DNA of 64,000 nt from contig CAZTHK010000001.1 in assembly GCA_964613215.1 (NCBI GenBank), forward strand, positions 99,486 to 163,485. The letters run 5' to 3'. The notes under the pieces are model-generated. The model was given only the letters and a program-made list of their open reading frames with translations. It did no database searches and had not been told where the DNA came from. The stretch is from an uncultured bacterium (lineage in GTDB: Bacteria > Krumholzibacteriota > Krumholzibacteriia > Krumholzibacteriales > CAZTHK01). The translations under genes were made by a program, and so were the position numbers. This document shows, piece by piece, positions 1 to 64,000 of the stretch; positions within the stretch are counted from its first letter, which is position 1; the number at the start of each line of letters is the position of its first letter.

Positions 1-600
1 GTCTCGGACAAACTGATGGACAGTCTGGTGAATGCGTATCGGCAGGTGAAGATAGGCGATCCCATAGATGATCAGACCCTGATGGGCCCTCTGGTCAATG
101 AGCACGCGGTAACCATAATGTTCAAGGCACTGGAGAAGGTGGAGCAGCAGGGAGGCGAGATCGTATACGGGGGCAATAAGCTTTCCCACAGGGGAGAACT
201 GTTCGTGGAGCCCACCATCGTTAAGATGCCCCGGCAGACAGAGCTGGTCAGGGATGAGACCTTCGCCCCCATTCTATATATCCTGGAGTATCAGGATATG
301 GATGAAGCCATCCGGATACACAACGATGTTCCCCAGGGGCTTTCCAGCGCAATATTCACCACCGACCTGAGAGAGGCGGAAAGATTCCTCTCCGCCGCCG
401 GCTCGGACTGCGGTATAGCCAACGTGAATATAGGGACATCCGGAGCGGAGATAGGAGGAGCTTTCGGGGGGGAGAAGGAGACCGGGGGAGGCCGTGAATC
501 AGGCTCGGATGCCTGGAAGGGCTATATGAGGCGTCAGACCAATACCATGAACTGGAGCAGGGAATTGCCCCTGGCCCAGGGAATCGAGTTTGATATATAA
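1..600 (+). CDS. Aldehyde dehydrogenase, ALDH7 (aminoadipate-semialdehyde dehydrogenase)-like, C-terminal part; 5' end lies outside the window
   Basis: Frame is open from nt 1. Translation carries C-terminal ALDH motifs (…[40 protein letters not shown]…). TAA stop at 598-600. Confidence 0.85.
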
Positions 601-742
601 ATATTAGTCCGGGGCTGCCGCAGGGCAGGCCCGGTGTTATAAGACAGGGCATTAACCAGGCCGGGAAAACCTGCGGGGGGGGGTCAATGAATGTATGGTC
701 AAACTTTGCCCCGGCCTGATTATTGATCAGTCATACTGTGTT

Positions 743-1345
743 TTATTTCTGCTTTTCCAGAATCTCTCTGATCTTCTGAAGCTCCCGGAGTATCTGAAAC
801 TGGACATTTACACCCTCTCTCTCCGCCGGTTCCCCCACAGTGAGGGATTCCGATATGGGGTGGAGGGATTTCAGCCAGCCTCTCAGTTTTTCATGGAGGG
901 AGTCGTATTCCACCAGTCCGGACAGGCTACCCTCGTAGCCGGTACCCGACTGGGACTGGCCGGCAGTCTGAATCTTTATGGCACCGATGCCCAGAGCCCG
1001 GTCGTACAGTGAACGGTTCAGGGCGAAATCGGTGACCGCCCTCATGGGAATGTTCTGCTGAACCTTGGTCAGTATCCCCTTGTGTATGGTTATCCGGTCA
1101 TCCATTACTACGTAGCTGAGGTTCTGTATCCACAGCCATGATATGGGTAATGACACTGCCCACATGAGAGCTACGAGTATTACCGTGACCAGCCAGATGA
1201 CCGGAGGAGCCTGAGGATTTCCCTCCGCCAGGTCGATTATCAGATGCAGGATGGCAGCGATAATGATAAAGAATACGGTAAGGGTAGCCAGTATCATGAT
1301 ACCCTTGCTAAAGAGCTTTCCGTCGGGTCTGATATGTTTTTCCAC
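743..1345 (-). CDS. Membrane protein with bacterial PH domain (bPH_2 / YdbS-YdbT-like)
   Basis: 200-aa ORF with two N-terminal TM helices followed by a DUF304/bPH-like region (…DDRITIHKGILTKVQQNIPMRAVTDF…). Confidence 0.65.
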   Translation of the reverse strand: MEKHIRPDGKLFSKGIMILATLTVFFIIIAAILHLIIDLAEGNPQAPPVIWLVTVILVALMWAVSLPISWLWIQNLSYVVMDDRITIHKGILTKVQQNIPMRAVTDFALNRSLYDRALGIGAIKIQTAGQSQSGTGYEGSLSGLVEYDSLHEKLRGWLKSLHPISESLTVGEPAEREGVNVQFQILRELQKIREILEKQK

Positions 1346-1732
1346 CAGATTCTCCCTGTTATAGGATTGGTTTTGACCACCTGTAATTTGTGAAATCCGG
1401 ACTTTTGCTGTAAACAGTATGCTGCATTTCAGGTCAGGGCATCTACAGGCCTGATGCAGAATTAAGAGATGCTCAAGCCTGCCGGATGCCGCTAACTGCT
1501 ATTTCCCCGGAGCTTTATGATATTCTATTACAGAGTTTCCCGCCATTACAAGAAGTAAACTTAATAATACGGCTATCTGATATATCAAAATATTGCGTTT
1601 TTTCGATATCACAGCCGGGGATTTATCCTATCTTCCGGGTAGAATTAAATATACCGGGACTTCAACGGAAAGGTATATTATGTAATTATAAAATAAAAAC
1701 CGGTACCGGGATTCTCCGGCCGGAGTATTCAA

Positions 1733-3082
1733 TCAATCCGCTCTGAGTCTGATGGTTACCGCAGTTCCCTCTCCCTCCCTGCTCTGAACATCCATCTCCG
1801 CTCCGTGGGCCTCCACTATCCTCTTGCTCAGGTGCATCCCCAGGCCGTATCCGCCGGTCTCCCTGGAGCGGGATTTATCCACCCGGTAGAATGGTTCGAA
1901 GATAAGGGAGAGCTCATCCTCCGGTATTCCGGGACCGTGGTCCCGGATGGTTACGGTGATGTAATCGCCGGATCTGCTGATAACCACCTCCACCGCCCTG
2001 CCCTCCGGCGGCGAGTACTTCACCGCATTGGACAGGATGTTCTTGAACAGTATCTTAAGCCGGGAGCGGTCGGCGGTTACAGTGGCCTCTTCCTCCAGAG
2101 TCGATAGAATCACTCCGGGCCTGCTTTCACGGAATTCCTCCACCACCTCCTCCATCAGAGTGTTCAGATCGACCCGGCCGGTTTCCAGCTCCGGTTCGCT
2201 TCCCTGCAGCCGGGCACCCTCCAGGATTTCGGTGATCATCATCTCCAGCTCATTGACATCCTCTATCAGGTCGTTGCGGTCTTCTCCCTCCTCCATCATC
2301 TCCAGGGATACCCTCATCCTGGTCAGGGGGGAGCGGAGTTCGTGGCTCACGTCCAGCAGCAACTGGTCGCGGGCCTTTATCATCTTAACAATCTCGGCTC
2401 TCATGGAGTCGAAGGACCTTATTAACACTCCCAGTTCATCCCTTCTGGGGGAATGAATCTCGAAGTCGAGATCTCCTCCTGCCATTCTCCGTACAGACTG
2501 ATGCAACAGCCCCAGGGGCGCGAGCTGCCAACGCAGGACAAGGTATATCAACCCCAGCAGTACGAAGATATACAACAGCTGGAGTATCATCAGAAGTTCC
2601 ATGGCGTAGGGCATACTCTCCTCCCGCCTGGTCAGGAGGAAGTGGTACAGGGTCCCGTCCCGCTCGATTTCCACCTGTTTCCCATCGCTGAAACCGGCCC
2701 TGACACCGTCAAAGGCAGTGGAGTGAAGCTCCTCCCGGTTCAGCTCCTTCATATCTGTTGGGCTGGACCAGCTGTACCGGGGGGTGATTATCCTTATATT
2801 TATGTTCATCTCCCTGGCCCGGCGGGCTGCGATGGTGGTGTCGGGGGGTACTCCGATGTCATCTGTTATGTATCTGCAAAAATTGATGCTGTTTTCCATG
2901 TGTTTCCTGAATCTGGTCCGTTTGAAAACAGCCCGGTGGGTAGTTACGCTGGCGTAAATCATAACTATGTATGAGAGCAGGATAATGATCAGGATCTTGA
3001 TGAATACCGAGATTCTTACTTTGCTGTCCGGACCCTTAGTAATCACTTTTTCTCTCCTACGAACATATAGCCGGTGCCCCAT
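1733..3082 (-). CDS. Sensor histidine kinase (TM-periplasmic sensor-TM-HAMP-HisKA-HATPase_c)
   Basis: H-box SHELRSPLTRM, then N/G boxes …GGYGLGMHLSKRIV…. The annotated start overlaps the upstream RR by 40 nt, so the true start is probably an internal or alternative codon. Confidence 0.9.
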   Translation of the reverse strand: MGHRLYVRRREKVITKGPDSKVRISVFIKILIIILLSYIVMIYASVTTHRAVFKRTRFRKHMENSINFCRYITDDIGVPPDTTIAARRAREMNINIRIITPRYSWSSPTDMKELNREELHSTAFDGVRAGFSDGKQVEIERDGTLYHFLLTRREESMPYAMELLMILQLLYIFVLLGLIYLVLRWQLAPLGLLHQSVRRMAGGDLDFEIHSPRRDELGVLIRSFDSMRAEIVKMIKARDQLLLDVSHELRSPLTRMRVSLEMMEEGEDRNDLIEDVNELEMMITEILEGARLQGSEPELETGRVDLNTLMEEVVEEFRESRPGVILSTLEEEATVTADRSRLKILFKNILSNAVKYSPPEGRAVEVVISRSGDYITVTIRDHGPGIPEDELSLIFEPFYRVDKSRSRETGGYGLGMHLSKRIVEAHGAEMDVQSREGEGTAVTIRLRAD

Positions 3083-3747
3083 ACCGTTTTTATATAACTT
3101 GGGTTTCTGGAATCATCACCCAGCTTCTGTCTCAGCCGGCTTATCAGAACATCTACAGAGCGGTTGAAGGCATCCCATTCCATTCCCCGGATATGATTCA
3201 GCAGGCTCTCCCGGTCTACCGCGATTCCGCGGTTCCTTACCAGCAGGGAGAGCACCCTGAATTCCAGGCCGGTGAGGTTGATCGGCCTGCCGTCGATCTC
3301 TACAGAATGTTTTCCCGGGTCTATGGTCAGATCTCCGAACCTGCGGATATTGCCATTATCCTCTGCCGGCTGAATGTAATGGCGGCGGAGGACCGTCTTG
3401 ATCCTGGCCAGAAGCTCCCTCGGTTCGAAGGGCTTGGGCAGGTAGTCATCCGCCCCCAGCTCCAGCCCGGCCACCCGGTCTCGTACATCTCCCCTGGCGG
3501 TGAGCATTATCACCGGCATGTCGTTTTTCTCCCTGATCTTCTTCAGCGCTTCGAAGCCATCCATCCCCGGCATCATCACATCCAGGATAACCAGACCGGG
3601 ATTTTCACTCTCTACCATCTCCAGGCCCTCCGCCGGCCTGGTGGTGGAGACTACATTCAGGTCGAAGCGGCTGAGATATCTTTCCAGGCGCCGGTTCAGT
3701 TTGTGGTCATCATCTATTATCAGAATGGTTGCCGCCATATTTATCAC
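3043..3747 (-). CDS. OmpR-family response regulator (receiver + winged-helix Trans_reg_C)
   Basis: Receiver motifs IDDD…D…MPGMDG…T…K, and a C-terminal wHTH …YIKTVWGTGYMF. Confidence 0.9.
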   Translation of the reverse strand: MINMAATILIIDDDHKLNRRLERYLSRFDLNVVSTTRPAEGLEMVESENPGLVILDVMMPGMDGFEALKKIREKNDMPVIMLTARGDVRDRVAGLELGADDYLPKPFEPRELLARIKTVLRRHYIQPAEDNGNIRRFGDLTIDPGKHSVEIDGRPINLTGLEFRVLSLLVRNRGIAVDRESLLNHIRGMEWDAFNRSVDVLISRLRQKLGDDSRNPSYIKTVWGTGYMFVGEKK

Positions 3748-3772
3748 TCCGGCCGTACTACCGCCGTATACA

Positions 3773-5215
3773 TCATTTATCCCCGGTCTCCCTTACCAGG
3801 CTGCCGGTTATCCGCATCAGTTCAATCTCATCCAGTTTGGCATTGTATCTGGCAGTGGACAGATTTGTCTCCGCCTGGATCAGGTTGAGCTGAGCCTCCC
3901 GGAACCGGGTGGAGGTTGCCTGGCCAAGATCGTAGAGTTCTCTGGTGCGCCGGAAGTTCACCCTGGCTGCCTCCAGGTTGCTGCGTTCCAGGTCCAGGAC
4001 TGTGCGGCTGTTCAGGTAGGATTGGTAGGCGTTGGAGAGATTTCTCTCCAGTTCCCTGCGGGCCTGCCTTCGCAGCAGTTTGCTGTTGCGCACCTGAATG
4101 GCTGCATTTGTGTTATCGGTTTTCCTCTGAAATCCGTCGAACAGGTTAAAGCTCAGGGTGGCTCTGGCATTCCAGCTTCTGGTGGGATCGTCCATGGAGA
4201 GTTCATATCCATCAGCGGTGTGAGAGTATCCGTAGGAGGTGGAGAGATCCAGCCGGGGCAGGTATGCGGATCTGGCTATGGTTCTGTTCAACCGGGCCTG
4301 CTCTACTGATTCCACAGTGGAGAGGTAGTATGCATTCTGCTGATATGCCCTGCGCCGCATTGTCTCCATGGAGTCCAGGGAGGCAAAGGTTATCTCCCGC
4401 TCCACGTTGAAGTGGGTGGAAATATTCCTGTCCAGAAGAACGTTGAGGTTGCGCTTGGCCTCCTCCCAGTCGAACCTGGCATTGACCACCGTGACCGTGT
4501 CACTGTTGAAATCCACCCGGGCAGCCAGAACATCCACCATCCCCCCCTGGCCGAAATCCGCTCTCTGCTCCGCCCTCTCCAGTCTCTCCCTTGATATTTC
4601 CAGGAGACGCCTGGCGATCCTGAGGTTTTCCATCGCCGAAGCCGCCCGGTAATAAGCATTGCTGACAGAGATGAGGATTCCCTCGATCTGATCCCTCGCC
4701 TCCAGTTCACTCTGCCTGCCCTGCGAGGACAGCCGGCGGTAGCGCGAGATGTTGGCCAGTCCGTCGAACAGGGTATAGCTGGCAGAAATATGAGCGGCGG
4801 TGGTGGAAAGATCATCCCCGGAACCGGACAACCCGCTGCTTCCCGGTGAAGATGACCGGTCGGTGCCGGTGTAGTCGGATGATCCTGAAAGGTTCACCCT
4901 GGGTAGCAGGCCGGCATTGCCGATATGGGCGTTGTTCTCAGCCATTTCTGCATTGTTGCGTGCTACTGCAATCAGGGGATTATTCCTGAGTGCTTCGGTT
5001 ACCGCATCCCTGAAGCTGAGAACCGGCGCCTTACCCTGTTCAGGCGAGGAGGTAAACTCATCCCCGGCCTTTACGGAGTCGGAACCAGGGGTGGTCTCTG
5101 CTCCTTCCACAGCCTCTTCCCCTCCTTCCGGCCGTGTGATTCCGTTGGAGTTGCAGACGGCTGTGGCAAGGATGATGATTAACACGGTAATAGTAGTAAC
5201 AGTATCTTTAATCAT
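3773..5215 (-). CDS. TolC-like outer membrane factor (OMF) of an RND efflux system
   Basis: About 480-aa OMF-like protein. I place the start at the ATG at 5213-5215 (MIKDTVTTITVLIIILATAVC… signal/lipobox-like), which overlaps the RND stop by only 8 nt. The longer ORF runs to 5293. Confidence 0.8.
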   Translation of the reverse strand: MIKDTVTTITVLIIILATAVCNSNGITRPEGGEEAVEGAETTPGSDSVKAGDEFTSSPEQGKAPVLSFRDAVTEALRNNPLIAVARNNAEMAENNAHIGNAGLLPRVNLSGSSDYTGTDRSSSPGSSGLSGSGDDLSTTAAHISASYTLFDGLANISRYRRLSSQGRQSELEARDQIEGILISVSNAYYRAASAMENLRIARRLLEISRERLERAEQRADFGQGGMVDVLAARVDFNSDTVTVVNARFDWEEAKRNLNVLLDRNISTHFNVEREITFASLDSMETMRRRAYQQNAYYLSTVESVEQARLNRTIARSAYLPRLDLSTSYGYSHTADGYELSMDDPTRSWNARATLSFNLFDGFQRKTDNTNAAIQVRNSKLLRRQARRELERNLSNAYQSYLNSRTVLDLERSNLEAARVNFRRTRELYDLGQATSTRFREAQLNLIQAETNLSTARYNAKLDEIELMRITGSLVRETGDK

Positions 5216-8200
5216 ATCTGCTTTTCTCCCGGGTGTTGTCGTCATCGCAGTCAGTACCGGATTCACTCTCTCTGCTGACAAAGATTTCTTCACGAACTGC
5301 TGATTCCACCTCCTCGGGGCGGAACTCCCTCCCCCGGAACCAGCTGTAGAGAACCAGCTTGATCCGGTTGAACACCACCAGCATGGAGGGAAGCATTACC
5401 AGAGTCAGAATGGTACCGAAGACCAGTCCGTAGGCAACCGATATGGCCATGGGGGATAGGAACTGAGCCTGATGGCTCTGCTCGAAAACCAGGGGAGCGA
5501 GTCCTGCCACGGTGGTGAGTGAAGTCAGCAGGACCGGCCGGAATCTGGATATACTGGCTTCTCTAAGAGCTTTCTTGAACTCCTTGCCCTCCTTGAGCAG
5601 GCGGTTGACCGTGTTGACCAGAACCAGGGAATCATTTACCACTATTCCCATCAGTGCGATACCACCGAACAGGGAGAGCATGCTCACTATGTATCCCTGG
5701 ATGAAGTGCCCCCACAGCACTCCCACCAGGCTGAAGGGAATCAGCAGAAATATTATCACCGCCTGACCGAAGGAGCGGAAGGTTACCGCTATGATAAGAA
5801 ACATCATGATCAGGATTGCCGGAACCACCCTGCCTATGGCATCCATGGTCTTCTGGTTCTCGTAGCGCTCGCCTTCGTAGGAGTACCGCACCTCGGGAAA
5901 CCGGCCCGTTATATCCGGCATAATGGTCCTCTCGATTTCGTTCAGTATGTCCGGTACGGAGGCCTTGGTGCTGGTTACGTCCGCCTCCACATTTATCACC
6001 CTCTGGCCGTCGATATGGTTAATCGACATAACCCCCCGCCGGATGGAGAGGTTGGCAAGTTCAGACAGAGGGTAAGAGCCCCCTCCTGGGGTTCTGATCC
6101 TCATACCCTCCAGGTCTGAGATGGAGGAGCGGTCCGGCAGTGCATAGCGGACCCATATCTTGACCTCGTCTATACCCCTCAGGATCCTCTGAGCCTGCCC
6201 TCCGAAGAAGCCCCGGCGAACCTGGCTGATCAACTCAGCGGTGGTGAATCCCAGAGCGAATGCTTTATCCTTGAGCTTCAGGGAGACCTCCCTCAGCCCC
6301 GGAGGATCGTCATCCATTACATCCTTGAGCTGGTTCATCTCCCGCAGCCTCTCCTTGAGCATGGTGGTGGCGCCCCGGAGCTGCTCGAAATTGTTACTCT
6401 TGAGCGCTACCGTGACCGGCTTGCCCCACCGGTGGCTTCCGGCGAAGCTGAGCTGGTCCGCTCCAGGGATGGGGCCCACCGCCTTTCTGAACTCCACCGA
6501 GGAGCGCATGTTGGTCCATTCCCTCTGTTCGCTGCTTACCAGGATAGCGGCCACCCAGGAATTGTTGGTGCCCGGACCCACCCTGCGGTAGACGGATTTC
6601 ACCAGATTGCGGCCGTTGTGTTCACGGCGGTACTTCCGGTCCACTGTCAGCACTCTGTCTTCTATATATGAACTCAGGCTGTCGGTTACGGTGACCGGTG
6701 TGCCCGCCGGCATGGACAGATTGATGGAAACAGCCCGCCCCTCTATATAGGGGAAGAAGGTGGTCTTTATCACTCCTCCCCTCAGAGCGCCTATGGTGAT
6801 TATGAATATGGCCACGGTAACCGCGATGGAGACGGAGGGGTTTCGTATGGAGAAGTTGAGGATGGGGCCGTAGAACTTTTCCCTCAGCCACATCAGGGCA
6901 CTTTCAGATTTCCGCTCCACCACACTCTTCTTCCGGCTGCACAGCGCCCGGGAATGGGCGATGTGGGAGGGAAGCACAAAGATAGCCTCAACCAGTGATA
7001 CCAGCAGTGTTACTATAACCACGAAGGCGATATCGTTGGTGCGGTCTCCCAGGCCTCCCTCCAGGAAGAAGAAGGTCAGGAATATGGTTACCGTGGTCAA
7101 AATGGAGGCTACCACCGAGGGAAGTACCTCCAGCGAACCGTTGATAGCGGCAGGTATCGGTTTTTCTCCCCTTTCGTGGTGCTGATAGATATTCTCGGCT
7201 ATCACTATCCCGTCATCCACCAGAATTCCCAGGATGAGTATCATTCCCATCAGAGACATCACATTTATGGTCAGTCCGAAGAAGGGTGCCAGCATGAACA
7301 TCCCGGCGAAGGATATGGGGATGGCGATGGCCACCCAGAATGAGATATTGGGGTTGAGTGAAAGGGACAGGAAGATTAGAACCAGTATAAGTCCCAGGGC
7401 TCCGTTGGTGACCAGCAGGCTGATCCTTTCATTGATGACTTCGGAGCCGTCCCGGAGCACATCCGCCTTTACACTGGCATTTTCAGCATTGAACTTGCTG
7501 GCGTACTCCTTGACATTTTCAGCAATCAAAAAGAGATCCTCCTGGTTGGTATTATCCACCGATACCCGCACCGCCCTCCTGCCGTTGTAGTAGACCCGGT
7601 CGGGGTTTTCGGCCCACTTGTCCCTGAGGACGGCCACATCCCCCAGACGCACGATGGCCCCCTCCGGGCTGGAGCGCAGCACATGATTGGCCAGCTCTTC
7701 GGCGTGGTATCCCTTCGCATCCGCCCGGATCAGCAGTTCCTCCTCCTCCCCCTTTATCTTCCCTCCGGTGGATTTGATGTTGGACTGTCTTACCGCATTC
7801 ACCACCTCGGCGAAGGTGAGGCCGTAAGCCCGCATCTCCTTCTCTCGTAGAGCAATCTCGATCTCTTCATCCGGAAAACCGGAGAGGGAAACCTTGGATA
7901 TACCGTCGATTGCCAGCAGGTCCCTCTCCGCCTGCCGGGCATGCCACTTAAGCGTTTTGAGATCGACGTCCCCGGAAATCATAAAATCGATGGCGAAGGT
8001 TCTGGGTTCCCGCCGGTAGGTGGTAATCCTCTCCATCCCGGTGGGAAATGAGCTGATCTGGTTGACCGCATCCTTTACATCCTGAAGGACGATGTTGGCA
8101 TCATAATCGGTGAGGGTGCGTATTCTAATACTGCAATAATTCTCGCTGGAGACCGAAGTTACCCGCTCGATTCCCGATATTCCCTTCAGGTTGTCCTCTA

Positions 8201-8402
8201 TCTTGGTTACAATACCCTCCTCGATTTCCTCGGGAGAGGCACCCGGGTAAGAGGCCTGGATTATTATGGTCCTGCTGGGCATGGGAGGAAAGAATGTAGT
8301 GTTCAGACTTTGAAAACCAACGTATCCGAACAGCAGCAGCGCTACTATGATCACATTTCCCAGCATGGGATACTTTATGAATGGGCGGATGAAATTTCTC
8401 AC
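5208..8402 (-). CDS. RND efflux transporter permease (AcrB/HAE-type; TM4 motif GILVDDGIVIAEN)
   Basis: 1064-aa protein with 12 TM helices and two large periplasmic loops. Typical RND N-terminus (…FIRPFI…) and the conserved TM4 VDDxIVxxEN motif. Confidence 0.95.
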   Translation of the reverse strand: MRNFIRPFIKYPMLGNVIIVALLLFGYVGFQSLNTTFFPPMPSRTIIIQASYPGASPEEIEEGIVTKIEDNLKGISGIERVTSVSSENYCSIRIRTLTDYDANIVLQDVKDAVNQISSFPTGMERITTYRREPRTFAIDFMISGDVDLKTLKWHARQAERDLLAIDGISKVSLSGFPDEEIEIALREKEMRAYGLTFAEVVNAVRQSNIKSTGGKIKGEEEELLIRADAKGYHAEELANHVLRSSPEGAIVRLGDVAVLRDKWAENPDRVYYNGRRAVRVSVDNTNQEDLFLIAENVKEYASKFNAENASVKADVLRDGSEVINERISLLVTNGALGLILVLIFLSLSLNPNISFWVAIAIPISFAGMFMLAPFFGLTINVMSLMGMILILGILVDDGIVIAENIYQHHERGEKPIPAAINGSLEVLPSVVASILTTVTIFLTFFFLEGGLGDRTNDIAFVVIVTLLVSLVEAIFVLPSHIAHSRALCSRKKSVVERKSESALMWLREKFYGPILNFSIRNPSVSIAVTVAIFIITIGALRGGVIKTTFFPYIEGRAVSINLSMPAGTPVTVTDSLSSYIEDRVLTVDRKYRREHNGRNLVKSVYRRVGPGTNNSWVAAILVSSEQREWTNMRSSVEFRKAVGPIPGADQLSFAGSHRWGKPVTVALKSNNFEQLRGATTMLKERLREMNQLKDVMDDDPPGLREVSLKLKDKAFALGFTTAELISQVRRGFFGGQAQRILRGIDEVKIWVRYALPDRSSISDLEGMRIRTPGGGSYPLSELANLSIRRGVMSINHIDGQRVINVEADVTSTKASVPDILNEIERTIMPDITGRFPEVRYSYEGERYENQKTMDAIGRVVPAILIMMFLIIAVTFRSFGQAVIIFLLIPFSLVGVLWGHFIQGYIVSMLSLFGGIALMGIVVNDSLVLVNTVNRLLKEGKEFKKALREASISRFRPVLLTSLTTVAGLAPLVFEQSHQAQFLSPMAISVAYGLVFGTILTLVMLPSMLVVFNRIKLVLYSWFRGREFRPEEVESAVREEIFVSRESESGTDCDDDNTREKSRYD

Positions 8403-8422
8403 GGTCGCTCGCTTCCTCTGAA

Positions 8423-9598
8423 TTAGTCGGCGCTCTGGTGTGAAGGTCCCCGGCCGGTGGCGACTCCCTGCTGTCCACCTGTAGTCTCCGGCCTGGCAAT
8501 ATTTATCTTCAATCCCTCTGTGGCGTTTTCCGGCGGATTGGTTACCACCACCACTCCGTCCTCGAGCCCCTGAACGATAACGTGGTCGTTCTCAACGGCG
8601 GCTATGGTAATATCCCTGGTTGCCAGGGTGGAGTCGCTGGCTATCCATACCCTTCCCCTCCCCGAAATGGACTCACGTGGAATCCTTGCCGACCGGGGAA
8701 TGGTGTTGCTCTCTATGCCGGCCTCCATATACATCCCCTCCCTCAGCCTCCGGTCGGTGGTGGTTATATAAACTGCGGTCATCTGGGTCCGGGGATCGAT
8801 AATTTCATTGATCCGGCTTATCCTGCCATTGAATGTACCCGGTATATCAGTGGAGGTAAGGGTCACCTCCCTGTCCACCGCCAGCAGATCAATCTGTTCA
8901 GCTTTGGCGAATGCCTCCATCTCGTATTTTTCGGTGCTGGTGAACACTCCCAGCTTCTGGCCCTGTCTCACCAGGGTTCCCGGGTTGATACTTCCCTCCG
9001 TTACCACTCCGTCATAGGGAGCCGGGATGGTATATTTTGAAAGGGTAACCTCCATGCTCTTGATGCTATAATATTCGTTGTAGATATTTCTGGATGCAAT
9101 GTAGTAACGCTCTTTGTCACTGCCTGTTTCGGGAAGGGGCGCCAGAGGCTTATTCAGATCGAAATTGCGGAGGTAGCTTCTCCACCGTTCCGCGTTTCCG
9201 GGGAAGTCCAGGGAGAGATCCGGCAGCAGCAGGGTAAGCTGATTCAGCAGGCCGCTCTTGCGGGCCAGCAGGTTGTTGCGGTACACCCGGTCGTCGATCT
9301 TTATCAGCGTTTCCCCCTTCCGGAATCTGCTTCCCGGACGGAAGCGCCTGGAGGCGGGCAGAAGCACACCGGAAACCTCCGAATATACCTCCACATTATC
9401 GAATGCCTGTAACTGGCCGGTAAGGTTTAACCTGGTGCTGAGGTCCTGGTTGTTTATCCGTATGGTATTAACAGTGTTCTCCCTGGCCGGTCTCTGGATT
9501 CTTCTGACCGGTTTCTTCTGATCGCTGAGTATCCTGGCTGTAATTAATCCCGCTGCTACTATTATTGCAGTGACCAGGATAACAGTTCGTCTGTTCAT
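8423..9598 (-). CDS. RND efflux membrane fusion protein (periplasmic adaptor, HlyD family)
   Basis: MFP-like lipoyl, beta-barrel and coiled-coil regions. Start chosen at the internal ATG at 9596-9598 (MNRRTVILVTAIIVAAGL signal); the ORF extends to 9679. It sits 20 nt upstream of the RND gene. Confidence 0.8.
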   Translation of the reverse strand: MNRRTVILVTAIIVAAGLITARILSDQKKPVRRIQRPARENTVNTIRINNQDLSTRLNLTGQLQAFDNVEVYSEVSGVLLPASRRFRPGSRFRKGETLIKIDDRVYRNNLLARKSGLLNQLTLLLPDLSLDFPGNAERWRSYLRNFDLNKPLAPLPETGSDKERYYIASRNIYNEYYSIKSMEVTLSKYTIPAPYDGVVTEGSINPGTLVRQGQKLGVFTSTEKYEMEAFAKAEQIDLLAVDREVTLTSTDIPGTFNGRISRINEIIDPRTQMTAVYITTTDRRLREGMYMEAGIESNTIPRSARIPRESISGRGRVWIASDSTLATRDITIAAVENDHVIVQGLEDGVVVVTNPPENATEGLKINIARPETTGGQQGVATGRGPSHQSAD

Positions 9599-10089
9599 AT
9601 TATTTTCTCCCCCTCCAGGGCATTGATGATTCCGAATCATATTTTTATTGATTGAAATATAATTATACCGGAGGTTCAATGAAAACCCATAATTGTAACA
9701 AAGTGTAACATCACCGTTAGAGGCCGGCCGGCATTCCGGATATATAATTGTATTTTCTGAATCAGCCGGGATAAAATATCAGGTCACCCTCCAGCCTCAC
9801 TGGATATCGGGACAGGTAATATTATGGGACCTGCATTTGAGGTGGTGGATAACGAAATGAACGGGCCGGGGGATAAATTGAGGGAGGGCCTCCGGGTGGA
9901 GGACTGCTGTGAGCCGGGGGGAGGATTGGCGGAGGTGTGAGGGGAGGTCCTCCGCCCGGCGGGCGGAGGACAAATGGTAAAATTATAGGAGACGGATTCC
10001 TGGAAAGGCGGATAAGGATCAAGCTTGCTGCCCCTCCGGCAGATGACGGCAGAGGGGGGGAATGTGGAGCAGGAGATTCTGGAGTTTTT

Positions 10090-10989
10090 TCAGTGTTCCA
10101 GTATCCAGGCGTTCTCCTTTATCTCTCTCTGTACCTTCTCCAGCGCCCGGGAGGCTTCCTGCATGGTTTTGAATGAACCGCAGGTTACAGCGTTAAGGGT
10201 ACCTCCCTTGATGGGAATTAGCCTGGAATCGAATCCCTCCTGTTCCATCTTCCGGCTGTATCTTACCGCATTGTCTTTATTCTGGAATGCTCCCACTATA
10301 ATATGGAATCTTCCGGTTGCCTCCCCGGCGGTTTTTTCAGGGGGAGGGGGAGTTGTTTTCTTCTTTTCAGCTTCGGGCTTATCCCGCTTTTCCTCAGCTG
10401 CAGAGCCGGTTACCCGCTCCTTTGCGACTTCCTTCACCTTCTCCTCGGGTTCAATGCCGGCCACCGGCTTTTCCTCTATCCTGCCTTCCAGATAGTCTTC
10501 TATCCTGGTGATCTTTTCCCTGGGATATTGCTTATCCGGTTTGATCTTGGATGCTTTTATGAAGTAGCGCAGAACCTCCTGATATTTTTCCCTGAGTTTT
10601 TCACCTTCAAGGTTTTCCAGTGAAGCGAGAAGGCTCTCCGCCTCCTGGATAGCATTCTGATACATCTTATCCCTGTCCTTCTCCTGCATCAGGCTATCTA
10701 TCTCCAGCAGCCTTTCCCGGGGATACTTGATGGATGGTTTTATCTCGGAGGCTTCCCGGTAGTGTTCTCTGGCCTGCTGGTACTTGCCGGTGTTAAAGGC
10801 GACATCCGCCTCCTTGATCAGCTGGTTGTATCTGGCATCCTCATTTTTGAACAGATTGCCTCCAAAGATGATAACCACTATAAGTAATACGGCTATGGGT
10901 ACAATCCAGTATAGCATCTTCCTGGTGTTACCCGAGGGCATCTGCTCCTCTTCAAATTCATTCCCATTTTCCCGGGGATCATCTGTCAT
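10090..10989 (-). CDS. SPOR-domain (peptidoglycan-binding) membrane protein with repeated coiled-coil motifs
   Basis: C-terminal SPOR domain (…GRFHIIVGAFQNKDNAVRYSRKMEQEGFDSRLIP…), one TM helix, and two KP(S/D)xxYPRE(R/K) repeats. Start set at the ATG at 10987-10989, which is preceded by GGAGG; the ORF itself reaches 11067. Confidence 0.7.
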   Translation of the reverse strand: MTDDPRENGNEFEEEQMPSGNTRKMLYWIVPIAVLLIVVIIFGGNLFKNEDARYNQLIKEADVAFNTGKYQQAREHYREASEIKPSIKYPRERLLEIDSLMQEKDRDKMYQNAIQEAESLLASLENLEGEKLREKYQEVLRYFIKASKIKPDKQYPREKITRIEDYLEGRIEEKPVAGIEPEEKVKEVAKERVTGSAAEEKRDKPEAEKKKTTPPPPEKTAGEATGRFHIIVGAFQNKDNAVRYSRKMEQEGFDSRLIPIKGGTLNAVTCGSFKTMQEASRALEKVQREIKENAWILEH

Positions 10990-11294
10990 TTCTGCCTCCT
11001 TTATTATAACCTGTGTTCCCTGCTCTTCCGGTATTTTTATTTCATAGTAACACCATAATAATTGCAAGAAAAAAATCAGATGGGAATAAATTCCAGGGGG
11101 AAAGAGTCCTGTCTGTTAACGGCTCTCTGCTTACCCGGATTAATCCCAGCAGCCCCTCCGGCAGGCCGGCAGCCGGTTTCTGCCCTCCGGAAGCGGCAGG
11201 GAAAGTTTTTGCCATTACGTTTATATTCTGCTTTAATTTCCCAGTGGGTAGTGAGAGGATAATGCTTAATAATGGAAGCCTGTAAGGGGTGATA

Positions 11295-12128
11295 ATGAAA
11301 GAAGAACCTGAAGGTACGGATCTTTCCGTTGCTATTATCTCCTTCAACGAAGAGGAGAATATAGGAGCTGTTCTGGAAGCAGTGTCTGATATTGCGGATG
11401 AGATTGTGATCGTGGATTCCGGTTCCAACGACCGCACCAGGGAGATTGCCGGGAAATACGGTGCCCGGGTGTTCGTAGAGGAGTGGAAGGGATACCGGGA
11501 GCAGAAGAATTCGGCTCTGGAGAAGTGCAAATCAACCTGGATACTCTCCCTCGACTGTGACGAGATAGTTTCCGGAGAGTTGAAGGAGAGTATAGTTGAG
11601 GCAGTGAGGGAGGGAGGAATTGAGGGTGGAATAGTAAACCGGCGGACCATTTACGCCGGGAAGCTGCTCAAATATTCCTGGCAGCCGGACAGGAAGTTGA
11701 GACTGGTAAGGAGAGATGCCTCACCCTGCTGGGAGGGCGGCAGGGTGCACGAATCGCTTCATGTGGATGGCAGGACAGGAAGGTTAAAGGGTCCCCTGTA
11801 TCATTATCCCTACCGGGATATAGAGGATCATTTGAGAACCACCATTGATTACGCCCGTCTTGCTGCCTCTACCTATCTGGAGTCGGGGGGTAGATTCCAC
11901 CTGTTCAAGCTGCTGGTGAACCCGCTGTATAAGATGTTCCAGAGGTATATATTGCAGAGGGGTTTCATGGACGGGGCGAGGGGGCTGATTATCGCTTTCA
12001 GTGCATTTGTTTACACTTATGCAAAGTATGTATATGTATGGGAGCTCGAAAAGGGCCGGGATAAGGGGGATGCCCCGGGTAATTCTCCCCGGAGGATAAA
12101 GAGAAGTCCTCCCGGGGCAGGCAGTTGA
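11295..12128 (+). CDS. Family 2 glycosyltransferase (KdtX/WaaE-like, LPS core type)
   Basis: GT2 N-terminal signature (LSVAIISFNEEENIGAVLEAV…IVIVDSGSNDRT). ATG at 11295 is preceded by AAGGGG; the ORF opens at a GTG at 11289. Confidence 0.85.
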   Translation: MKEEPEGTDLSVAIISFNEEENIGAVLEAVSDIADEIVIVDSGSNDRTREIAGKYGARVFVEEWKGYREQKNSALEKCKSTWILSLDCDEIVSGELKESIVEAVREGGIEGGIVNRRTIYAGKLLKYSWQPDRKLRLVRRDASPCWEGGRVHESLHVDGRTGRLKGPLYHYPYRDIEDHLRTTIDYARLAASTYLESGGRFHLFKLLVNPLYKMFQRYILQRGFMDGARGLIIAFSAFVYTYAKYVYVWELEKGRDKGDAPGNSPRRIKRSPPGAGS

Positions 12129-12343
12129 ATGTTTCCTCTGAAGATGACTGTCTGAAGAAGATAATTGAAGAGCAGGATTTAGTAACCAGCACAGTAGCAG
12201 GGGGACTGTTTTATAGCCATGAGTTTCAGATAGCCCTTTTGATCAGGATTGTTTTATCGATATCAGGCTCAGTCTCGGTAACGGGATAGTTCAGCTGCCA
12301 AAATGTTTGTGGTTTAACATAAAGGTTTGATCTTGTCACAGTT

Positions 12344-13438
12344 ATGAAAGTTTGTTTCTTTAACAGCAATATGGAATGGGGGGGAGGAGAACTATGGCAT
12401 CTGGACAGTGCCAGGGGGCTTCTGGAGAGGGGGCATGATATTGTGGTTGCAGCACACCGGAGGGGGGTTCTGTACGGAAGGCTGAAAGAGTGGGGGATTC
12501 CGCGGAGGGGAGTGGTCATATCCAACTCCAGTTTCCTTAATCCGTTAAAGATTCTCACGCTGAAGGATTTTTTCGCCGGAAGTGATGTGGATGCAGTAAT
12601 CCTGAATCTTCCGGCCGATCTGAAAGCCGCCGGTATAGCAGCCAGACTGGCTGGAGTGGAAAAGATAATATACCGCAGGGGGATAGCTCTGCCGGTGAGA
12701 AACACCATGTTAAACCGTCTTCTCTACGGCAGGATTATCACCCGCCTGCTGGTCAATTCGAAGGAGACCAAACGGATGGTACTCCGAAATAACAGCAGAT
12801 TGATGGATTCCGGCAGGATTGAGTTGATATATAATGGAATAGATCTTAGCCGGTTCGGCACTTCTGAGGTGGATCCACTGTACCGTGGGAAGAATGATGA
12901 AATTGTGCTGGGGTCGGCCGGGAGATTGACCGAGCAGAAGAATCACAGGTTTCTTCTCAGGCTGGCCGCCCGGTTGAGGGACAGGGGAATGAAGTTCCGG
13001 TTGCTGATCGCCGGCCAGGGTGAACTGGAGGATGAACTGAAGAAATATGCGGCCCGCCTTAATATAATAGAAAATATAGTATTTCAGGGATTCATTGAGG
13101 ATATGCGGAGGTTTATGAAGTCGATAGATATATTCCTCTTCCCCTCACTCTGGGAGGGTTTCGGGTATGCCCTCGCAGAGGCCATGGCCGCCGGGAAACC
13201 CATAGTTGCGTTCAATACCAGCAGCAATCCCGAACTGGTGGAGAATGGTGTCAATGGCTACCTGGTGGATGTTGGTGCTGTGGAGGCTTTTGCGGATAAA
13301 ACCGAAATACTGGCTTCAGACGGTGATCTCAGGGAAGAGATGGGAATGAAAGGCCTGGAAAGAGTCAGAAGGGACTTCACCCGGAATGGCATGATCGACA
13401 GGCTGGAAGCAATCCTTCATGATCAGGGGGATACCTGA
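12344..13438 (+). CDS. Family 4 (GT-B) glycosyltransferase
   Basis: GT4-like N-terminus (MKVCFFNSNMEWGGGE) and C-terminal E-x7-E region (…FPSLWEGFGYALAEAMAAGKPIVA…). Confidence 0.85.
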   Translation: MKVCFFNSNMEWGGGELWHLDSARGLLERGHDIVVAAHRRGVLYGRLKEWGIPRRGVVISNSSFLNPLKILTLKDFFAGSDVDAVILNLPADLKAAGIAARLAGVEKIIYRRGIALPVRNTMLNRLLYGRIITRLLVNSKETKRMVLRNNSRLMDSGRIELIYNGIDLSRFGTSEVDPLYRGKNDEIVLGSAGRLTEQKNHRFLLRLAARLRDRGMKFRLLIAGQGELEDELKKYAARLNIIENIVFQGFIEDMRRFMKSIDIFLFPSLWEGFGYALAEAMAAGKPIVAFNTSSNPELVENGVNGYLVDVGAVEAFADKTEILASDGDLREEMGMKGLERVRRDFTRNGMIDRLEAILHDQGDT

Positions 13439-13484
13439 TATTATCTGTCTACTGATGCTGACTTTAATGTAAATCAGGTTATCC

Positions 13485-13513
13485 TTGACAATTATGTTAT
13501 AGTGTAATATAAG
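13485..13513 (+). promoter_or_regulatory. Sigma70-type promoter for the ArsR-family gene: -35 TTGACA (13485-13490), 17-nt spacer, -10 TATAAG (13508-13513)
   Basis: Near-consensus hexamers read directly from the sequence. The first ATG of the regulator (13522) lies about 8 nt downstream of the -10 box with no Shine-Dalgarno, so the mRNA would be leaderless. Confidence 0.5.
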
Positions 13514-13521
13514 TGTCTGTC

Positions 13522-13875
13522 ATGCGAGTTAAGAATAATAAAATTTTCGAGTTACACGCAGCATTCTGCAAGACCCTGGCCAATCCCAAGAGGCTGATTA
13601 TCATTACAGCCCTGGAAAAGAAGGAGATGACCGTGGGAGAGCTGGCCAAACTGCTGGAAACCTCGCTATCCACCACCAGCCAGCATCTGAAGATACTCCG
13701 GGACAGGGATATTGTGGATGTAAAGAAGGATGGCAAGAAATCTTACTATTTTCTCAATGACAAGGAGTTAGTCTACGCCACTAACAGGATAAGAGAGATC
13801 ATCCTTAAGCTTTACCGGAAGAAAGGGGAGGTTATCGATTACGATTTTACATCCAGGGAACACATTGTAGATTAA
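13522..13875 (+). CDS. ArsR/SmtB-family winged-helix transcriptional regulator
   Basis: …LANPKRLIIITALEKKEMTVGELAKLLETSLSTTSQHLKILRDRDIV… is a typical ArsR HTH. It has a single Cys and lacks the SqrR/BigR Cys pair. ATG 13522 chosen; the ORF opens at a GTG at 13513. Confidence 0.85.
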   Translation: MRVKNNKIFELHAAFCKTLANPKRLIIITALEKKEMTVGELAKLLETSLSTTSQHLKILRDRDIVDVKKDGKKSYYFLNDKELVYATNRIREIILKLYRKKGEVIDYDFTSREHIVD

Positions 13876-13898
13876 TTTTTTTTGCTGTTATAATTTAG

Positions 13899-13920
13899 CA
13901 ATTTATAAATTTATGAATTG
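13899..13920. promoter_or_regulatory. 22-bp near-perfect palindrome CAATTTATAAATTTATGAATTG (20/22 symmetric), candidate ArsR-family operator, just downstream of a TATAAT box (13889-13894) and upstream of the dsrE-like gene
   Basis: Read directly. The palindrome sits between a consensus -10 hexamer and the RBS/ATG of the next gene at 13947, which is the classic repressor-operator position. Confidence 0.4.
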
Positions 13921-13946
13921 TTTAATTAAACAAGAAGGAGAATTGT

Positions 13947-14369
13947 ATGGCAACTAAGATGACCATCGGACTTTTCTCGGGGAGTCTGGACAGATTAACA
14001 GCGGCCGGAATAGTTCTGAGCGGAGCGGCCGCGGACGATATGGATGTGGAGGTGTTTGTTCTGCTTCAGGGGGCCAGGGCATTCAAGAAGGATATAGCCG
14101 AAGACAGGGAACAGCTCAAACTTGCCGAGAACGATCATCTCAGAGAGGAATTCCTGGAATCCCTGGACCGCCTCAAGGTCAATCCCTGGCTGGATTTTTT
14201 CAGGGAAGCAAGGGAACTGACCAACGTCAGGATACACATCTGTGGACTGGCTGGTAAGATATGGGGAGGGGAGAGGCTGGAGGATTTTGTCGACATCGCA
14301 GATGATATCTGCGGAATCGGAGAATATATCACCTCCGCTGAAGAGGCGGATATTCATCTGTTTATCTAG
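13947..14369 (+). CDS. DsrE/DsrF/TusD-like (YchN-fold) sulfur-relay protein
   Basis: 140-aa protein with the DsrE-like pattern (…IGLFSGSLDRLTAAGIVLSGAA…VFVLLQGA…RIHICGLAG…), including a conserved Cys in the ICGLAG loop. Good RBS (AAGGAG). Confidence 0.65.
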   Translation: MATKMTIGLFSGSLDRLTAAGIVLSGAAADDMDVEVFVLLQGARAFKKDIAEDREQLKLAENDHLREEFLESLDRLKVNPWLDFFREARELTNVRIHICGLAGKIWGGERLEDFVDIADDICGIGEYITSAEEADIHLFI

Positions 14370-14387
14370 AGAGGAAAGGTTGGAACA

Positions 14388-14639
14388 ATGGATAGTGAAG
14401 AACTTAAGAATATGGAAGCCAATGAGAAAGTGGATGCCAGGGGTACTGCCTGTCCCGGCCCCCTGCTGGCTGCGAAGAAGGCCATCGGAAAGATAGACAG
14501 TGGAGAAACCATGGAGATACTGTCATCCGATGAGGGAACCAAAAGGGATGTTCCCAAGTGGGCCCGGAAGAAGGGGCATGAATACCTGGGAACAGTGGAT
14601 GAATCGGGATACTTCAGGATATTTCTGAAGAAGAAATAA
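14388..14639 (+). CDS. tusA: TusA-family sulfur carrier protein
   Basis: 83-aa protein with the canonical CPxP motif (DARGTACPGPLLAAKKAI). RBS GAGGAAAGG upstream. Confidence 0.85.
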   Translation: MDSEELKNMEANEKVDARGTACPGPLLAAKKAIGKIDSGETMEILSSDEGTKRDVPKWARKKGHEYLGTVDESGYFRIFLKKK

Positions 14640-14640
14640 C

Positions 14641-15045
14641 GTGGCAAACGGGGCTGACATACTGGTATTCTCCACGGAGAAGATTTCTGATCCGGCCATA
14701 GATATGGCGGGTTTGCTTAAACTTCATTATCCCCCTTCCGTTTATGTGATAACCGTCCCCTGCTCAAGTTCTATCAAGCCCAGATGGATAATGCATGCTT
14801 TTCACAAGGGATTCGGCGGTGTATTTATTGCCGCCGACGGAACCGATTGTCCATACAGTGACAGATGCACCGGGATGACCGGGGAAATCGTTTCCAATAC
14901 ACATGAACTGATGAAGAAGGAGGACATAGACCCGGCCCGGCTCAGGATGGCAGCCATATGTTCAGTCTGTTCTGAAAGTTTTGTCAGGCATATGAAGAAC
15001 TTTGCCGGATTTCTGTCAGATTCTGAAGGAGAAGGCATAGAGTAG
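14641..15045 (+). CDS. MvhD/FlpD-like hydrogenase delta-subunit-type [2Fe-2S] protein (split-off C-terminal module of QmoB/HdrA)
   Basis: GTG start 1 nt after the tusA stop. The protein aligns by eye to MvhD (…ILVFSTEK…HYPPSVYVITVPCSS…GGVFIAADGTDCPYSDRC…) and has conserved Cys residues. Confidence 0.7.
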   Translation: MANGADILVFSTEKISDPAIDMAGLLKLHYPPSVYVITVPCSSSIKPRWIMHAFHKGFGGVFIAADGTDCPYSDRCTGMTGEIVSNTHELMKKEDIDPARLRMAAICSVCSESFVRHMKNFAGFLSDSEGEGIE

Positions 15046-15046
15046 T

Positions 15047-16354
15047 ATGGAAAAGCAAATTCCGGAGAATAAATATGATGTACTGGTGGTAGGGGGTGGA
15101 ATAGCGGGGCAGGAGGCTGCTCTCAATATGGGGAACCTGGGCTACCGGGTCCTCCTGGTGGAGAAGGACCTCTCCATAGGGGGGAAGATGATCCTTTTGA
15201 GCAAGGTTTTTCCCACCCTCGATTGTGCCGCCTGTATCGCCACACCTAAGATGTCGGAGACGGCAAGGCATCCCAATATATCCATTTATACCAACAGCCG
15301 TATCAGGGGGATCAGAAAGAACTCAGATGAATCTTTTCAGGCCGGTCTGGTGATTAAGCCCCGGTATGTGGATGAGAAAGCCTGCACCGGATGTCAGGAC
15401 TGCGAAGAGGTATGCCCGGTGGTGGTAAGAGATCAGTATCAGTATGATCTGGTAGGGCGGAAGGCGGCTTTTATACCCTTCAGTGTTGCCAGCCCCCGGA
15501 TAGCCAGCATAGATATTGACAACTGCATACTCTGCGGGGCATGTGAGAAGGCCTGCCCTGCCGGTGCCATAGATTTCAGCAGGGAAGAAGAGGAGATACC
15601 GGTCAGGGTTAAGTCGGTGATACTGGCTACCGGTTTTCACCTCTTCGATCCCACTCAGATGGAACGGTACGGCTACGGGAAGTATAGGAATGTAATAACC
15701 TCCATGCAGATGGAGAGACAGCTGGTCCCAACCAGGCCCTACAACAACGTGCTCAGGCCGGGGGACGGCAAGATGCCGGATGATATAGCTTATGTTCTTT
15801 GCACCGGATCGAGGGATGACACGGTTGGCACACCGATATGCTCCCAGATATGCTGCATGTATTCCATAAAACAGGCTCAACTGATAATGGGCGCTCTGCC
15901 CATGGCGGATGTGACAATATACTATATTGATATCAGGGCCTTCGGAAAGGGATTCGAAGAATTCTACAACCAGGCCAGGGATATGGGGGTTTCATTCATC
16001 AAGGGGAAGATAGGAGAGATCGAGGGAGAGGTTGATGGCGATCTTACCCTTAAGTATGAGGATGTTGAAACCAGCACCTACCGGGAGGCTCAGCACGATA
16101 TGGTGGTGCTGTCGGTAGGGGTAATGGCAAACCGCGATCCGGCCGGATTCTTCCGTGAGAGGGCTCTGGAGCTGGATCAGTATGGATTTGTCAGGCAGTT
16201 GGATGAGCTTGCCAATCCTGCCAGAACCAGTATCGAAGGGGTGTTTGCCGCCGGGACGGCTACAGCACCAATGGATATACCGGATTCCATAGCATCAGCC
16301 GGTGCGGCTGCGGCGGAGGCGGCGGGCTACCTGAAATCGAAGGGGATAAAATGA
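15047..16354 (+). CDS. HdrA-type FAD/Fe-S flavoprotein, QmoA-like
   Basis: FAD fold VLVVGGGIAGQEAA. HdrA non-cubane cluster signature CTGSRDDTVGTPICSQICC. Inserted ferredoxin motifs CTGCQDCEEVCP and CILCGACEKACP. Confidence 0.85.
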   Translation: MEKQIPENKYDVLVVGGGIAGQEAALNMGNLGYRVLLVEKDLSIGGKMILLSKVFPTLDCAACIATPKMSETARHPNISIYTNSRIRGIRKNSDESFQAGLVIKPRYVDEKACTGCQDCEEVCPVVVRDQYQYDLVGRKAAFIPFSVASPRIASIDIDNCILCGACEKACPAGAIDFSREEEEIPVRVKSVILATGFHLFDPTQMERYGYGKYRNVITSMQMERQLVPTRPYNNVLRPGDGKMPDDIAYVLCTGSRDDTVGTPICSQICCMYSIKQAQLIMGALPMADVTIYYIDIRAFGKGFEEFYNQARDMGVSFIKGKIGEIEGEVDGDLTLKYEDVETSTYREAQHDMVVLSVGVMANRDPAGFFRERALELDQYGFVRQLDELANPARTSIEGVFAAGTATAPMDIPDSIASAGAAAAEAAGYLKSKGIK

Positions 16355-18309
16355 GGGAGAGGATCGGAGTATATATATGCCACTGTGGTTCCAACATATC
16401 CGATTATGTTGATGTGGAGGCGGTAAGGGAGGCGGTGTCCGGAGAGGAGGGTGTGGCCCTTGCTAAAACCACCATGTTCGCCTGTGCCGATTCGGCCCAG
16501 AGTGAGATGGTAAGTGATATAAAGGAGAATCAGCTGGATGGCCTGGTGGTTGCTTCATGCTCTCCCAAGCTCCACCTCTACACCTTCAGAAATGTGGCTG
16601 AGAGGGCCGGGTTGAATCCATTCAACTATGTTCAGGCAAATATAAGAGAGCAGGTTTCCTGGGCTCATTCCGACAGGCCCGAACAGGCCACCCGCAAGGC
16701 CATCCGGGTGGTGAAATCGGCCATTTCCAGGGCGAGGCTGTCAAAGCCGCTGACCCCCCCCACCATATCATCCGAAAATGTGGTTCTGGTAGTGGGTGCT
16801 GGAGTAGCAGGGATGAGGACCGCCATAGAACTGGCCGATATGGGATCCCATGTTTACCTGATAGAGAAGGATCATTTTGCCGGCGGCAGGGTTGCTCAAT
16901 GGGGAGGAGTGTACGGAACCGATGAGAGGGGGTATGAGATAACTGCCAGGCTGTATGATGAGGTAAAGGCAAGGGATAGAATTAATCTTTTCACCGGTAC
17001 CGGGATAGAATTTGTATCGGGAAGTGTGGGCAACTTCGAGGTAACCCTGAAGAAGCATCCCCGCAATTTTTCGCAGGAGGGAGTTGATACGGATACTCCG
17101 GAATTCAGGGAGAAGCTGTCCCGGGCCATGGAGGCCTGCCCCGAAGAAGTACCCGATCCCTTTGATTTCGGGCTGACCGGCAGAAGGGCCATTTATCCCA
17201 ATCATCCCGGGCAGTATCCGGCCATCCCTGCCATAGATGGTCAGGCCTGTACCCGCTGCGGCAAGTGCGAGGAGATACTTCCGGGGGTTGACCTGAATCA
17301 GGAGGAGGAATCGATCACTGTCAGTGTGGGAGCAATTGTGCTGTGCACCGGTTTCGATCCCTACCAGCCATCCCACGGGGAATTCGGCTACGGTGAGATA
17401 GATAATGTTATAACCCTTCAGGAATTCAGAAGGCTGATCTCACTGAGTGAGGGTGGCAAGCTGACCTATAATAACAGAAGGATAAATAATATTTCCTATA
17501 TATACTGTGTGGGAAGCAGGCAGATAGAGGGGGAGAATAAATACTGTTCCAGATACTGCTGCTCTTCGGCAATCTACACTGCCATTATGGCCGGGGAGAA
17601 GTTCAAGGATATCAAGAACTTCCATTTCCACAGGGGGATAAGAAGCTACGGCAAACAGGAGTCACTGTACCAGGAATCATCCGCCAGTGGGGATATATAT
17701 TTCCAGTGCTCTGACGATGAGATTCCCAGTGTGGGGCAGGATGGTGGTGAAACGGTGGTAAAGATAAACGATATATTGACTTCTGGAAGGGAGATAGAGG
17801 TTGAGTCGGATCTGGTGGTTCTGGTAACCGGGATGGAGCCCGGAAGCAATGGCACCCTGGTTGACCTTCTGAAAGTTCCCCTGGGCAGGGACGGTTTCTT
17901 CAATGAGGTCCACCCCAAGTTGAAACCGGTGGAGATTGTTATGGACGGTATCTTTATTGCCGGCACCTGCCATTCACCCAAGAATATTACCGAGACCATG
18001 AACTCCGCCCTCTCCGCCGCAGTTAAGTCTAATTCACTGATAAGTGCAGGCGAGATCGAACTGGAACCGGCTATGGCCCGGATCGACCCGGCCCTGTGCG
18101 AATGGTGCGGGAAGTGCAGTGAAGCTTGCCCCTTCGATGCTATCATAAGGGAAGAAGCTGAAGATAAAGTGATCGCCTCTGTGAGTGAAGCTAACTGCAA
18201 GGGATGCGGGATGTGCCTCCCGGTGTGTCCGGTGAATGCCATCCAGTTGACCGGCAATTCCGATGCAGAGATAGAGAGCATGATAGACGCTCTGATACAG
18301 CAGGAATAG
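16351..18309 (+). CDS. HdrA-type FAD/Fe-S flavoprotein, QmoB-like (lacks fused MvhD domain)
   Basis: ATGA overlap with the preceding gene. FAD fold VVLVVGAGVAGM. HdrA signature CVGSRQIEGENKYCSRYCC. C-terminal 2x[4Fe-4S] motifs CEWCGKCSEACP and CKGCGMCLPVCP. TAG stop. Confidence 0.85.
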   Translation: MRERIGVYICHCGSNISDYVDVEAVREAVSGEEGVALAKTTMFACADSAQSEMVSDIKENQLDGLVVASCSPKLHLYTFRNVAERAGLNPFNYVQANIREQVSWAHSDRPEQATRKAIRVVKSAISRARLSKPLTPPTISSENVVLVVGAGVAGMRTAIELADMGSHVYLIEKDHFAGGRVAQWGGVYGTDERGYEITARLYDEVKARDRINLFTGTGIEFVSGSVGNFEVTLKKHPRNFSQEGVDTDTPEFREKLSRAMEACPEEVPDPFDFGLTGRRAIYPNHPGQYPAIPAIDGQACTRCGKCEEILPGVDLNQEEESITVSVGAIVLCTGFDPYQPSHGEFGYGEIDNVITLQEFRRLISLSEGGKLTYNNRRINNISYIYCVGSRQIEGENKYCSRYCCSSAIYTAIMAGEKFKDIKNFHFHRGIRSYGKQESLYQESSASGDIYFQCSDDEIPSVGQDGGETVVKINDILTSGREIEVESDLVVLVTGMEPGSNGTLVDLLKVPLGRDGFFNEVHPKLKPVEIVMDGIFIAGTCHSPKNITETMNSALSAAVKSNSLISAGEIELEPAMARIDPALCEWCGKCSEACPFDAIIREEAEDKVIASVSEANCKGCGMCLPVCPVNAIQLTGNSDAEIESMIDALIQQE

Positions 18310-18313
18310 AAAA

Positions 18314-18589
18314 GTGAGTGAGAATAGAACAGTAGATATAATGAAGAAGAAGAGAAAGGTCCCCGGAGAAGTGAGGGAGGGGATGAAGAATTTCAACCGG
18401 ATCAAGAAGACCATTCTCGAGGTCCTCAGGGAGGGTCCGGCTACCATTCCCGGGATTGCCGGCAAGACAGGAATGTCTCAACATATAGTGACTTATCACC
18501 TTATGACAATGATGAAGTATGGAGTGGTGGAGGCGGACAGGCCGGATGATATGGATGAGTATTATTATTACAGAGTGAAGGAAAATTGA
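18314..18589 (+). CDS. Small winged-helix DNA-binding protein (possibly only 68 aa, from the ATG at 18383, which has a strong RBS GAGGGAGGGG)
   Basis: HTH-like …TIPGIAGKTGMSQHIVTYHLMTMMKYGVVEA…. It sits 4 nt after the qmoB-like gene and 1 nt before the qmoC-like gene. Confidence 0.55.
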   Translation: MSENRTVDIMKKKRKVPGEVREGMKNFNRIKKTILEVLREGPATIPGIAGKTGMSQHIVTYHLMTMMKYGVVEADRPDDMDEYYYYRVKEN

Positions 18590-18590
18590 T

Positions 18591-19757
18591 ATGGCTCGAA
18601 TCGACCACAAGTTTGCTTCACAGATCGAGGAATTCGGAGGGATTGATTTCACCGCCTGTTACAATTGCGGCAACTGCACTGCAGTTTGCCCTCTGGTTGA
18701 GGAGAACAGTTCCTTTCCCCGGCGGATGCTGAGGTATACTATCCTGGGCCTGGAGGAGGATATCCAGGGCTCCCTGGATCCCTGGCTGTGCTACTACTGC
18801 GGTGATTGCAGCGAGACCTGCCCCCGCCAGTCCAACCCGGGGGAGATAATGATGTCCCTGAGGAGATACCTCACCTCGGTCTATGACTGGACCGGCTTTT
18901 CCAGGAGGTTCTACACCTCGAAGGTGTGGGAGCTGGGATCAATAGGAGCAGTGGCAGCTATGGTAGTGATACTGTTTGCAATCTTTCTTCCCCCTACTGC
19001 CGATCCGGCCAATCTTATAAATTCCGCCGGAGGAGTAAGGATAAACAGTTTCGTTAAGGGTATGGAGGGTGAAACATTCGTCAGTGTCATAGAACTGGGT
19101 GACTGGGTAATGGCTGCCATAGTATCATTCTTTCTGCTCTCTAACATCTTCAATATGTATCTGAAGGTGGTTATTAAGAACAAAAAGGTAAAGATCCCCC
19201 TCCATCTATATGTAAAGGAGGCCTGGAACCTCTTCTATCATTTTGGCACCCAGATAAGGTTGTCCAGATGCACGGATAAATCATACTGGGCCCTTCACTG
19301 GCTGCTGATGTCCGGATATACTATTATGTTTACCATGATTGTTGTTTTTCTGCCCTGGTTCCAGGTGGAAAAGGTCCATCCCGTCACTCACCCCCAGCGT
19401 ATTCTGGGCTACTATGCAACCTTCGGCCTTCTCTTCGCCATTGCCATCTGGATGATAAGGAGGATCAGAAAGAGGGATGAGAAACACCGCTATTCCCATT
19501 CCACCGACTGGATATTTCTGATAATGCTCTTTCTTACCACCCTGACCGGAATCATGGTTCACCTGTTCAGGATAAACGGAATGATATATTTCACCTACTA
19601 TACCTACGTGATACATCTGGCTGTTCTGGTACCCATGCTGGTGCTGGAAGTCCCCTTCTCCAAGTGGTCTCACCTGGCATACCGGCCCTTTGCCATGTAT
19701 TTCAATAACCTGATTAACTCCGCCGTTATTATTGATGATAAGAAGCGACAGGGTTAA
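18591..19757 (+). CDS. QmoC-like membrane subunit: HdrC-like 2x[4Fe-4S] domain fused to HdrE/NarI-like di-heme-b membrane domain
   Basis: N-terminal CYNCGNCTAVCP and CYYCGDCSETCP motifs, then about 6 TM helices bearing conserved His (HWLL, VHLF, IHLAV, SHLAYRP). Confidence 0.75.
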   Translation: MARIDHKFASQIEEFGGIDFTACYNCGNCTAVCPLVEENSSFPRRMLRYTILGLEEDIQGSLDPWLCYYCGDCSETCPRQSNPGEIMMSLRRYLTSVYDWTGFSRRFYTSKVWELGSIGAVAAMVVILFAIFLPPTADPANLINSAGGVRINSFVKGMEGETFVSVIELGDWVMAAIVSFFLLSNIFNMYLKVVIKNKKVKIPLHLYVKEAWNLFYHFGTQIRLSRCTDKSYWALHWLLMSGYTIMFTMIVVFLPWFQVEKVHPVTHPQRILGYYATFGLLFAIAIWMIRRIRKRDEKHRYSHSTDWIFLIMLFLTTLTGIMVHLFRINGMIYFTYYTYVIHLAVLVPMLVLEVPFSKWSHLAYRPFAMYFNNLINSAVIIDDKKRQG

Positions 19758-19872
19758 ATGCAGGGGTCAGGGCGTTAATTTAGGCCTCCCTCCCTGCTTC
19801 TCCTCCTGTAAAAGACGATACTTCGATGGCGGTTATGCCTGCTAATCATATTACCCTTAACCATTTTTGATG

Positions 19873-19902
19873 TTGACATTTATTATATGAATGTGATACA
19901 CT
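19873..19902 (+). promoter_or_regulatory. Putative sigma70 promoter of the secreted-protein island: -35 TTGACA (19873-19878), 18-nt spacer, -10 TACACT
   Basis: Perfect -35 hexamer in the AT-rich 265-nt intergenic region. The -10 matches consensus at 4/6 positions. Confidence 0.3.
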
Positions 19903-20024
19903 ACGTATTGTCGAGTAAGTAAATTGGTATCTCCGGTATTAAGGACGGCGGAAGGAGGTAAGTAATTCGTTGTTCTTTTAACCTTAAGTCCCGAACCTGT
20001 CCAAAGGTTTAGGAGGTTAAAGAA

Positions 20025-20678
20025 ATGTTCAAAGTAAAAGTCTTGGTTTTTTCACTGTTGCTTGTTTTCGCAACTAACGTGTTCGCTGGTGATGTGGACC
20101 CGTGTGAAAGCGAAACTGGACAGAGCTGTTCGCCTATGATGCTGAACATTTGTCCTTTCGGCGACATGGAGAATATTTTCGAGAGTTGTACAACAGCCAT
20201 AGAAGATACCCATTACGTATACATCTATGTGAGAGATGTGTTAGGTAATGGCGTAGCTGGTATTCCGGGCTCGGATTACTGGCTGGGCGCTTGTGACAGC
20301 CAGTATGATCTCTGCCTGTGTGCCGAACCCATTGTAGCCGATTATATCACCAACGACGAAGGCTACACTGAGTTTTCAGGCACAATCGCCGGCGGCGGTT
20401 GTGTGAACAGTGGCGGAATCTATATAGCAGTTCAGGGTAAGATCATCCAGGAAGCTGGATGCACAGGTTATGACTGTGTGGACATGATAATCAAGAGTCC
20501 CGATCTTACAGCAGACTGTCAGGTCAACCTCTCAGATCTCAGTGCATTCGGTCTGACATACACATTAAGCTCAGGTGATACTGACTATAATAGTTGTGCA
20601 GATTACAATGATGATGACTCTGTTAATCTGAGTGACCTGTCGTTTTTCGGAATTCATTATCTGCACACATGCCAGTAA
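20025..20678 (+). CDS. Secreted Cys-rich protein with C-terminal dockerin (type I-like) module
   Basis: Signal peptide MFKVKVLVFSLLLVFATNVFA. Two 12-residue Ca-binding-loop repeats, DLTADCQVNLSD and DYNDDDSVNLSD, each followed by LS(A/F)FG. Strong RBS AGGAGG. Confidence 0.75.
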   Translation: MFKVKVLVFSLLLVFATNVFAGDVDPCESETGQSCSPMMLNICPFGDMENIFESCTTAIEDTHYVYIYVRDVLGNGVAGIPGSDYWLGACDSQYDLCLCAEPIVADYITNDEGYTEFSGTIAGGGCVNSGGIYIAVQGKIIQEAGCTGYDCVDMIIKSPDLTADCQVNLSDLSAFGLTYTLSSGDTDYNSCADYNDDDSVNLSDLSFFGIHYLHTCQ

Positions 20679-20784
20679 TGGTATGACCGGTGTATGATAA
20701 TTATTTCCAACAATCCTGATTTGCTATTTTTAAATTAGTTGGATTACACCTTAGGGCTGCATTAAAATACGGGAGTTGGAGACT

Positions 20785-21339
20785 ATGAAGAGAGTACTGT
20801 TGACAATTGCTATGGTTCTCCTAATTCCAGGAGTGATCAACGCACAGACCATGGGTGTCTACTTCGACGGTCCGGGGCAGATGGCATATTCTCCCTCGGG
20901 TGCGTTTGTATTATTCGACGCTTACATATATCTGCATGAAGCGGATTACTATGTAACCGGCGCCGAATATCAGCTGCAGACACCTGAAGATCCGGAGCAC
21001 ACTTACTTTAGTTTCCAGAGTATAGAGTATCCGGATAACATGTCGGTTAATCTGGGTGATCCCTGGGCAGGCCATTCTATTTCTTACTGGCCGCCGTTAA
21101 ATGGGTATGAACCTGGCTATAACCTGCTGCTCACTCTTAAGGATTGCTACATTACAGGGCCTTGCGACTGGACTGATTATCCTATCGTTATAGGTCCTCA
21201 TCCTGCAAACGGAGGACCGTGGATCGCTTACACACCTGATAATGAATTAGCTCTCGTTATTGGGTACACTTCGATTCTTTGCCCTGTGATTGGTACCCAG
21301 GAGGAAAGCTGGGGCGCCATCAAATCGATGTATGAATAA
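20785..21339 (+). CDS. Secreted protein, distant paralog of the two downstream genes; ends …EESWGAIKSMYE
   Basis: Signal peptide MKRVLLTIAMVLLIPGVINAQ. Shares its architecture and the invariant C-terminal tail with 21510..22052 and 22221..22763. ATG 20785 is preceded by GGGAG. Confidence 0.75.
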   Translation: MKRVLLTIAMVLLIPGVINAQTMGVYFDGPGQMAYSPSGAFVLFDAYIYLHEADYYVTGAEYQLQTPEDPEHTYFSFQSIEYPDNMSVNLGDPWAGHSISYWPPLNGYEPGYNLLLTLKDCYITGPCDWTDYPIVIGPHPANGGPWIAYTPDNELALVIGYTSILCPVIGTQEESWGAIKSMYE

Positions 21340-21509
21340 ATTTCTTGGAACTGTGGCTGGATGAGGATTTCATCCAGCCACGGACCCGGGAAGACGGAAG
21401 GGAGGTGGTGCCTATTGGAGAAATCTGATTAAACTCGCCACCAAAACTCTTCCTGTTTTAAAGCGGGTAAAGAAAGAGAGCGAATCAAGTTTTAAGGAGG
21501 ACACTAAAA

Positions 21510-22052
21510 ATGAAAAAGGTTTTATTGCTAACTGTTGCGATACTTATGTTTTCCAGCTTAGCAATAGCTCAGAATCCTCCGCAGGGATACATTGGAATTT
21601 TTGCGGATGAAACCAAATCGAGCAATTGCTACGAGGGCGATCTAATGGCACCTATGTACATGTACATCTGGTGCCTGCCCAGTGAGTATGGGCAGATGGC
21701 TGCCGAGTTTATGGTTACTTATCCTGCTAATGTTATCACAAGTACCGTAACTGCAGCTCCTCATATCGCAGTATCCATGGGAGATCTGGCCTCAGGTATC
21801 AGCTACAGCTACACGGAATGCCAGTGGGACTGGCACTGGGATTACAAGCAGCTGATGTATGTTACTGACTCCAGCGGCACCCAGGTAGATATAGTGGCTC
21901 ATCCCGATGTGGGAACCTATCAGTTCTCGAACTGTGAAGACGGTTTCCCCATTGAGCCATGCATCTATTACACCCCTCTGTACCTGAATGTCTGTGGTCC
22001 GACCGGGACCGACGATGCCAGCTGGGGTGCTATCAAGGGTATGTATGAATAA
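21510..22052 (+). CDS. Secreted 6-Cys protein of unknown function, paralog B; ends …DDASWGAIKGMYE
   Basis: Signal peptide MKKVLLLTVAILMFSSLAIAQ, RBS AAGGAGG, and about 85% aa identity to 22221..22763. Confidence 0.8.
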   Translation: MKKVLLLTVAILMFSSLAIAQNPPQGYIGIFADETKSSNCYEGDLMAPMYMYIWCLPSEYGQMAAEFMVTYPANVITSTVTAAPHIAVSMGDLASGISYSYTECQWDWHWDYKQLMYVTDSSGTQVDIVAHPDVGTYQFSNCEDGFPIEPCIYYTPLYLNVCGPTGTDDASWGAIKGMYE

Positions 22053-22098
22053 TTCATGCCTTAGATGTTAAAACGGGCTTGAATGTCCGGAAAATTAA

Positions 22099-22130
22099 AA
22101 GGAGGGGGTTTGAAACCCCCTCCTTCTGTT
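22099..22130 (+). terminator. Stem-loop AAGGAGGGGGTT-TGAA-AACCCCCTCCTT followed by CTGTT (weak U-tract)
   Basis: Perfect 12-bp inverted repeat 46 nt after the stop of paralog B. Confidence 0.5.
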
Positions 22131-22220
22131 AACGAGGTGATTGAAGAGGTTTTCTGATAAAGTTGTTAAATCCGTAGTTAGTTTAGACAGTTTGTTAAGC
22201 AACAAAGAGAGGGATCGAAA

Positions 22221-22763
22221 ATGAAAAAGGCTCTACTTCTTGGTGTGGCGCTGCTGCTGGTTTCCAGCATGGCGCTGGCTCAGCTTCCTCCACAGGGTTA
22301 CATTGGGATCTATGCGGATGAAACCAGATCGAGTAATTGCTACGATGGCGATCTAATGGCACCTATGTACATGTACATCTGGTGCCTGCCCAGTGAGAAT
22401 GGGCAGATGGCTGCCGAATTTATGGTCACTTATCCTGCTAATGTTATCACAAGTACCGTAACTGCAGCTCCCCATATCGCAGTATCCATGGGAGATCTGG
22501 CCTCAGGGATCAGCTACAGCTACACGCAATGTATGTGGGATTGGCACTGGGATTACAAGCAGCTGATGTATGTTACTGACTCCAGCGGCACCCAGGTAGA
22601 TATAGTGGCTCATCCCGATGTGGGAACCTTTCAGTTCTCGAACTGTGAAGACGGTTTCCCCATTGAGCCATGCATCTACATCACTCCTCTGTATTTGAAC
22701 GAATGCGGCCAGGTTGGCGCAGATGAAAGCAGCTGGGGTGCTGTCAAGAGCATGTTCGAATAA
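22221..22763 (+). CDS. Secreted 6-Cys protein of unknown function, paralog C; ends …ESSWGAVKSMFE
   Basis: Signal peptide MKKALLLGVALLLVSSMALAQ and a strong RBS. A canonical terminator follows it. Confidence 0.8.
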   Translation: MKKALLLGVALLLVSSMALAQLPPQGYIGIYADETRSSNCYDGDLMAPMYMYIWCLPSENGQMAAEFMVTYPANVITSTVTAAPHIAVSMGDLASGISYSYTQCMWDWHWDYKQLMYVTDSSGTQVDIVAHPDVGTFQFSNCEDGFPIEPCIYITPLYLNECGQVGADESSWGAVKSMFE

Positions 22764-22794
22764 GCATAATTCATAAATGGTAATGCTTTTTCAA

Positions 22795-22830
22795 GGGAGG
22801 AGAGTTGCAATATCTCCTCCCTTTTTTATT
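22795..22830 (+). terminator. Rho-independent terminator: GGGAGGAGA-loop-TCTCCTCCC + TTTTTTATT
   Basis: 9-bp GC-rich stem with a 9-nt loop and a T6 tract, 32 nt after the stop of paralog C. Confidence 0.8.
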
Positions 22831-23063
22831 CGTATGGTTTTCCGGAGAGAAATCACATATCAGCGGCGCAGTGAAAATATTCATCTCTTCCACTGCAATA
22901 AAAACTTTTACAGCCGTTCAATAATGGTTATATTCATGCTATAATAAGAAGAGTGCCAATTCGAACGGTGCATCCGTTTTTGACAGCATTACCCCGCTGT
23001 ATAGACCTGTAAAAATATGAGAAGGCTGTTGAATCCATCCCCTGGAAAGAGAGGCAGGAAACA

Positions 23064-26000
23064 TTGAAGAGCCGGGGAATTTTTTATAACCTGGGGCCGG
23101 GTTTGATCCTTGCCGTTTTATTTTTATCCATCTTTACAATCAATGGTTATGGAGAGGTCCATTCCCTCAGCTCCGGCAGTGGCAGAATCAGTTTCAGGAT
23201 AACCGTTCCCCCGCCTCGACTTGTTCCCGCCGGGAAGGACGGAATAAGAGTGTTGCTGGAAGGATATGGCAGTTTTTCTCCACCGGGTGCAATTGAACTG
23301 CCCGGCAGGACCTTCCGGTTGGCTATACCTCCGGGGGTCAGTCCGGGACTTTCTTACACTGTAATGGAAAGCAGCGATCTGGGAGAATTAGAAATTGCCC
23401 GGGTATCCGGTGAGAAGATGATTCAGAATGAAGATGGAACCGTTTCATACCGTTCCTTCATGCCACCCGACCCATGGGAAGATAAAAACCTTCCCCCCCC
23501 TGTAAGGACAGGAGAACCCGGATACATGGGGCATCAGCGGGTTCTTCCCATAGAGGTATCTCCTCTGCAGATAAGCAGCGGCGGCAGGGTGACCCTGGTG
23601 CGGGAGATCAGTTTAAGGGTAAGTTATAACCGGACACCTGATGAGATGGGAAGTGCCGACGGACTAATTCAGAAACCCTCAAAAGCCTGGCAGAGGCTGT
23701 ACAGAAATACCCTGGTTAATCCGGGTGATGTTTCCAGGTTCATCCGGCCGCTTAAACAGAGGAGGGTTAGGGAATCTGGCTTTCAGGCGGAGAAGAGGCT
23801 CAAAATCCGCATTCCTGAAACTGGTATCTACAGTATAAGAGCAGATTCCCTTATTAGTGCGGGTATGTCGGTTGGGCTTACCACCGGGTTCTTCTCCCTC
23901 AGGCAGTACTACTATGATGAATCAGAACCTGATTTGCTGAGGAGTGAAGAAATCCCCATCCTGATAGATGAGGGGGAAAATGGGGTAGAGGGTATTTTCG
24001 ACAGCAATGACAGGCTCATCTTCTATGCCCGGGGTATAAAGGACGATCCGGATGCAGGTGATACAGAAGCAGCTTTTACCGATTATAATGTGGCCTGGCT
24101 GGAAGAGGAAGTGCCCGGTTCAATTATGGGGGAGGGCCCGGAACTTCCTGACACTGCCGGTTATCAGTCCCCTCAGTACAGAGCGGTCAAGAAGCTGAGA
24201 GATGACAGTTTCTTTCTGAAATACCCCATTCCCAATACCACGGACTTTTATTTCATCTCCAGTATGCCCGGTGGAAGAAGTGTTCAGCTTCCCTTACAGA
24301 TCGAAGAACCGGCCGGGGAAGGTGATTTTTCCCTGACCGTTACACTCCAATGGTTTAATGTCACTTCACCTCAGAACATCAACTTCGAGATAAGCAATTC
24401 CGGCGGTACCAGGGAGATGGGATCAGGTATACTTGATGTGGAAGAAAAAAAGAGCTTTACCTTTCAGGGTCTGGATGTGGATTGGCTGGTGGATGGAACC
24501 AACCAGCTTATCATAACCAGTAACATCAGAACCGGCTTCCTGGTGGATGAAGTGAGGATAGATTATCATTCCCGGTGGGTGGCCAGGGATAACTCTCTGG
24601 AGTTCGAGTACGGGCCCAGCATATCAGACAGAGAATATAATATTGAGGGATTTGCCACTGATTCAGGCTGCCTGATAGATGTAACCGATCCAGAAAATCC
24701 TACCTGTAATGAACTAACCGCGGAATATTTCCAGCAGGAGGGGGAAAGCTACACTTTGAATATATATCTTCCGGCCGGGGAGCGGAGGCATTTTATAGTC
24801 ATAGGGGAAGATGGTGCTGCGGAGCTGCCTCTCTCCCATGTTTCCCTGCATCTTCCGGCCCATCTGAAGGAGCAGGGTGGACCCTATAACAGCCTGGTGA
24901 TTACCCATCCCCGGTTTCGATCCCGCCTCAGTGAATATGTATCCTGGAGAGAAGACCAGGGTTATCGCATTCTTACTGCCACGGTGGGTCAGATCTACGA
25001 TGAATTCAATGGGGGCAGGCCTCACTGCAGAGCGATCAAACGGTTTATCCAGTATGGTTTTGATTACTGGGGGGTGGAGTTTGTTCTTCTGGCAGGCGAT
25101 GCCAGCGAGGATCACAAGCGTGTCTTTACCAGGGATTCTCCCTATACCTCCTCGGATGGTTCCGGGGAGGATTTTGTTCCTTCCTATACCTACTGTCCCC
25201 GGGTATCTTCCTCGGTTAAGGATGAAGTGGTAGCTTCGGACAAGTGGTATACCTTCCTGGATGTGGAAGGGCAGGACAGGCTTCCCGATGTTTTTATCGG
25301 CCGCATACCGGTGGGGGAGGAGATCGAACTAAGGGCTTATCTTAACAAGCTTTATAGTTTTGAGGAACCCGGGGTCAGCCAGAGCTGGCGCAGGCGCATA
25401 GTGCTGATGGCGGACGATGCCTGGTCCATAAACGGCGATTACCGCTACAACGCCTATGAAAATCAGTTTCGTTACGGTATGGATACCGTGGCAGTGAGAA
25501 TAGAGGAAGCCCTGCCGGGTGGATTTGATATAGATAAGAAGTATCTGTCATATGTCACCGATCAATTTCATCCCAACCAGACCGAGCATGGAGCTTATGT
25601 ACATACCCGGTCGCGTGATTCCACCAGAGCCTACTATACTCCCCGGCTGGTCAGGAGTCTTAATGAGGGAGCGCTTTTCCTTGCCTTCCAGGGGCATGCC
25701 ATGAGGAGAGGACTTACCAGTGAAGGGGCCTTTATGACCGGGGCGGAGTATGACGATCAGGACAGCCTCAGGGTGTTTGGACTCCAACACATATTCCTGG
25801 GATTTGGATGTCACATCAACGAGTTTGCCAAGGCCAAAGAGATGGATTTTGTTTATGACGGTCCCAACGGAGATTGTTTCAGTGAGCAGCTGATGGTAAA
25901 GGCGGGAGCGGGAGCAATCGCCGCTTATGCCAGTTATACCTTCGAGTATCTGGATCAGAATAAGAGACTATGTAACACCTTTCACCGGATGCTCTTTCAG

Positions 26001-27107
26001 GAACCGCCATCGGATTCCATAGGACCGGCCAACCGCTATACCGGAGCCCACTGGACCCTGGGAGAGGCCTTTACCGGAGCAGAGATAGAGCATATGGGTA
26101 CCTCCACCTACGGGTATAACCAGGTGTTCCGTTATCAGCTGCTGGGAGATCCCATGACCGGTATCGATACCGGTCCTCCCCTTATGGCCATGGAGGTGGA
26201 CTGGGGAAGTGGTTGGAGGAGTGTGGAGCCTGGTTCACTCAGGGCGGAGGATGGAAGCAACCGGGGAAAATTCAGGTTTACCGCCAGTGATGTGGTTGCC
26301 CTGGGGGGTGTGGGACTGGAGGTTGATGGACGGGACTGGACCGATTCATTGACTATTACGGTCAACCCTGAAGATGAGGGAAAGACCTTTGCCAGAAGAT
26401 ATGCCGCCGAATTCGAACATACTCTTTCCCTGGAAGATCAGTATTTTCTGTTTCGGGTATTCGGGGTAAACGACAGTATTACTGGAAGGTTGGAGTATCC
26501 TGTAACCACCGCTGTAAGTATGTTCTATGGTGAGGATTTCGAGGTAACTCCAACCGTGGAGGCTCCCCCCTCCGGAACCTACACCATCAGGGTGAAGTTT
26601 CCCATTTATATTGATTCAAGTCCCAGCTTACTCCTGGATGGAAAACTTTTCGAGGAGGGCGAGCTGGCTCAGTCGGCCGGTGATTCCAGGTCCTGGGAGT
26701 CGGAGTTTTCCACCTCCTTCCAGCCGGGAGAGCATGTTTTCACCGTAGAGGTTGGGGAATACAGGGAAGATTTCATGTTTACAGTGGCCGGGGAGCGGGT
26801 TGTTCTGGAGACCTTCTGTTTTCCCAATCCCTTCAAAGAGGGCACCAATATTGTTTACACTCTTAATCAGAGGGTGGAATCCGGCAGGTTGAATATTTAC
26901 AATGTCAGCGGAGTTAAAATCAGAAGTTTCAGGCTGGATGGAAGGGGAGTGGATGCGGCAAGTTACATCCGGCCTCATTCTATTTACTGGGATGGAAGAG
27001 ACTTCACGGGGGAGGCTGTGGCTAATGGAACATATATATATCTGTTGAAGGTTAACCGGGGAAGCTCAGAGTATCAGATAAAGGGTAAAAGTGTGAAATT
27101 GGAATAG
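23064..27107 (+). CDS. Peptidase C25 (gingipain/PorU-like) family protein with C-terminal T9SS-type/FlgD-Ig-like sorting domain
   Basis: Signal peptide. C25 catalytic region (…HPRFRSRLSEYVSWREDQGY…VLLAGDA…FQGHAMRRG…GFGCHINEF). Last 80 aa carry …FCFPNPFKEGTNIVYTL…LNIYNVSGVKIRSF…YWDGRDFTGEAVANGTYIYLLKV…. TTG start, TAG stop. Confidence 0.85.
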   Translation: MKSRGIFYNLGPGLILAVLFLSIFTINGYGEVHSLSSGSGRISFRITVPPPRLVPAGKDGIRVLLEGYGSFSPPGAIELPGRTFRLAIPPGVSPGLSYTVMESSDLGELEIARVSGEKMIQNEDGTVSYRSFMPPDPWEDKNLPPPVRTGEPGYMGHQRVLPIEVSPLQISSGGRVTLVREISLRVSYNRTPDEMGSADGLIQKPSKAWQRLYRNTLVNPGDVSRFIRPLKQRRVRESGFQAEKRLKIRIPETGIYSIRADSLISAGMSVGLTTGFFSLRQYYYDESEPDLLRSEEIPILIDEGENGVEGIFDSNDRLIFYARGIKDDPDAGDTEAAFTDYNVAWLEEEVPGSIMGEGPELPDTAGYQSPQYRAVKKLRDDSFFLKYPIPNTTDFYFISSMPGGRSVQLPLQIEEPAGEGDFSLTVTLQWFNVTSPQNINFEISNSGGTREMGSGILDVEEKKSFTFQGLDVDWLVDGTNQLIITSNIRTGFLVDEVRIDYHSRWVARDNSLEFEYGPSISDREYNIEGFATDSGCLIDVTDPENPTCNELTAEYFQQEGESYTLNIYLPAGERRHFIVIGEDGAAELPLSHVSLHLPAHLKEQGGPYNSLVITHPRFRSRLSEYVSWREDQGYRILTATVGQIYDEFNGGRPHCRAIKRFIQYGFDYWGVEFVLLAGDASEDHKRVFTRDSPYTSSDGSGEDFVPSYTYCPRVSSSVKDEVVASDKWYTFLDVEGQDRLPDVFIGRIPVGEEIELRAYLNKLYSFEEPGVSQSWRRRIVLMADDAWSINGDYRYNAYENQFRYGMDTVAVRIEEALPGGFDIDKKYLSYVTDQFHPNQTEHGAYVHTRSRDSTRAYYTPRLVRSLNEGALFLAFQGHAMRRGLTSEGAFMTGAEYDDQDSLRVFGLQHIFLGFGCHINEFAKAKEMDFVYDGPNGDCFSEQLMVKAGAGAIAAYASYTFEYLDQNKRLCNTFHRMLFQEPPSDSIGPANRYTGAHWTLGEAFTGAEIEHMGTSTYGYNQVFRYQLLGDPMTGIDTGPPLMAMEVDWGSGWRSVEPGSLRAEDGSNRGKFRFTASDVVALGGVGLEVDGRDWTDSLTITVNPEDEGKTFARRYAAEFEHTLSLEDQYFLFRVFGVNDSITGRLEYPVTTAVSMFYGEDFEVTPTVEAPPSGTYTIRVKFPIYIDSSPSLLLDGKLFEEGELAQSAGDSRSWESEFSTSFQPGEHVFTVEVGEYREDFMFTVAGERVVLETFCFPNPFKEGTNIVYTLNQRVESGRLNIYNVSGVKIRSFRLDGRGVDAASYIRPHSIYWDGRDFTGEAVANGTYIYLLKVNRGSSEYQIKGKSVKLE

Positions 27108-27251
27108 AGCAATACCGGCTTTCCCCCTGTCCGGCTCAACCGGGATGGGATTAACTGAAATAGTTCTTTACCTCTCCTCTTGATATCTTTACAATTTCTT
27201 TGAAGGATCATTTTACTGAGTTCTTGTCCGGAGTATTGGAGGGGAAATGCT

Positions 27252-27962
27252 TTGAGAAAACGACTGGAAAAGATCGCCGGTAAGGATAAGCGCGTAATTA
27301 TAGGGATAACCACGGGTAATCCCCCCTACCGGCCTGGGGCTGCAATAGTGGAAGTGAGCGGCAATGGTGAAAAGACCGTTCTGGATCTTCATTACTTTCA
27401 CAGTATCTCTTTACCGGCTGATTTTATCAAAGCGGTAAAGGCACTCGACCGTGGAGCGGAGTTTGACAGGGAGGATATGACCGGGATCAGCTTTCTTCTG
27501 ATGCACAGCCTTTCCAATCTGGTTCAGACTCTGCTTGATCTGATTCAGGCGGATAATTCAGATGTTGATCTGATAGGGCTTAAATGCCTGGAGGTAAGTG
27601 GCAAGATACTACCCCAGGATCTGACCGCTTTCAGCGAGATGACCGGTAACATCGTGGCCAGCAAATTTGGTGTAGTTACCGGGGGTGAGGGGGATGACTA
27701 TCTTTCTCTGAACCAACAGCTTTTTTACGGTATGGTCGGCGATATGGTGGAAAAATACGGGCTGGAGGATGATGTAAGGGAAGCGGTGGGAGTGGCTCTG
27801 CTGGCCAATGAATCTTTATTCTATGAAAGCAGCAAAGAACGCGGGGAAGAGGAGAACGGAGACGAATATGGGGGCAGGTTGAGCCTGCAGACGGTTAAGA
27901 GGACCGGGGATAGAGACCGGTCCCTGCTCCGGGGACAGTTTTTCTTTCCCAGTGACGACTGA
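27252..27962 (+). CDS. Hypothetical protein; N-terminus weakly resembles anhydro-N-acetylmuramic acid kinase (AnmK), possibly a truncated or divergent copy
   Basis: TTG start after GGAGGGG. The segment RVIIGITTGNPPYRPGAAIVEV resembles the AnmK GxMSGTSxDGxD motif. At 236 aa it is much shorter than AnmK, which is about 370 aa. Confidence 0.4.
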   Translation: MRKRLEKIAGKDKRVIIGITTGNPPYRPGAAIVEVSGNGEKTVLDLHYFHSISLPADFIKAVKALDRGAEFDREDMTGISFLLMHSLSNLVQTLLDLIQADNSDVDLIGLKCLEVSGKILPQDLTAFSEMTGNIVASKFGVVTGGEGDDYLSLNQQLFYGMVGDMVEKYGLEDDVREAVGVALLANESLFYESSKERGEEENGDEYGGRLSLQTVKRTGDRDRSLLRGQFFFPSDD

Positions 27963-28017
27963 GGAGCCCGGGACAATATAATATTTCACCGTTTTGATAG
28001 AATTTATACAACCATAA

Positions 28018-29364
28018 ATGAGACATAATAATAGTGATATTACCATAGGGTACAGTAATCACGATTCAGTGAAGAAAACCACCTTAATCCTTTTCAGTTA
28101 TGCCATCATATTTTTTCTTCTTTATTCCTGCGTGGGACCGGGGATGCCGGAAAGACCCCTTCCTGATGAAGAGCCGGTGATACCATCGGCGGCACCGGGG
28201 GAACCGCCTCTGGTCAGGGTACTGGTGGGCAGGGCCAGTAGCAGGGTACGTATAATTGCCCAGGGTGGTGTTTCGGTGGGAAAGGGTCCGGCTATGGTTC
28301 CCCTCAGAAGTTTCAGGGAGGGAGGTACCTTTATCTTCAGGTCCGGTGCAGGAGTGGTGGCCGGGTATGCGGGGAACAAGTATCTGATGGAGGATGAGGT
28401 ACTGGCGATACATCCCCACGGGGGGGGGAGGGTATTTCTAAACGGTAGACCATACAGGGGTGGATTTATACTCAGGCTATCGGGGAAGGGGGTAATAGCC
28501 ATAAACGTTCTGGAGGTGGATGATTACATAAAGGGAGTGCTCCCTGCTGAAATAGGATATCTGGATGATTCTCAGTACCAGGCGTACCGGACTCAGGCTA
28601 TTGCCGCCAGAACATACGCTCTCAGCAAGTTGAAAGAGAAAAAGAACCGTCTCTTCGATTTGAGGGCAACTGTAATGGATCAGGTGTACCGGGGAGTAAA
28701 GGGGGAAATGCCCACCGCTTCAGAGGCGGTGGAGGATACCAGGGGGTTGGTATGTCTCTGGAAGGGGAAGCCGGCAAGGGCTTACTATTGCGCTTGTTGT
28801 GGAGGCCATACGGCCGATATAAGGGTGGGATGGTCCTGGAAGGAATCCTATCCCTACCTGTACGGAGTGAGGGATACGGCGGGAAATAATAACCCCGGCT
28901 CTCTTTGCCGCTATTCAAGTCATTTTCGCTGGAGAGAGAGTTGGACCGGAAGGGAGTTGGAGAGGATGTTCAGAGAGACCCTTCCCGCCGAGTTGGGTGT
29001 TGAGAGGAGCAGGGTGGGCAGGCTGCGGGATATAAGAATAGGGGGCTATGCCCGCAGCGGAAGGGTGAGGAAATTGATGATTTATACCGACCGGGGAGAT
29101 TTCCGGGTGGAGGGTGACCGAATAAGGTGGGTGCTGATGAGGGATGTTGGCTCAGGTGCTATTTTGAGAAGTACCCTGTTTAAGATGAAGGTTTTCAGAA
29201 AAGATGGGGTGGTGAGAGAGGTTCGTATCAGGGGGGGTGGAAATGGCCACGGTGTAGGGATGTGCCAGGCTGGTGTTATAAGAATGGCCGAACTGGGCTA
29301 TGCCGCTGAGGAGATTCTCACCCATTACTATCCCGGTGTGAATATCGATTATTATTACCGGTGA
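28018..29364 (+). CDS. SpoIID/LytB-domain protein (lytic transglycosylase/amidase-enhancer family)
   Basis: SpoIID-domain signature …YLDDSQYQAYRTQAIAARTYALSKL…CCGGHTAD…, with an N-terminal lipoprotein-like signal. Confidence 0.85.
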   Translation: MRHNNSDITIGYSNHDSVKKTTLILFSYAIIFFLLYSCVGPGMPERPLPDEEPVIPSAAPGEPPLVRVLVGRASSRVRIIAQGGVSVGKGPAMVPLRSFREGGTFIFRSGAGVVAGYAGNKYLMEDEVLAIHPHGGGRVFLNGRPYRGGFILRLSGKGVIAINVLEVDDYIKGVLPAEIGYLDDSQYQAYRTQAIAARTYALSKLKEKKNRLFDLRATVMDQVYRGVKGEMPTASEAVEDTRGLVCLWKGKPARAYYCACCGGHTADIRVGWSWKESYPYLYGVRDTAGNNNPGSLCRYSSHFRWRESWTGRELERMFRETLPAELGVERSRVGRLRDIRIGGYARSGRVRKLMIYTDRGDFRVEGDRIRWVLMRDVGSGAILRSTLFKMKVFRKDGVVREVRIRGGGNGHGVGMCQAGVIRMAELGYAAEEILTHYYPGVNIDYYYR

Positions 29365-29368
29365 CCAT

Positions 29369-31009
29369 ATGATTGATGATGTTATAAAAGGTGTATCCCC
29401 CCATATGATTGCGGGGGTGAAGGGTCCATCTCTGACCGAAAGGGAAATCGATCTCTTTTCTCTGTATCCCCCCGGAGGAATTATTCTTTTCAGCCGTAAC
29501 GTAAACGGCAGGGATCAGTTGAATAATCTTACCGGAGAGATAAACGAGATCATAACCAGGAGTTCCGGCAGGGCTCCCATTATTGCCGCCGACCACGAAG
29601 GAGGGATAATTTCAGTTCTGGCGGAGGCAACAGGTGTTCCTCCTTCTGCTCTGGCGATGGGTAAAGTGGAAGATAAGGAGGTCAGGTTACAGGTATACCG
29701 GGATAGTGCCAGGCTTCTGAAGGGTTGCGGGGTGAATTTACTGCTTGCTCCGGTTGCTGATGTAAATTCTGAGCCCCTCAATCCGGTGATAGGCCAGAGG
29801 GCTTTCGGGGAGGAGGTGGATTTGGTTTCTTCCATGGTTGCTGAGTTCGTCGCTGTCATGCGGCACCATGGTATAGGTACCTGCCTGAAGCACTTCCCCG
29901 GTCATGGATCATCCCGCCAGGATTCACATCTGACCCTTCCCCGTCTTGATAGGTCACTCCATCAGATGATGGAGAGCGATATGATTCCCTTTATCCGGGG
30001 GATGGAGCGAGGTGCCGATTCAGTAATGATAGGTCATCTGCTTCCAGCCGGGAGGGATCTTCCCTGTACCATCGATAGATATGTAGTGGAGGGATTGCTC
30101 CGGAAGAAATTCTGTTTTGAAGGTATAATTCTTACCGATGCCATGGAGATGAAGGGCATCTCCGGAACAGGCAGAGCTGGAGATAATGCTGCAGGAGACT
30201 ACTCCCTGATCGAGCTGATCTCTCTGGCATTGAGAGCGGGTAACGATGCAGTGCTCCTCTCCGGGCCCTACCGGGAAGTTACAGATATGTTGATCAGTTC
30301 CGGCCATTCCGGGATTGACTGGCCGGAACGCATCTATGAATCGGAGGGGAGGCTTAATAGCTTCAGGGACCATCTGGGTGATAATGATAACGAGCCCGGC
30401 CGGGGTATTGAAGAGCTGTCCACTCCCCCGGAAAGGGAGGTTGCTGGTGTTAGATTCGGCGGAAGGATAGATTTGTATCCTTCTTCTTACAGAGTGGCGG
30501 CGGAGGAATCGGTGAAGTTGCTTGAACCTGCCGGTATTTTCCTGCCCCTCCCAGGGCCCGGGGATGTGTTGCTGGATTTTGTGGGGGAAATGGATGATTT
30601 TGAGAATGTGCCGGTAAAGAGATTTATCCGGTTGATTCTGAACAGGTGGGAGGAAGTGGCAGGGAGGAGGCACAGATCTGATCCGGGGCTTAATAATTTA
30701 GATTCATTCCCTTCACCCCTGGCGCTTTGCCCGGATGAACGGACCCCTTCAAAAAAAAATGAAGCTCCTCTGTATAGTTTCAGGGAGGGGAAAATGGAAG
30801 ATCCCGGCGCAGTGATAGTCTTTCTGCTCAACCGGAGGCCGCTGGAAAAGAATATGGTGGATAGGGTAATTCATCATGCGGATATAGTGGTGGTGGGAGG
30901 ATGGCATTATGCTTCTGAACTGGTCGGGCCGGAGAAGTGCCTTCTGATAAGTTATGGGATTTTTGATGCATCGGCTGATGTAATCGGATCTATCCTTGGT
31001 ATAGGCTAG
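29369..31009 (+). CDS. nagZ: GH3 beta-N-acetylhexosaminidase (NagZ-like) with C-terminal extension
   Basis: GH3 N-terminal domain with the KHFPGHG motif and the catalytic region …ILTDAMEMKGI…. Confidence 0.85.
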   Translation: MIDDVIKGVSPHMIAGVKGPSLTEREIDLFSLYPPGGIILFSRNVNGRDQLNNLTGEINEIITRSSGRAPIIAADHEGGIISVLAEATGVPPSALAMGKVEDKEVRLQVYRDSARLLKGCGVNLLLAPVADVNSEPLNPVIGQRAFGEEVDLVSSMVAEFVAVMRHHGIGTCLKHFPGHGSSRQDSHLTLPRLDRSLHQMMESDMIPFIRGMERGADSVMIGHLLPAGRDLPCTIDRYVVEGLLRKKFCFEGIILTDAMEMKGISGTGRAGDNAAGDYSLIELISLALRAGNDAVLLSGPYREVTDMLISSGHSGIDWPERIYESEGRLNSFRDHLGDNDNEPGRGIEELSTPPEREVAGVRFGGRIDLYPSSYRVAAEESVKLLEPAGIFLPLPGPGDVLLDFVGEMDDFENVPVKRFIRLILNRWEEVAGRRHRSDPGLNNLDSFPSPLALCPDERTPSKKNEAPLYSFREGKMEDPGAVIVFLLNRRPLEKNMVDRVIHHADIVVVGGWHYASELVGPEKCLLISYGIFDASADVIGSILGIG

Positions 31010-31156
31010 TATCTATTCGCTCTCCGGTGAAACTCCGGTTAAATTTCCGATTGACATTTAAACTATTCTCTATTATAAATTAAACACTTGGCAGATAGCT
31101 GCCAATTTTTAGTTTTAATAAGTTTAAGCTCCGGTGCGTAGCATGCAGATAATACA

Positions 31157-31234
31157 GGGGTCGTAGTTCAGATTGGTTAGAACGCCGGCCTGTCACGCCG
31201 GAGGTCGCGAGTTCGAGTCTCGTCGGCCCCGCCA
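31157..31234 (+). tRNA. tRNA-Asp (anticodon GTC), encoded CCA
   Basis: Manual cloverleaf: 7-bp acceptor GGGGTCG/CGGCCCC, D-arm, anticodon stem CCGGC/GCCGG with loop CTGTCAC, T-arm GCGAG-TTCGAGT-CTCGT, discriminator G, then CCA. Confidence 0.95.
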
Positions 31235-31240
31235 TAAGAA

Positions 31241-31280
31241 AGGTCCCGCATGGTAAGATCATGCGGGACCTTTGTCTTTA
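31241..31280. terminator. Bidirectional intrinsic terminator: AGGTCCCGCATG-loop-CATGCGGGACCT, with a T-run on the + strand (TTTGTCTTT) and a T-rich run on the - strand
   Basis: Perfect 12-bp stem directly after the tRNA. It lies between the convergent tRNA-Asp and RRM-protein genes. Confidence 0.7.
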
Positions 31281-31400
31281 ATCCGGACACCGAAGCCAGT
31301 GAAAATTTATATAAATTCTGAACCGGATTCAGTAAAAATGTTAACCGGATATAATACTCAGTGGTATATTTCCGGAAGGCAGTAACATTTCAAGTTGATC

Positions 31401-31670
31401 TTATCTGCCACCACCCTGGTTTCTCCTGGGTTTGGCTCCATCTACCTTTACCGCTCTTCCGCCGACTTCTGTGCCGTTAAGCTCATTAATAGCTTTCTCG
31501 GCATCTTCCTCATTTTCCATTTCCACAAAACCGAATCCCTTTGAACGGCCGGTATATCTGTCTGTTATTATCCTGGATGAGCTAACAGTTCCAAAAGGAG
31601 CGAAGATCTCCTTGAGTTCGTCGTCCGTGGTTGAATAAGGAAGGTTACCAACATAAATATTCTTTGACAT
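31401..31670 (-). CDS. RRM-type RNA-binding protein (glycine/arginine tail)
   Basis: RNP-2 IYVGNL and RNP-1 KGFGFVEM motifs. 89 aa. Confidence 0.9.
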   Translation of the reverse strand: MSKNIYVGNLPYSTTDDELKEIFAPFGTVSSSRIITDRYTGRSKGFGFVEMENEEDAEKAINELNGTEVGGRAVKVDGAKPRRNQGGGR

Positions 31671-32452
31671 TTTTCCCGAGTCCTTTCAAAAATCAAGCAA
31701 CTAAAAACAATTAATAGAACTTTTTCTTGCTCTGCTATAAAACCTCCTTCCGTTATGGCAACTAGCAGGACTTACCAGCCTGTTACATCGCCGGTTCAAA
31801 CCTCATGAGATTTTAATCGAACAGAATGTCCTGGAAGTTAATCAGGCAGGAGTGACACTGTATCGATCGATCTCTGCTATCTAATCATTAACTTGGATAA
31901 AACCCCAATAAACACGTACTCCTTTTTCTGACCTCAATTCAAGTATACAATGTTTTTGCCCTGATTGAAACAAAAAATTTATTCCGGCAACCGGTTGTTC
32001 TCTGAATCAACATAGTGATTTTGCTGACCCGGAAGGGAGTGACGGGTGGATAAATTTTTAAATTATTGATTTGCCGGGCTGTGCTTGATACTATCTGTTG
32101 CTGGACTCCCTCTTTATTCAGGCGATAAAACCTGAAGGATGGGATTCAGTTCAAGATAAAGCAACTGATTGTGTTATCCAACCATACGCAGAGAGGAGTT
32201 TCATTTGCCTGCTGGTGATTGAATGGCAGCTAGCCACGGGCTGTGGAGCAGAAGTCAAGTTCTGAAAAGGTTTCCGGGGATTTTCCCGCCGGCCTCTGGG
32301 TCTTCTTTCAACCGGAGAGAAGACGGAAATCTTCCGGATGCCGGGATAGTATGCGGGAGTAAATAATTTACCCGGTCAGATGACAAAGCTCATAAATTGT
32401 GCATTCCAGATGAAGAAAGTATCAATAGGAATATAACGACGGATTTGTTGTT

Positions 32453-34048
32453 ATGGAGGTGAACGGTATGAATAGCAGAGTTGGCTTTTACATTTTCTGG
32501 GGTATAGCAATTGGCATCATGGTGGCGGGCGGTCAATATGCAATGGCCTGTACTTCCATTACGGCAGGCAGGGATGCATCCGCAGATGGTTCGGTTATCA
32601 CCTCCCACACCTGTGATAGCCGAAAGGACCGAACCTGGTTAAACATTATCCCTGCTGCAAAACATGGAGAAGGGGAGGAGTGCCTGATATATTCAGGCCT
32701 GCGTTTTATCTCCGGGCCGGGAGATATCTCCGGTGCTGAAATTGTGAAGAGAATCAATCAGGTAGAGGAAACCTATGGTTATATCAACACTGCCTATCCC
32801 TGCATGAACACCAGGCAGCTGGCTATCGGTGAGTCCACCTTCGGAGGACGCAAGGAGTTGAGGAACAAGGATGCTGCCTTCAGGTGCGAGGAGTTGTGCC
32901 GTATAGCCCTGGAGAGAGCGGCGACTGCCCGGGAAGCTATCAGGTTGATAGGCGAGTTGACCGCCCGGTACGGTTACAGCGACGGAGGGGAGTGTCTTAC
33001 TATTGCGGATAAGGAGGAGGTGTGGCATCTGGAGATAATTGGCTGCGGTTCCGGTTGCACCGGCTCTGTCTGGGCTGCCCGGAGGGTTCCCCACGGTCAT
33101 GTCAGCGTTAATGCCAACGCCAGCCGGATTATGGAGATAGATCTGGATAATCCGGATATGTTCATGGCCTCGGATAATGTATTTGATGTGGCGGAGGAAA
33201 ATGGCTGGTGGGATTCCGATTCGGAAGAGCCGTTCAGATTCTGTTATGCCTATAATCCGGAGGGAAGGGCCAGTATGGCTGCCCGCCGCCGGGAATGGAG
33301 AGTGCTGGACCTGCTGGCTCCCTCCCTGGGGCTGGATCCCAACTCGGAGAATTATCCCTTCTCAGTTGAGCCGGATAGCCTGGTTACGGTAAAAAAACTA
33401 ATGAAAATATTCCGGGACACCTATGAGGAAACTGAATTCGATATGACCAAATTCATGCTGGTGGAGGACCCCGGTAATGAGGGTAAGTTTATCAAGAGCC
33501 CCTATGCCAATCCCTTCATGCATTATGACATGATGCCCCTGTTCAAGATAAATGGAGGATGGGGCAGACTGGGGGAGCGGTGTATAGCCAGATATTACTG
33601 TACCTACGTTACCATAACCCAGTCCCGGAGCGATATGCCGGATCCGGTGGGGGGGCTGGTATGGCTGGGTTGGGATAATCCTGCCATGACTTCGTACGTT
33701 CCCCTTTACTGCGGGATCACCAATGTTCCCGGTTCCTGGAAGGTCTGCGGGAGGGACAGTTTCAGCAGAGACTGTGGCTGGTGGGCATTTAACCGGGTTG
33801 CCGATCTTTCCGCTCAGAAGTGGGGGGCCATGAGAGTGGAGGTGGATTCGGTAAGGGCATCATTCGAGCAGGAGGCTCTGTCGGGACAGGAACAGGTAGA
33901 ACGGAAGGCTGTCCAGCTGTACCGCCGCAACCCCCGGGAGGCGGTCAGGTACCTGACCGGTTATTCCAACGGGTTCTGCCGCAAGGTTACAGCGGCTTAC
34001 TGGGAGCTGGGTGATTATCTGTGGAGTAAGTATACCGGAAAGTTCTAA
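32453..34048 (+). CDS. Peptidase C69 family dipeptidase (Ntn-hydrolase fold)
   Basis: N-terminal nucleophile context …AMACTSITAGRDASADGSVITSHTCDS… is typical of the C69 family. A signal/TM segment precedes it. Confidence 0.8.
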   Translation: MEVNGMNSRVGFYIFWGIAIGIMVAGGQYAMACTSITAGRDASADGSVITSHTCDSRKDRTWLNIIPAAKHGEGEECLIYSGLRFISGPGDISGAEIVKRINQVEETYGYINTAYPCMNTRQLAIGESTFGGRKELRNKDAAFRCEELCRIALERAATAREAIRLIGELTARYGYSDGGECLTIADKEEVWHLEIIGCGSGCTGSVWAARRVPHGHVSVNANASRIMEIDLDNPDMFMASDNVFDVAEENGWWDSDSEEPFRFCYAYNPEGRASMAARRREWRVLDLLAPSLGLDPNSENYPFSVEPDSLVTVKKLMKIFRDTYEETEFDMTKFMLVEDPGNEGKFIKSPYANPFMHYDMMPLFKINGGWGRLGERCIARYYCTYVTITQSRSDMPDPVGGLVWLGWDNPAMTSYVPLYCGITNVPGSWKVCGRDSFSRDCGWWAFNRVADLSAQKWGAMRVEVDSVRASFEQEALSGQEQVERKAVQLYRRNPREAVRYLTGYSNGFCRKVTAAYWELGDYLWSKYTGKF

Positions 34049-34180
34049 ACGTCCGAAGTGGTAATTCCACGGGCTGTCCCGGAGTGAAAAGAGGTTTGAA
34101 TATTTATCTGCCGGCAGGCGCCCGTTCCGGATTATCTGCTTGCATTTGCGGGCAGGGAGGCAAACTCCGGTGCTCCGGGT

Positions 34181-34630
34181 ATGGCGGGGATTATAGTTTT
34201 TGCCTGCATGGTATTTGCTCCCCTGGCCGGATCGCTGGTGGACAGGGTGGGTAAGCGGGCCTCCCTTATGATTCTGGGTTCCCTGCTGATGATTCCGGCC
34301 CATCTGCTGATGGGAATAACCTATATCAATCCTGTGATATGCATGGTAGTGCTGGGGGCTGCCTTCGTTCTGGTTCCGGCCGCCATGCGGCCGTCGGTGC
34401 CCCTGATTATTTCCGAGAACAGGGTGGGAACCGCCTTCGGCCTGATGACCATGTTTCACAATTTTGGACTGGGCCTGTTTCCCTGGCTCAGCGGTGCCCT
34501 GCGGGATTTTACCGGTGACTATACCGCCAGCCGGATCATGTTCTCTTTTCCGGGAGTGCCGGGATTGATATTTTCACTGCTGCTGAAACGGGCCGATTCG
34601 AGAAGTGACCATATACTGAAAAGACCGTGA
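34181..34630 (+). pseudogene. Remnant of an MFS transporter gene (C-terminal ~150 aa, TM helices only)
   Basis: Translation resembles the last helices of an MFS protein (…LAGSLVDRVGKR…). The frame is closed by a TGA at 34097, so no N-terminal half can be encoded upstream. Confidence 0.5.
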
Positions 34631-34775
34631 ATTCTCCTCTAACAATCCGGCGGGCAGAGTCCTGCGGACTTGCCCGGGGGTGAATGTGAACTCCGCCCCA
34701 ATGAGCGGCGAGCGAAGCTGGTATTTTGATCAAGCGCCATGGGCTTGCACATGGTTATCTACCCGCCGCTGAATA

Positions 34776-37700
34776 TCATCTGCTGAGGATATTGAACAGA
34801 TCCTCCTCCAGGGAAAGGCGGGGTTTTTCGATTATACGTCCAAGTTCCTCTCCCTTCCGGTAGATAATGAAGGTGGCCACCCTCTCCACCCCGTAGTGTT
34901 CCTTGATCCTGTCCGACCAGGAGATTAATTTCTGATCGATCCCCATATCGGCAGTGAATCTGGAACTTGCCACCGCCAGCATTTCCATTCCGGAGGGGGG
35001 ATATCCGGCCATTTCCAGAATCTTCCACATCCTGGGAACATCCCGTCTGGAGTCACTGCACCAGGTGCCGAAGATACAGGTTATGCTCACATCCTGAAGC
35101 CGGGATGCAATATTTCCCGCTGTCTGTTCCCCGGGCTGATAGCTGATATATTCATCGGTCCAGCCGGGGAAGTTCTGCTCGATGTCCTCCCGGGAAGTAT
35201 TCCCCAGCAGCAGTGTTCCTGTCCCCTCAATATTTATTTTATGGGTCTCCATTTCCAGGAGCGCTTCAGCGGAAGATTCCTGTGCCTCTGTCCCTTCCTC
35301 TTCCAGAGGGGGATACATGTCATTCCACCATTCCGGCTGACCTTTGAGCCATCTGTCGAACCAGGCCAGCTGAGCATCCGACCACTTTATCCTCTTCTTA
35401 TATTCCAGGATAAAGTGATTCTGGCCGGCGAAACGAAGATATTCCACCTCTCTGCCCAGGATTTTCAGGGCGGTGTACATCTGTTCACTCTCTCCCGGTG
35501 GAACATTGGTATCGCTGGTACCGTGGAGCAGCAGCAGAGGTGTATGGATCTGATCCGCCGAATAGAGGGGGCTCTGCTGGACGTAAATGTCCGGCCTGTT
35601 CCAGGGAAAACTGTTGGCTGCCGAGACGGCGTTGTAGGCATAACCCCAGTAGCCCTCACCCCAGTAGCTGGTAATTGAGCTTATCCCGGCGTGGGATACA
35701 GCAGCGGCGAAGATATCTGTCCTGGTAACCAGAAGCTGAGTCATAAATCCTCCGAAAGAGGCACCTATGCATCCCACCGCTTCCTTATCCACGAAGGGAT
35801 GAGCAGCCAGGAATTTCTCTACCCCCTCGATTATCTCATCAGACACTGTTCTCCCCCAGTCGTTTACATGTCGGGCCGAAAAATCCTGGCCGAAACCGGT
35901 GGCTCCGCTGGGCTGAAGAACATATACCACATATCCCATGGAGGCCCAGAGGTTCTTGGGATATCTTCCTCCGAATGACCGGTTCACCGGAGAGGTCCCC
36001 CCGTAATAATAGACGATGCAGGGATATTTCCTTGACTGATCGAAATGGGGAGGATAGTGGATACGCCCCTTTATTACATCGCCGCCGGAACTGCGGAAGT
36101 CCCAGTTTTCCACCCTGCCAAGTTCGATCCGGCTGAAGGTTTCCCGGGCGGGTTTAAAGATTATCCTGCTTCTATCCCTGTCCAGATCCACCAGGTATAA
36201 GGCAGCCGGACTGTCCGCACTGACCCCTTCCACGACAGCCAGCCGGCTGGACCGGGATATATCTCCGCCCGAGATAACATCGGCATCTATTCGGATGAGC
36301 TCGATTTCGTCTCCGCCGGGATTGATCCGGTAGAGATTCACATGGGAGGTGTGTTCGGCGATGGCGTATATATATCCATCCTTCCTGTTCCACACCGCCC
36401 GGCGGATAGCCGGTGAGAATTGGGCAGTGAGAGCATTCACCTCATCCGTCTCCGGGTTGTAAATATAAAGCTGGGTATCATAATCATTGGGAATAGATTG
36501 GTTGGAAAGGTTGACACCCTTCTCGCCGAAGGCGGAAGGCCCGGCGGAGACAAGTATCTTTTCCCCTCCGGGAGACCAGGACGCTCCTCTCAGCCAGTGT
36601 CCTTTCCACAGAATCCGGGACTGGTGGGTGGCCAGGTCTATCAGTATCATTTCCGATACGCTGTAAGGCCTCTCTGAGAGATCCTCGTAGTTCCTTGTTA
36701 TCAGAACGGATTCAGCGGATGGGTGTATGTCGGCGGTATAAGAACTATGTTTTCCCGAGGTCAGTTTTCTTCTGATCCCCCCCGGAACGGATACCAGATA
36801 GAGATCAGAATGTCTTCTGGCATAACCGGGCCGGTCGGATAAGCCTCTCAGGCGTTTAACACCACTTTTGTCAGAGTCGGGTTTCCGGTTGACAGAATAG
36901 ATAATAAAGGAGGAGTTAGGGCTCCAGCTGTATGATGATAGATTTTCCACATCCTTGACTACTGTTTCACTCTCCCCGCTGTCCAGATCCAGAATCCTGA
37001 TAGTCCCTTTCTTCTTATCCCTCTTGATGTAGGATAGACGGTTACCCTCAGGAGCCCACTTAAGTCCGGAATAGGATCCGATGTCACGGATGGTCTGCAG
37101 TAATTTTCCATCCCTGGATGTTCTGATCTCGATCCATCTTTCGGTCTCACCCTCAGGGGGATTCTTTTCGGATAGGGAGAGGGCGATATGTTTTCCTTCC
37201 GGTGAGATTTCTACTCCTTTTATTGAGGGGGTGTCCATGATATGGTGGATATTCAGTGTGTTAACCGGAGAGAGACTGAGCCGGGGTGGCTGGGAAGTAT
37301 ACCGGCTGGATAGTTTTATCTTCACACTCCAGTATTCGGTGGTATCAGAGGGGGTTCTGACCGCTTTCACCATCAGCAGATGCTTGCCCCTTTTAAGCTT
37401 TGCCCTGCCACTGGTTCCCTCCGGAGATGTACCAGCGGTACTCTTTATTACCGCTTCGCCTCCCAGGTTCACCCGGAAGGGACTGGTGCTGTGGGCATTC
37501 ACAATAACTTCTGTCCAGCGGGGCACCTCCACATAGGCGGAAAGGTAAGCGATTCCGGGGATGTCCTCTCTCTCTTCCAGGATCACTCCACTGGTATCAC
37601 AGGAGACAGCCTCCCATTCCATCTTCTGGTTGTTTATCAAACTGACTCCGGTATCCTCCTCCGGCCTGATATTATCTGTCATCAGGTGCCGGAAGGAGAG

Positions 37701-37931
37701 AAGCTCCTCCGGGCCGAATTCGGTTTCATCTTCGGTGTGAAAAACGGGAGGGGGTGTATCCACCGGGCCAAGCTTCAACCACTCCGTTACCACTACCTTC
37801 TCACTAACCTCTTCTTCTGCTCTCAAAAGGTCAACGGAGCCGGAGATGGTGACAACTGTGAGTAATACCAGAAGGCCTGTTATAATTTGGCAATTCTCTG
37901 ACATGGCTTTTGATTCCTTTCCCGGATTCAA
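34776..37931 (-). CDS. Secreted S9 (prolyl oligopeptidase) family serine peptidase with beta-propeller and C-terminal thioredoxin-like (CxxS) domain
   Basis: Signal peptide. TolB-like propeller repeats. Ser nucleophile GASFGGFMTQ, Asp in HGTSDTNVP and His in GQNHF. C-terminal Trx fold …ITCIFGTWCSDS…ATFIIYRKGEELGR. Confidence 0.85.
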   Translation of the reverse strand: MNPGKESKAMSENCQIITGLLVLLTVVTISGSVDLLRAEEEVSEKVVVTEWLKLGPVDTPPPVFHTEDETEFGPEELLSFRHLMTDNIRPEEDTGVSLINNQKMEWEAVSCDTSGVILEEREDIPGIAYLSAYVEVPRWTEVIVNAHSTSPFRVNLGGEAVIKSTAGTSPEGTSGRAKLKRGKHLLMVKAVRTPSDTTEYWSVKIKLSSRYTSQPPRLSLSPVNTLNIHHIMDTPSIKGVEISPEGKHIALSLSEKNPPEGETERWIEIRTSRDGKLLQTIRDIGSYSGLKWAPEGNRLSYIKRDKKKGTIRILDLDSGESETVVKDVENLSSYSWSPNSSFIIYSVNRKPDSDKSGVKRLRGLSDRPGYARRHSDLYLVSVPGGIRRKLTSGKHSSYTADIHPSAESVLITRNYEDLSERPYSVSEMILIDLATHQSRILWKGHWLRGASWSPGGEKILVSAGPSAFGEKGVNLSNQSIPNDYDTQLYIYNPETDEVNALTAQFSPAIRRAVWNRKDGYIYAIAEHTSHVNLYRINPGGDEIELIRIDADVISGGDISRSSRLAVVEGVSADSPAALYLVDLDRDRSRIIFKPARETFSRIELGRVENWDFRSSGGDVIKGRIHYPPHFDQSRKYPCIVYYYGGTSPVNRSFGGRYPKNLWASMGYVVYVLQPSGATGFGQDFSARHVNDWGRTVSDEIIEGVEKFLAAHPFVDKEAVGCIGASFGGFMTQLLVTRTDIFAAAVSHAGISSITSYWGEGYWGYAYNAVSAANSFPWNRPDIYVQQSPLYSADQIHTPLLLLHGTSDTNVPPGESEQMYTALKILGREVEYLRFAGQNHFILEYKKRIKWSDAQLAWFDRWLKGQPEWWNDMYPPLEEEGTEAQESSAEALLEMETHKINIEGTGTLLLGNTSREDIEQNFPGWTDEYISYQPGEQTAGNIASRLQDVSITCIFGTWCSDSRRDVPRMWKILEMAGYPPSGMEMLAVASSRFTADMGIDQKLISWSDRIKEHYGVERVATFIIYRKGEELGRIIEKPRLSLEEDLFNILSR

Positions 37932-38353
37932 ATAAGACCCGTTTCAACTTTTATTATCAACCGGAGCAGAAATGGCCTTATCCGGTGGTGTAAGAGTTCT
38001 CATTTCGCTGAAGAAAGATAGTAAACAGATTGACCGGCAATTTCAAGTGTTGCTTTAAGCTGGCTGTTTTTCCGCAACATATGCCGGAGATATAGCCGGC
38101 ACAGCCTGGATGGTCATTCCCGGAGGCCGGGATCTTACCCGCCGTACAGATGGAATTAGGCGCCTCTGTTCCTCCAGAGACTGATGCGGTATTTTAAGGA
38201 AAGTTCTATTGCTTTATCCGGTATCAAAAATTAAATTACTCTAACACCGCGGGACCTGGGCGGGTGTCAGTCCCGGGGGGATATGAACAGGTTTTATAAT
38301 AAGCAGTTAATTGCCTCTGCAACTCTGTTCAGGCAATAGGAAAGGAGTCTCAC

Positions 38354-38878
38354 TTGGCAAAGAGAACATTAATTGCTTTAGCAACTGTTTTGCTGCTGTC
38401 TCTTCTGAGTGGTTGCGGGGGAGGCGGTGAGGATGGCAGGGAAGGCTCTGTCCGGTGGCACTCCTTTAACCGGGGGCTGGAACTTGCCAGGAAGGAGGGG
38501 AAACCTGTAGTAATAGATTTCTACACCTCCTGGTGCAAGTGGTGTAAGGTGATGGAAGAGAAGACATTTTCCCATCCCAAAGTGAGTGATTATCTCAGCA
38601 GGAATTTTGTGGCGGTAAGGATCGATGCTGAGAATCGAACCGGTGAGTTGAATTACAATGGAAATACCTACTCTCCCGTTCAGCTTACCAGAAATTTCGG
38701 GGTGAAGGGGTTTCCATCCATGGCCTACCTGGATAGCCAGGGCAAAAAGATCACGGTTATGCCCGGATATGTACCGCCGGAAACCTTCCTGGAGTTTCTG
38801 AAATATATTAACCGGGAATGCTATCGGAAGCAGATAAGCTTTAAGGAGTTCCAGAAGAGAGACGGAGATTGTGAATGA
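38354..38878 (+). CDS. Thioredoxin-like lipoprotein (WCKWC active site)
   Basis: Lipobox …LLSGC, and a Trx fold with FYTSWCKWCK. TTG start. Confidence 0.8.
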   Translation: MAKRTLIALATVLLLSLLSGCGGGGEDGREGSVRWHSFNRGLELARKEGKPVVIDFYTSWCKWCKVMEEKTFSHPKVSDYLSRNFVAVRIDAENRTGELNYNGNTYSPVQLTRNFGVKGFPSMAYLDSQGKKITVMPGYVPPETFLEFLKYINRECYRKQISFKEFQKRDGDCE

Positions 38879-39183
38879 CCCGGTCCGCAATTCTACTCTC
38901 CTGACCCCGGATAGTTTTTCATACGGATAACCCGGAAGGGGTGGATTTATCCCGGTTTATGAAATTATTCTTTAAGAGGCAGCCTGAGGCTGCTATATTA
39001 TCGAAAAGATTATCCGGCAAACCATCCGGATTAGAAGAAAAGAGCTATTGGGAATTTCTTGGTTAGAGAGGATGGTGATGGAAAGGTTGACAGGCGGAAC
39101 CGGATAGGGGATTTTACTTGATCCCCGCGGATTAATAGATGAAGAAATTGTTTTTACGCTAAGCAGTGATGAGGTGATATAAG

Positions 39184-40266
39184 ATGAGAATTGGTGTACT
39201 TACCGGTGGTGGAGATGCTCCGGGGTTGAATTCGGCCATAGCAGGTGTGGTAGAGAGAGCCTCCATGCTTGGCTATGAAGTAATTGGATTGAAAAGGGGA
39301 TGGGAATCATTATCTGTCCAGGACACCAGCCGTCATGTGGTGGAACTGAATGCAGGAGTTATTCGTGAGTACAGCCGCCTGGGGGGAAGTAAGCTTCAGT
39401 GCAGCCGGGTTAATCCGGTGAAGGAGGATAATGACCGCACTGATCTGGTAAAGAAGAACTCGAAAAAACTGGGTCTGGATGCTCTGGTGGCAATCGGTGG
39501 AGATGATACCCTGGGAGCAGGAGCAACCTTGTGGGAGAGAGGGGTGCCGGTAGTGGGTATCCCCAAGACCATAGACCGGGATCTATATGGCACTGAGTAT
39601 TCCCTGGGTTATGATACCGCCCTGAATATCATCTGTGACAGCGCAGAGAAGATCTCTCATACCGCCCAGTCCCACCAGACTATCTTTCTGCTGGAGGTAA
39701 TGGGCAGGCATGCCGGTTGGCTTGCCTTGAGAGGCGGGGAAGCTGCTTATGCTGATGTGATACTGATACCGGAATGCCCCTTTACCCTGGATCAGCTCTC
39801 CGGGGTGTTGAAGCAGAAGCTGGAAAATAGCAGCAAGTACGGTCTGGAAAATCTCTACAAGCTGATAGTGGTGGCTGAAGGCGCTCATATCAGAGGTGAA
39901 GATGCGGTAAGGAGGGACAGCAGAATCGATGAATTCGGCCATTTCAGTCTGGGCGGGGTGGGTAACTACATCAAGACTCTGCTGGAACATGATTTCGAGC
40001 ATACCCGTTACACCGCCCTGGCCTATCTTCAGAGGGGGGCGCCCCCTTCTCAGAAGGATCGCCAGATAGGCAGGCGGTTTGGTCATAATGCTGTAGAGAT
40101 GATAAAGAACGGGGACATAGGTTATTATGTAGCTCTTCAGAAATCACGGCTTACCAAGGTGGAGCTCAAGGAGATTAAAAAATCCCCCTCCCTGGTGGAT
40201 GTGGACAAGCATTATGATAAGGAGAATCTGAACGTTAAGATCGAATGGACCGACGTGGACAGGTAA
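39184..40266 (+). CDS. pfk: 6-phosphofructokinase (GGDDT variant suggests PPi-dependent type)
   Basis: MRIGVLTGGGDAPGLNSAI…, GGDDTLG and MGRHAGWLA motifs. Confidence 0.9.
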   Translation: MRIGVLTGGGDAPGLNSAIAGVVERASMLGYEVIGLKRGWESLSVQDTSRHVVELNAGVIREYSRLGGSKLQCSRVNPVKEDNDRTDLVKKNSKKLGLDALVAIGGDDTLGAGATLWERGVPVVGIPKTIDRDLYGTEYSLGYDTALNIICDSAEKISHTAQSHQTIFLLEVMGRHAGWLALRGGEAAYADVILIPECPFTLDQLSGVLKQKLENSSKYGLENLYKLIVVAEGAHIRGEDAVRRDSRIDEFGHFSLGGVGNYIKTLLEHDFEHTRYTALAYLQRGAPPSQKDRQIGRRFGHNAVEMIKNGDIGYYVALQKSRLTKVELKEIKKSPSLVDVDKHYDKENLNVKIEWTDVDR

Positions 40267-40337
40267 AGGTCAGGATAATTCCTGAACGGATGGATTTATC
40301 CTGGCGCAGCCCGGGCAAGGGCGGGTTTGAATTGAGT

Positions 40338-41492
40338 CTATCCATGATTTCGATTGAACAGGGCAACCAGCTCGGTATGGTATGTAGCCGGGAACAGATC
40401 GATCATATATATCTGTGAGATTTTAAGCCCGCCCCTGATAAGCCTGGCTGCATCCCTGGCGAAGGTGGGGGGTTCACAGGAAATAATAACAATCTGCTCC
40501 GGCTTCAGGGATAGAATTCTTTTAAGTGCGGTTCTGGAAATTCCCTCCCTGGGAGCATCTGCTACAACAGTATCCATCTGATTGAAATCCTTCAGGGCCT
40601 CCCCGATCTCTCCTCTCCTGAAAGATACGTTCTTCCTGCCGTTCAGCCTGGCTGCCGCTTTGGCATTGTCGACCGCCTCCCGGTCTATCTCTATTCCGGC
40701 AGCTTCGGTAACACCGGTGGAGAGGGGAAGGGTAAAGAACCCGCAGCCGCAGTAAAGATCCAGTATCTTTCTCCGGCCGCCCGGAGTAAGGGATTGGACC
40801 AGATCGATCAGCCTGTCATTGAGAAGGCGGTTGACCTGGAAGAATCCATCCGGGCTTACCGGGTAGACGAATCCGTTTGCTGACATCAGTATGTCCGGTG
40901 CTCCCGGTTGATCCCTCAGACCCCAGAAGTTCACTGCTCCGAATTTATCCAGCCGGACCCTGATCTCCCCCCCGGGGGGAAAGGATTGCCGGGGGAGTTC
41001 CCCAATAGCTCTCCTTACCTCCGCCGGAAGAAGTGGACACCCTCCCGGCGGGAAGGGGACTACACGTGATGATCCCGCCTCCAGGAAACCGGGTTGACCC
41101 TCTGCGGTCAGCCTGAAGACAGCATGGTTTCTGTATCCCCACCTTTCCGGAGAGGGGATGATACCGGTCAGGGAGGTGGATATTTTTCCGATCCGCTGAA
41201 GTGTTTCCAAAACACTTTTTCTCTTTATTTCTATTTCGTCCCGGTAACTTACATGCAGAAGATGGCAACCACCGCATCTGCCGAAAACATCACACCGAGG
41301 TTGGCGTCTGAGGGGTGAAGGTTTTACTACCTCTTTGAGTTCACAGAAATGGGTGTTTTTACTCCTGCGGTATGATGAAAACCTTACCCGGTCCCCCTCT
41401 GCGGTGTATGGAATAAACAGGGTTTTTCCCTGGTGATGGGCCAGTCCCCACCCTCCATAAACGACCTTTTTTATCTCTGCGATTCCTTCCAT
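40338..41492 (-). CDS. RumA/RlmD-family 23S rRNA (uracil-5)-methyltransferase (TRAM domain + 4Cys Fe-S + class I MTase)
   Basis: Cys cluster C…CGGCHLLH, SAM motif DLYCGCGFF, and the catalytic C-terminus. Confidence 0.85.
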   Translation of the reverse strand: MEGIAEIKKVVYGGWGLAHHQGKTLFIPYTAEGDRVRFSSYRRSKNTHFCELKEVVKPSPLRRQPRCDVFGRCGGCHLLHVSYRDEIEIKRKSVLETLQRIGKISTSLTGIIPSPERWGYRNHAVFRLTAEGQPGFLEAGSSRVVPFPPGGCPLLPAEVRRAIGELPRQSFPPGGEIRVRLDKFGAVNFWGLRDQPGAPDILMSANGFVYPVSPDGFFQVNRLLNDRLIDLVQSLTPGGRRKILDLYCGCGFFTLPLSTGVTEAAGIEIDREAVDNAKAAARLNGRKNVSFRRGEIGEALKDFNQMDTVVADAPREGISRTALKRILSLKPEQIVIISCEPPTFARDAARLIRGGLKISQIYMIDLFPATYHTELVALFNRNHG

Positions 41493-41783
41493 GACGTTGC
41501 CCCTGAGAATCCTCCCTGTTGAATATTCAGATTCCTGGCCGGTTCACCTTCTTTCTGAGGGGGTGATAAGTCCGGAGGCTCACTTCATTATAACTGTAGT
41601 TCAGCTATTTTTCAATCTATCTGACCGGTGCTGGTAACTGGTGATTCCGGGCCACTGCCATCCCTCGCCGGTTGGATTACCCCTGGACGGTGACAGGAAC
41701 TGATGTTTGATCTTTATTTTATCGATTTGTTTGCTTATACTTGTCCGGAGTTTCAGACAGCTGTATGGGAGGAAAGAAGGATT

Positions 41784-42893
41784 ATGAAAGTTAAACTCCT
41801 GGATCTGGTGCCTCAGTACAATGAGATAAAGGATGAAATAGAACGGGCTGTATCGGAGGTATTGTCGTCACAACAGTTTATTCTGGGAGAAAAGGTGGAG
41901 GAGCTGGAGAGGGTGATAGCAGAATACTGCAGGGTGAAATCGGCTGTAGCGGTAGCATCGGGTTCGGATGCTATCCTTCTTTCGCTTATGGCTATGGGGG
42001 TGGGTGAAGGGGATGAGGTTATTACCACTCCCTATACCTTCTTCTCCACGGTAAGTTGTATTACCCGGCTGGGAGCCAGGCCGGTTTTCGTGGACATAGA
42101 TCCACGCACATTCAATATCGATCCGGGGGGAATTGAAGATGCCCTCACCGGCAGGACCAGGGCTATCATACCAGTCCACCTTTACGGACAGATGGCCGGG
42201 ATGGGTGAGATAATGGCTCTGGCCCGGTCAGCCGGGGTGGGGGTGATTGAGGATGCCTGCCAATCCATGGGTGCATCCAGAAAGGGCAGGAAGGCAGGTT
42301 CGATAGGGGGTTGCGGATGTTTCTCCTTCTTTCCCTCCAAGAACCTGGGGGGGTATGGGGATGGAGGGATGGTGGTTACCGGAGATCCGCAACTGGCGGA
42401 AAGGATAGGTATCCTTCATCTTCACGGTATCAGGGATAGATACTATCATCATCTGATCGGTATCAACAGCAGGCTGGACGCAATGCAGGCCGCTGTTCTT
42501 CTGGTAAAGGTGAAATATCTGGACAAATGGAATGATAGCCGGAGGGTAAAGGCGGAGTATTATAACAATAAGCTGAAGGATGTGGAGGGAATTACCGTTC
42601 CCTTCTGTGAAAAGGATAACAGGTGTGTGTATCATCAGTATGTAATACGCAGCGGCAGGAGAGATGAGCTGAAGGGTTTCCTGGACAGCAAAGGAGTGGG
42701 AACCGGCCTGTACTATCCGGTGCCACTCCACCTGCAGAGATGTTTCTCTTTTCTGGGATACCAACAGGGGGATTTTCCCCGGGCCGAAAGAGCTGCCAGG
42801 GAGACTCTGGCCATTCCGGTATATCCGGAGCTCAGCCGGAAAGAGCAGGATTATGTCATCGGTGCTATCAGGGAGTTTTCCGGTCCGGGTTAG
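41784..42893 (+). CDS. DegT/DnrJ/EryC1/StrS-family PLP-dependent sugar aminotransferase
   Basis: Typical N-terminus LDLVPQYNEIKDEI…, …ASGSDAILL…. ATG 41784 has an RBS GGAAAGAAGG; the ORF opens at 41703. Confidence 0.85.
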   Translation: MKVKLLDLVPQYNEIKDEIERAVSEVLSSQQFILGEKVEELERVIAEYCRVKSAVAVASGSDAILLSLMAMGVGEGDEVITTPYTFFSTVSCITRLGARPVFVDIDPRTFNIDPGGIEDALTGRTRAIIPVHLYGQMAGMGEIMALARSAGVGVIEDACQSMGASRKGRKAGSIGGCGCFSFFPSKNLGGYGDGGMVVTGDPQLAERIGILHLHGIRDRYYHHLIGINSRLDAMQAAVLLVKVKYLDKWNDSRRVKAEYYNNKLKDVEGITVPFCEKDNRCVYHQYVIRSGRRDELKGFLDSKGVGTGLYYPVPLHLQRCFSFLGYQQGDFPRAERAARETLAIPVYPELSRKEQDYVIGAIREFSGPG

Positions 42894-42934
42894 AATCTGT
42901 TTTTCTTAACAGGCTTATCAGGGAGGGACCCAGG

Positions 42935-44077
42935 GTGAAGATAGTATGTTTCTCCGAGATACAGTGGAGATACGTCAGAACCAGGAAGCAGCAGATTCTG
43001 AGCAGGTTTCCGGATGACTGGGAAATCCTGTTCCTTTCCACTGTGGTAGCCGGAAAGAAGAACAATTTTCTTCCACGCCGGGAGGGAAGGGTTACCCATC
43101 TCTGCGTGCCGGTAATGAAGAATTTTCCCCAGCCCTCCCTGCGCTTTCTATTCTCTCTTCCTCCGGTAAGGTTTATGTGGAACATCCTTGTTTATCTGTG
43201 GGTCGCCGTGGCCATGGCGGCTACCGGTTTCAGCGGCCGGGGGAGGGTTTTTTATGTCTCCAATATCTATTACGCCCGGGTTTTGCCACTGTTAAGAAGG
43301 CGGTTGATGCTCTACGACTGTAATGACTATCCCATGGGATTTCCCGGAACCCCGGAGTGGGCGGAAGGATATTTCAGAAAACTGGTTTCCCATGCAGACC
43401 TGGTGGTTGCAGTAAGCGAGGGATTGATTAATAAGCTTAAGGAATTGGGAGTGAGTAAGGTTCATCACATTCCCAACGGAGTGGATTACTCTCTGTTCAG
43501 AGAGGCGGCGGAGGGTGGGACGCCGGCTGAAATGGAGGACCTGCCATCACCTGTGCTGGGCTATGCCGGATCCATAGCGGAGTGGTTCGATATGGAACTG
43601 GTAAGGAGGATATCGGAGAAATTCTCCAATGGTTGCGTGGTTTTGATCGGTCCGGTGTTTCAGAGCAGAAGGGAAGAGCTGGACGAAATGCTGCGGGAAC
43701 GGAGCAATGTATATCATCTGGGTCCCAAACCCTACCGGGAACTGGGCGCATATGTAAGCTCATTCGATGTATCATTGATACCACTCCGGGTAACTGAATT
43801 GAGGAGGATGGCCGATCCCAATAAACTGTATGAATATTCCTCGGTGGAAAAACCTATAGTAACCATGCTGTTCTCGACTGATATGAAAAAATACGGTGAT
43901 TTTGTCTATCTGGCCGAGGATGAAGATCAGTTCATAAAAGGGGTAAGTAGAGCGCTGAAGGAGGGTGTGGACAGGGATAAGATGAGGAAATTCGCCCTCA
44001 GCAGCAGCTGGCAGAGCAGGGCGAATGATATGGCAGAGCTGATAATTAAGACTGCCGGGAAGAAAGAGAGAGGATAG
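42935..44077 (+). CDS. GT-B fold glycosyltransferase (GT1/GT4-like)
   Basis: GTG start at 42935 after GGGAGGGA. C-terminal nucleotide-sugar-binding region …NKLYEYSSVEKPIV…. Confidence 0.7.
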   Translation: MKIVCFSEIQWRYVRTRKQQILSRFPDDWEILFLSTVVAGKKNNFLPRREGRVTHLCVPVMKNFPQPSLRFLFSLPPVRFMWNILVYLWVAVAMAATGFSGRGRVFYVSNIYYARVLPLLRRRLMLYDCNDYPMGFPGTPEWAEGYFRKLVSHADLVVAVSEGLINKLKELGVSKVHHIPNGVDYSLFREAAEGGTPAEMEDLPSPVLGYAGSIAEWFDMELVRRISEKFSNGCVVLIGPVFQSRREELDEMLRERSNVYHLGPKPYRELGAYVSSFDVSLIPLRVTELRRMADPNKLYEYSSVEKPIVTMLFSTDMKKYGDFVYLAEDEDQFIKGVSRALKEGVDRDKMRKFALSSSWQSRANDMAELIIKTAGKKERG

Positions 44078-44096
44078 TTCTTTTACTGCGCTGCCG

Positions 44097-45704
44097 TTAT
44101 ATTGAGGCCGGACCGGCAGGCTGAAGGGATTGCTCTATCTGGTCGCGTGTTTCCAGCAGCCGGTTGGCCCATTGGGGATCAATGCTGAGCCGGGTTGCTT
44201 CCTCCAGGGAAGTTATGGCGCCCCGGGGATCATCCAGCTGGTAGGCCTGTAATTTAGCCAGGGCGATGGATGCCTTTACCATTATCTGGGGACTGGCATC
44301 ATCATCCAGGATGGCTCTGTATAGATCGTGAGCCTCTCCGAAGCGCTGATTATTTGTCATCCACCTGGCAATTCTAATTATATAGCGCGAATTCACCGGC
44401 AGCTTTTCCCCTTGAGACATGAAGATATTTATCAACTGGATAGCTTCCTCATACCTTGAATCTATCAGAAGTATCTTCACAGCCCGGTTGGTCAATTCCA
44501 GGGATTCTTCGGTGAAACCATTTTCACGGTACAGAATTGCAGTATCCTGGAGGAGGTCGGGATCTTCGGGGTTTTCCTTTATCAGTTGATCGAGCAGCAT
44601 CCTGGCCCTTTCCCTGTTGCCATTCTGCATCTGTTCACATGCCCTGGTGAAACGGGGATCTTTCAGTACTCCCGCCTTTATCCGCTTACTATCGATTCTG
44701 GGGGCTATGTATTTCTCCTCCACACCGGTGGCCCTGAATGTCAGGGCGGTGCAGAGCCCGGCCAGATATCCTCCGATATGCGCCATGTAGGCAACCCCGG
44801 TACCGCCGATACGGTCGGCGAGGTATTTGTAGGCCAGTTGCTGCAGAAACCAGAAGGGGAGAAAAACGAAGGCGGGCAGATGGAACGTTCCCCAGTAGGG
44901 ACGGAAAAAGAACATGAAGAAGTAAAAGAATTTTATTTTAGTCCAGAAATGACGGACAGTAAATGCTCCCATGGCGGCTGCAATCGAACCGGAGGCTCCT
45001 ATCAGCGGTTGAACCGAGGAGGTATCCTGAAAACAGTGCACCAGCCCGGCCACCACTCCTCCCAGCAGATAGAAGGATAGAAAATTCATCCTTCCCCAGC
45101 TGTCTTCCAGAAGGCAGCCCACCACCCAAAGAAAGATAATATTACCGATAAGGTGCCATATGCCGCCGTGCAGAAACTGATAGGTAATAAATGTGTGAAC
45201 CCGGTGCATCTTCTGAGGTATCAAACCGAGGCTGTGATTTACATTCCGGCTCATAATCTGATCTTCTTCTGCTTTCAGCTTCTTCCACTCCTTCAGAAGC
45301 CAGCCGGAATCCGTAAAGCTGCTCTGGTAATATTCCTCTCCTCTATTATCCAGTTCAGTGCCGTATTCCTCCAGTTGGCTGTAATCGATCCCCAGGTAGG
45401 CGAGCACAGTATAGAGGCGGCAGTTTAGCTGATCGTAACTTCGTGCTCCGGCCAGCTCTTCTATATTTTCATCCAGTTCCCTCTCCACATATGGATTATC
45501 GGGTAATTCCCCCCGGTGATCGGATATGTAGAGTTTCAGCTGCCTGGCCAGCCTGTTCTTCTGGACGTCAAACAGTTCGTCCTGGGTATTCAGCATAAGG
45601 GGGATGGTGATAATGGCAATTACTATATTTACCACTATCAGGCCGATGGTGAGCTTAGGTTTTAGGGCCAGTTCCGATTTTGTTCCTATGGGGATGAGAA
45701 ACAT
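44097..45704 (-). CDS. Rhomboid-family intramembrane serine protease with C-terminal TPR repeats
   Basis: Rhomboid GxSG (IGASGSIAA) and catalytic His (AHIGGYLAG) in TM helices. A TPR-like C-terminal half. Confidence 0.8.
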   Translation of the reverse strand: MFLIPIGTKSELALKPKLTIGLIVVNIVIAIITIPLMLNTQDELFDVQKNRLARQLKLYISDHRGELPDNPYVERELDENIEELAGARSYDQLNCRLYTVLAYLGIDYSQLEEYGTELDNRGEEYYQSSFTDSGWLLKEWKKLKAEEDQIMSRNVNHSLGLIPQKMHRVHTFITYQFLHGGIWHLIGNIIFLWVVGCLLEDSWGRMNFLSFYLLGGVVAGLVHCFQDTSSVQPLIGASGSIAAAMGAFTVRHFWTKIKFFYFFMFFFRPYWGTFHLPAFVFLPFWFLQQLAYKYLADRIGGTGVAYMAHIGGYLAGLCTALTFRATGVEEKYIAPRIDSKRIKAGVLKDPRFTRACEQMQNGNRERARMLLDQLIKENPEDPDLLQDTAILYRENGFTEESLELTNRAVKILLIDSRYEEAIQLINIFMSQGEKLPVNSRYIIRIARWMTNNQRFGEAHDLYRAILDDDASPQIMVKASIALAKLQAYQLDDPRGAITSLEEATRLSIDPQWANRLLETRDQIEQSLQPAGPASI

Positions 45705-46027
45705 AATATTAGTCTCTTTCTGCTATCTGCTGTTTTTGCGGATGTTCAGTCTGTTCATATGGCCGCCGGCATGAATCTTGTCCTTATTGCTGCTCAATTA
45801 GTTGAGTTTCTTGCAAATTGATAAACTGAAGGGTCGATAAGCCGGTCAGTTTGATCCTTTCATAAGTCCTGACTACGGGCTATATATAAAGTTACAGTAA
45901 TGCTGCCTGTCCGGGGACAGTTACGTTGAGTTAATGAGCAAAAAGAGTTCCATTTATTCCCTGATCATACAGTCTGATTAACCGGGCAGGTAATGATACT
46001 GGCTGGCCTTTGGCACTGTGCGGTTTT

Positions 46028-46699
46028 TCAGGATTTTGCCCCTGCCAGCCGGTGGGCTGCTCTCAGTGGTTCCGGTATCCTGTATCTTGGGGTACATTGG
46101 AGGACCAGCCTGACCGCTCTTCTGATATTAATCCGGTGACCTACCGAGATATACAGGGGACGGGTATTATCCCTGGTTCGCAGGACTTTCCCGATAGTTC
46201 TTTCTCTTTCATCCCTGATAGAGGTCCGGTCGCCCTTCACTGGTCCCGGTTCCCGGAAGTTGCCGTAGAGGGGAGACTTGGCACAACCGATGGTTGGAGT
46301 GTCCAGAATCAGGCCGATATGACTGGCCAGGCCGAGTCCCCTGGGGTGGGCGATTCCCTGGCCGTCACAGAGTATGAGGTCGGGACGGTGTACCAGTTTT
46401 TTCCAGGCTTCCAGAAGGGATGGTATCTCCCGGAAGGAAAGGAGACCGGGGATATAGGGCAGATTACACGGTATCTCAACAACTTTTGATTCCACCTCCT
46501 CGAGATTTCTCATCCCCAGAAGGACGATGGCTGCCCTGGCGGTATTTCTGGAGGGAAAGTGTACGTCCATGCCTCCCACCAGATTTACCCGGCGGCCATC
46601 CCATCTCCTGCTCACCAGTTTTCTGAGTCTCTTCTGCTGGCGAATGCCTTCAGAAGGGGTAACATCCAGGTAATTGATCAGCTTACTGTTTAATTTCAT
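46028..46699 (-). CDS. nfi: Endonuclease V (deoxyinosine 3' endonuclease)
   Basis: …LVGGMDVHF…LILCDGQGIAHPRGLGLASHIGL… endonuclease V signature. 17-nt overlap with the upstream gene. Confidence 0.85.
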   Translation of the reverse strand: MKLNSKLINYLDVTPSEGIRQQKRLRKLVSRRWDGRRVNLVGGMDVHFPSRNTARAAIVLLGMRNLEEVESKVVEIPCNLPYIPGLLSFREIPSLLEAWKKLVHRPDLILCDGQGIAHPRGLGLASHIGLILDTPTIGCAKSPLYGNFREPGPVKGDRTSIRDERERTIGKVLRTRDNTRPLYISVGHRINIRRAVRLVLQCTPRYRIPEPLRAAHRLAGAKS

Positions 46700-48083
46700 A
46701 CTCTTCCCCCGGTTCAGGTATCAGGGTGTCCCATCCGGAGCTGGTGAGTTTCTGAGACAGCTTCTCAGACTGATCAGGTTCGCCGTGTACAATGAATATT
46801 TTCTTGATGTTTCCCTTCAGTGAGGATACATATTCCATGATTTCATCCCGGTCGGCGTGGGCGCTGAAGGCGTTGATCTTTTCCACCCGGGCTCTCAACC
46901 GGTGTTCCTCCCCGAATATCCTGACCACTTTCTCCCTCTCCACCAGTTTCCTGCCCAGGGTATTCCTGGCCATGTAACCAACTATCAGGACGGTATTATT
47001 GCTGTCCCCGATGTTGTTGCGGAGATGATGGAGTATCCTCCCCGCTTCACACATCCCGGCTGCTGAGATTATTATCATGGGTCCGGGTTCTTTATTCAGC
47101 TTTTTGGAATCTCTCACATCGGTAATATAGCTGATTCTTCTGGTTCCGAAGGGATCTCCGCCTTTACGGATGATTTCACGTATCTCCCGGTCGTAACATT
47201 CAGTATGACTCTTGAATACCTCGGTCAGGTTGACCGCGAGAGGGCTGTCTACATAGACCGGTATCTCCGGTATCTCATTGCGGTTGAACATCCGGCTGAG
47301 ATAATAAACCACCTCCTGGGTTCTCTCCAGGGCAAATGAGGGTATGATAATTTTCCCGCCCCTTTCCACTGTGGAATTAACGATCTCAGCCAGTTTCCTG
47401 GTAGTCTCTTCCGGTGGAGCATGCAGTCTTCCCCCGTAGGTGCTTTCCAGAAACATGTAGTCTATTTCCGGAGGCACTTCCGGGTCTTTCAGTATAGGCA
47501 GGTTTTTTCTTCCCAGGTCGACTATGTAAGCCAGTCTTACCGTCCCGGATCCGTTCTTCAGTTCGAAGTAGGGCAGGGAAGAGCCGAGAACATGTCCAGC
47601 GTCGTAAAGGGTAACGGAGGCATCCCGGCTGATTATTGCCTTCTGGTGATAGGGGAAGCCCGAAAAGAATTTCAGTGAATTCTCGGCATCCTTTCTGGTG
47701 TAAAGAGGCTCCCTGGGGGTCAATCCCTTTCTGGACCTTATCCTGTTCAGGAACTCTATGTTCTCCTCCTGGATATGCCCGCTGTCGGGAAGCATGGCTC
47801 TGCAGAGGTCACGGGTGGCCCGGGTGGTTATTATTCTGCCCGAAAAACCGTTGCGGGTTAGATTGGGAATATTGCCACTATGGTCGATATGGGCATGGGA
47901 TAATACGCAGGCATCCAGGCTGCCTGGATCAAACGCGAAGTGCGAGTTCCGGCGATAGAATTCCTTGCGGCGCCCCTGGAAGAGACCACAATCGATTATA
48001 AACCTGTATTGGCCGTTAGTCACCAGATGCGATGAACCGGTAACCGTTCCAACTCCCCCCAGAAATTTTATTCGGATACTCAA
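46683..48083 (-). CDS. MBL-fold beta-CASP family RNA-processing nuclease
   Basis: HxHxDH motif (SHAHIDHSG) near the N-terminus. About 466 aa with a C-terminal beta-CASP/RMMBL region. Confidence 0.85.
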   Translation of the reverse strand: MSIRIKFLGGVGTVTGSSHLVTNGQYRFIIDCGLFQGRRKEFYRRNSHFAFDPGSLDACVLSHAHIDHSGNIPNLTRNGFSGRIITTRATRDLCRAMLPDSGHIQEENIEFLNRIRSRKGLTPREPLYTRKDAENSLKFFSGFPYHQKAIISRDASVTLYDAGHVLGSSLPYFELKNGSGTVRLAYIVDLGRKNLPILKDPEVPPEIDYMFLESTYGGRLHAPPEETTRKLAEIVNSTVERGGKIIIPSFALERTQEVVYYLSRMFNRNEIPEIPVYVDSPLAVNLTEVFKSHTECYDREIREIIRKGGDPFGTRRISYITDVRDSKKLNKEPGPMIIISAAGMCEAGRILHHLRNNIGDSNNTVLIVGYMARNTLGRKLVEREKVVRIFGEEHRLRARVEKINAFSAHADRDEIMEYVSSLKGNIKKIFIVHGEPDQSEKLSQKLTSSGWDTLIPEPGEEYEIKQ

Positions 48084-48811
48084 TACTTCTCCTTTCGGTG
48101 GCTGTCTTTAGCACTGAGTCGTTATTTCGCCTGCCGGATAGCAGGTCAGCCCGGAAATTATTTTTGCCATAACAGATGTTCCGCCGGTAGAGCAACGGCT
48201 TGTACTTTATGCCGGACGGGCTGCCGGGAAAATACGTCTGCTCCGATCAGCATATCCGGCGCTCTCTCAGTTCACCGGAGGATTGGAGTATTATACATGT
48301 AAGATATAGAGGTGTAAACCTTGGGGAAAATTTCAGTGAGGAGATTTTGAGGAAAAGTTCAGACGAACAGACGGCATTACGTTTTTTCAACCACACCAGT
48401 ATTATATCAGACATTCAGTTTCGACTCCGATTCCGGGTTTTGAGATGACAGGGTCGGTGGTGCAGTGATATGTTTTCTGATAACCTGAATGGCAGAGTTA
48501 CAGGCGCTTGCACGGGGATGAATGGTGTACACCTGAGGGCGTATGGAGCAGCTGGTAATTCTGCGATCAGTGCCAGAGGCCTGGCCATGAATTTATACCG
48601 CGATTTCAGGTCCCTTCCGGAGGTTTATTGTTTGCCCTGGAGAGCATAAGGGGAACCAACCGGGAGCTGGATATTCATTTCCGGGCTGGTGGCAGATTTT
48701 CATATGAGGAGAACAAATGAGTAGAATAACAACAGTCATTTTGATGATAATTTTCTGCTGATAGGGTGCGAAGGTCGAGGAGATAGCAGTAAAGTCACCG
48801 GGTGACCACAA

Positions 48812-49294
48812 ATGGATATATTTCGCGTAGAATCGGAGGAGCAGATTGACCGGATAAGGGAGCTTTTCCGAGAGTATGAGTCTTTCCTGGATGAGGATCT
48901 GGGATTTCAACAGTTCGGGGCGGAGCTGGAAAATCTTCCCGGCGAGTATGGCCCGCCGGATGGGATTCTGCTTCTGGCCATGGAGGAAGACATCAGCATA
49001 GGATGCGGAGCCTTGAGAAGGTTTGGCCCCGCCCGGGATCGTACCTGCGAGATGAAACGGCTCTATGTGCGGCCTGAAGCCAGGGGTAAGGGTGTGGGGA
49101 AAAGAATCGCAGAAGCTCTTATAGAGGAAGCTATCCGGATGGGTTATTCCACCATGGTTCTGGATACTCTCGAGAGGCTGATCCCTGCCATATCCCTGTA
49201 CAGATCTCTGGGCTTTGTTCGCACCGGAGCATACTATCACAATCCCCTTCAGGAGGTACTTTACTGGAAACTGGATCTGGAGTGCTGGCAGTGA
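48812..49294 (+). CDS. GNAT-family N-acetyltransferase
   Basis: Acetyl-CoA-binding motif RGKGVGKRIAEALIEEA. Confidence 0.85.
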   Translation: MDIFRVESEEQIDRIRELFREYESFLDEDLGFQQFGAELENLPGEYGPPDGILLLAMEEDISIGCGALRRFGPARDRTCEMKRLYVRPEARGKGVGKRIAEALIEEAIRMGYSTMVLDTLERLIPAISLYRSLGFVRTGAYYHNPLQEVLYWKLDLECWQ

Positions 49295-49650
49295 CAGCCA
49301 GAAGATGGTAAGATGAACATGGCAATTATTGCTGATAAGCCGGAATGCGGAGTTGCACCTGCTTTTACATGGATAAATCGGATCTACCCGGAGGATGTCG
49401 GGTAATGCTGGCATTGTAAAGATAATTGCCCGGGTTTTCCAGCGGGTGTACAATAACCGGGAAGGTGGAGTTTCGGGCACCGGCCCATGGATAAAGGGAA
49501 CCGGCATGAAAAGCATCCAGCCGGGCTCTTGATTCTGTAACCGGTGCCACAACGCTGGCAAGAAGTATCTGGAAGCGGCTTGAAGGAGGTTAGATATGCA
49601 GGGGCCGTTTCAGGTAAATTCGAGGTTTTTACTGTACCAGGGAGGAAACC

Positions 49651-50118
49651 ATGTTAATCAGTATAAGAAACTCTCTATGGTTGACTGCATTTATTGTAGC
49701 GATTTCGATTCTGGTGATACCCCGGCAAGGTTATAATCACTGTCAGATCCCCTGTGGAATCTATGATGACCATGCCAGAGTTCAGTCGATGCTGGAGGAT
49801 GCCGAAACGGTTACCAAATCAATAAAGATGATGAACCAGCTGGCCGGAAAGAGCGATCCGCAATCCCAGAATCAGATGATCCGCTGGGTGATGAACAAGG
49901 AGGAGCATGCCCAGAAGGTCATCTCCACCATCTGCGACTATTTTCTCACTCAGAGGGTAAAGCCGGACCAGGATGATTATTCCGAACGCCTGATAAAACA
50001 TCACGCCGTGATTGTTGCGGCCATGAAAGCCAAGCAGCATGCAGGGGAGGAATACGCCGAAAGCCTGAGGAAAAGTATAGAGGCGCTGCACCCATATTAT
50101 CCCGAACATGAGCATTAG
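49651..50118 (+). CDS. sodN: Nickel superoxide dismutase precursor (Ni-hook HCQIPCGIYDD) with 29-aa hydrophobic N-terminal leader
   Basis: Canonical Ni-hook His-Cys-x-x-Pro-Cys-Gly-x-Tyr, preceded by MLISIRNSLWLTAFIVAISILVIPRQGYN. Confidence 0.85.
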   Translation: MLISIRNSLWLTAFIVAISILVIPRQGYNHCQIPCGIYDDHARVQSMLEDAETVTKSIKMMNQLAGKSDPQSQNQMIRWVMNKEEHAQKVISTICDYFLTQRVKPDQDDYSERLIKHHAVIVAAMKAKQHAGEEYAESLRKSIEALHPYYPEHEH

Positions 50119-50231
50119 GAGGTGTTTCTGCCGTGGGTATGATTCCAGGAGCTGGTCAGGCAGAATAAGACAATAGTTATGGACTGCGGCTGGCAATCAG
50201 AAGTGAAGCGGGCCGGGTATCGGAGATATTA

Positions 50232-50643
50232 ATGGAATCCTTTGCCCGGGATCAGCCCGGCTACACCCCGGCCGCCTTTGCTGCCACCGCTATATCTCCG
50301 GAGGAAGTAAAGATCAGGATGGAGCAGGGGCCGGTCCGGGTTATCCTCTTTTATTATATTTTTAGCACTGTTTATCCTGCAGGCCTACGGGCAGGGTATA
50401 GAGTGGAGTAAGCTGCTTTACCATGCCCCCTGGATTTTGATATTTGCATTTGCCAATGCATTCATGGAGGAATTTCATTTCCGGGGACTGCTGCTTAAAT
50501 CCTCCGGGGATATACTGGGCAATGGGAGGGCCAACATTTGTATCGCTCTGATCTTCGCCATGGTCCATGCTCCGGTGACATACACCTCCAATATTGTATT
50601 CTTCCTGCTGATTCTATTGGGACTGGCACTATTGTGGGGCTGA
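50232..50643 (+). pseudogene. CPBP (CAAX protease/Abi) family intramembrane metalloprotease, apparently split by a frameshift near 50330-50370
   Basis: Frame 0 gives a 59-aa ORF (MESFARDQPG…, 50232-50411). The +1 frame is open from 50311 to 50643 and encodes TM helices with the CPBP EExxxR motif (AFMEEFHFRG) and FAMVH, but has no ATG, GTG or TTG before the TTG at 50437. Confidence 0.4.
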
Positions 50644-51494
50644 CTGATCCGGAGAACCGGAGCCCTGTGGGACCATGATATGATTTTTGAGTGGCGGAAG
50701 TAGTGTCATTTGTGTTACAACTTATTTTTAATTTGCTTATTTAACAAAGGGTTGCGGTTAGGAGGACATGTAAGAGTTTGCAGATATAGTCTGATGATCA
50801 TTTAACCGTAAATTGCTAAAGCAGTGTAAGTACCCGGCCGACATCTATAGAGCTGCACAACAGAGAAACAGGCGGGATTAAGAGAGCCAGCTCTGGAGCT
50901 GCAAGCATAAGCTTTTAGCCCATCTCGCCGGGCGGCTCCTTTCCCGCCTATAGTACTTTGATGGCGGGGGAGATCCCCGGAATTGCGGCAAAGTGATTTG
51001 CTCTTTCATGAACAATAACCATTCATATACCGGCTTGCTGCCTCCTTTTCCGGCTTTACTGATTGAGAGCTTTTCCGGAGCGGGTTATAGCTGCAGAAAA
51101 GTAATCTCTCCATCATGGATAATATGGGAGCGGGGTGGAGGATTTTCCCAGACTCTGGTGGTTCCATACCGCTTGACGGGTTGTAGTATCAATTCCGTAT
51201 ATCATCCCGATGCGCAGAGGAATCCCCCCTGGCCGGCGTGATCATAATGATACTGTATGCTGTTTCTTCCTCTGAAGGCTATCTTTATTAAGCGGGTTGG
51301 AACTCAGGGATTTCGCTTCCCCGGCATGCAATTTTCTCTATTCAACAAAGTAAAACAAAGTCAGTAAATTGTAACTTTAGCAGGTTTACACGACAGGGCT
51401 GTTTGCTATCTAATAAAGGGGGTGATCGATGCTGGAATATTGAAGGATTTTGAGAAAACCTTGTTCAGTGTAAATATTGCAGGAGGTAATAATT

Positions 51495-53006
51495 ATGAAA
51501 ACAAAGATCTGGAAGGGAATAATGTTTGTAGTGGGATTTGCTGCACTCACAGCGGTATTATATTCTCCCCCGGCGGCTGCTCAGGCCGTAATGACCGACC
51601 GGGCAATATCCGATGCCATAGACGATGAGTTATCATTCGATCAGGCGGTCGATGCCAACGATGTAAATATTTCAGTGAGTGACGGGATAGTTACCCTTTC
51701 CGGGAAAGTGGAGAATATTATTGAGAAGGAGAGGGCGGAAAAGATAGCGGAAATGGTCAGGGGAGTCCGTTCGGTGGTAAACGATATCGAGGTGGAGCCC
51801 TTCTGGGGAAGGACGGATTCGGAGATAGAGATGGATGTGGAGGAGGCTCTTCTCTATGATCCGGTCACCGAATCATGGGAAGTGGAGGCTGATGTCGATA
51901 ATAATCTGGCAACCATTACCGGAGAGGTGGATTCGTGGCAGGAGAAGAAGCTGGCCGGGAAGGTGGTGAAGGGAGTAAGAGGGGTGGTAGATGTCAGAAA
52001 TAAGTTGAAAGTTGATTTCGACGAAGAGCGCACCGACGAAGAGATCAGGACTGAGATAGAGGAAAGCTTCCGTTGGGATGTTAAACTGGACGATGGACTG
52101 ATAGAGGTGGAGGTAAGGGACCGGAAGGTTAAGCTGGATGGAGTGGTGGGAAGCGCTGCGGAAAAGGCGGAGGCGGAGCTGAAGTCCTGGGTCAGGGGCG
52201 TAGAATCGGTGGACATATCCGGTCTGGAAGTTAAGGAATGGGCCAGGGATGATGATATGAGAAGAGATAAGTATGTGGTAAAACCGGATGAAAAGATCGA
52301 AGCGGCCATCGATGATGCTCTTCTGTATGACCCCCGGGTGTATTCAGTGGATGTAAAGGTGGATGTAACCGCTGCTCAGGCTACCCTCAGAGGAAAGGTG
52401 GATAACCTCAGAGCGAAGAGAGCAGCTGCGGAGGATGCCAGGAATACGGTGGGAGTTCTGACTGTGGATAACAATATCAAGGTGAGGCCAGCAGAAAAGC
52501 TCTCAGATGAAAAGATAGAATCCAACATAAAGTCTGCTCTGGAGCGCGATCCCTTTCTGGAACGCTATGAGATAATTGTAGACGTTGTAAATAGAACCGT
52601 TTATCTTAGCGGTACGGTGGATTCATATTTCGAAAAATCCAAAGCGGATGAGATAGCCATGGAGGCCAGGGGAGTCGAATCGGTCAGGAATAACCTCAGT
52701 GTGGAACAGGCCCGGAGGCCCCTCGGCTATGATCCCTACCTCAATGATTATTACATTTACGACTATGACTGGTATGACTATGAGCCGAAGAAGAGCTTCA
52801 AGAAGGATTCTGCCATAAAGGAGGAGATCAAGGATGAGTTCTTCTGGAGTCCCTATGTGGACGGTAGTGATATAAAGGTAAAGGTAAATAACGGAGTGGC
52901 CGTGCTGGAAGGTACAGTGGATACACTGGCTGAGTACAATGCAGCCACTGAAAACGCCTACGAAGGTGGAGCAGTATGGGTGGATAACAATCTGAAGATC
53001 AAATGA
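51495..53006 (+). CDS. Secreted protein with six tandem BON domains (OsmY-like)
   Basis: Signal peptide MKTKIWKGIMFVVGFAALTAVLYSPPAAAQA. About six repeats of …D…V…G.VTL.G.V…E…A…A….GV.SV.N.L.V. RBS AGGAGG before the ATG at 51495. Confidence 0.85.
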   Translation: MKTKIWKGIMFVVGFAALTAVLYSPPAAAQAVMTDRAISDAIDDELSFDQAVDANDVNISVSDGIVTLSGKVENIIEKERAEKIAEMVRGVRSVVNDIEVEPFWGRTDSEIEMDVEEALLYDPVTESWEVEADVDNNLATITGEVDSWQEKKLAGKVVKGVRGVVDVRNKLKVDFDEERTDEEIRTEIEESFRWDVKLDDGLIEVEVRDRKVKLDGVVGSAAEKAEAELKSWVRGVESVDISGLEVKEWARDDDMRRDKYVVKPDEKIEAAIDDALLYDPRVYSVDVKVDVTAAQATLRGKVDNLRAKRAAAEDARNTVGVLTVDNNIKVRPAEKLSDEKIESNIKSALERDPFLERYEIIVDVVNRTVYLSGTVDSYFEKSKADEIAMEARGVESVRNNLSVEQARRPLGYDPYLNDYYIYDYDWYDYEPKKSFKKDSAIKEEIKDEFFWSPYVDGSDIKVKVNNGVAVLEGTVDTLAEYNAATENAYEGGAVWVDNNLKIK

Positions 53007-53158
53007 CCCTGCGGCAGGGGTTCTCTTCTCTTACTGGTCTGTATATGGAGAACCCCGGCTCCTGCCGGGTAAGGGGCAATGCTTCCCCTTAGTGGATACT
53101 TGCCGGGAGCTGTATAATAAATCAGGGACGCAGGGCAAACCGAAAGAGAGGTTAAGTA

Positions 53159-53743
53159 ATGGCAGCAGGAAGAGCATTGATAGTGGTGGATGTTCAGAAG
53201 GATTTCTGTCCCGGTGGTGCACTGGAAGTTCCTCAGGGAGACCAGGTGATACCCGGGATCAACCGGGCCCGGGAGTGTGCTGAAAGGGAGAACCGGCCGG
53301 TCATGTTCTCCCGGGACTGGCATCCCCGAAAAACCGTGCACTTTCAGGATAAGGGGGGGCAGTGGCCGCCCCACTGCATCCAGAATACTCCCGGCGCCGA
53401 GTTCTGCCCCGGGCTGAATGTCCCGGAGGACTACCCTGTCTTCTCCAAGGGTATGGATCCTCAGTACGACGGCTACTCCGCATTCGACGGAGTGGATGAA
53501 CAGGGTAGGCAGTTAGATGAATTCCTGAGGCGGAAAGATATTGAGGAACTCTATGTTGCCGGGCTGGCCACCGATTATTGTGTCAAGGCTACCTGTCTGG
53601 ATGCGTTGGATAAGGGATACCGGGTTTATGTTCTGGAGGATGCCATCAGGGGGGTGGATCCGGATGATTCCAGGGAAGCGGTTGAAAAGATGAAAAAACA
53701 GGGTGCCCGGTTCATCCAGGTGTCCGGATTCTGCAGGGAGTAG
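53159..53743 (+). CDS. pncA: Nicotinamidase/pyrazinamidase (isochorismatase family)
   Basis: ALIVVDVQKDFCPGGAL… and the catalytic Cys context …YVAGLATDYCVKATCLDA…. Confidence 0.85.
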   Translation: MAAGRALIVVDVQKDFCPGGALEVPQGDQVIPGINRARECAERENRPVMFSRDWHPRKTVHFQDKGGQWPPHCIQNTPGAEFCPGLNVPEDYPVFSKGMDPQYDGYSAFDGVDEQGRQLDEFLRRKDIEELYVAGLATDYCVKATCLDALDKGYRVYVLEDAIRGVDPDDSREAVEKMKKQGARFIQVSGFCRE

Positions 53744-53821
53744 TGTTATCAATATGAATTATCATGGTATCACAGGGGTTTTATCATGTGCCGGTAAGAG
53801 GAAGAGGGGCGTGTAGATGTA

Positions 53822-55558
53822 ATGGCCGTTATGAACAAGGATATTGCTGGAATTTTCAATATGGTGGCTGACCTGCTGGACATAAAGGGGGAGAATCCCT
53901 TCCGGGTACGGGCATACCGCCGGGCTGCCCAGACGGTATCCAGCCTGTCCCGGCGGGTAAGTGAAATGTTGGATCAGGGGGAAGACCTCTCTGATCTTCC
54001 CGGAATCGGGGATGATCTGGCAGGAAAGATGGAAACCATCATAAGGAGGGGATCTCTCCCCCAGCTGGAGAAGCTGAAGAAGGAAGTGCCCCCCGTTCTC
54101 AGTGAGATGATGAACCTCTCCAATCTGGGCCCCAAAAGGGTAAAAACCATTTATCAGCAGCTGGATATTACCAGTTTTCAGGGACTCAAGAAGGCAGCGG
54201 AGGATGGACGGATCCGGGAGCTGAAGGGTTTCGGGGAGAAGATCGAGAAGAACGTTCTGGATTCGTTGAAACGGTGGGAGGAACGCGGGGGTGAGCAGAA
54301 GAGAATTCTGCTGTCCGAAGCGGAACAGATTGCAGCTCCCCTGCTGGAATATATAAGTAAGCAGAAGAAGGTGAAGAAGGCCGAGATAGCCGGAAGCTAC
54401 AGAAGGAGAAAGGAGACGGTGGGAGACCTGGATATACTGGTTACCTGCAAGCGGGGATGTAATGTGATGGACAGGTTTGTCTCCTACGAGGATGTGGATG
54501 AGGTTATTGCCAGGGGCAAGACCAAATCAACGGTTCTGCTCCGGACCGGTTTTCAGGTTGATCTAAGAGTGATGCCGGCGGTGGGCTATGGAGCCGCCAT
54601 GGTTTATTTTACCGGCTCCAAGGCTCATAATATCAGGTTGCGGAAGATGGGGGTCAAGAGGAATCTCAAGATCAACGAGTATGGTGTGTTCAAGGAGGAT
54701 GACCGGGTAGCCGGAAGAACTGAAAAGGAGGTATACCAGCAGCTGGACCTCCCCTATATAGAACCTGAAATCAGGGAAGACCGGGGAGAGATCAAGGCAG
54801 CCCGTAATGATTCTCTCCCCCGGCTTATCACCATGGATGATATAAAGGGAGACCTTCAGAGTCACAGCACCGCCACCGACGGGAAGGCAACTCTGGAGGA
54901 GATGGCAGAGGGAGCCAGGGAGAAAGGATATGAGTATCTGGCAAATACCGAGCATACCAAGCGGGTTCATGTTGCCGGAGGACTGGATGACCGGGCAATG
55001 GAGGAACATATCCGGGAGATCGAGAAATTAAACAAGAAATTCGACGGGTTCAGGATACTCAAAGCTGCTGAAGTGGATATTCTCAAGGATGGTTCACTGG
55101 ATCTGTCTGATGATGTGCTCGAGCAGCTGGACCTGGTGCTGTGTTCGATTCACTATCATACCAGGCTGTCCCGCAAGAAGCAGACCCGCCGTATTCTCAA
55201 GGCCATGGAGAATCCCTGCTTCAATATTCTGGCCCATCCCACCGGCCGTCTGATCAACCAGAGGGAACCCTATGATATAGATATGGATGAAATAATGAAG
55301 GGAGCCAGGGAGAGGGGCTGCTTCCTGGAGATTAATGCCCAACCGGACCGGCTGGATCTTACCGAAAGGCATGCCCGGCAGGCCAGCGAGATGGGGATAC
55401 TGCTGTCTATCGGAACGGATGCTCACTCGGTACAGGGCCTGGATTTCATGAAGTATGGAGTATATCAGGCAAGGCGGGCCTGGCTCAAACCGGACCATCT
55501 GCTCAATACCCGTTCCTGGAAGGAATTGAAGAAGCTGTTGAAGGAGGCCAGATCCTGA
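53822..55558 (+). CDS. polX: Family X DNA polymerase with C-terminal PHP (3'-5' exonuclease/phosphoesterase) domain
   Basis: PolX N-terminus …IAGIFNMVADLLDIKGENPFRVRAYRRAA…, helix-hairpin-helix motifs and a PHP domain. Confidence 0.9.
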   Translation: MAVMNKDIAGIFNMVADLLDIKGENPFRVRAYRRAAQTVSSLSRRVSEMLDQGEDLSDLPGIGDDLAGKMETIIRRGSLPQLEKLKKEVPPVLSEMMNLSNLGPKRVKTIYQQLDITSFQGLKKAAEDGRIRELKGFGEKIEKNVLDSLKRWEERGGEQKRILLSEAEQIAAPLLEYISKQKKVKKAEIAGSYRRRKETVGDLDILVTCKRGCNVMDRFVSYEDVDEVIARGKTKSTVLLRTGFQVDLRVMPAVGYGAAMVYFTGSKAHNIRLRKMGVKRNLKINEYGVFKEDDRVAGRTEKEVYQQLDLPYIEPEIREDRGEIKAARNDSLPRLITMDDIKGDLQSHSTATDGKATLEEMAEGAREKGYEYLANTEHTKRVHVAGGLDDRAMEEHIREIEKLNKKFDGFRILKAAEVDILKDGSLDLSDDVLEQLDLVLCSIHYHTRLSRKKQTRRILKAMENPCFNILAHPTGRLINQREPYDIDMDEIMKGARERGCFLEINAQPDRLDLTERHARQASEMGILLSIGTDAHSVQGLDFMKYGVYQARRAWLKPDHLLNTRSWKELKKLLKEARS

Positions 55559-55565
55559 GGGTGGA

Positions 55566-57644
55566 ATGATAGTTATGGCCAAAAAGAATCCTTACATGAA
55601 AAACCCGGACACTGATTTCGAAAGTGTCAACAAGCTGTCAAAGAAAGAAGCCGGGGAGCAGGCGGAGAAGCTCAGGGAGGCAATAAACTTTCATGATTTC
55701 AGATATTATGTCAGGAATGACCCGGTAATATCAGATGCGGCGTACGACCGGCTGTTCCACCGGCTGGAGGAAATAGAAGAGGCCTACCCGGACCTGAGAA
55801 CATCCGATTCATCCACCCGGAGGGTAGGGGCTGAGCCGGTAAGTTCGCTCAAGAAGGTGGATCACACCAGAGCCATGCTGAGCCTGAAGTCGTCCCTGGA
55901 GGAGGAGAGGATTGAGGAGTTTCATGATTTTGTAAAACGACGAACCGGACGGGGAAGGGTCAGTTATATCCTGGAGCCGAAATTCGACGGGCTGTCGGTA
56001 GAACTGCTGTACCGGGAGGGGCGGTTCGACTATGGTGCCACCAGGGGCAACGGGGAGACCGGTGAAGATATTTCGGAGAATCTTAAGACCATAGGCACCG
56101 TACCGATGAGGCTGCAGGAGCAGAACGGGGAAGTTCCTTCCCTGCTGGCGGTGAGGGGCGAAGTGATGATGTCCCGGCAAGGGTTTCAGAAGCTGAACAA
56201 GAGCCGGGTGGAGGAGGGCAAAGACCCCTTTGCCAACCCCCGAAATGCAGCGGCGGGGATAATGAGACAGCTGGACTCAAGGGAAGTGGCAGGGAAACCT
56301 CTGGAAGTTTTCTACTACGATATTCTGGAAATTGAAGGGAACGGCTTTCAGACCCACCAGGAGATTCTTGAAACTTTGCCCGGCTGGGGCTTCCGGGTAA
56401 CCGGACTTTACCGGAAGGCCGGCTCGATAAAGGATATTCGAAAATACCGGGAATACCTGACAGATAAGAGAGAGAAGCTGGATTTCGAGATAGACGGAGT
56501 GGTTATCAAACTGGATGATCTGGAACTGCGTGAGAAGCTGGGAGTGAGGGAGAGGAGTCCGCGGTGGGCCATGGCCTGGAAATTTCCGCCCCAAAAGGAG
56601 GTGACCAATCTCAGGGATATTGTGGTCTCGGTGGGCCGTACCGGCATTCTGACCCCGGTGGCCCTGCTGGATCCCGTGGAGGTGGGAGGTGTTACGGTCA
56701 GCCGTGCCACCCTGCACAATGCCGGTGAAGTTGAGAAGAAGGATGTCCGGCCGGGTGACAGGGTGAGGGTTATTAGGGCGGGGGATGTAATACCGGAAAT
56801 CAGGAAGAGGGTCAAGCAGCCGGGAAAGAAGAGAGCGGAACCCTTCTCCATGCCCTCTCATTGTCCGGTTTGCGGCGCCGGTGTGGTCAGGGAGGGTGCC
56901 TATCATATCTGCCCGGCCGGTTTATCCTGCAGGGCGCAACTGGTGGGGCGGCTGCAGCACTATGCCTCCCGTAACGCCATGAACATAGAGACCCTGGGTG
57001 AAAAGGTGGCCCGGCAGCTGGTAGACAGAAAGATGGTTTCCAATCTTCCCGATCTGTACAGACTGGAGATGGAAGATCTGGAGCAACTGGAGGGATTTGC
57101 AGAAAAATCTGCAAAGAAACTTTACCGTAATATACAGGGCAGTAAGAATCCGGAATTGGACCGGTTCCTCTATGCCCTGGGGATACGCCACGTGGGCGAG
57201 CATATGGCCAGGGTGCTGGCCCGAAAATTCGGCACTCTGGATAATATCAGGGATGCAGGAATGGGGGAGCTGAGGGAATCCAGAGAGATAGGCCCCGAGA
57301 TAGCCGAGTCGGTGCACCATTTCTTTCAGCAGGATGAAAACAGGAAGAGCCTCAAAGATTTCCGGGAGGCAGGGGTAAAGGTATCCGGAATGAAAAAAAG
57401 GAAGGGAGACCTGCCCCTGGAGGGGAAGACCTTTGTATTCACAGGGGAGCTGGATCAGTTTACCCGGGATGAGGCCAGGGAACGGGTGGAATCGCTGGGG
57501 GGAAGGGCAACTTCCAGTGTAAGTTCCCGCACCGATTATGTGGTAGCAGGTGAAGATCCGGGAAACAAGCTTGACCGGGCAAAGGAGGAAGATGTGCAAA
57601 TTCTGGATGAAGAAGGGTTTAAGTCCATAATCGGTGAACAGTGA
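55566..57644 (+). CDS. ligA: NAD-dependent DNA ligase
   Basis: Adenylation motif EPKFDGLSVEL, Zn finger CPVCGA…C, HhH and a C-terminal BRCT domain. Confidence 0.95.
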   Translation: MIVMAKKNPYMKNPDTDFESVNKLSKKEAGEQAEKLREAINFHDFRYYVRNDPVISDAAYDRLFHRLEEIEEAYPDLRTSDSSTRRVGAEPVSSLKKVDHTRAMLSLKSSLEEERIEEFHDFVKRRTGRGRVSYILEPKFDGLSVELLYREGRFDYGATRGNGETGEDISENLKTIGTVPMRLQEQNGEVPSLLAVRGEVMMSRQGFQKLNKSRVEEGKDPFANPRNAAAGIMRQLDSREVAGKPLEVFYYDILEIEGNGFQTHQEILETLPGWGFRVTGLYRKAGSIKDIRKYREYLTDKREKLDFEIDGVVIKLDDLELREKLGVRERSPRWAMAWKFPPQKEVTNLRDIVVSVGRTGILTPVALLDPVEVGGVTVSRATLHNAGEVEKKDVRPGDRVRVIRAGDVIPEIRKRVKQPGKKRAEPFSMPSHCPVCGAGVVREGAYHICPAGLSCRAQLVGRLQHYASRNAMNIETLGEKVARQLVDRKMVSNLPDLYRLEMEDLEQLEGFAEKSAKKLYRNIQGSKNPELDRFLYALGIRHVGEHMARVLARKFGTLDNIRDAGMGELRESREIGPEIAESVHHFFQQDENRKSLKDFREAGVKVSGMKKRKGDLPLEGKTFVFTGELDQFTRDEARERVESLGGRATSSVSSRTDYVVAGEDPGNKLDRAKEEDVQILDEEGFKSIIGEQ

Positions 57645-57771
57645 TTTTTATAATAGGCCGGGCTGTAATCGTGCACGCCGGGAAGGATGATTTTGCCACC
57701 CAGACCGCCGGTGCCGCAGGGCCCAGGGTGGCAGCGGGGATTATAGGAATAGCCAAACAGGAGTATCAGCA

Positions 57772-58731
57772 GTGATGGAGATAAACGAGATATTCGAAAG
57801 TACTACCCGTCCGGAGGGTGAACTGTTCTACCGCAGTGATGATCCCTCCGACTCCAGGCTGGGAGGTTTTGTCCGGACATCCAGGGAGGATTTCGATCAG
57901 GCCGGTTTTGTGATCCTGGGATCTCCCCAGGATATCGGGGTGGTCCGTAACGGAGGATGCCCCGGAGCATCCCGCGGACCGTGGGCCATCAGGAGGATGT
58001 TATACCGGTTGCCGGTACCACCGGAGGCCCGGAGGGGAGGAATTTTTGATCTGGGCGATGTATGCCTGGAAGAGACCCTGGAGGAGATTCACCGCATCCA
58101 GGAGGAAATTCTTCTTGCCCTTCTCCGGTCTGGAAAGAAATGCATCATCCTGGGTGGCGGTAACGATATATCCTTTCCGGATGGAGCAGCTCTCTCCAGA
58201 GCGGTAGAGAAGCCCCTGATAATAAACATAGACAGCCATTATGATGTACGCGCTGACGATGTCAGAAACAGCGGGACTCCCTACCGCTAGCTTCTGGATG
58301 GCGGCTATATATCTCCTTCCCGGTTTTATGAAATGGCAGTTAAACCCCTGGTGAATTCTCCGGAATATCAGAAATACGTGGAAGAACGGGGTATTCATGT
58401 ACGGACTTTACAATCATTGAGAGAGGGAGGAATCAAGGAGCTTTTTGAGCGTATAATCCTGGATAATCCCGACGCCCAGACATTCTTCTGGGGTTTTGAT
58501 ATGGATGCAGTAAAGGCCACCGATGCCCCCGGAGTAAGCGCACCCAATCCATCCGGGCTGATAGCCGGTGAAGCATTGATGGTGGCTTCCATTGCCGGAA
58601 GGTATAAACGTTCCACTGTGCTGGAGGTGACCGAGGTGAATCCAGCTCTGGATATCGATCACCGTACCGCCCGGCTGGCTGCCATGATAATACAGATGTT
58701 CCTTAACAATATTAACCAATGGAAGGAGTAG
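57772..58731 (+). pseudogene. Arginase/agmatinase/formiminoglutamase-family ureohydrolase gene interrupted by an in-frame TAG at 58288-58290
   Basis: ORFs 57772..58290 and 58333..58731 are in the same frame. Translation runs …NIDSHYDV…NSGTPYR*LLDGGYISPSRFYEMAVKP…GFDMDAVKATDAPG…, with arginase-fold motifs on both sides of the stop. Confidence 0.6.
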
Positions 58732-58734
58732 ATT

Positions 58735-59160
58735 ATGCAGTTGCAGCGGGAAAAAGCCTTTGCCAGAACCCTGAATCTTACCCCTGACTGGATCGAAGAG
58801 GTTATGAAGGAGATGAACCGGGATGATTTTCACAAGGCATACATAGCTCTGAAGACGGTGCTGCATGCAGTGCGGGACCGGATCAATCCGGATGTAGTTA
58901 TGGATCTGGGCGCTCAACTCCCCATGCTGATCCGGGGATTTTACTTCGAAGGATATAATCTCAGTTATAAACCGGAGAAGATACGCCACCGGGAAGAATT
59001 TCTGGAAAAGCTTCATCAGGGCCGCACCGCTTTGCAGAATGAGGATCCCGAGGCAGTGCTTGGTGCCGTGCTGAAGGTTATCCACAACCGTATCACCACC
59101 GGGGAAATAGAGGATGTGAGAGAAAGTTTTCCCAGGCAGCTGGAATCACTGTGGCCCTGA
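58735..59160 (+). CDS. DUF2267-family protein
   Basis: …YIALKTVLHAVRDRI…LGAQLPMLIRGFYFEGY… matches the DUF2267 pattern. 141 aa. Confidence 0.65.
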   Translation: MQLQREKAFARTLNLTPDWIEEVMKEMNRDDFHKAYIALKTVLHAVRDRINPDVVMDLGAQLPMLIRGFYFEGYNLSYKPEKIRHREEFLEKLHQGRTALQNEDPEAVLGAVLKVIHNRITTGEIEDVRESFPRQLESLWP

Positions 59161-59246
59161 ATAACTCGAAGACCGGAATTTAATATTTTCCTTCAGAGGC
59201 AATTCGAATTAATATGGTATAACACTGAGGGGAAAGGAATATCCTG

Positions 59247-59804
59247 ATGCTGACTCTTGTCTCACGAAAGTGGTGGGCTCTGGTGTTGAGAGGCGCCCTG
59301 GCCATTTTGCTTGGAGTCCTGGCTTTTCTGTGGCCCTCTCATACTTTGAAGGCACTTTTTATGCTGGTAGGGCTGTTTCTGATTCTGGATGGTTTTATAA
59401 CATCGGGTTTGGCACTCTCTCACCGGAAGGGGGTAACCCGGTGGTGGATATTCCTGATTGAAGGTATTGCCGGTCTCCTGGTGGGATTGTTTGCTTTTAT
59501 ATGGCCACAGACAGTTGCAGTGGTGGTGGTTACTCTCCTGGGTATCTGGGCTCTTATCACCGGCGTACTGGAGATACTGGCCGGAGTAAGGTTGAGAGCA
59601 ATGATGGAGGGAGAATGGCTGATGATTTCAGTTGGAATCCTCTCTTTAGCCTTCGGCCTTCTTCTTATTCTGATTCCGGCTTCCGCAGTGGTTGCCCTTC
59701 TGTGGCTGGTTGCCGTATATTTCATACTTTTCGGTATAGTGCTTGTGGTTCTTGGACTTAAGGTCCGGCCACTTTCCCGGAGGTATGGTGAGGATGGATT
59801 ATGA
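59247..59804 (+). CDS. HdeD-family (DUF308) acid-resistance membrane protein
   Basis: Repeated G-rich TM pattern typical of HdeD (…LRGALAILLGVLAFLWP…IEGIAGLLVGLFAFIWP…). Confidence 0.7.
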   Translation: MLTLVSRKWWALVLRGALAILLGVLAFLWPSHTLKALFMLVGLFLILDGFITSGLALSHRKGVTRWWIFLIEGIAGLLVGLFAFIWPQTVAVVVVTLLGIWALITGVLEILAGVRLRAMMEGEWLMISVGILSLAFGLLLILIPASAVVALLWLVAVYFILFGIVLVVLGLKVRPLSRRYGEDGL

Positions 59805-59859
59805 TTGATCCTGCCAGGGAGAACAGGTCATCAGAATTAAAATATCATCCAGCCGATAA

Positions 59860-60672
59860 GTGTGGGGGAGGCGCACCTTGCTGGGTTTCGTAGGTATCGT
59901 AGCACTTATTATACTTCTGGGCCTGTCCCTGGCTATTACACGTCTGGCCACTATAGCCCTGACCATGACCGGGCTGTCGGAAGAAATGGCCCGTTTTCAG
60001 GCCCGTTCCGCCTTTACCGCTACCGGCTTTACCACTGAAGAGAGCGAAAAGATAGTTAATCAGCCGGTGAGGCGGCGGATTATCATGGCCCTGATGGTCA
60101 TTCGGAGTGCCGGACTTCTGACCGTTGTGCTTACCCTTATTCTCTCATTTGTGGGAGATGCCGGAGCGAAGCAGCAGATTATCCGCCTGGGTGTGTTGGG
60201 AGGGGGTGTGGCCCTTCTTTGGGTAGTGGTTAAATCTTCCTGGACCGACCAATTGATGAACCGGCTTATGAGAAGGTTGCTCAACCGCTGGGCGGATATG
60301 GATCTGCGGGATTATGCCGGTTTGCTGAAATTATCTGATGGCTACGCAGTTATGGAGGTTCAACTGCGGGAGGACGATTGGCTGGCAGGCAAGAAGGTAA
60401 AGGAATGCAGTTTGAGACAGGAGGGGGTGAATATACTGGGGGTAATCCGGAGAAATGGCGATTATGTGGGGGTCCCCCAGGCAGATACGAAAGTTTACTC
60501 TGAAGATACCCTGATACTCTATGGCCGGAACGATGCCCTTCAGAAACTGAGCCGGAGAGAGCGGGGAGGCGCCGGCGACCGGGAGCACCGGGAGGCAGTT
60601 TCGGAGGAACAGGGCCGTATGGTTGATCAAAAACGAAAAGAGAAAGAACATGAGGAAAAACGGGAGAGTTGA
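59860..60672 (+). CDS. Membrane protein with C-terminal TrkA-C (RCK_C) domain
   Basis: 2-3 TM helices followed by an RCK_C-like region (…LAGKKVKECSLRQEGVNILGVIRRNGDYVGVPQADTKVYSEDTLILYG…). GTG start. Confidence 0.6.
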   Translation: MWGRRTLLGFVGIVALIILLGLSLAITRLATIALTMTGLSEEMARFQARSAFTATGFTTEESEKIVNQPVRRRIIMALMVIRSAGLLTVVLTLILSFVGDAGAKQQIIRLGVLGGGVALLWVVVKSSWTDQLMNRLMRRLLNRWADMDLRDYAGLLKLSDGYAVMEVQLREDDWLAGKKVKECSLRQEGVNILGVIRRNGDYVGVPQADTKVYSEDTLILYGRNDALQKLSRRERGGAGDREHREAVSEEQGRMVDQKRKEKEHEEKRES

Positions 60673-60817
60673 TTGGGTTGATTTTATGGCCGGGGTTACC
60701 CGGGAGATATAGAAACAGATCATGGGGCAGGGGAGGCAGATAATAAGAGAGGGTAGAATCAAATGACTGCCCGGCGGAAATGTTTGATTTGAAGACTGGT
60801 TTGGACAGGAGGCTGAG

Positions 60818-61339
60818 ATGGAGTTAAAAGATAGAAACATTGCTATTTTTATAGCTGACCTGTATGAAGATCTGGAATTCTGGTATCCCAGGATAAGGAT
60901 GGAGGAGGCAGGAGCGGAGGTTACCGTGATCGGTCCCCGGGCTTCATCATATACCGGCAAGCACGGTCTCCCGGCCAAGGCTGACAGGGGTATTGGTAAA
61001 GTCTATCCGGACGGCTATGATGCCCTGATCATCCCGGGGGGATACTCTCCTGATCATATGCGCCGGTCCAACAAGATGGTATCCTTCGTGCGCGATATGC
61101 ATGCCGGGGGCAGGATTGTTGCGGCCATCTGCCATGCCCCCTGGATGCTGGCGTCTGCAGGGATTCTGCAGGGGAAGAAGCTGACATCATTCTTTTCCAT
61201 AAAGGACGATCTGGTTAACGCCGGGGCTGAGTGGGTGAGCAGAGAAGTGGTCAGGGACGAGAATATTATTACCTCCCGTAATCCCGGTGACCTTCCCGCA
61301 TTCTGCCGCACTATTGTTGATGCCCTGAAGCAGGATTGA
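60818..61339 (+). CDS. DJ-1/PfpI-family protein (class I glutamine amidotransferase-like)
   Basis: Nucleophile elbow …VAAICHAPWML…. 173 aa. Confidence 0.85.
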   Translation: MELKDRNIAIFIADLYEDLEFWYPRIRMEEAGAEVTVIGPRASSYTGKHGLPAKADRGIGKVYPDGYDALIIPGGYSPDHMRRSNKMVSFVRDMHAGGRIVAAICHAPWMLASAGILQGKKLTSFFSIKDDLVNAGAEWVSREVVRDENIITSRNPGDLPAFCRTIVDALKQD

Positions 61340-61372
61340 GGCTGACTGCTTAACAGAAGGAGGATAGTGATT

Positions 61373-63379
61373 ATGCCAGGGGAAAAAGAACAAAATCATA
61401 AACACGGGTGTGGCGAAGAGACCAGCGGTAATAATTCCTCCCATCATGAGATGATGGCCCGGTATTTCAAGACCCGCTTCTGGATATCCCTTATTATGAC
61501 AGTACCGGTACTGCTGCTCTCCCCCATGATCCGGCAGTTTCTGGGTCTTTCCGAAATGCTATCCTTTGCCGGAGACAGCTGGGTGCTGCTGGTGGTGTCC
61601 ACGGTAATCTATTTTTACGGAGGGTACCCTTTCCTCTCCGGTCTGGTGAAGGAGTTGAAGGACAGGGAACCGGGGATGATGACCCTCATCGGCATGGCTG
61701 TAACCACAGCATACATATATAGTGCCGCTGTGGTGATCGGGCTGTCCGGGAGATTATTTTTCTGGGAGCTGGCTACCCTGGTGGATGTAATGCTGCTGGG
61801 ACACTGGGTGGAGATGAAATCAGTAACGGGAGCGTCCCGGGCACTGCAGGAGCTGGTCAGGCTCATGCCCACCAGAGCGCACCGGTTCGGTGGGGAAGGA
61901 GAAATTGAAGAGGTTTCGGTGGACCAATTGAAGCCGGGCGACCGGTTGCTGGTTAAGCCTGGCGAGAAGGTGCCGGCGGATGGTGAAGTAATTGACGGAG
62001 AGACCGAAGTTAATCAGGCTATGGTCACCGGGGAATCGGTGCCGGTTCCCAGGAGCAGGGGAGACCGGGTGATCGGAGGATCCATCAATGGAGATGGTTC
62101 CATCACCGTGGAGGTGCAGAGGACAGGTGAGGATTCTTTTCTTAATAAGGTAGTTGATATGGTTAGAGAGGCTCAGCAGAGCCGTTCCAGAACCCAGGGC
62201 CTGGCTGACCGGGCTGCTTTCTGGCTTACTATTACGGCTATCACTGTCGGTGTGGTTACCCTGCTGATATGGTGGATGGCCGCAGGCCGGCAGTTTGTTT
62301 TCGCTCTTACCCGGTCGGTCACAGTGATGGTAATAACATGTCCCCATGCTCTTGGTCTGGCGATTCCCCTGGTGGTGGCGGTATCCACCGCACTGGGAGC
62401 CAGAAAAGGCCTGCTGATTCGAAACCGTAACCGGTTCGAGGGGGCCAGGAATATTCAGGTGGTGGTATTTGATAAGACCGGTACCCTGACTGCTGGTGAT
62501 TTCGGAGTAGTGGGGGTGGATACATTTCAAAAGGACATGAAAGAAGAAACCCTGCTCAACTATGCCGCTGCGGTAGAATCTCATTCAGAGCATTCCATTG
62601 CCAGGGGTATTGCTGAAGAGGCGGAAGAGAACTGGACGGTATCTGATTTCAGGTCCATTCCGGGAAGGGGGGCCCGGGGCAGAGTGAAGGACCGGGCAGT
62701 AATGGTGGTGAGCCGCGCCTACCTTGAGGAGGAGGGTATGGATATTCCAGGGGAAGAGGGGGGCGGAGATAATATAGGCAAGACCGCTGTTTATGTAGTG
62801 CTGGATGGAAAACCGGCAGGGGTGATACTACTCAGGGATGTTATAAGGGAATCATCCCGGGATGCCGTGAATAGACTCCGAGAGAAGGGTATTCAAGTTA
62901 TGATGCTGACCGGAGACCGGGAGGAGGTGGCCCGGTGGGTAGCCGGAGAGCTGGACCTGGATGATTATTTTGCGGAGGTTCTTCCGGAGGATAAGGAGGA
63001 GGCTATCAGGGCCATCCAGAAGAGGGGTTTGAAGGTAGCCATGTGCGGGGACGGGGTCAACGACGCTCCCGCTCTGGCCCGTGCTGATCTGGGAATTGCC
63101 ATCGGTGCCGGTACCGATGTGGCGGTGGAAACTGCAGATGTGGTCCTGGTCAGGGATGATCCCATGGACGCCGTTTCACTACTGGCTCTTTCCCGGGCAA
63201 CCTACCGGAAGATGATACAGAACCTGATATGGGCTACCGGATATAACGTGGTGGCCATTCCACTGGCGGCCGGGGTGCTGTACAGCTACGGTATTCTGCT
63301 GAGCCCCGCGGTGGGTGCCATACTTATGTCAATGAGTACGGTGATAGTTGCGGTTAATGCAAGAATACTGAAAATCTGA
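61373..63379 (+). CDS. P1B-type heavy-metal translocating ATPase, CopB-like (CPH motif, His-rich N-terminus)
   Basis: TGES, CPH in TM6 (VITCPHALGLAIP), DKTGTLT and GDGVNDAPAL motifs. N-terminus HKHGCGEE…SSHHEMM. RBS GAAGGAGG. Confidence 0.9.
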   Translation: MPGEKEQNHKHGCGEETSGNNSSHHEMMARYFKTRFWISLIMTVPVLLLSPMIRQFLGLSEMLSFAGDSWVLLVVSTVIYFYGGYPFLSGLVKELKDREPGMMTLIGMAVTTAYIYSAAVVIGLSGRLFFWELATLVDVMLLGHWVEMKSVTGASRALQELVRLMPTRAHRFGGEGEIEEVSVDQLKPGDRLLVKPGEKVPADGEVIDGETEVNQAMVTGESVPVPRSRGDRVIGGSINGDGSITVEVQRTGEDSFLNKVVDMVREAQQSRSRTQGLADRAAFWLTITAITVGVVTLLIWWMAAGRQFVFALTRSVTVMVITCPHALGLAIPLVVAVSTALGARKGLLIRNRNRFEGARNIQVVVFDKTGTLTAGDFGVVGVDTFQKDMKEETLLNYAAAVESHSEHSIARGIAEEAEENWTVSDFRSIPGRGARGRVKDRAVMVVSRAYLEEEGMDIPGEEGGGDNIGKTAVYVVLDGKPAGVILLRDVIRESSRDAVNRLREKGIQVMMLTGDREEVARWVAGELDLDDYFAEVLPEDKEEAIRAIQKRGLKVAMCGDGVNDAPALARADLGIAIGAGTDVAVETADVVLVRDDPMDAVSLLALSRATYRKMIQNLIWATGYNVVAIPLAAGVLYSYGILLSPAVGAILMSMSTVIVAVNARILKI

Positions 63380-63396
63380 ATGGGGGGAGTATAGTT

Positions 63397-64000
63397 TTGG
63401 CTGATTCAGGAGATATAAGAGTGGGAACTTCGGGTTGGAACTATAAACACTGGAGGGATAATTTCTATCCCTCCCGGTTACAGCCGGAGGAATGGCTGGA
63501 TTATTATGCCGGGCATCTTTCCACAGTGGAGATAAATAATTCCTTCTATAATCTGCCTTCGCCTGATACCTTCCGGAAGTGGTCCGGTATAGTACCAGAG
63601 TCATTTCTGTTTTCGGTTAAAGCCAGCAGGTATATCACTCATATGAAAAAGCTCAAAGACCCCGCAGAACCTCTGGGCAGGTTTATGGAGGGGGCCAATC
63701 ATCTGGGAGAGCGGAGGGGACCAATTCTCTTCCAGCTTCCTCCCCGCTGGCGGCTCAATCCCGGCCGGCTGAAGGAATTCCTGGAACATCTGCCCGGGAA
63801 TACCCCGGCTGCCTTCGAATTCAGGGACACCACCTGGTGGAATGATGAGGTTTACCGGATACTGGAGGAGTATAACGCCGCCTTCTGTATCTATCATCTG
63901 GCGGGGACTGAGTCTCCCAGGGTGGTCACCTCCGACCTGGTATATATTCGCCTGCACGGGCCGGGGGATGCCTATCAGGGTTTGTATGATAAAAATACCT
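63397..64000 (+). CDS. DUF72 (YecE-like) family protein, 3' end outside the window
   Basis: …RVGTSGWNYKHWRDNFYP… is the DUF72 signature. TTG (63397) or GTG (63421) start. No stop before the window end. Confidence 0.7.
   Translation, partial: MADSGDIRVGTSGWNYKHWRDNFYPSRLQPEEWLDYYAGHLSTVEINNSFYNLPSPDTFRKWSGIVPESFLFSVKASRYITHMKKLKDPAEPLGRFMEGANHLGERRGPILFQLPPRWRLNPGRLKEFLEHLPGNTPAAFEFRDTTWWNDEVYRILEEYNAAFCIYHLAGTESPRVVTSDLVYIRLHGPGDAYQGLYDKNT

What the first reader, a model, noticed from the sequence alone, without database searches (positions are those of the whole stretch)
13485..19757. Qmo-type (HdrA/HdrA/HdrC-HdrE) membrane complex encoded with TusA and DsrE-like sulfur carriers under an ArsR-family regulator, with no AprAB, sat or dsr in the operon
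Reading the translations directly, there is one tightly spaced operon. Gaps between genes are 1-4 nt or ATGA overlaps. Its order is an ArsR-family repressor, a DsrE-like protein, TusA (CPxP), an MvhD-like [2Fe-2S] protein and two HdrA-type flavoproteins. Both flavoproteins carry the diagnostic CxGxRD…CSxxCC motif and ferredoxin inserts. Then come a tiny winged-helix protein and a QmoC-like fusion of 2x[4Fe-4S] HdrC-like and di-heme HdrE/NarI-like domains. From established knowledge, QmoABC normally partners with AprAB/Sat (APS reduction or oxidation). HdrA homologs otherwise appear with HdrBC (sHdr) when linked to TusA/DsrE. A Qmo-type quinone module sitting directly with persulfide-carrier proteins and no CCG-domain HdrB suggests, by inference, an undescribed route. 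That route would couple the menaquinone pool to protein-bound persulfide or polysulfide sulfur (TusA-SSH/DsrE-SSH) as a reductive or oxidative sulfur-trafficking terminal module.
Basis: partly seen in the sequence, partly recalled or inferred. Interest (0 to 1): 0.78.

Follow-up and report, generated by a model that had tools for sequence, protein, structure and literature searches.

The report
Qmo-type quinone complex with sulfur carriers
This operon joins two small sulfur-carrier proteins (DsrE2B-like and TusA) to a membrane, quinone-linked flavoprotein complex of the kind sulfate reducers use, and the same seven-gene set recurs in many sediment Bacteroidota and Krumholzibacteriota that carry no sulfate-reduction genes next to it, which points to an uncharacterised and probably widespread way of handling sulfur.

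Summary
Window 13513-19757 (+) encodes eight genes in this order:
- an ArsR-type regulator
- a DsrE2B-like protein
- TusA (CPGP)
- a free-standing MvhD
- a QmoA-like HdrA (435 aa)
- a full-length HdrA (652 aa)
- a 91-aa winged-helix protein
- a QmoC-like HdrC plus membrane fusion

No apr, sat, dsr, CCG/HdrB, rhodanese or YeeE gene was found among the window ORFs examined.

Three corrections:
- The first two gaps are 71 and 18 nt.
- The ArsR gene is not conserved with the cluster.
- The winged-helix protein is probably a subunit, because it is fused to the QmoB-like subunit in four relatives.

The seven-gene core recurs in at least 31 fetched loci from Krumholzibacteriota, a Latescibacteria-labelled MAG and many Bacteroidota. 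In Bacteroidota it often sits beside a YeeE/YedE transporter, a second TusA, rhodaneses, a porin and a Crp/Fnr regulator. A paralogous cluster, sometimes in the same genome, replaces DsrE/TusA with an Mvh-type [NiFe] hydrogenase.

Best reading (confidence about 0.45): a Qmo-type complex that links menaquinone, and probably ferredoxin or NAD(P)H, to sulfane sulfur on TusA/DsrE, most likely by reduction. This is inferred and has not been shown.

Some relatives carry HdrBC-like genes nearby, so a CCG subunit encoded elsewhere cannot be excluded. I found no published description. I rate it a new variant of a known kind.

The parts
13486..13514 (+). sigma-70-like promoter (TTGACA, 17 nt, TAATAT) that ends 7 nt before the ATG at 13522 of the ArsR gene
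   Evidence: Read directly from the sequence. This is a consensus match only and function is not shown. This exact site is not in the scan list.
13513..13875 (+). ArsR/SmtB-family winged-helix regulator, 120 aa from GTG 13513 or 117 aa from ATG 13522, with a single Cys
   Evidence: PF01022 5e-14; NF033788 78 bits against a cut-off of 55; BigR model 54 bits against 155, so not met. No homologue of it was found in any other fetched locus.
13886..13928 (+). AT-rich ArsR-DsrE spacer carrying an extended -10-like TGtTATAAT and a 22-nt imperfect palindrome (13891-13928); candidate internal promoter and operator
   Evidence: Sequence; inverted repeat I1 at 86% complementarity. The function is inferred.
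13947..14369 (+). DsrE2B-like sulfur-carrier protein, 140 aa and soluble; candidate active-site Cys99
   Evidence: PF13686 8e-8. PDB 2QS7 (SSO1126, DsrE2B) 2.5e-14 with Cys99 aligned to the conserved Cys. Cys99 is kept in 31 of 31 orthologues. 934 relatives in the 5.8-billion-protein collection.
14388..14639 (+). TusA sulfur carrier, 83 aa, Cys22 in a CPGP motif
   Evidence: PF01206 3e-23. Cys22 is kept in 31 of 31 orthologues.
14641..15045 (+). Free-standing MvhD-family Fe-S protein, the S-type variant: invariant Cys41, 70, 76, 107 and 110; lacks the canonical N-terminal CxxC and the GC of GCHxGDC
   Evidence: PF02662 1e-26. 5ODC_D 6.6e-11. Alignment against hydrogenase-linked and solved MvhD. 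Cysteines kept in 30 of 30. 3131 close relatives. The subfamily is tight, with 64 clusters at E<1e-10 among 1.84 billion representatives.
15047..16354 (+). QmoA-like HdrA flavoprotein, 435 aa: FAD motif, DCxxC (Cys60/63), FAD-proximal cluster motif CTGSRD...CSQICC, inserted 2x[4Fe-4S] ferredoxin domain; no N- or C-terminal HdrA domains
   Evidence: NF040770 HdrA2 480 bits aligned to model positions 139-561. All 14 Cys are invariant in 30 orthologues.
16351..18309 (+). QmoB-like full-length HdrA, 652 aa: N-terminal 4-Cys domain, FAD, proximal cluster, inserted domain with one cluster, C-terminal 2x[4Fe-4S] ferredoxin domain; overlaps the previous gene by ATGA
   Evidence: 5ODC_A 426 bits over residues 3-634. 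HdrA2 563 bits. Cysteine conservation.
18314..18589 (+). Cys-free winged-helix protein, 91 aa, with a conserved C-terminal DDMDEYYYY motif; probable subunit or docking domain of the complex
   Evidence: HTH_5 27 bits. Present in 27 of 31 S-type loci. Fused to the C-terminus of the QmoB-like subunit in L045, L048, L056 and L064, blastp 4e-13 to 4e-19.
18591..19757 (+). QmoC-like membrane subunit, 388 aa: HdrC-like 2x[4Fe-4S] domain plus six predicted helices with invariant His236, 303, 324, 342 and 361

Best explanation
The seven genes from dsrE2B-like to qmoC encode one membrane-bound complex of the Qmo/Hdr lineage together with its two sulfur-carrier partners.

Architecture, shown by homology and cysteine patterns:
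- The 435-aa and 652-aa HdrA-like flavoproteins form a heterodimer that mimics the HdrA homodimer. Only the small subunit keeps the DCxxC that in HdrA completes the N-terminal cluster of the partner. Only the large subunit has the N-terminal domain and the C-terminal ferredoxin domain.
- The C-terminal ferredoxin domain would hand electrons to the HdrC-like domain of QmoC, and through its membrane domain (presumed b-haem) to menaquinone.
- The free-standing MvhD would dock on the N-terminal domain of the large subunit.
- The intact inserted ferredoxin domain of the small subunit would be the port for ferredoxin. In four relatives that position holds an NfnB/GltD-like NAD(P)H module instead.
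- The winged-helix protein is a structural subunit.

Function, inferred: the redox partner at the cytoplasmic side is sulfane sulfur carried as persulfide, polysulfide or thiosulfonate on TusA Cys22 and/or DsrE2B Cys99. The most likely direction is reductive, R-S-SH + 2e- + 2H+ -> R-SH + H2S. Menaquinol and a low-potential donor (reduced ferredoxin or NAD(P)H) would together supply the electrons at the flavin, as proposed for Qmo and APS reductase. In that case imported or internally formed sulfane sulfur would serve as an electron sink linked to the quinone pool.

The site of S-S cleavage is unknown. Candidates are the variant MvhD, with five invariant Cys including a new CSVC, or the FAD of the small subunit.

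In this genome the ArsR-type repressor probably controls the operon through the palindrome in the 71-nt spacer.
For: Gene content and domains:
- HMM and PDB matches for every subunit.
- Complementary cysteine patterns in the two HdrA-like subunits, with no unassigned conserved Cys.
- QmoC carries 2x CxxCxxCxxxC and five invariant His. Its fold resembles HdrC plus the membrane Fe-S reductase EtfD.

Functional linkage to sulfur:
- The order DsrE/TusA/MvhD/HdrA/HdrA/wHTH/QmoC is conserved in 31 fetched loci, with 11 more cut by contig ends. They come from Krumholzibacteriota, a Latescibacteria-labelled MAG and many Bacteroidota families.
- Catalytic Cys of DsrE and TusA are invariant.
- The soluble subunits are 66-70% identical across phyla.
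- Neighbours of the S-type core in Bacteroidota loci: Crp/Fnr in 14, rhodanese proteins directly upstream in 9 (the one inspected has a signal-peptide-like N-terminus), YeeE/YedE in 8, a second TusA in 4, and a rhodanese lipoprotein with an O/P porin in 4-5.

Module logic:
- A paralogous cluster keeps HdrA, QmoC, HdrA and MvhD but carries [NiFe] hydrogenase small and large subunits plus HycI in place of DsrE/TusA. It is sometimes in the same genome.
- Its MvhD has the canonical cysteine set, whereas the sulfur-linked MvhD has its own invariant set.
- In the QmoC tree the hydrogenase-linked copy of a Krumholzibacteriota genome nests among the sulfur-linked copies.

Other points:
- Third substrate: an HdrL-like NAD(P)H insertion in L045, shown by Pfam, and inferred from similar length in L048, L056 and L064.
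- Subunit status of the wHTH: fusions in four loci.
- Background: QmoB contains an MvhD-like domain, and confurcation was proposed for Qmo (PMC3333476). DsrE2-type proteins are typically linked to Dsr or Hdr systems (PMC4175335).
Against: - No enzyme activity, expression data or structure of a complex is available. The link between the sulfur carriers and the electron-transfer complex rests on gene neighbourhood alone.
- The core has no recognised disulfide or persulfide-cleaving site: no CCG domain and no spare conserved Cys in the flavoproteins.
- Archaeal DsrE2B reacted with no sulfur compound in vitro and did not bind TusA (PMC4175335).
- By standard potentials recalled from the literature, menaquinol alone cannot reduce persulfide, so the model needs a second, low-potential donor that has not been identified.
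- The window itself and the Krumholzibacteriota loci lack YeeE and rhodanese neighbours, so the source of sulfane sulfur in this organism is unknown.
- HdrB/HdrC-like genes beside the cluster in some relatives suggest the seven-gene core may not be the whole enzyme.
- The membrane domain gave no significant NarI match by Foldseek and no PF02665 hit. Haem binding is inferred from invariant His and the qmoC and TcuB model alignments.
Confidence: 0.45

Rival explanations
1. Same complex run in the oxidative, electron-bifurcating direction. Sulfide or thiol sulfur is oxidised to a persulfide on TusA/DsrE. One electron goes downhill to menaquinone and the other uphill to ferredoxin or NAD(P)+. This would be an SQR-like entry of sulfide electrons that also produces low-potential reductant.
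For: The paralogous hydrogenase-linked cluster fits classical bifurcation, with a donor of intermediate or low potential, quinone as the high-potential acceptor and ferredoxin as the low-potential acceptor. By standard potentials recalled from the literature, the sulfide/sulfane couple (about -270 mV) lies close to the mean of ferredoxin and menaquinone. The carrier organisms come from sulfidic habitats such as the Zodletone spring MAGs. In sulfur oxidisers YeeE-like proteins with TusA serve cytoplasmic sulfur oxidation (PMC11582611).
Against: The cluster has no means of oxidising sulfane sulfur further: no HdrB/LbpA, rDsr, PDO or Soe was seen in the window. Sulfane sulfur would therefore accumulate. 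The porin, periplasmic rhodaneses and YeeE in Bacteroidota look like an uptake route for sulfane sulfur or thiosulfate, which is the wrong way round for a sulfide oxidiser. The named carrier taxa are generally regarded as fermentative anaerobes (general knowledge, not tested).
Confidence: 0.15
2. The seven-gene core is incomplete. The catalytic subunit is an HdrB/HdrC-like (CCG) pair encoded elsewhere in this genome. The true substrate is a protein-bound (poly)sulfide bridge or heterodisulfide involving TusA and DsrE, cleaved as in Hdr, DsrK or sHdr enzymes.
For: HdrC-like (228 aa) and HdrB-like (355 aa, NF041780 134 bits) genes follow QmoC on the same strand in L085-87. About 75-78% identical HdrB-like copies lie within a few kb of the core in L029, L035, L041 and L048, with a partial hit in L050. 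Among characterised Hdr-lineage enzymes that act on sulfur-sulfur bonds, the cleaving site is a CCG-domain subunit (established knowledge).
Against: There is none in the window or within the fetched flanks (up to 10 kb) in any Krumholzibacteriota or Latescibacteria-labelled locus. Most S-type loci lack it. In L029, L035 and L041 it is on the opposite strand. The single C-terminal ferredoxin domain of the heterodimer is already needed for QmoC.
Confidence: 0.15
3. TusA and DsrE are not substrates. The complex is a ferredoxin or NAD(P)H:menaquinone oxidoreductase, comparable in logic to Fix or Rnf. The sulfur carriers serve maturation, protection or regulation, for example persulfide sensing or Fe-S and thio-cofactor supply.
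For: The electron-transfer core is complete without them. The hydrogenase-linked paralogue shows the HdrA-QmoC module works with other partners. DsrE2B was inert in vitro. The HdrL-like variants add an NAD(P)H site.
Against: The strict, tight co-linearity of DsrE and TusA with a dedicated MvhD variant across phyla, and the added sulfur uptake and transfer genes in Bacteroidota, are hard to explain by an accessory role. Both carrier cysteines are invariant.
Confidence: 0.15
4. An ordinary QmoABC that serves an APS reductase (AprAB/Sat) encoded elsewhere in the genome.
For: Qmo-like subunit composition. A 'type II' Qmo closer to HdrA occurs in some sulfate reducers (PMC10504309).
Against: QmoC scores 191 bits against the 300-bit equivalog cut-off, and the flavoproteins match HdrA2 rather than any Qmo model. 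No apr, sat or dsr was seen in the window ORFs examined, nor among conserved or Pfam-annotated neighbours of the other S-type loci. Carriers are mostly Bacteroidales-type taxa that are not known sulfate reducers (general knowledge). The dedicated DsrE/TusA/wHTH partners are absent from canonical sat-aprBA-qmoABC loci.
Confidence: 0.04

Closest known systems
QmoABC, the quinone-interacting membrane-bound oxidoreductase of sulfate reducers and some sulfur oxidisers (Desulfovibrio, Archaeoglobus, Chlorobaculum), including the HdrA-like 'type II Qmo' noted by Neukirchen et al. 2023
   Same: Two HdrA-related flavoproteins, one short (QmoA-like) and one long (QmoB-like). An MvhD-type module. A QmoC-type fusion of an HdrC-like 2x[4Fe-4S] domain with a multi-helix membrane domain carrying conserved His. 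The same likely need for a second electron donor or acceptor, that is, confurcation.
   Different: MvhD is a separate protein with its own cysteine set, not a C-terminal domain of QmoB. QmoC is below the NCBIfam equivalog cut-off. There is an extra winged-helix subunit. The encoded partners are DsrE2B-like and TusA instead of AprBA/Sat. Hosts are Krumholzibacteriota and Bacteroidota.
sHdr, the sulfur-oxidising heterodisulfide-reductase-like system with TusA, DsrE2/DsrE3 and LbpA (Hyphomicrobium, Aquifex, Metallosphaera)
   Same: An HdrA-family flavoprotein encoded together with TusA and a DsrE2-group protein. A sulfur relay feeds an Hdr-lineage enzyme. In Bacteroidota relatives rhodaneses and a YeeE-like importer are adjacent, as around some shdr loci.
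   Different: The core has no HdrB1/B2 (CCG) or HdrC1/C2 and no lipoate-binding protein. It has a QmoC membrane anchor, an MvhD and a second HdrA-like subunit. The chemistry is expected to be two-electron persulfide redox, not four-electron oxidation to sulfite.
MvhADG-HdrABC of methanogens, and the hydrogenase-linked HdrA-QmoC-HdrA-MvhD-[NiFe] clusters found here in the same phyla
   Same: MvhD acts as an adaptor on the N-terminal domain of HdrA. The HdrA cluster motifs are conserved. The QmoC module is shared with the hydrogenase-linked paralogue at about 55-67% identity.
   Different: No hydrogenase and no HdrB. The output is to quinone through QmoC. The MvhD cysteine ligand pattern is altered. 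Sulfur carriers occupy the place of the hydrogenase genes.
DsrMKJOP with DsrC trisulfide, and FlxABCD-HdrABC with DsrC
   Same: The concept is shared: a small cysteine-bearing carrier protein presents bound sulfur to an Hdr-related complex that is wired to the quinone pool or to NAD(P)H.
   Different: Different protein families (DsrK is a CCG protein, DsrM is NarI-like, DsrC is TusE-like). No DsrC, DsrK or DsrAB is present here.
Functional analogues for sulfane sulfur redox: PsrABC/PhsABC, SQR, and NAD(P)H persulfide/polysulfide reductases (Npsr/NSR, SudAB)
   Same: They are possible functional equivalents: sulfane sulfur to sulfide or the reverse, quinone- or flavin-linked.
   Different: Unrelated catalytic subunits (molybdopterin, or flavin plus active-site Cys). 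Most act on free polysulfide or sulfide rather than on TusA/DsrE-bound sulfur.
YTD cluster (YedE-TusA-DsrE plus conserved hypotheticals, DsrEFH type II) of sulfur disproportionators
   Same: YedE/YeeE-type transporter, TusA and a DsrE-family protein are clustered, as in the Bacteroidota relatives.
   Different: The YTD cluster has no HdrA, MvhD or QmoC module. The window lacks YedE.

Membership tests
QmoABC complex | Two HdrA-homologous FAD/Fe-S subunits (QmoA short, QmoB long) | tested here: met
   435-aa and 652-aa proteins match HdrA2 at 480 and 563 bits. The long one aligns to solved HdrA over residues 3-634. The motif CxGSR(D/Q)...CSxxCC is in both.
QmoABC complex | QmoC: HdrC-like 2x[4Fe-4S] domain fused to an HdrE/NarI-like di-haem b membrane domain, scoring as a qmoC equivalog | tested here: inconclusive
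QmoABC complex | MvhD-like domain fused to the C-terminus of QmoB | tested here: not met
   MvhD is a separate 134-aa gene upstream of the QmoA-like gene. Its cysteine pattern differs from canonical and HdrA-fused MvhD domains.
QmoABC complex | Genomic and functional partnership with AprBA (and Sat) | tested here: not met
   None among the window ORFs examined, and none among conserved or Pfam-annotated neighbours of the other S-type loci. The rest of the genome could not be searched.
sHdr (sulfur-oxidising Hdr-like) system | HdrB-type CCG-domain catalytic subunits and HdrC subunits | tested here: not met
   No CCG/HdrB-like ORF in the window by tblastn or Pfam. They are present beside the cluster in some relatives only.
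sHdr (sulfur-oxidising Hdr-like) system | Lipoate-binding protein LbpA and its maturation genes | tested here: not met
   All eight operon ORFs are otherwise assigned. None of the other scanned window ORFs is H-protein-like.
sHdr (sulfur-oxidising Hdr-like) system | Clustered TusA and DsrE-family sulfur transferases | tested here: met
   TusA (PF01206) and a DsrE2B-like protein lie directly upstream.
DsrE2B subgroup of the DsrE family | DsrE-fold protein closest to the DsrE2B prototypes, with the conserved active-site Cys | tested here: met
   Best solved relative is 2QS7 (SSO1126, named DsrE2B in PMC4175335) at 2.5e-14 over 130 residues, with Cys99 aligned. Cys99 is invariant. The NCBIfam DsrE2 equivalog is not reached, 18.6 against 210 bits, so it is DsrE2B-like rather than a DsrE2A orthologue.
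TusA | PF01206 domain with the Cys-Pro-x-Pro active site | tested here: met
   82 bits against a cut-off of 28.6; CPGP present; Cys invariant. The NCBIfam TusA equivalog cut-off is not reached, 50 against 78 bits.
MvhD / FlpD | PF02662 domain with the canonical cysteine set (N-terminal CxxC, MCSG, GCHxGDC) | tested here: inconclusive
   The domain is met at 94 bits. Only two canonical Cys are kept, and three others (Cys76, Cys107, Cys110) are new and invariant. Cluster type cannot be tested here.
HdrA (bifurcating flavoprotein) | N-terminal 4-Cys domain, TrxR-like FAD domain with proximal [4Fe-4S], inserted and C-terminal ferredoxin domains, partner-supplied Cys from DCxxC | tested here: met
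   The features are split between the two subunits. The 652-aa protein has everything except DCxxC and one inserted cluster. The 435-aa protein supplies DCxxC and a complete inserted domain. NCBIfam HdrA and HdrA2 equivalog cut-offs are not reached, so they are homologues and not methanogen HdrA orthologues.
Persulfide-sensing ArsR regulators (SqrR/BigR type) | Two conserved sensing cysteines and an equivalog-level match | tested here: not met
   Single Cys. BigR model 54 bits against a cut-off of 155. It is a general ArsR/SmtB member only.

The most novel reading that the evidence does not exclude
The cluster encodes a previously unrecognised, flavin-based confurcating (or bifurcating) persulfide reductase. 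TusA/DsrE-bound sulfane sulfur would be a cytoplasmic respiratory electron acceptor, reduced jointly by menaquinol and ferredoxin or NAD(P)H, without molybdopterin Psr/Phs, Dsr or Apr enzymes. The variant MvhD would be the sulfur-reactive Fe-S subunit. If so, abundant 'fermentative' Bacteroidota, Krumholzibacteriota and relatives in sulfidic sediments would be hidden sulfur reducers. The system would also offer a simple model for how Qmo-type complexes couple quinol oxidation to a low-potential partner.
Probability: 0.25. Interest if true: 0.85.

Novelty: new variant of a known kind. Interest (0 to 1): 0.7.

Why it matters
Qmo- and Hdr-type complexes are central to microbial sulfur and methane metabolism. 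How Qmo couples the quinone pool to a cytoplasmic reaction is still unresolved (Ramos et al. 2012).

Here the same electron-transfer core appears with a different partner set, encoded in the same operon, in lineages that are common heterotrophs of anoxic sediments and are not counted as sulfur respirers. Three points follow.

- Scale. The family is large: 3131 close MvhD-variant clusters and 934 DsrE-like clusters in the protein collection. It is currently annotated only as 'hydrogenase iron-sulfur subunit', 'peroxiredoxin family protein' and '4Fe-4S dicluster domain-containing protein'.
- Sulfur budgets. If it reduces or oxidises carrier-bound sulfane sulfur, sulfur-cycle budgets and gene-marker surveys miss it.
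- A natural experiment. The paired hydrogenase-linked and sulfur-linked versions swap modules around a shared core, which makes the confurcation hypothesis for Qmo-type complexes testable.

Tried and rejected
- Canonical Qmo-Apr locus: rejected. No apr, sat or dsr in the window ORFs examined or among neighbours of the related loci, and the qmoC equivalog cut-off is not met.
- Generic pyridine-nucleotide disulfide oxidoreductases: rejected, because of the full-length HdrA match.
- sHdr membership: rejected for the window (no CCG, no LbpA).
- ArsR as a conserved part of the system, or as an SqrR/BigR-type persulfide sensor: rejected.
- Winged-helix protein as a second regulator: considered unlikely after finding it fused to the QmoB-like subunit.
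- Extra catalytic cysteines in the flavoproteins: none found. Every conserved Cys maps to a known HdrA cluster motif.
- Fusions of TusA or DsrE with MvhD or HdrA as direct evidence of contact: none among the 120 listed hits of each search. Two MvhD-HdrA 'fusions' among the representatives (P0378, P0393) look like frameshifted high-GC gene calls.
- Looking for named isolates through cluster membership gave no organism names.
- Literature: seven full-text searches and nine papers read found no description of this cluster. Subscription-only papers, for example the 2021 HdrA review by Appel et al., could not be searched.

Full report
**1. What is there**

The + strand of window 13513-19757 carries eight ORFs.
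- An ArsR/SmtB regulator: HTH_5 5e-14; NF033788 78 bits against 55.
- A DsrE-family protein: PF13686 8e-8.
- TusA: PF01206 3e-23, CPGP.
- An MvhD/FlpD protein: PF02662 1e-26.
- Two HdrA-like flavoproteins, at 480 and 563 bits to the NCBIfam HdrA2 model.
- A small winged-helix protein: HTH_5 27 bits.
- A QmoC-like protein: NF038018 aligned over its whole length at 191 bits, with an equivalog cut-off of 300.

A TTGACA-17-TAATAT promoter-like site ends 7 nt before the ATG at 13522 of the ArsR gene. The 71-nt ArsR-DsrE spacer holds an extended -10-like TGtTATAAT and a 22-nt palindrome. A separate promoter-like site (10 of 12 matches) precedes the next gene at 20025.

The rest of the window encodes peptidases, glycosyltransferases, an RND pump, DNA ligase, NiSOD and similar proteins. 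No Apr, Sat, Dsr, CCG/HdrB, rhodanese or YeeE gene was seen in the ORF list, in Pfam scans of 20 ORFs or in the tblastn checks.

The same sequence was assembled from two other runs. The closest named relatives are Candidatus Krumholzibacteriales/-ota MAGs, with QmoC identity up to 82%.

**2. Anatomy of the subunits**

*The two flavoproteins.* The 652-aa protein aligns with solved HdrA (5ODC_A) from residue 3 to 634 at 426 bits. Its features are:
- the N-terminal 4-Cys domain (C10, C12, C45, C70);
- the FAD motif;
- the FAD-proximal cluster motif (C386, C399, C403, C404);
- a C-terminal 2x[4Fe-4S] ferredoxin domain;
- an inserted ferredoxin domain that keeps cysteines for only one cluster;
- no DCxxC motif.

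The 435-aa protein has that DCxxC (C60, C63), the proximal cluster and a complete two-cluster inserted domain, but neither terminal domain. All of these cysteines are invariant in 30-31 orthologues, and no conserved Cys is left unassigned. From established knowledge of the HdrA structure, in which a Cys of one protomer completes the N-terminal cluster of the other, this is what a QmoA/QmoB-type heterodimer should look like.

*The sulfur carriers.* The DsrE-like protein is closest to the DsrE2B structure 2QS7 (2.5e-14), with Cys99 at the conserved active-site position. Cys99 of DsrE and Cys22 of TusA are invariant.

*MvhD.* This is a distinct variant. It keeps two canonical Cys (C41, C70). It lacks the N-terminal CxxC and the 'GC' of GCHxGDC. 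It has three new invariant Cys (C76 and C107-x2-C110). The variant forms a tight subfamily with 3131 close relatives, but only 64 clusters at E<1e-10 among 1.84 billion 50%-identity representatives. HdrA-fused MvhD domains carry the canonical pattern.

**3. Conservation and context**

A scan of one genome per species with a QmoC alignment gave more than 593 relatives. I analysed the best 80 together with the loci fetched by exact protein look-up. Two architectures dominate, with 31 loci each.

The sulfur-linked type has the order DsrE-like/TusA/MvhD/HdrA435/HdrA652/wHTH/QmoC.
- It occurs in Krumholzibacteriota (L004-L013) and many Bacteroidota (Bacteroidales, Lentimicrobiaceae, Rikenella, Draconibacterium MAGs).
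- It was also seen in a Latescibacteria-labelled MAG and in a 1.4-Mb contig.
- Eleven further loci are the same type cut by contig ends.

The hydrogenase-linked type has the order HdrA/QmoC/HdrA/MvhD/[NiFe] small/large/HycI.

Three genomes hold both types: OY787449 (L003 and L076), CAZAUK01 (L006 and L014) and CAVWAP01 (L018 and L028).

The hydrogenase-linked MvhD has the canonical cysteine set. The HdrA subunits are type-specific, at about 300-370 bits against about 560-1060 bits to the window proteins. QmoC is about equally similar in both types. In a neighbour-joining tree the hydrogenase-linked QmoC of a Krumholzibacteriota genome nests among the sulfur-linked copies of that phylum (the tree has no support values).

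The soluble subunits are 66-70% identical between the window and Bacteroidota orthologues, almost as high as within Krumholzibacteriota. QmoC drops from 72% to 57%.

*Flanking genes.* They are not conserved in Krumholzibacteriota. In Bacteroidota they include:
- a Crp/Fnr regulator at 14 sulfur-linked loci, with homologues at 39 fetched loci of both types;
- one or two rhodanese-family ORFs immediately upstream in 9 loci (the one scanned has two rhodanese domains and a signal-peptide-like N-terminus);
- a YeeE/YedE transporter in 8 loci;
- a second TusA in 4 loci;
- a rhodanese lipoprotein with an O/P-type porin in 4-5 loci.

*The ArsR gene.* It has no homologue next to any other locus, although L088 has an unrelated ArsR-type gene downstream.

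*Informative variants.*
- The winged-helix protein is fused to the C-terminus of the QmoB-like subunit in L045, L048, L056 and L064.
- In L045 the QmoA-like subunit carries an inserted NfnB/GltD-like NAD(P)H module, the HdrL-type architecture. L048, L056 and L064 have similarly long QmoA-like ORFs.
- In L085-87 a shorter QmoC (39% identity) is followed on the same strand by a DUF4405 membrane protein, an HdrC-like protein and an HdrB-like CCG protein.
- Close homologues of that HdrB/HdrC-like pair lie near the core in L029, L035, L041 and L048, with a partial HdrB-like hit in L050. None occurs in the window or the Krumholzibacteriota loci.

**4. Most likely mechanism**

*Shown.* The subunit set and cofactor motifs of a Qmo-type complex are present. 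MvhD, a QmoA/QmoB-like heterodimer and QmoC form a plausible electron path from quinone, through the QmoC domains and the C-terminal ferredoxin domain of the large subunit, to FAD. A second port is the inserted ferredoxin domain of the small subunit. A third is MvhD on the N-terminal domain.

*Inferred.* The partner at the cytoplasmic side is sulfane sulfur on TusA and/or DsrE2B. Four observations support this:
- these are the only other conserved genes;
- they sit where the paralogous cluster has its hydrogenase genes;
- they come with their own MvhD variant;
- in Bacteroidota the operon is extended by a recognisable sulfur uptake and transfer chain.

I favour reduction of carrier-bound persulfide to sulfide. 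The cluster has nothing that could oxidise sulfane sulfur further, and the neighbouring porin, periplasmic rhodaneses and YeeE look like an import route.

By standard potentials recalled from the literature, menaquinol cannot do this alone. A low-potential co-donor (ferredoxin, or NAD(P)H in the HdrL-like variants) acting at the flavin is therefore required. This is the same confurcation logic that Ramos et al. proposed for Qmo and APS reductase.

The catalytic site is the weakest point of the model. Candidates are the variant MvhD or the FAD of the small subunit. Alternatively an HdrB-like protein may be encoded elsewhere.

Overall confidence is about 0.45 that the complex exchanges electrons between the quinone pool and TusA/DsrE-bound sulfur. 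Confidence in the reductive direction specifically is lower.

*Rivals.*
- The oxidative, bifurcating direction: 0.15.
- An incomplete core that needs HdrBC: 0.15.
- Sulfur carriers as accessories of a ferredoxin/NAD(P)H:menaquinone oxidoreductase: 0.15.
- An ordinary Qmo for a distant Apr: 0.04.

**5. Comparison with known systems**

It works most like QmoABC and is built from the same parts. It fails three membership features:
- the QmoC equivalog score is not reached;
- MvhD is not fused to QmoB;
- there is no Apr partnership.

It shares with sHdr the association of an HdrA-type flavoprotein with TusA and a DsrE2-group protein, but lacks HdrB, HdrC and LbpA.

Neukirchen et al. 2023 and the DiSCo paper mention a 'type II' Qmo whose A and B subunits are closer to HdrA. 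[quoted passage not shown] The present proteins probably belong there, but those papers do not describe a link to TusA/DsrE.

Liu et al. 2014 defined DsrE2B and found it unreactive in vitro. Tanabe et al. 2024 surveyed TusA/DsrE sets only around sHdr and rDsr.

None of my full-text searches found the cluster described. Subscription-only literature was not searchable.

**6. Verdict**

The link between a Qmo-type module and sulfur carriers is real, conserved and apparently undescribed. The regulator claim is genome-specific, the 'no HdrB' argument is not general, and the proposed chemistry is untested.

Novelty: a new variant of a known kind, namely a recombination of the Qmo/Hdr electron-transfer core with a sulfur relay in unexpected lineages.

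Interest: 0.7.

Noticed in passing
L003 8097-16367; also L014, L017, L018, L020, L037 and others (31 loci): A paralogous conserved cluster, HdrA/QmoC/HdrA/MvhD/[NiFe] hydrogenase small and large subunits/HycI, occurs in Bacteroidota, Calditrichia, Chlorobiota and one Krumholzibacteriota MAG, sometimes in the same genome as the sulfur-linked cluster. It looks like an Mvh-type hydrogenase wired to the quinone pool through QmoC, possibly H2-dependent bifurcation to ferredoxin and menaquinone.
   Followed up: partly
L085 13967-17529 (same in L086, L087); L029 13628-15362, L035, L041, L048: In one lineage the sulfur-linked core is followed on the same strand by a DUF4405 membrane protein, an HdrC-like protein and an HdrB-like CCG protein. 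HdrB-like homologues about 75-78% identical, each with an HdrC-like neighbour, lie near the core in several Bacteroidota loci.
   Followed up: partly
L045 4989-7742 (similar ORF lengths in L048, L056, L064): The QmoA-like subunit is about 900 aa because an NfnB/GltD-like Fer4_20 plus NAD(P)H-binding module is inserted at the position of the inserted ferredoxin domain (HdrL-like architecture). Only L045 was scanned with Pfam.
   Followed up: partly
L045 7747-9948, L048 7982-9994, L056 7553-9772, L064 7624-9867: The small winged-helix protein of the operon is fused to the C-terminus of the QmoB-like subunit in these loci. It has a conserved Cys-free C-terminal DDMDEYYYY motif.
   Followed up: yes
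window 20025-22763: Four tandem genes for small secreted proteins (217, 187, 180 and 180 aa) have no Pfam match. The last three end in a shared motif, SWGA(I/V)KxM(Y/F)E. The last two are close paralogues. A 1347-aa Peptidase_C25 (gingipain-family) protein follows at 23064-27107.
   Followed up: partly
window 49651-50118: A nickel superoxide dismutase (PF09055, 1.9e-36) in an organism whose relatives come from anoxic sulfidic habitats, which suggests some exposure to oxygen.
   Followed up: partly
window 13486-13522 and 13886-13928: A near-consensus sigma-70-type promoter ends 7 nt before the ArsR ATG, which may mean a leaderless transcript. An extended -10-like element and a 22-nt palindrome sit in the spacer before the DsrE-like gene.
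   Followed up: partly
L004 18948-21164; L085 18653-19795; L029, L035, L041, L050 downstream flanks: A recurring set of uncharacterised genes lies near the sulfur-linked clusters in several genomes: DUF134, a NifX-like Nitro_FeMo-Co domain protein, DUF5320, ParA/CbiA-type ATPases with 4Fe-4S domains and an MBL-fold protein.
   Followed up: no
S-type loci L004-L076 compared with window 13947-19757: The soluble subunits (DsrE-like, TusA, MvhD, QmoA-like) are 66-70% identical between Krumholzibacteriota and Bacteroidota, nearly as high as within Krumholzibacteriota. QmoC falls from 72% to 57%. This suggests very strong constraint on the soluble parts or lateral transfer of them.
   Followed up: partly
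P0399, P0400, P0406, P0407, P0409 (distant MvhD-variant relatives): Relatives at 31-36% identity keep the C-terminal IC(S/T)VC motif but lose other cluster cysteines, so part of this subfamily may not bind the usual Fe-S cluster.
   Followed up: no

Follow-up and report, generated by a model that had tools for sequence, protein, structure and literature searches.

The window analysed here, a stretch of 64,000 nucleotides whose positions are used throughout, contains four genes for secreted proteins: D217, with a C-terminal dockerin, and three small proteins of predicted cohesin-like fold, one A-type and two B-type. They are followed by a gene for a PorU-like C25 peptidase and by a conserved downstream block. 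The features of the region and the evidence for each are compiled in the table below.

Features of the cohesin-fold locus and its surroundings in the 64-kb window.
Position	Strand	Feature	Observations
19873..19902	+	Promoter-like site (TTGACA, 18-nt spacer, TACACT, with TG)	In the 267-bp AT-rich spacer upstream of the first gene; 10 of 12 matches in a consensus scan; pattern match only
20025..20678	+	D217, secreted 217-aa protein	Signal peptide, Cys-rich Ig-like (possibly X-module-like) beta-sandwich, C-terminal dockerin with two Ca-loop/helix repeats (residues about 160-211)
20785..21339	+	A-type protein of predicted cohesin-like fold (184 aa from ATG 20785)	Ends in EESWGAIKSMYE (tail codons 21301-21336); listed as 187 aa from TTG 20776 among the ORFs; 26% identical to the B-type proteins and aligns with them; distinct conserved subfamily, 47-55% identical between genomes
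21342..21392	+	Strong hairpin after the A-type gene	14-bp perfect inner stem, no T-run; -34.7 kcal/mol, z = -7.4
21510..22052	+	B-type protein 1 of predicted cohesin-like fold (180 aa)	Ends in DDASWGAIKGMYE (tail codons 22014-22049)
22099..22125	+	Hairpin after B-type gene 1	12-bp stem, weak T-run; -21.8 kcal/mol, z = -3.2; terminator-like on both strands
22221..22763	+	B-type protein 2 of predicted cohesin-like fold (180 aa)	Ends in ESSWGAVKSMFE (tail codons 22725-22760); tandem paralogue 86% identical to copy 1, 88% at the nucleotide level
22793..22831	+	Intrinsic terminator closing the group	11-bp GC-rich stem at 22793-22823, 9-nt loop, then TTTTTTATT; -19.2 kcal/mol, z = -5.0
23064..27107	+	PorU-like Peptidase_C25 protein (1347 aa)	Weak T9SS-type C-terminal domain (FlgD_ig / Por_Secre_tail, below cutoff); Pfam Peptidase_C25 at 8e-61; NCBIfam T9SS sortase PorU (NF033707) at 3e-54, but 184 bits against a cutoff of 420; only PDB sequence hit PorU 6za2_A at 2.8e-9
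27252..31009	+	Conserved downstream block: 236-aa protein of unknown function (27252-27962), SpoIID-like protein (28018-29364), GH3-like protein (29369-31009)	Syntenic with the cluster, functional link not shown; no Pfam or PDB hit for the 236-aa protein
31157..31231		tRNA	Only Rfam match in a search of the long spacers for known RNA elements

The first-pass annotation had described this region as a low-GC island of four Cys-rich secreted proteins, three of them sharing an invariant C-terminal dodecapeptide, and the observation was confirmed in its main points. The start of the A-type gene at ATG 20785 is supported by homologues and by independent gene calls from Logan, where the same organism appears in runs SRR7048219, SRR7048227 and SRR7048228. 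In a six-frame motif scan of the window only the three cohesin-fold ORFs ended in the motif, the only other hit (28239-28262, minus strand) lying inside the SpoIID gene region and not being a C-terminal tail. However, only the core SWGA(I/V)K.M(Y/F)E is shared, not a full invariant dodecapeptide, and the term Cys-rich fits the first protein (13 Cys) better than the others (3, 6 and 6). The N-terminal hydrophobic helices of the four proteins end in VFA-G, INA-Q, AIA-Q and ALA-Q, respectively. Shine-Dalgarno sequences of the AGGAGG type are visible before 20025 and 21510, whereas those before 20785 (GGGAG) and 22221 (GAGAGGG) are weaker.

Regarding base composition, the region 19758-22830 has a GC content of 0.460 compared to 0.512 for the window, and only 1.8% of the sliding windows of the same size are as low. 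The dip comes from 1.0 kb of AT-rich spacers (GC 0.36-0.46) and from a low GC3 in the first two genes (0.47-0.48 vs. 0.60 +/- 0.05). The order dockerin protein, cohesin-fold proteins, PorU-like C25 peptidase, 236-aa protein, SpoIID and GH3 recurs in Krumholzibacteriota genomes. The dockerin, A-type, B-type and C25 genes were found in this order in at least 7 genomes with different upstream flanks, the C25 gene lying directly downstream of the cohesin-fold genes in seven related loci, five of which also show the downstream block in the same order. The dockerin gene was always followed by a cohesin-fold gene. As the locus and its GC dip are conserved in four other genomes, with genomic GC contents of 57-68%, this is not a foreign island but a conserved, vertically inherited locus.

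To further characterise the encoded proteins, folds and profile matches were examined. In D217, two tandem segments with an EF-hand-like Ca loop followed by a helix were identified, DLTADCQVNLSD plus helix 169-178 and DYNDDDSVNLSD plus helix 202-211, with D160, D171, D193 and D204 invariant in 30 homologues. The sequence aligned to dockerin 2y3n_B in a profile search (E 5.6e-6), and the arrangement may be X-Doc-like, although no Pfam family, including the Dockerin model (PF00404), was detected at E<=1. The small tagged proteins show the nine-stranded flattened beta-sandwich with jelly-roll topology characteristic of cohesins, but they match neither the Pfam cohesin model (PF00963) nor any sequence in the PDB. 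Assignment to cohesins and dockerins rests on fold and on profile hits to solved structures.

The shared tail behaves as a separable module. It is predicted with a pLDDT below 50, and it is absent from multi-domain homologues of 600-2466 aa with 2-3 copies of the domain, in which matches are restricted to profile positions 1 to about 163 and the proteins continue with Big_5 repeats and a T9SS C-terminal domain. In an unbiased alignment of the family, W, G, A, I and K of the tail were near-invariant, which points to a specific reader.

To determine if the tail is private to this family, a degenerate DNA pattern scan was carried out, which returned 141 ORFs of at least 100 aa (137 non-redundant) ending in C-x(2-4)-[TSV]-[APGS]-[VT]-E-x-x-[ST]WGAIK-[AS]-M-[YF]-[RKED]. 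When 71 cores were clustered, taken from the strict-pattern ORFs plus the three window proteins, they fell into 22 BLAST clusters, including right-handed beta-helix/PMP-repeat proteins, a pectate lyase and MAM-like proteins. Of 165 relaxed motif hits, 158 lay 3-5 residues from a stop codon. It should be noted that the genome sample was ascertained with a pattern that fixes W-G-A-I-K-x-M and the stop codon, so that the sequence logo and the terminal position are partly circular, and that a few homologues carry the motif 5-10 residues from the end or internally. A Sec-type signal peptide was detected by a crude test in 48 of 58 full-length tagged ORFs, the 10 failures being possibly due to start-codon errors. 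Genuine tagged ORFs were found only in MAGs of Eisenbacteria, Krumholzibacteriota, Latescibacterota, Calditrichota and WOR-3 and in unnamed MAGs, with up to 6 per MAG even in an incomplete scan. No Pfam or NCBIfam model covered the tag when the four proteins, ten other tagged proteins and bare tag peptides were searched, and nothing relevant on the tag, on cohesins, dockerins or T9SS in Krumholzibacteria, or on C-terminal sorting in the candidate phyla, was found in the literature searched.

Interestingly, the tag is replaced by established sorting or anchoring domains in homologues of a second family as well. Among 70 homologues of a tagged beta-helix protein, 14 ended in the tag, 7 in a T9SS C-terminal domain, several in dockerin-like ends and one in a membrane-anchor tail. 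Proteins with a T9SS C-terminal domain also occur in the same genomes as tagged proteins. In contrast, when a conserved partner gene was sought next to tagged genes across 125 loci, the recurrent neighbours were housekeeping genes (amidohydrolase, AsnRS/AspRS-type tRNA synthetase, UvrD, TldD, HlyD-like) that reflect local synteny and not a shared partner.

The tail is the last part of a portable C-terminal tag of roughly 20 residues that follows the last disulfide-capable Cys of the folded domain, and the above results suggest that this tag acts as a surface-sorting or docking signal. It is proposed that after Sec export the unstructured tag is recognised by a protein partner that retains, attaches or assembles the cargo at the cell surface, the job done in homologous proteins by a T9SS C-terminal domain, a dockerin or a membrane-anchor signal, and that in this locus the tagged cohesin-fold proteins would additionally bind the neighbouring dockerin protein to form a small surface complex. 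The probability of this reading is estimated at about 0.6. No experiment or proteomic localisation exists for any tagged protein; that the tag is a sorting or docking signal, that a protein receptor reads it and that the PorU-like enzyme, the leading candidate, is that reader are inferences. The first-pass annotation had already proposed that the conserved C-terminus was a recognition, sorting or protein-interaction peptide, had taken the flanking dockerin and C25 proteins as signs of surface assembly and had suggested testing for a cohesin-like fold. Each of these points was supported, although the scope was underestimated, as the tag spans several phyla and is not specific to this locus.

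Compared to known cohesin-dockerin systems, there is no detectable sequence similarity to cohesins, the host belongs to a diderm FCB-type candidate phylum, the cohesin-fold proteins are mostly single-domain (about 160 residues plus the tag), the dockerin protein carries no enzyme, and anchoring would be through T9SS-type domains or the new tag rather than SLH domains or sortase. With the T9SS type A C-terminal domain (TIGR04183 / PF18962) of Bacteroidota, handled by the PorU sortase and the PorV shuttle, the tag shares its C-terminal position on Sec-exported surface proteins in the FCB group, its place in homologues and the adjacent PorU-like gene. However, the T9SS signal is a folded Ig-like domain of 70-100 residues, whereas the tag has 10-20 residues, is predicted to be disordered and gave no Por_Secre_tail, FlgD_ig or CHU_C hit on any tagged protein or tag peptide. 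As with the tripartite sortase-type signals (LPXTG, PEP-CTERM, MYXO-CTERM, GlyGly-CTERM and others), a short signature lies at the extreme C-terminus of many unrelated secreted proteins within particular lineages, several per genome, in a choice-of-anchor pattern, but the protein ends 4 residues after the invariant Lys, without a membrane-spanning segment or basic cluster, and no exosortase-, rhombosortase- or sortase-like partner was identified. As known sortase-type signals carry a membrane helix and T9SS signals are whole domains, a 10-20-residue signal of this kind has no precedent.

It is possible, though less likely, that the tag is specifically the substrate signal of the PorU-like peptidase, which would cleave within or before it and transfer the protein to a surface glycolipid, as PorU does with T9SS C-terminal domains, the cohesin-fold proteins being its most abundant cargo. 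PorU is a sortase-like transpeptidase for C-terminal signals (PMC8545088; PMC5562754), although removal of C-terminal signals and attachment of cargo to surface glycolipid are known only for P. gingivalis PorU (PMC8545088). In addition to the adjacency described above, small tagged proteins sit next to PorU-type C25 genes in a second phylum, Eisenbacteria, in two cases, and by a rough estimate a random 8-kb block should contain a given C25 gene well under 1% of the time. Nevertheless, most tagged genes, including those of many members of the cohesin-fold family, are not near a C25 gene, the Krumholzibacteriota cases are one inherited arrangement, so that independent events are few, and these genomes have ordinary T9SS C-terminal-domain cargo for PorU, which acts after T9SS translocation, while nothing shows that the tag can engage the translocon. 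More doubtful is a role as a mini-docking peptide for the cohesin-fold modules themselves, by which tagged enzymes would be displayed on T9SS-anchored multi-cohesin scaffold proteins and tagged monomers would chain head to tail. The scaffoldin-like multi-domain homologues without the tag, the presence of the tag on enzyme-like proteins, as dockerins are in cellulosomes, and a small residue (A, S or G) at position +6 in 88% of tails, giving a G-x-x-x-small packing face, are in its favour. However, a true dockerin protein is already encoded next to the cohesin-fold genes, and strong family hits are concentrated in Krumholzibacteriota-type loci, whereas many tagged proteins are from Eisenbacteria, where only one distant member was seen.

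A non-specific amphipathic helix lying in the plane of the membrane, like the C-terminal helices of some penicillin-binding proteins and without a protein reader, is unlikely. AF2 draws residues 168-179 as a helix, and the tail holds W, I, M and Y/F together with K and R, but this helix is within the low-pLDDT segment, its hydrophobic moment (0.29-0.46) was matched or exceeded by 24-33% of shuffles, the window's own tails end in acidic residues, and the near-invariance of S/T-W-G-A-I-K across phyla and unrelated passenger domains is more than lipid binding requires. Finally, a merely family-specific structural C-terminus of three paralogues on a horizontally acquired island, as the low GC content and the restriction of the motif to these genes within the window could indicate, is contradicted by the 22 clusters of tagged proteins in several phyla, by the untagged multi-domain homologues and by the conservation of the locus with its GC dip.

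A broader but more tentative reading is that the [ST]WGAIK-x-M-[YF]-x tail is the signal of a previously unrecognised sorting or attachment pathway in a group of FCB-related candidate phyla (those listed above), working in parallel with T9SS C-terminal domains, with the dockerin, cohesin-fold and PorU-like cluster as part of its machinery or its main structural cargo, a Gram-negative cellulosome-like surface scaffold built from sequence-orphan cohesins. LPXTG, PEP-CTERM and the T9SS C-terminal domain each opened up a secretion or anchoring pathway and made surface proteomes predictable from sequence, and this tag would do the same for several large uncultured phyla common in sediments and soils, where it already marks beta-helix proteins, a pectate lyase and MAM-like proteins that probably act on polymers outside the cell. 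Being unusually short and without a membrane segment, its mechanism cannot be a copy of the known ones. Noteworthily, the putative cohesin-dockerin pair occurs in a diderm lineage whose cohesins are invisible to sequence models, so that cohesin-based surface assemblies may be much more widespread than current annotation suggests; the cohesin-fold family has 1776 cluster representatives and no Pfam annotation.

The first-pass annotation had described a low-GC stretch with four genes for secreted proteins, three of them ending in a common C-terminal tail. Four ORFs on the same strand were identified, encoding a 217-aa protein (D217), an A-type protein and two B-type proteins that are 86% identical to each other, and the last three share the tail. 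When the 64-kb window was scanned in six frames, only these three ORFs ended in the motif, and the one other match to the search expression is not a C-terminal tail. The start listed for the second gene by ORF prediction would give 187 aa, but homologues begin with MKRVLL and independent gene calls give 184 aa, so the real start is the ATG, with GGGAG upstream. The coordinates of these and of other features are collected in the table.

Coordinates of the features identified in the window and in loci of Eisenbacteria
Sequence	Coordinates	Strand	Feature
Window	15047-19757		Heterodisulfide-reductase-like Fe-S/flavoprotein genes
Window	20025-20678		D217 (217 aa)
Window	20776-20787		Alternative starts of the A-type gene, TTG 20776 and ATG 20785
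Window	20776/20785-21339		A-type protein (184 aa from the ATG), ending in EESWGAIKSMYE
Window	21342-21392		Hairpin after the A-type gene (14-bp perfect stem, -34.7 kcal/mol, no T-run)
Window	21510-22052		B-type protein (180 aa), ending in DDASWGAIKGMYE
Window	21567-21572		Example of a signal peptide end
Window	22221-22763		B-type protein (180 aa), ending in ESSWGAVKSMFE
Window	27252-27962		236-aa protein
Window	28239-28262	minus	Other match to the tail motif
Window	31157-31231		tRNA gene
Window	44097-45704	minus	Rhomboid-family protease fused to TPR repeats
L057 (Eisenbacteria)	6463-7932		MAM-like protein with an internal copy of the tag motif
L086 (Eisenbacteria MAG)	3361-7999		Small tagged proteins next to a PorU-type C25 peptidase
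L117 (Eisenbacteria MAG)	1-6623		Small tagged protein next to a PorU-type C25 peptidase

The drop in GC content noticed in the first-pass annotation is real. The region has a GC content of 0.460 compared to 0.512 for the window, which places it in the lowest 1.8% of same-size windows, and the difference comes from long AT-rich spacers and from low GC3 in the first two genes. Shine-Dalgarno sites and signal peptides are visible, and in the cohesin-fold family the signal peptides end in A-x-A|Q, with Gln at +1 in most members. Each of the predicted cohesin-fold genes (A-type and B-type) is followed by a strong hairpin. The last of these is a classical terminator with a T-run, whereas the very strong one after the A-type gene might be a processing or stabilising element rather than a terminator.

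None of the four proteins has a Pfam or NCBIfam hit. An exhaustive profile search found 1776 cluster representatives at E<=1e-3. For D217, 168 homologues of 213-238 aa were detected, and a profile built from D217 and three locus homologues matched solved dockerins (2y3n_B, E 5.6e-6) and the X-module plus type II dockerin of CipA (2b59_B, E 2e-4). The model of D217 (pLDDT 83) is an Ig-like sandwich followed by two helices, each preceded by a DxNxDxxxxxxD-type loop. The downstream 1347-aa protein is a PorU-like C25 peptidase with a weak T9SS-type C-terminal domain.

To determine whether the locus was foreign, its gene order was compared with that of related loci. The same order, D, A, one or more B, PorU-like C25, a protein of about 236 aa, SpoIID and then GH3, recurs in the loci L003/L004, L005/L006, L009, L062, L085, L126 (Krumholzibacteriota GCA_016931295.1) and L127. 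The 236-aa protein, for which no Pfam or PDB match was found, is conserved between the PorU-like gene and SpoIID in every syntenic locus. In contrast, the upstream flank, which in the window consists of the heterodisulfide-reductase-like genes directly upstream of the cluster, differs in every syntenic genome, marking D217 as the start of the conserved block. Wherever a D217 homologue was seen, the next gene is a cohesin-fold gene. The cluster is 4-10 GC points below its flanks in four genomes of 57-68% GC, and therefore the dip is a property of the locus, which is conserved and not foreign. B-type paralogues are 61-86% identical within a genome (the window, L126, L001 and L062 were compared) but only about 45-50% identical between genomes, implying repeated lineage-specific tandem duplication or gene conversion. 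Some family members lie elsewhere, without a C25 neighbour, as in the loci L001 and L002.

In the family alignment, S, W, G and K of SWGAIK are invariant, with A and I nearly so, and this is the most conserved part of these proteins. To analyse whether the tail occurs on other proteins, one genome per species was scanned for DNA encoding SWGAIK-x-M-x-x-stop, revealing ORFs of about 150 to 790 aa that end in the tag. When the tag was removed, 71 proteins fell into 22 BLAST clusters, of which the largest corresponds to right-handed beta-helix/PMP-repeat proteins, whereas others include a pectate lyase and InhA-like MAM proteins; sixteen proteins belong to the cohesin-fold family. From 137 non-redundant tails the extended consensus C-x(2-4)-[TSV]-[APGS]-[VT]-E-x-x-[ST]WGAIK-[AS]-M-[YF]-[RKED] was obtained, in which the columns not fixed by the search pattern (E at -3, V/T at -4, Y/F, terminal R and the upstream Cys) are also conserved. 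With a relaxed motif, 158 of 165 hits lie 3-5 residues from a stop codon. As an exception to the usual position, the Eisenbacteria MAM-like protein of locus L057 carries an internal copy of the motif (VEHRSWGSIKASYR) inside an apparent insertion, plus a degenerate terminal one (SWQLIKEIAR). Of 58 full-length tagged ORFs, 48 pass a signal-peptide test, although this test is crude. Genuine tagged ORFs come only from MAGs of Eisenbacteria, Krumholzibacteriota, Latescibacterota, Calditrichota and WOR-3 and from unnamed MAGs, with up to six per MAG, whereas pattern matches in Niabella, Pseudomonas, Bacillus and similar genomes have no such ORF and are chance matches. No Pfam or NCBIfam model matches the tag, even as a bare peptide, and it is not contained in any of the papers searched.

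The exhaustive search also found giant proteins of 600-2466 aa with two or three copies of the cohesin-fold module, in which the matches stop at profile position about 163, so that they lack the tag. In these proteins the modules are followed by many Big_5 repeats and a T9SS type A C-terminal domain, a scaffoldin-like architecture in uncultured bacteria. A second family was examined through 70 homologues of a tagged Eisenbacteria beta-helix protein. Fourteen of them end in the tag, including the variants SWGRIKALFR, TWGRVKAEYR and SWSKVKSLY, seven end in a T9SS C-terminal domain, several in dockerin-like ends and one in a membrane-anchor tail. T9SS C-terminal-domain proteins occur in the same genomes. 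Thus, the tag occupies the slot that known surface-sorting or anchoring modules occupy in homologues, and this is the main argument for its putative function, which, as with all the functional assignments made here, is inferred from sequence, predicted structure and gene order.

The sequence invariance across unrelated passenger domains argues for a specific protein reader, whereas a simple in-plane membrane helix is unlikely, because the hydrophobic moment is no higher than in shuffled sequences. No common partner gene lies beside tagged genes in general. The best candidate for the reader is the PorU-like C25 peptidase, which follows the tagged genes throughout the Krumholzibacteriota-type loci. 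Interestingly, small tagged proteins again sit next to PorU-type C25 genes in Eisenbacteria, where two proteins of 214-220 aa lie directly upstream of a C25 gene in L086 and a distant cohesin-fold member lies two genes away in L117, one of these peptidases showing an unusual C25 + CARDB + FG-GAP/beta-propeller architecture. Nevertheless, independent events are few, so this specific version remains doubtful. Alternatively, the tag could dock onto cohesin-fold modules, giving a scaffoldin-like display, a possibility that is not excluded.

Compared to known systems, the locus appears to work like a cohesin-dockerin pair, although it fails the sequence-membership tests for cohesin and passes those for dockerin only through solved-structure profiles. 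Similarly, the tag would work like a C-terminal sorting signal, but it is not a folded T9SS domain and has no membrane helix or basic cluster. A more novel interpretation, that of a new sorting pathway with a Gram-negative cohesin scaffold, can be put forward only tentatively and is considered less likely than not. The only Rfam hit in the window, the tRNA gene, lies just after the GH3 gene in the lowest-GC kilobase (31-32 kb, GC 0.42).

Follow-up and report, generated by a model that had tools for sequence, protein, structure and literature searches.

A PorU-like C25 peptidase encoded next to tail-tagged cohesin-like proteins in an uncultured Krumholzibacteriota bacterium

The window, that is, the whole 64-kb stretch of DNA analysed here, encodes a 1347-aa protein. 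Sequence evidence supports its assignment to the C25 peptidases; its His/Cys dyad is intact, and it ends in an Ig domain resembling those of T9SS proteins. Sequence profiles and predicted fold both support PorU as its closest characterised relative. We favour, at a probability of roughly 0.55, the reading that this protein is the T9SS-type CTD sortase of Krumholzibacteriota, with the adjacent tailed cohesin-like proteins as a second group of clients. As judged from sequence, the family is a divergent PorU-like enzyme with a region resembling a gingipain prodomain; it occurs in uncultured FCB phyla and is genomically coupled to a tailed cohesin-fold family.

Catalytic residues and domain architecture

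The C25 gene starts with TTG and, including the stop codon, occupies positions 23064..27107 on the plus strand, as do all further features given below. The open reading frame and translation proposed in an earlier note on this DNA are present, and the public gene calls contain an identical protein. The Pfam model Peptidase_C25 (PF01364) matched residues 611-1032 (24894..26159) with E=8.4e-61 and 206.7 bits at a cut-off of 23, the alignment spanning model positions 2-372 of 374, and the same model matched all 31 orthologs. The catalytic residues are His878 (codon CAT, 25695..25697), located at the end of LFLAFQGH and aligned with the His of PorU 'YAGHG', and Cys916 (codon TGT, 25809..25811), located in IFLGFGCH ('GFGCH') and aligned with the Cys of PorU 'TATCD'. 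Neither position (H689 and C727 in the numbering of the trimmed alignment) varied across 31 aligned sequences. The order of His and then Cys, each ending a hydrophobic strand, is the arrangement of clan CD. The AF2 model (pLDDT 75.5) displayed a gingipain-like catalytic fold, with Foldseek matches to RgpB (1cvr, E=7.7e-18, TM on target 0.64) and Kgp (4rbm, E=5e-15). The C25 catalytic His/Cys region reported earlier is therefore borne out, and the substitution of catalytic residues which had been named beforehand as refuting the proposal did not occur.

The domain architecture extends well beyond the catalytic domain on both sides. Residues 1-30 (MKSRGIFYNLGPGLILAVLFLSIFTINGYG, followed by EV; 23064..23153) were read by eye as a signal peptide, and the N-terminal region is conserved among orthologs. 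This is followed by a gingipain-type prodomain-like region (approximately residues 31-200; 23154..23663), recognised by a match of family profile positions 54-216 to the Kgp prodomain 5mun_A (E=7.4e-4). Propeptide_C25 (PF08126) matched five of the 31 orthologs (best E 9e-5), and the 1347-aa protein itself had no match to this Pfam model at E<=1. Right after the prodomain-like stretch, profile positions 226-271 aligned with PorU residues 19-64 at only 9.4 bits. A PorU-like beta-rich region then spans approximately residues 243-610 (23790..24893), as assigned by Foldseek, by the AF2 model, in which it is mainly beta, and by the NCBIfam model T9SS_sortase, positions 5-728 of which aligned with residues 243-1030. 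Ig-like beta-sandwich domains (approximately residues 1033-1246; 26160..26801) connect the catalytic domain to the CTD; they are all-beta in the AF2 model and lie inside the full-length Foldseek match to PorU.

The protein ends in an elongated Ig-like domain of approximately 100 aa (26802..27104), a FlgD_ig or T9SS type-A-like CTD according to profile matches and the alignment to the PorU CTD (32.7 bits with the family profile). It contains the strings PNPF (1254), IYNVSG, YWDGRD (1308), and GTYIY (1322). On the C25 protein, TIGR04183/Por_Secre_tail scored 15.4 bits, under its cut-offs of 23/27, and FlgD_ig (21.2 bits, cut-off 27) and CHU_C (17.4 bits) were sub-threshold as well. Among the orthologs, FlgD_ig matched 31 of 31 (best E 7e-9) and Por_Secre_tail 10 of 31 (E<=0.01). 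An HMM built from the CTD of the C25 protein found C-terminal domains of approximately 83 aa on FG-GAP, GH53, and S8 proteins of related genomes. By these sequence comparisons the C-terminal domain is real. The earlier note had described it as a typical T9SS sorting domain; the strings and the domain hold, the latter through FlgD_ig in every ortholog, but 'typical' was an overstatement as all curated cut-offs were missed. Of the two HMM searches proposed in that note, Peptidase_C25 gave a clear match, while TIGR04183 stayed below its cut-off.

Relationship to PorU and the gingipains

To our knowledge, PorU-type sortases have been studied almost exclusively in Bacteroidota. Their recognition signal there is a folded CTD, 70-100 residues long, and PorU removes CTDs and passes the cargo on to anionic LPS. 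In phmmer searches, PorU was the sole direct PDB sequence match of the C25 protein. The family profile matched PorU (6za2) with E=3.6e-33 in four collinear matches, and Foldseek aligned the same structure with E=2.8e-42 over approximately 1260 columns, at an identity of 14% in the structural alignment. In contrast, the NCBIfam PorU equivalog NF033707 (model length 1095), which has a cut-off of 420, gave a score of 184.1 bits; the PorU2 model NF052324, with a cut-off of 450, gave 108.6 bits. The designation as PorU-like thus stands as a relationship of profile and fold and falls short of equivalog assignment.

The multi-domain architecture of PorU is present in the C25 protein. Both (PorU as in 6ZA2) have a C25 catalytic domain with the His/Cys dyad in the same order, a beta-rich region N-terminal and Ig-like domains C-terminal of it, and a long Ig-like CTD of 108 aa in PorU and approximately 100 aa in the C25 protein (PMC11285876). 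The long CTD type is that of PorU and PorZ, machinery proteins which keep their CTD uncleaved (PMC11285876). The C25 protein differs from PorU by approximately 190 additional N-terminal residues resembling a gingipain prodomain, whereas latency of PorU is intermolecular according to the title of PDB entry 6ZA2. The gingipains RgpB and Kgp (MEROPS C25; 1CVR, 4RBM, prodomain 5MUN) share with the C25 protein the peptidase family, a prodomain-like N-terminus, and a post-catalytic Ig-like domain followed by a T9SS-like CTD. However, they lack the PorU-like region of approximately 370 residues and gave far weaker matches than PorU, and they are cargo with a cleaved CTD, whereas the CTD of the C25 protein is of the long, uncleaved machinery type (PMC11285876).

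The genomic setting also differs from that of PorU. The host phylum is not Bacteroidota, in which porU and porV are usually adjacent, and the C25 gene in the window has no porV neighbour. Among the scanned ORFs of the 64-kb window and approximately 1.2 Mb of annotated flanks, there was no homolog of sprA, porV, gldK-N, or porZ, and no T9SS core gene or porV adjoined any of the C25 homologs examined. The CTD-bearing hydrolases of related genomes hint only indirectly at a T9SS.

Tail-tagged neighbours and conservation of the locus

The C25 gene is located downstream of three tail-tagged genes, as had been noted before. These encode a cohesin-like paralog of 187 aa ending in ESWGAIKSMYE (20776..21339), a cohesin-fold protein of 180 aa ending in ASWGAIKGMYE (21510..22052), and a second cohesin-like paralog of 180 aa ending in SSWGAVKSMFE (22221..22763) that is 86% identical to the product of the preceding gene. 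Between the third of these genes and C25 lie 300 bp with a strong terminator-like hairpin and a T-run behind it (22793..22823; dG -19.2 kcal/mol, z=-5.4), and the C25 gene appears to be a transcription unit of its own. The tailed proteins have a predicted cohesin fold, identity to cohesins being approximately 10%, and searches of Pfam and NCBIfam returned no model matching them. Elsewhere, the cohesin-like module occurs in giant proteins ending in CTDs.

The first gene of the cluster (20025..20678) encodes a secreted protein of 217 aa with an X-module and a dockerin-like C-terminus. The profile of this family matched two type II X-dockerin modules, 4wi0_B and 2b59_B, with E=1.5e-7 and a dockerin, 2y3n_B, with E=2.3e-7, and its two 'D..VNLSD...FG' segments correspond to the duplicated Ca-binding loop-helix segments of dockerins. 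The family is co-conserved with C25. Dockerin-bearing enzymes were not seen in the loci examined.

The tail follows the pattern [EQ][ED]x[ST]-W-G-x-[IV]-K-[SA]-[LM]-[YF]-x(0-2)-stop. Among 138 unique examples, W, G, and K are invariant, and in nearly all cases 3-5 residues follow the Lys. Beta-helix proteins can carry the tail as well. With 9-13 residues, it is amphipathic and has no hydrophobic anchor. In its conservation and distribution, the tail acts like a C-terminal signal of modular type. Many paralogous secreted proteins that end in one short invariant motif, and whose genes cluster beside that of a cysteine peptidase, recall LPXTG/sortase, PEP-CTERM/exosortase, GlyGly-CTERM/rhombosortase, and the clan CD transamidases (GPI8, legumain-type ligases). 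LPXTG, PEP-CTERM, and GlyGly-CTERM signals, however, comprise a transmembrane helix and a basic tail, unlike the [ST]WGx[IV]K tail. The locus likewise resembles sortase-anchored and SLH-anchored cohesins of Gram-positive cellulosomes (for example R. flavefaciens ScaE, 2ZF9; C. thermocellum type II cohesin with the CipA X-dockerin, 2B59), given its stand-alone cohesin-fold modules with a sorting-type C-terminal tail and the adjoining genes for a cysteine transpeptidase-like enzyme and an X-dockerin-like protein. ScaE is anchored by a sortase. By analogy with these cellulosomes, the cohesin would be covalently anchored and bound by its dockerin partner; the present organism is a diderm, however, and the locus has no LPXTG motif, membrane-spanning segment, or sortase-fold enzyme.

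In three deep clades (25-48% identity), C25 homologs are preceded by arrays of tail-bearing genes with the same orientation, and the other neighbours of these loci differ between the clades. This lends comparative support to the proposed link between the enzyme and its tail-tagged neighbours. Throughout the deep lineages, genomes have essentially a single copy of the C25 gene itself. In clade C, tail genes are missing from the surrounding 10 kb for about half of the C25 homologs, and a second tail-gene locus has no C25 gene within 8 kb. Downstream of C25, the window encodes AnmK-like, SpoIID, and GH3 proteins, and other clades have a MurQ-like gene with an ABC transporter, or HEAT-cyclophilin. 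Peptidoglycan-recycling genes (AnmK-like, SpoIID, GH3, MurQ-like) are directly downstream in clades A and B. Because these genes are equally conserved, inherited synteny could account for much of the proximity between tail genes and C25 in these two clades.

Proposed function and alternative explanations

In the sortase model that we favour, Candidatus Krumholzibacteriota has a PorU counterpart in single copy, the C25 protein. This would be a clan CD cysteine peptidase of approximately 150 kDa, exported by Sec, whose putative gingipain-type prodomain is likely an intramolecular latency device. The comparisons above show what kind of protein it is and the order of its domains; its function is what the model proposes. 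As for PorU, it would reach the outer face of the outer membrane via a T9SS-type pathway by its own uncleaved CTD, and act at the surface as C-terminal signal peptidase and transpeptidase ('sortase'), Cys916 forming a thioester with cargo prior to transfer to a surface acceptor. More tentatively, the tailed cohesin-fold proteins may form a privileged second class of clients, in which the short tail replaces the full CTD. The enzyme might clip this tail and attach the cohesin modules at the cell surface, where the X-dockerin-like protein of the cluster could dock; such an arrangement would be the Gram-negative counterpart of cohesins anchored by sortase. That the C25 enzyme cleaves or attaches the tail is purely what we infer. 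A tail of 9-13 residues cannot serve as a folded T9SS CTD, and the sortase model therefore leaves the outer-membrane crossing of the tailed proteins unexplained. Also counted against this model were the missed PorU and PorU2 cut-offs, the sub-threshold CTD, the lack of T9SS genes within the regions searched, the second tail locus without C25, and the hairpin between the tail genes and the C25 gene.

The gingipain-like prodomain would suit a digestive protease equally well. The C25 protein could accordingly be a secreted zymogen, exported by its CTD and used for protein foraging, with the cohesin-like genes as unrelated neighbours kept by synteny. The similarity of the N-terminus to the Kgp prodomain, the RgpB/Kgp-like layout of prodomain, catalytic domain, Ig-like domain, and CTD (Foldseek E of approximately 1e-17 to 1e-15), and further peptidase genes (C69, S9) close by in the window are in line with this explanation. 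We regard it as unlikely, since PorU is a much better match, being the only one found by phmmer and aligning over the full length with a fold E of 2.8e-42 compared to 1e-17, and since the PorU-like region preceding the catalytic domain is missing from gingipains. Roughly one copy per genome across deep lineages would be unusual for foraging proteases, and the long PorU/PorZ type of CTD (PMC11285876) argues in the same direction. A somewhat more doubtful alternative is a dedicated, T9SS-independent transpeptidase specific for the tail, which might, for example, operate in the periplasm and join the [ST]WGx[IV]K tails of cohesin-like proteins with peptidoglycan, with a component of the outer membrane, or with one another. 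The conserved proximity of tail genes to C25 in three clades would fit, as would the absence of T9SS genes nearby, the peptidoglycan-recycling genes downstream in clades A and B, and the invariant tail Lys with few residues behind it, since clan CD transpeptidases such as legumain-type ligases also release short leaving groups. However, the enzyme shares its T9SS-like CTD with obvious secreted hydrolases, the cohesin-like module in giant CTD-ended proteins suggests a location at the cell surface and not in the periplasm, the peptidoglycan genes have cytoplasmic or recycling functions and are maybe merely syntenic, and in clade C about every second homolog lacks a nearby tail gene.

The position of the C25 enzyme beside tailed cohesin-like proteins hints at an undescribed route of surface-protein sorting. 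A far-reaching version, which we consider possible but rather doubtful, is a sorting system of FCB candidate phyla (Krumholzibacteriota, Latescibacterota-labelled lineages, Eisenbacteria) in which a PorU-like C25 transpeptidase, with its gene beside those of its main clients, would recognise and clip the TM-less tail of 9-13 residues, [ST]-W-G-x-[IV]-K-[SA]-[LM]-[YF]-x(0-2), and anchor stand-alone cohesins and some beta-helix proteins covalently on the outside, X-dockerins assembling on them into a diderm cellulosome-like scaffold. If the coupling is functional, diderm bacteria would have a short sorting signal of a new kind, a cohesin-dockerin surface scaffold outside Firmicutes would be suggested, and a short peptide tag together with its ligase might find practical use. 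If it is not, the C25 gene would still be a useful marker of T9SS-type surface attachment reaching Krumholzibacteriota.

A C8 homopolymer (23493..23500) is located in the prodomain-like region, where it encodes part of L-P-P-P-V (residues 143-147). The run is real, but its earlier interpretation as a potential slipped-strand switch, by which the C25 gene would undergo phase variation, is highly improbable. Eight bases are short for efficient switching, and at the level of assemblies the tract did not vary in length: two independent Logan assemblies (SRR7048228, SRR7048220) have the same C8 as the window. The PPP encoded by the tract is not conserved among orthologs. Runs of at least eight bases are no more frequent in the window than expected by chance (6 observed, 3.5 to 12 expected), and four of the six are located in ordinary housekeeping genes.

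The C25 peptidase and its relation to PorU

The open reading frame at positions 23064–27107 on the forward strand begins with a TTG start codon and encodes 1347 residues; an identical protein has been recorded in NCBI and Logan assemblies (database entry P0001). The earlier note had called this gene a C25 peptidase with the catalytic His/Cys region, and both points were borne out. The Pfam model Peptidase_C25 matched residues 611–1032 (E = 8.4e-61), and a direct sequence search of the PDB yielded Porphyromonas gingivalis PorU (6za2) as the sole match, covering both the catalytic and the C-terminal domain. We then used A1, an alignment of the protein with 30 homologs, comprising orthologs of 42–49% identity and one remoter homolog (P0032, 24%); wherever the sources give a name, the orthologs are labelled Candidatus Krumholzibacteriota. 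The A1 profile matched PorU in four collinear stretches (E = 3.6e-33) and also RgpB, as well as FlgD Ig domains at the C-terminus, while profile positions 54–216 matched the Kgp prodomain (5mun, E = 7.4e-4). In the profile alignment, the family motifs FQGH and GxGCH fall on YAGHG and TATCD of PorU, placing the catalytic residues at His878 (CAT, 25695–25697, forward strand) and Cys916 (TGT, 25809–25811, forward strand). Their counterparts in the published PorU numbering are presumably His657 and Cys690. Neither residue is substituted in any of the 31 aligned sequences. Foldseek with an AlphaFold2 model of residues 190–1347 (pLDDT 75.5) placed PorU at the top (E = 2.8e-42, about 1260 aligned columns), followed by RgpB (7.7e-18) and Kgp (5e-15); the global TM-score was just about 0.4, as expected because the chain is multi-domain.

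Read from the N-terminus, the protein, all of it encoded on the forward strand, consists of a signal peptide (recognized by eye), a gingipain-type prodomain-like region (approximately residues 31–200), a PorU-like beta-rich region (approximately residues 243–610), the C25 domain, Ig-like domains and, at the very end, a C-terminal Ig-like domain of approximately 100 residues. By every test applied, the protein is a C25 peptidase, and it is intact, with the architecture of PorU and a long C-terminal domain (CTD) of the PorU type. These lineages carry essentially one copy of the gene per genome.

Membership in the curated families is a different matter. The protein scored 184 bits against a cut-off of 420 for the PorU equivalog by the NCBI criterion, and 108 bits against a cut-off of 450 for PorU2. 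All C-terminal strings quoted previously as marks of a type IX secretion (T9SS) sorting domain are present, but the Por_Secre_tail score of 15.4 lies below its curated cut-off, as do those for FlgD_ig (21.2) and CHU_C (17.4). Among 31 orthologs, FlgD_ig was matched in all, Por_Secre_tail in 10, and CHU_C and Propeptide_C25 in five each. An HMM of the family CTD found C-terminal domains on an FG-GAP protein, two GH53 galactanases and an S8 subtilase encoded in the flanks of related genomes, one of which clears Pfam Por_Secre_tail (39.5 bits). These putative cargo domains span about 83 residues with the pattern PNPF...GVYF...K..LLK/R, and the enzyme's own CTD of about 100 residues carries an insertion relative to them. 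This contrast mirrors a published one, in which cargo CTDs are cleaved and measure 67–88 aa and the CTDs of PorU (108 aa) and PorZ (96 aa) are long and stay uncleaved (PMC11285876). On these results we regard the protein as a probable functional counterpart of PorU and do not count it as an established member of the PorU family. The gene represents a new, divergent subfamily of PorU-like C25 peptidases that lies outside Bacteroidota and carries a gingipain-like prodomain.

The short C-terminal tail and its link to the C25 gene

Three cohesin-like genes upstream of the C25 gene (20776–21339, 21510–22052 and 22221–22763, all on the forward strand) end in a short C-terminal tail (example peptide, TDDASWGAIKGMYE). 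Across the six-frame translation of the window, the pattern WG.[IVLM]K..[YFW] has three matches, one at the C-terminus of each of these genes. A2, the alignment of the tail family (35 sequences), shows no variation at the tail's Ser, Trp, Gly and Lys. From 138 unique tails we derived the consensus C-x(8-10 to the Trp)...[VI][PGA][TVA][EQ][ED]x[ST]-W-G-x-[IV]-K-[SA]-[LM]-[YF]-x(0-2)-stop, in which W, G and K never vary. No Pfam or NCBIfam model covers the family. The tail was also found on proteins of approximately 370 aa with a Pfam Beta_helix domain at two Eisenbacteria loci; it is therefore a modular signal and not merely the end of one family. These right-handed beta-helix proteins (L066, 19844–20953; L074, 19696–20811) end in SWGxVKxxFR and are encoded roughly 7 kb downstream from the C25 homolog. 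A remnant of a linker preceding cargo CTDs was considered as the origin of the tail and rejected, as no WGxIK motif stands ahead of the putative-cargo CTDs.

The C25 alignment picked up 79 loci when run against one genome of each GTDB species, and tail-bearing ORFs (about 190–250 aa) were called by script in their six-frame translations. The adjacency of C25 and tail genes that the earlier note pointed out gained comparative support. In clade A (41–48% identity), same-strand tail ORFs lie upstream in 26 of the 27 loci whose upstream sequence reaches 2 kb or more; in clade B (28–31% identity), where the labels are Krumholzibacteriia or Latescibacterota, they do so in 12 of 14 loci. Clade C (25–28% identity, mostly Eisenbacteria) has a flanking tail ORF at eight of 16 loci: upstream at seven, only downstream at one. 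Across the loci, just four tail ORFs lie downstream and none on the opposite strand. Clustering of the flank ORFs picked out four families that accompany C25 in clades A and B (tail, 217-aa, AnmK-like and SpoIID/GH3); in clade C a HEAT-cyclophilin protein takes the place of the downstream genes, yet the tail genes are still present. The adjacency is therefore partly plain synteny, and the link between C25 and tail survives turnover of the remaining neighbourhood. Reverse look-up of tail-family members led to two kinds of place, the C25 locus and a second conserved locus, where two to four tail genes are flanked by an NFACT-family gene and yicC and the surrounding 8 kb contain no C25 gene. Examples of the latter, in which the tail-bearing genes are cohesin-like, are L088 (7163–8561) and L089 (6879–13538).

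Cohesin-like modules and a possible sorting system

The first gene of the cluster (20025–20678) encodes a secreted protein of 217 aa with an X-module and a dockerin-like C-terminus, as judged by profile comparison with the PDB. The family profile matches type II X-module-dockerins of clostridial scaffoldins (E = 1.5e-7), and the protein ends in two D..VNLSD...FG segments. The family is co-conserved with the C25 gene and at times sits directly downstream of it (L041, L050). Searches of the retrieved loci for dockerin-bearing enzymes turned up only this small X-dockerin family. A search of 1.84 billion representatives with the A2 profile gave 1855 relatives, many of which are proteins of 600–2466 aa that combine two or three tail-less cohesin-like modules with extended arrays of Ig-like repeats and a T9SS CTD of the classical type A. 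The cohesin-like module thus has two formats, within giant CTD-bearing proteins or alone with a short tail. The proteins P0090–P0100, which reach 2466 aa and carry two to three cohesin-like modules, dozens of Ig-like repeats and a type-A CTD, resemble scaffoldins of diderm bacteria.

The proximity of the C25 gene to modular tailed cohesin-fold proteins and an X-dockerin-like protein is conserved. By analogy with PorU (reviewed in PMC10202324), a T9SS-type route would export the enzyme, which at the surface would cleave C-terminal signals by way of a thioester at Cys916 and hand the cargo over to a surface glycolipid. More tentatively, the enzyme may also recognize the tail as a short additional signal, and the X-dockerin protein may bind the anchored cohesins. 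Clan CD transamidases have short leaving groups, which the invariant Lys of the tail and the 3–5 residues after it recall. We assign a probability of roughly 0.3 to a new tail-and-sortase sorting system by which cohesins would be anchored to the surface of a diderm. Against the mechanism stand the tailed proteins, for which no outer-membrane route is accounted for, the C25 gene, which has its own terminator-bounded unit, and the location of some tail genes elsewhere in the genome. The interesting part is the apparent coupling of C25 to a short tail on cohesin-fold proteins, for which comparative genomics alone argues. We did not find this coupling in Pfam, NCBIfam or the searchable literature, and the literature searched likewise gave no relevant report on the tail motif, on cohesin/dockerin in Latescibacteria or on T9SS in Krumholzibacteriota, Latescibacteria or Eisenbacteria. 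CTD proteins co-occur with T9SS genes, and T9SS may exist in further FCB phyla (PMC11285876).

Neighbouring genes and homopolymer tracts

No T9SS core gene was detected in the window among nearly all ORFs of at least 150 aa; those scanned include RND efflux, a two-component system, Hdr-like oxidoreductases, peptidoglycan genes, peptidases S9 and C69, and DNA repair. The C25 gene is followed by genes for an AnmK-like fragment, SpoIID and GH3 (NagZ-like), at 27252–31009. The 236-aa product of the first was rejected as PorV, PorT or another outer-membrane partner, since it is AnmK-like, matching just the N-terminal third of anhydro-MurNAc kinase; it and the two genes after it belong to peptidoglycan turnover, not T9SS. 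This block is syntenic with C25 in clades A and B, and clade B has an insertion of a MurQ-like gene and a sugar ABC transporter. Conserved clusters of seemingly unknown ORFs near C25 homologs were likewise rejected as hidden T9SS parts: clusters 5, 15 and 31 are artefacts of Arg-rich antisense ORFs, clusters 6, 12 and 13 are the MurQ-like and ABC transporter genes, and cluster 18 is the HEAT-cyclophilin. The Arg-rich ORFs, antisense to C25 and up to 2420 aa long (L010, L057, L081, L084 and other high-GC loci), cluster like a conserved family, an artefact of high G+C content.

The C8 run reported inside the coding sequence (23493–23500) is real and encodes part of L-P-P-P-V (residues 143–147), but the slipped-strand switch proposed for it found no support. 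The tract is exactly C8 in two independent assemblies, its PPP is not conserved among orthologs, and the window holds six homopolymers of at least 8 bases, four of them within ordinary genes, against 3.5 (independent bases) to 12 (first-order Markov) expected. Phase variation through this tract was rejected on these grounds. The other runs are G9 (675–683), T8 (13876–13883), C8 (16754–16761), G9 (28420–28428) and A9 (30751–30759), and three of the five fall within genes, those for the FAD/FeS oxidoreductase, SpoIID and GH3.

An FAD/4Fe-4S oxidoreductase cluster (HdrA-like, MvhD/VhuD-like; 14641–19757) is found a short way upstream of the cohesin-like genes. Two further proteins encoded on the reverse strand, a 1051-aa S9 peptidase with an N-terminal beta-propeller (34776–37931) and a rhomboid protease fused to TPR repeats (44097–45704), carry neither CTD nor tail. 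Finally, a 509-aa protein (51477–53006) consists of six BON domains (Pfam, E = 3e-82).
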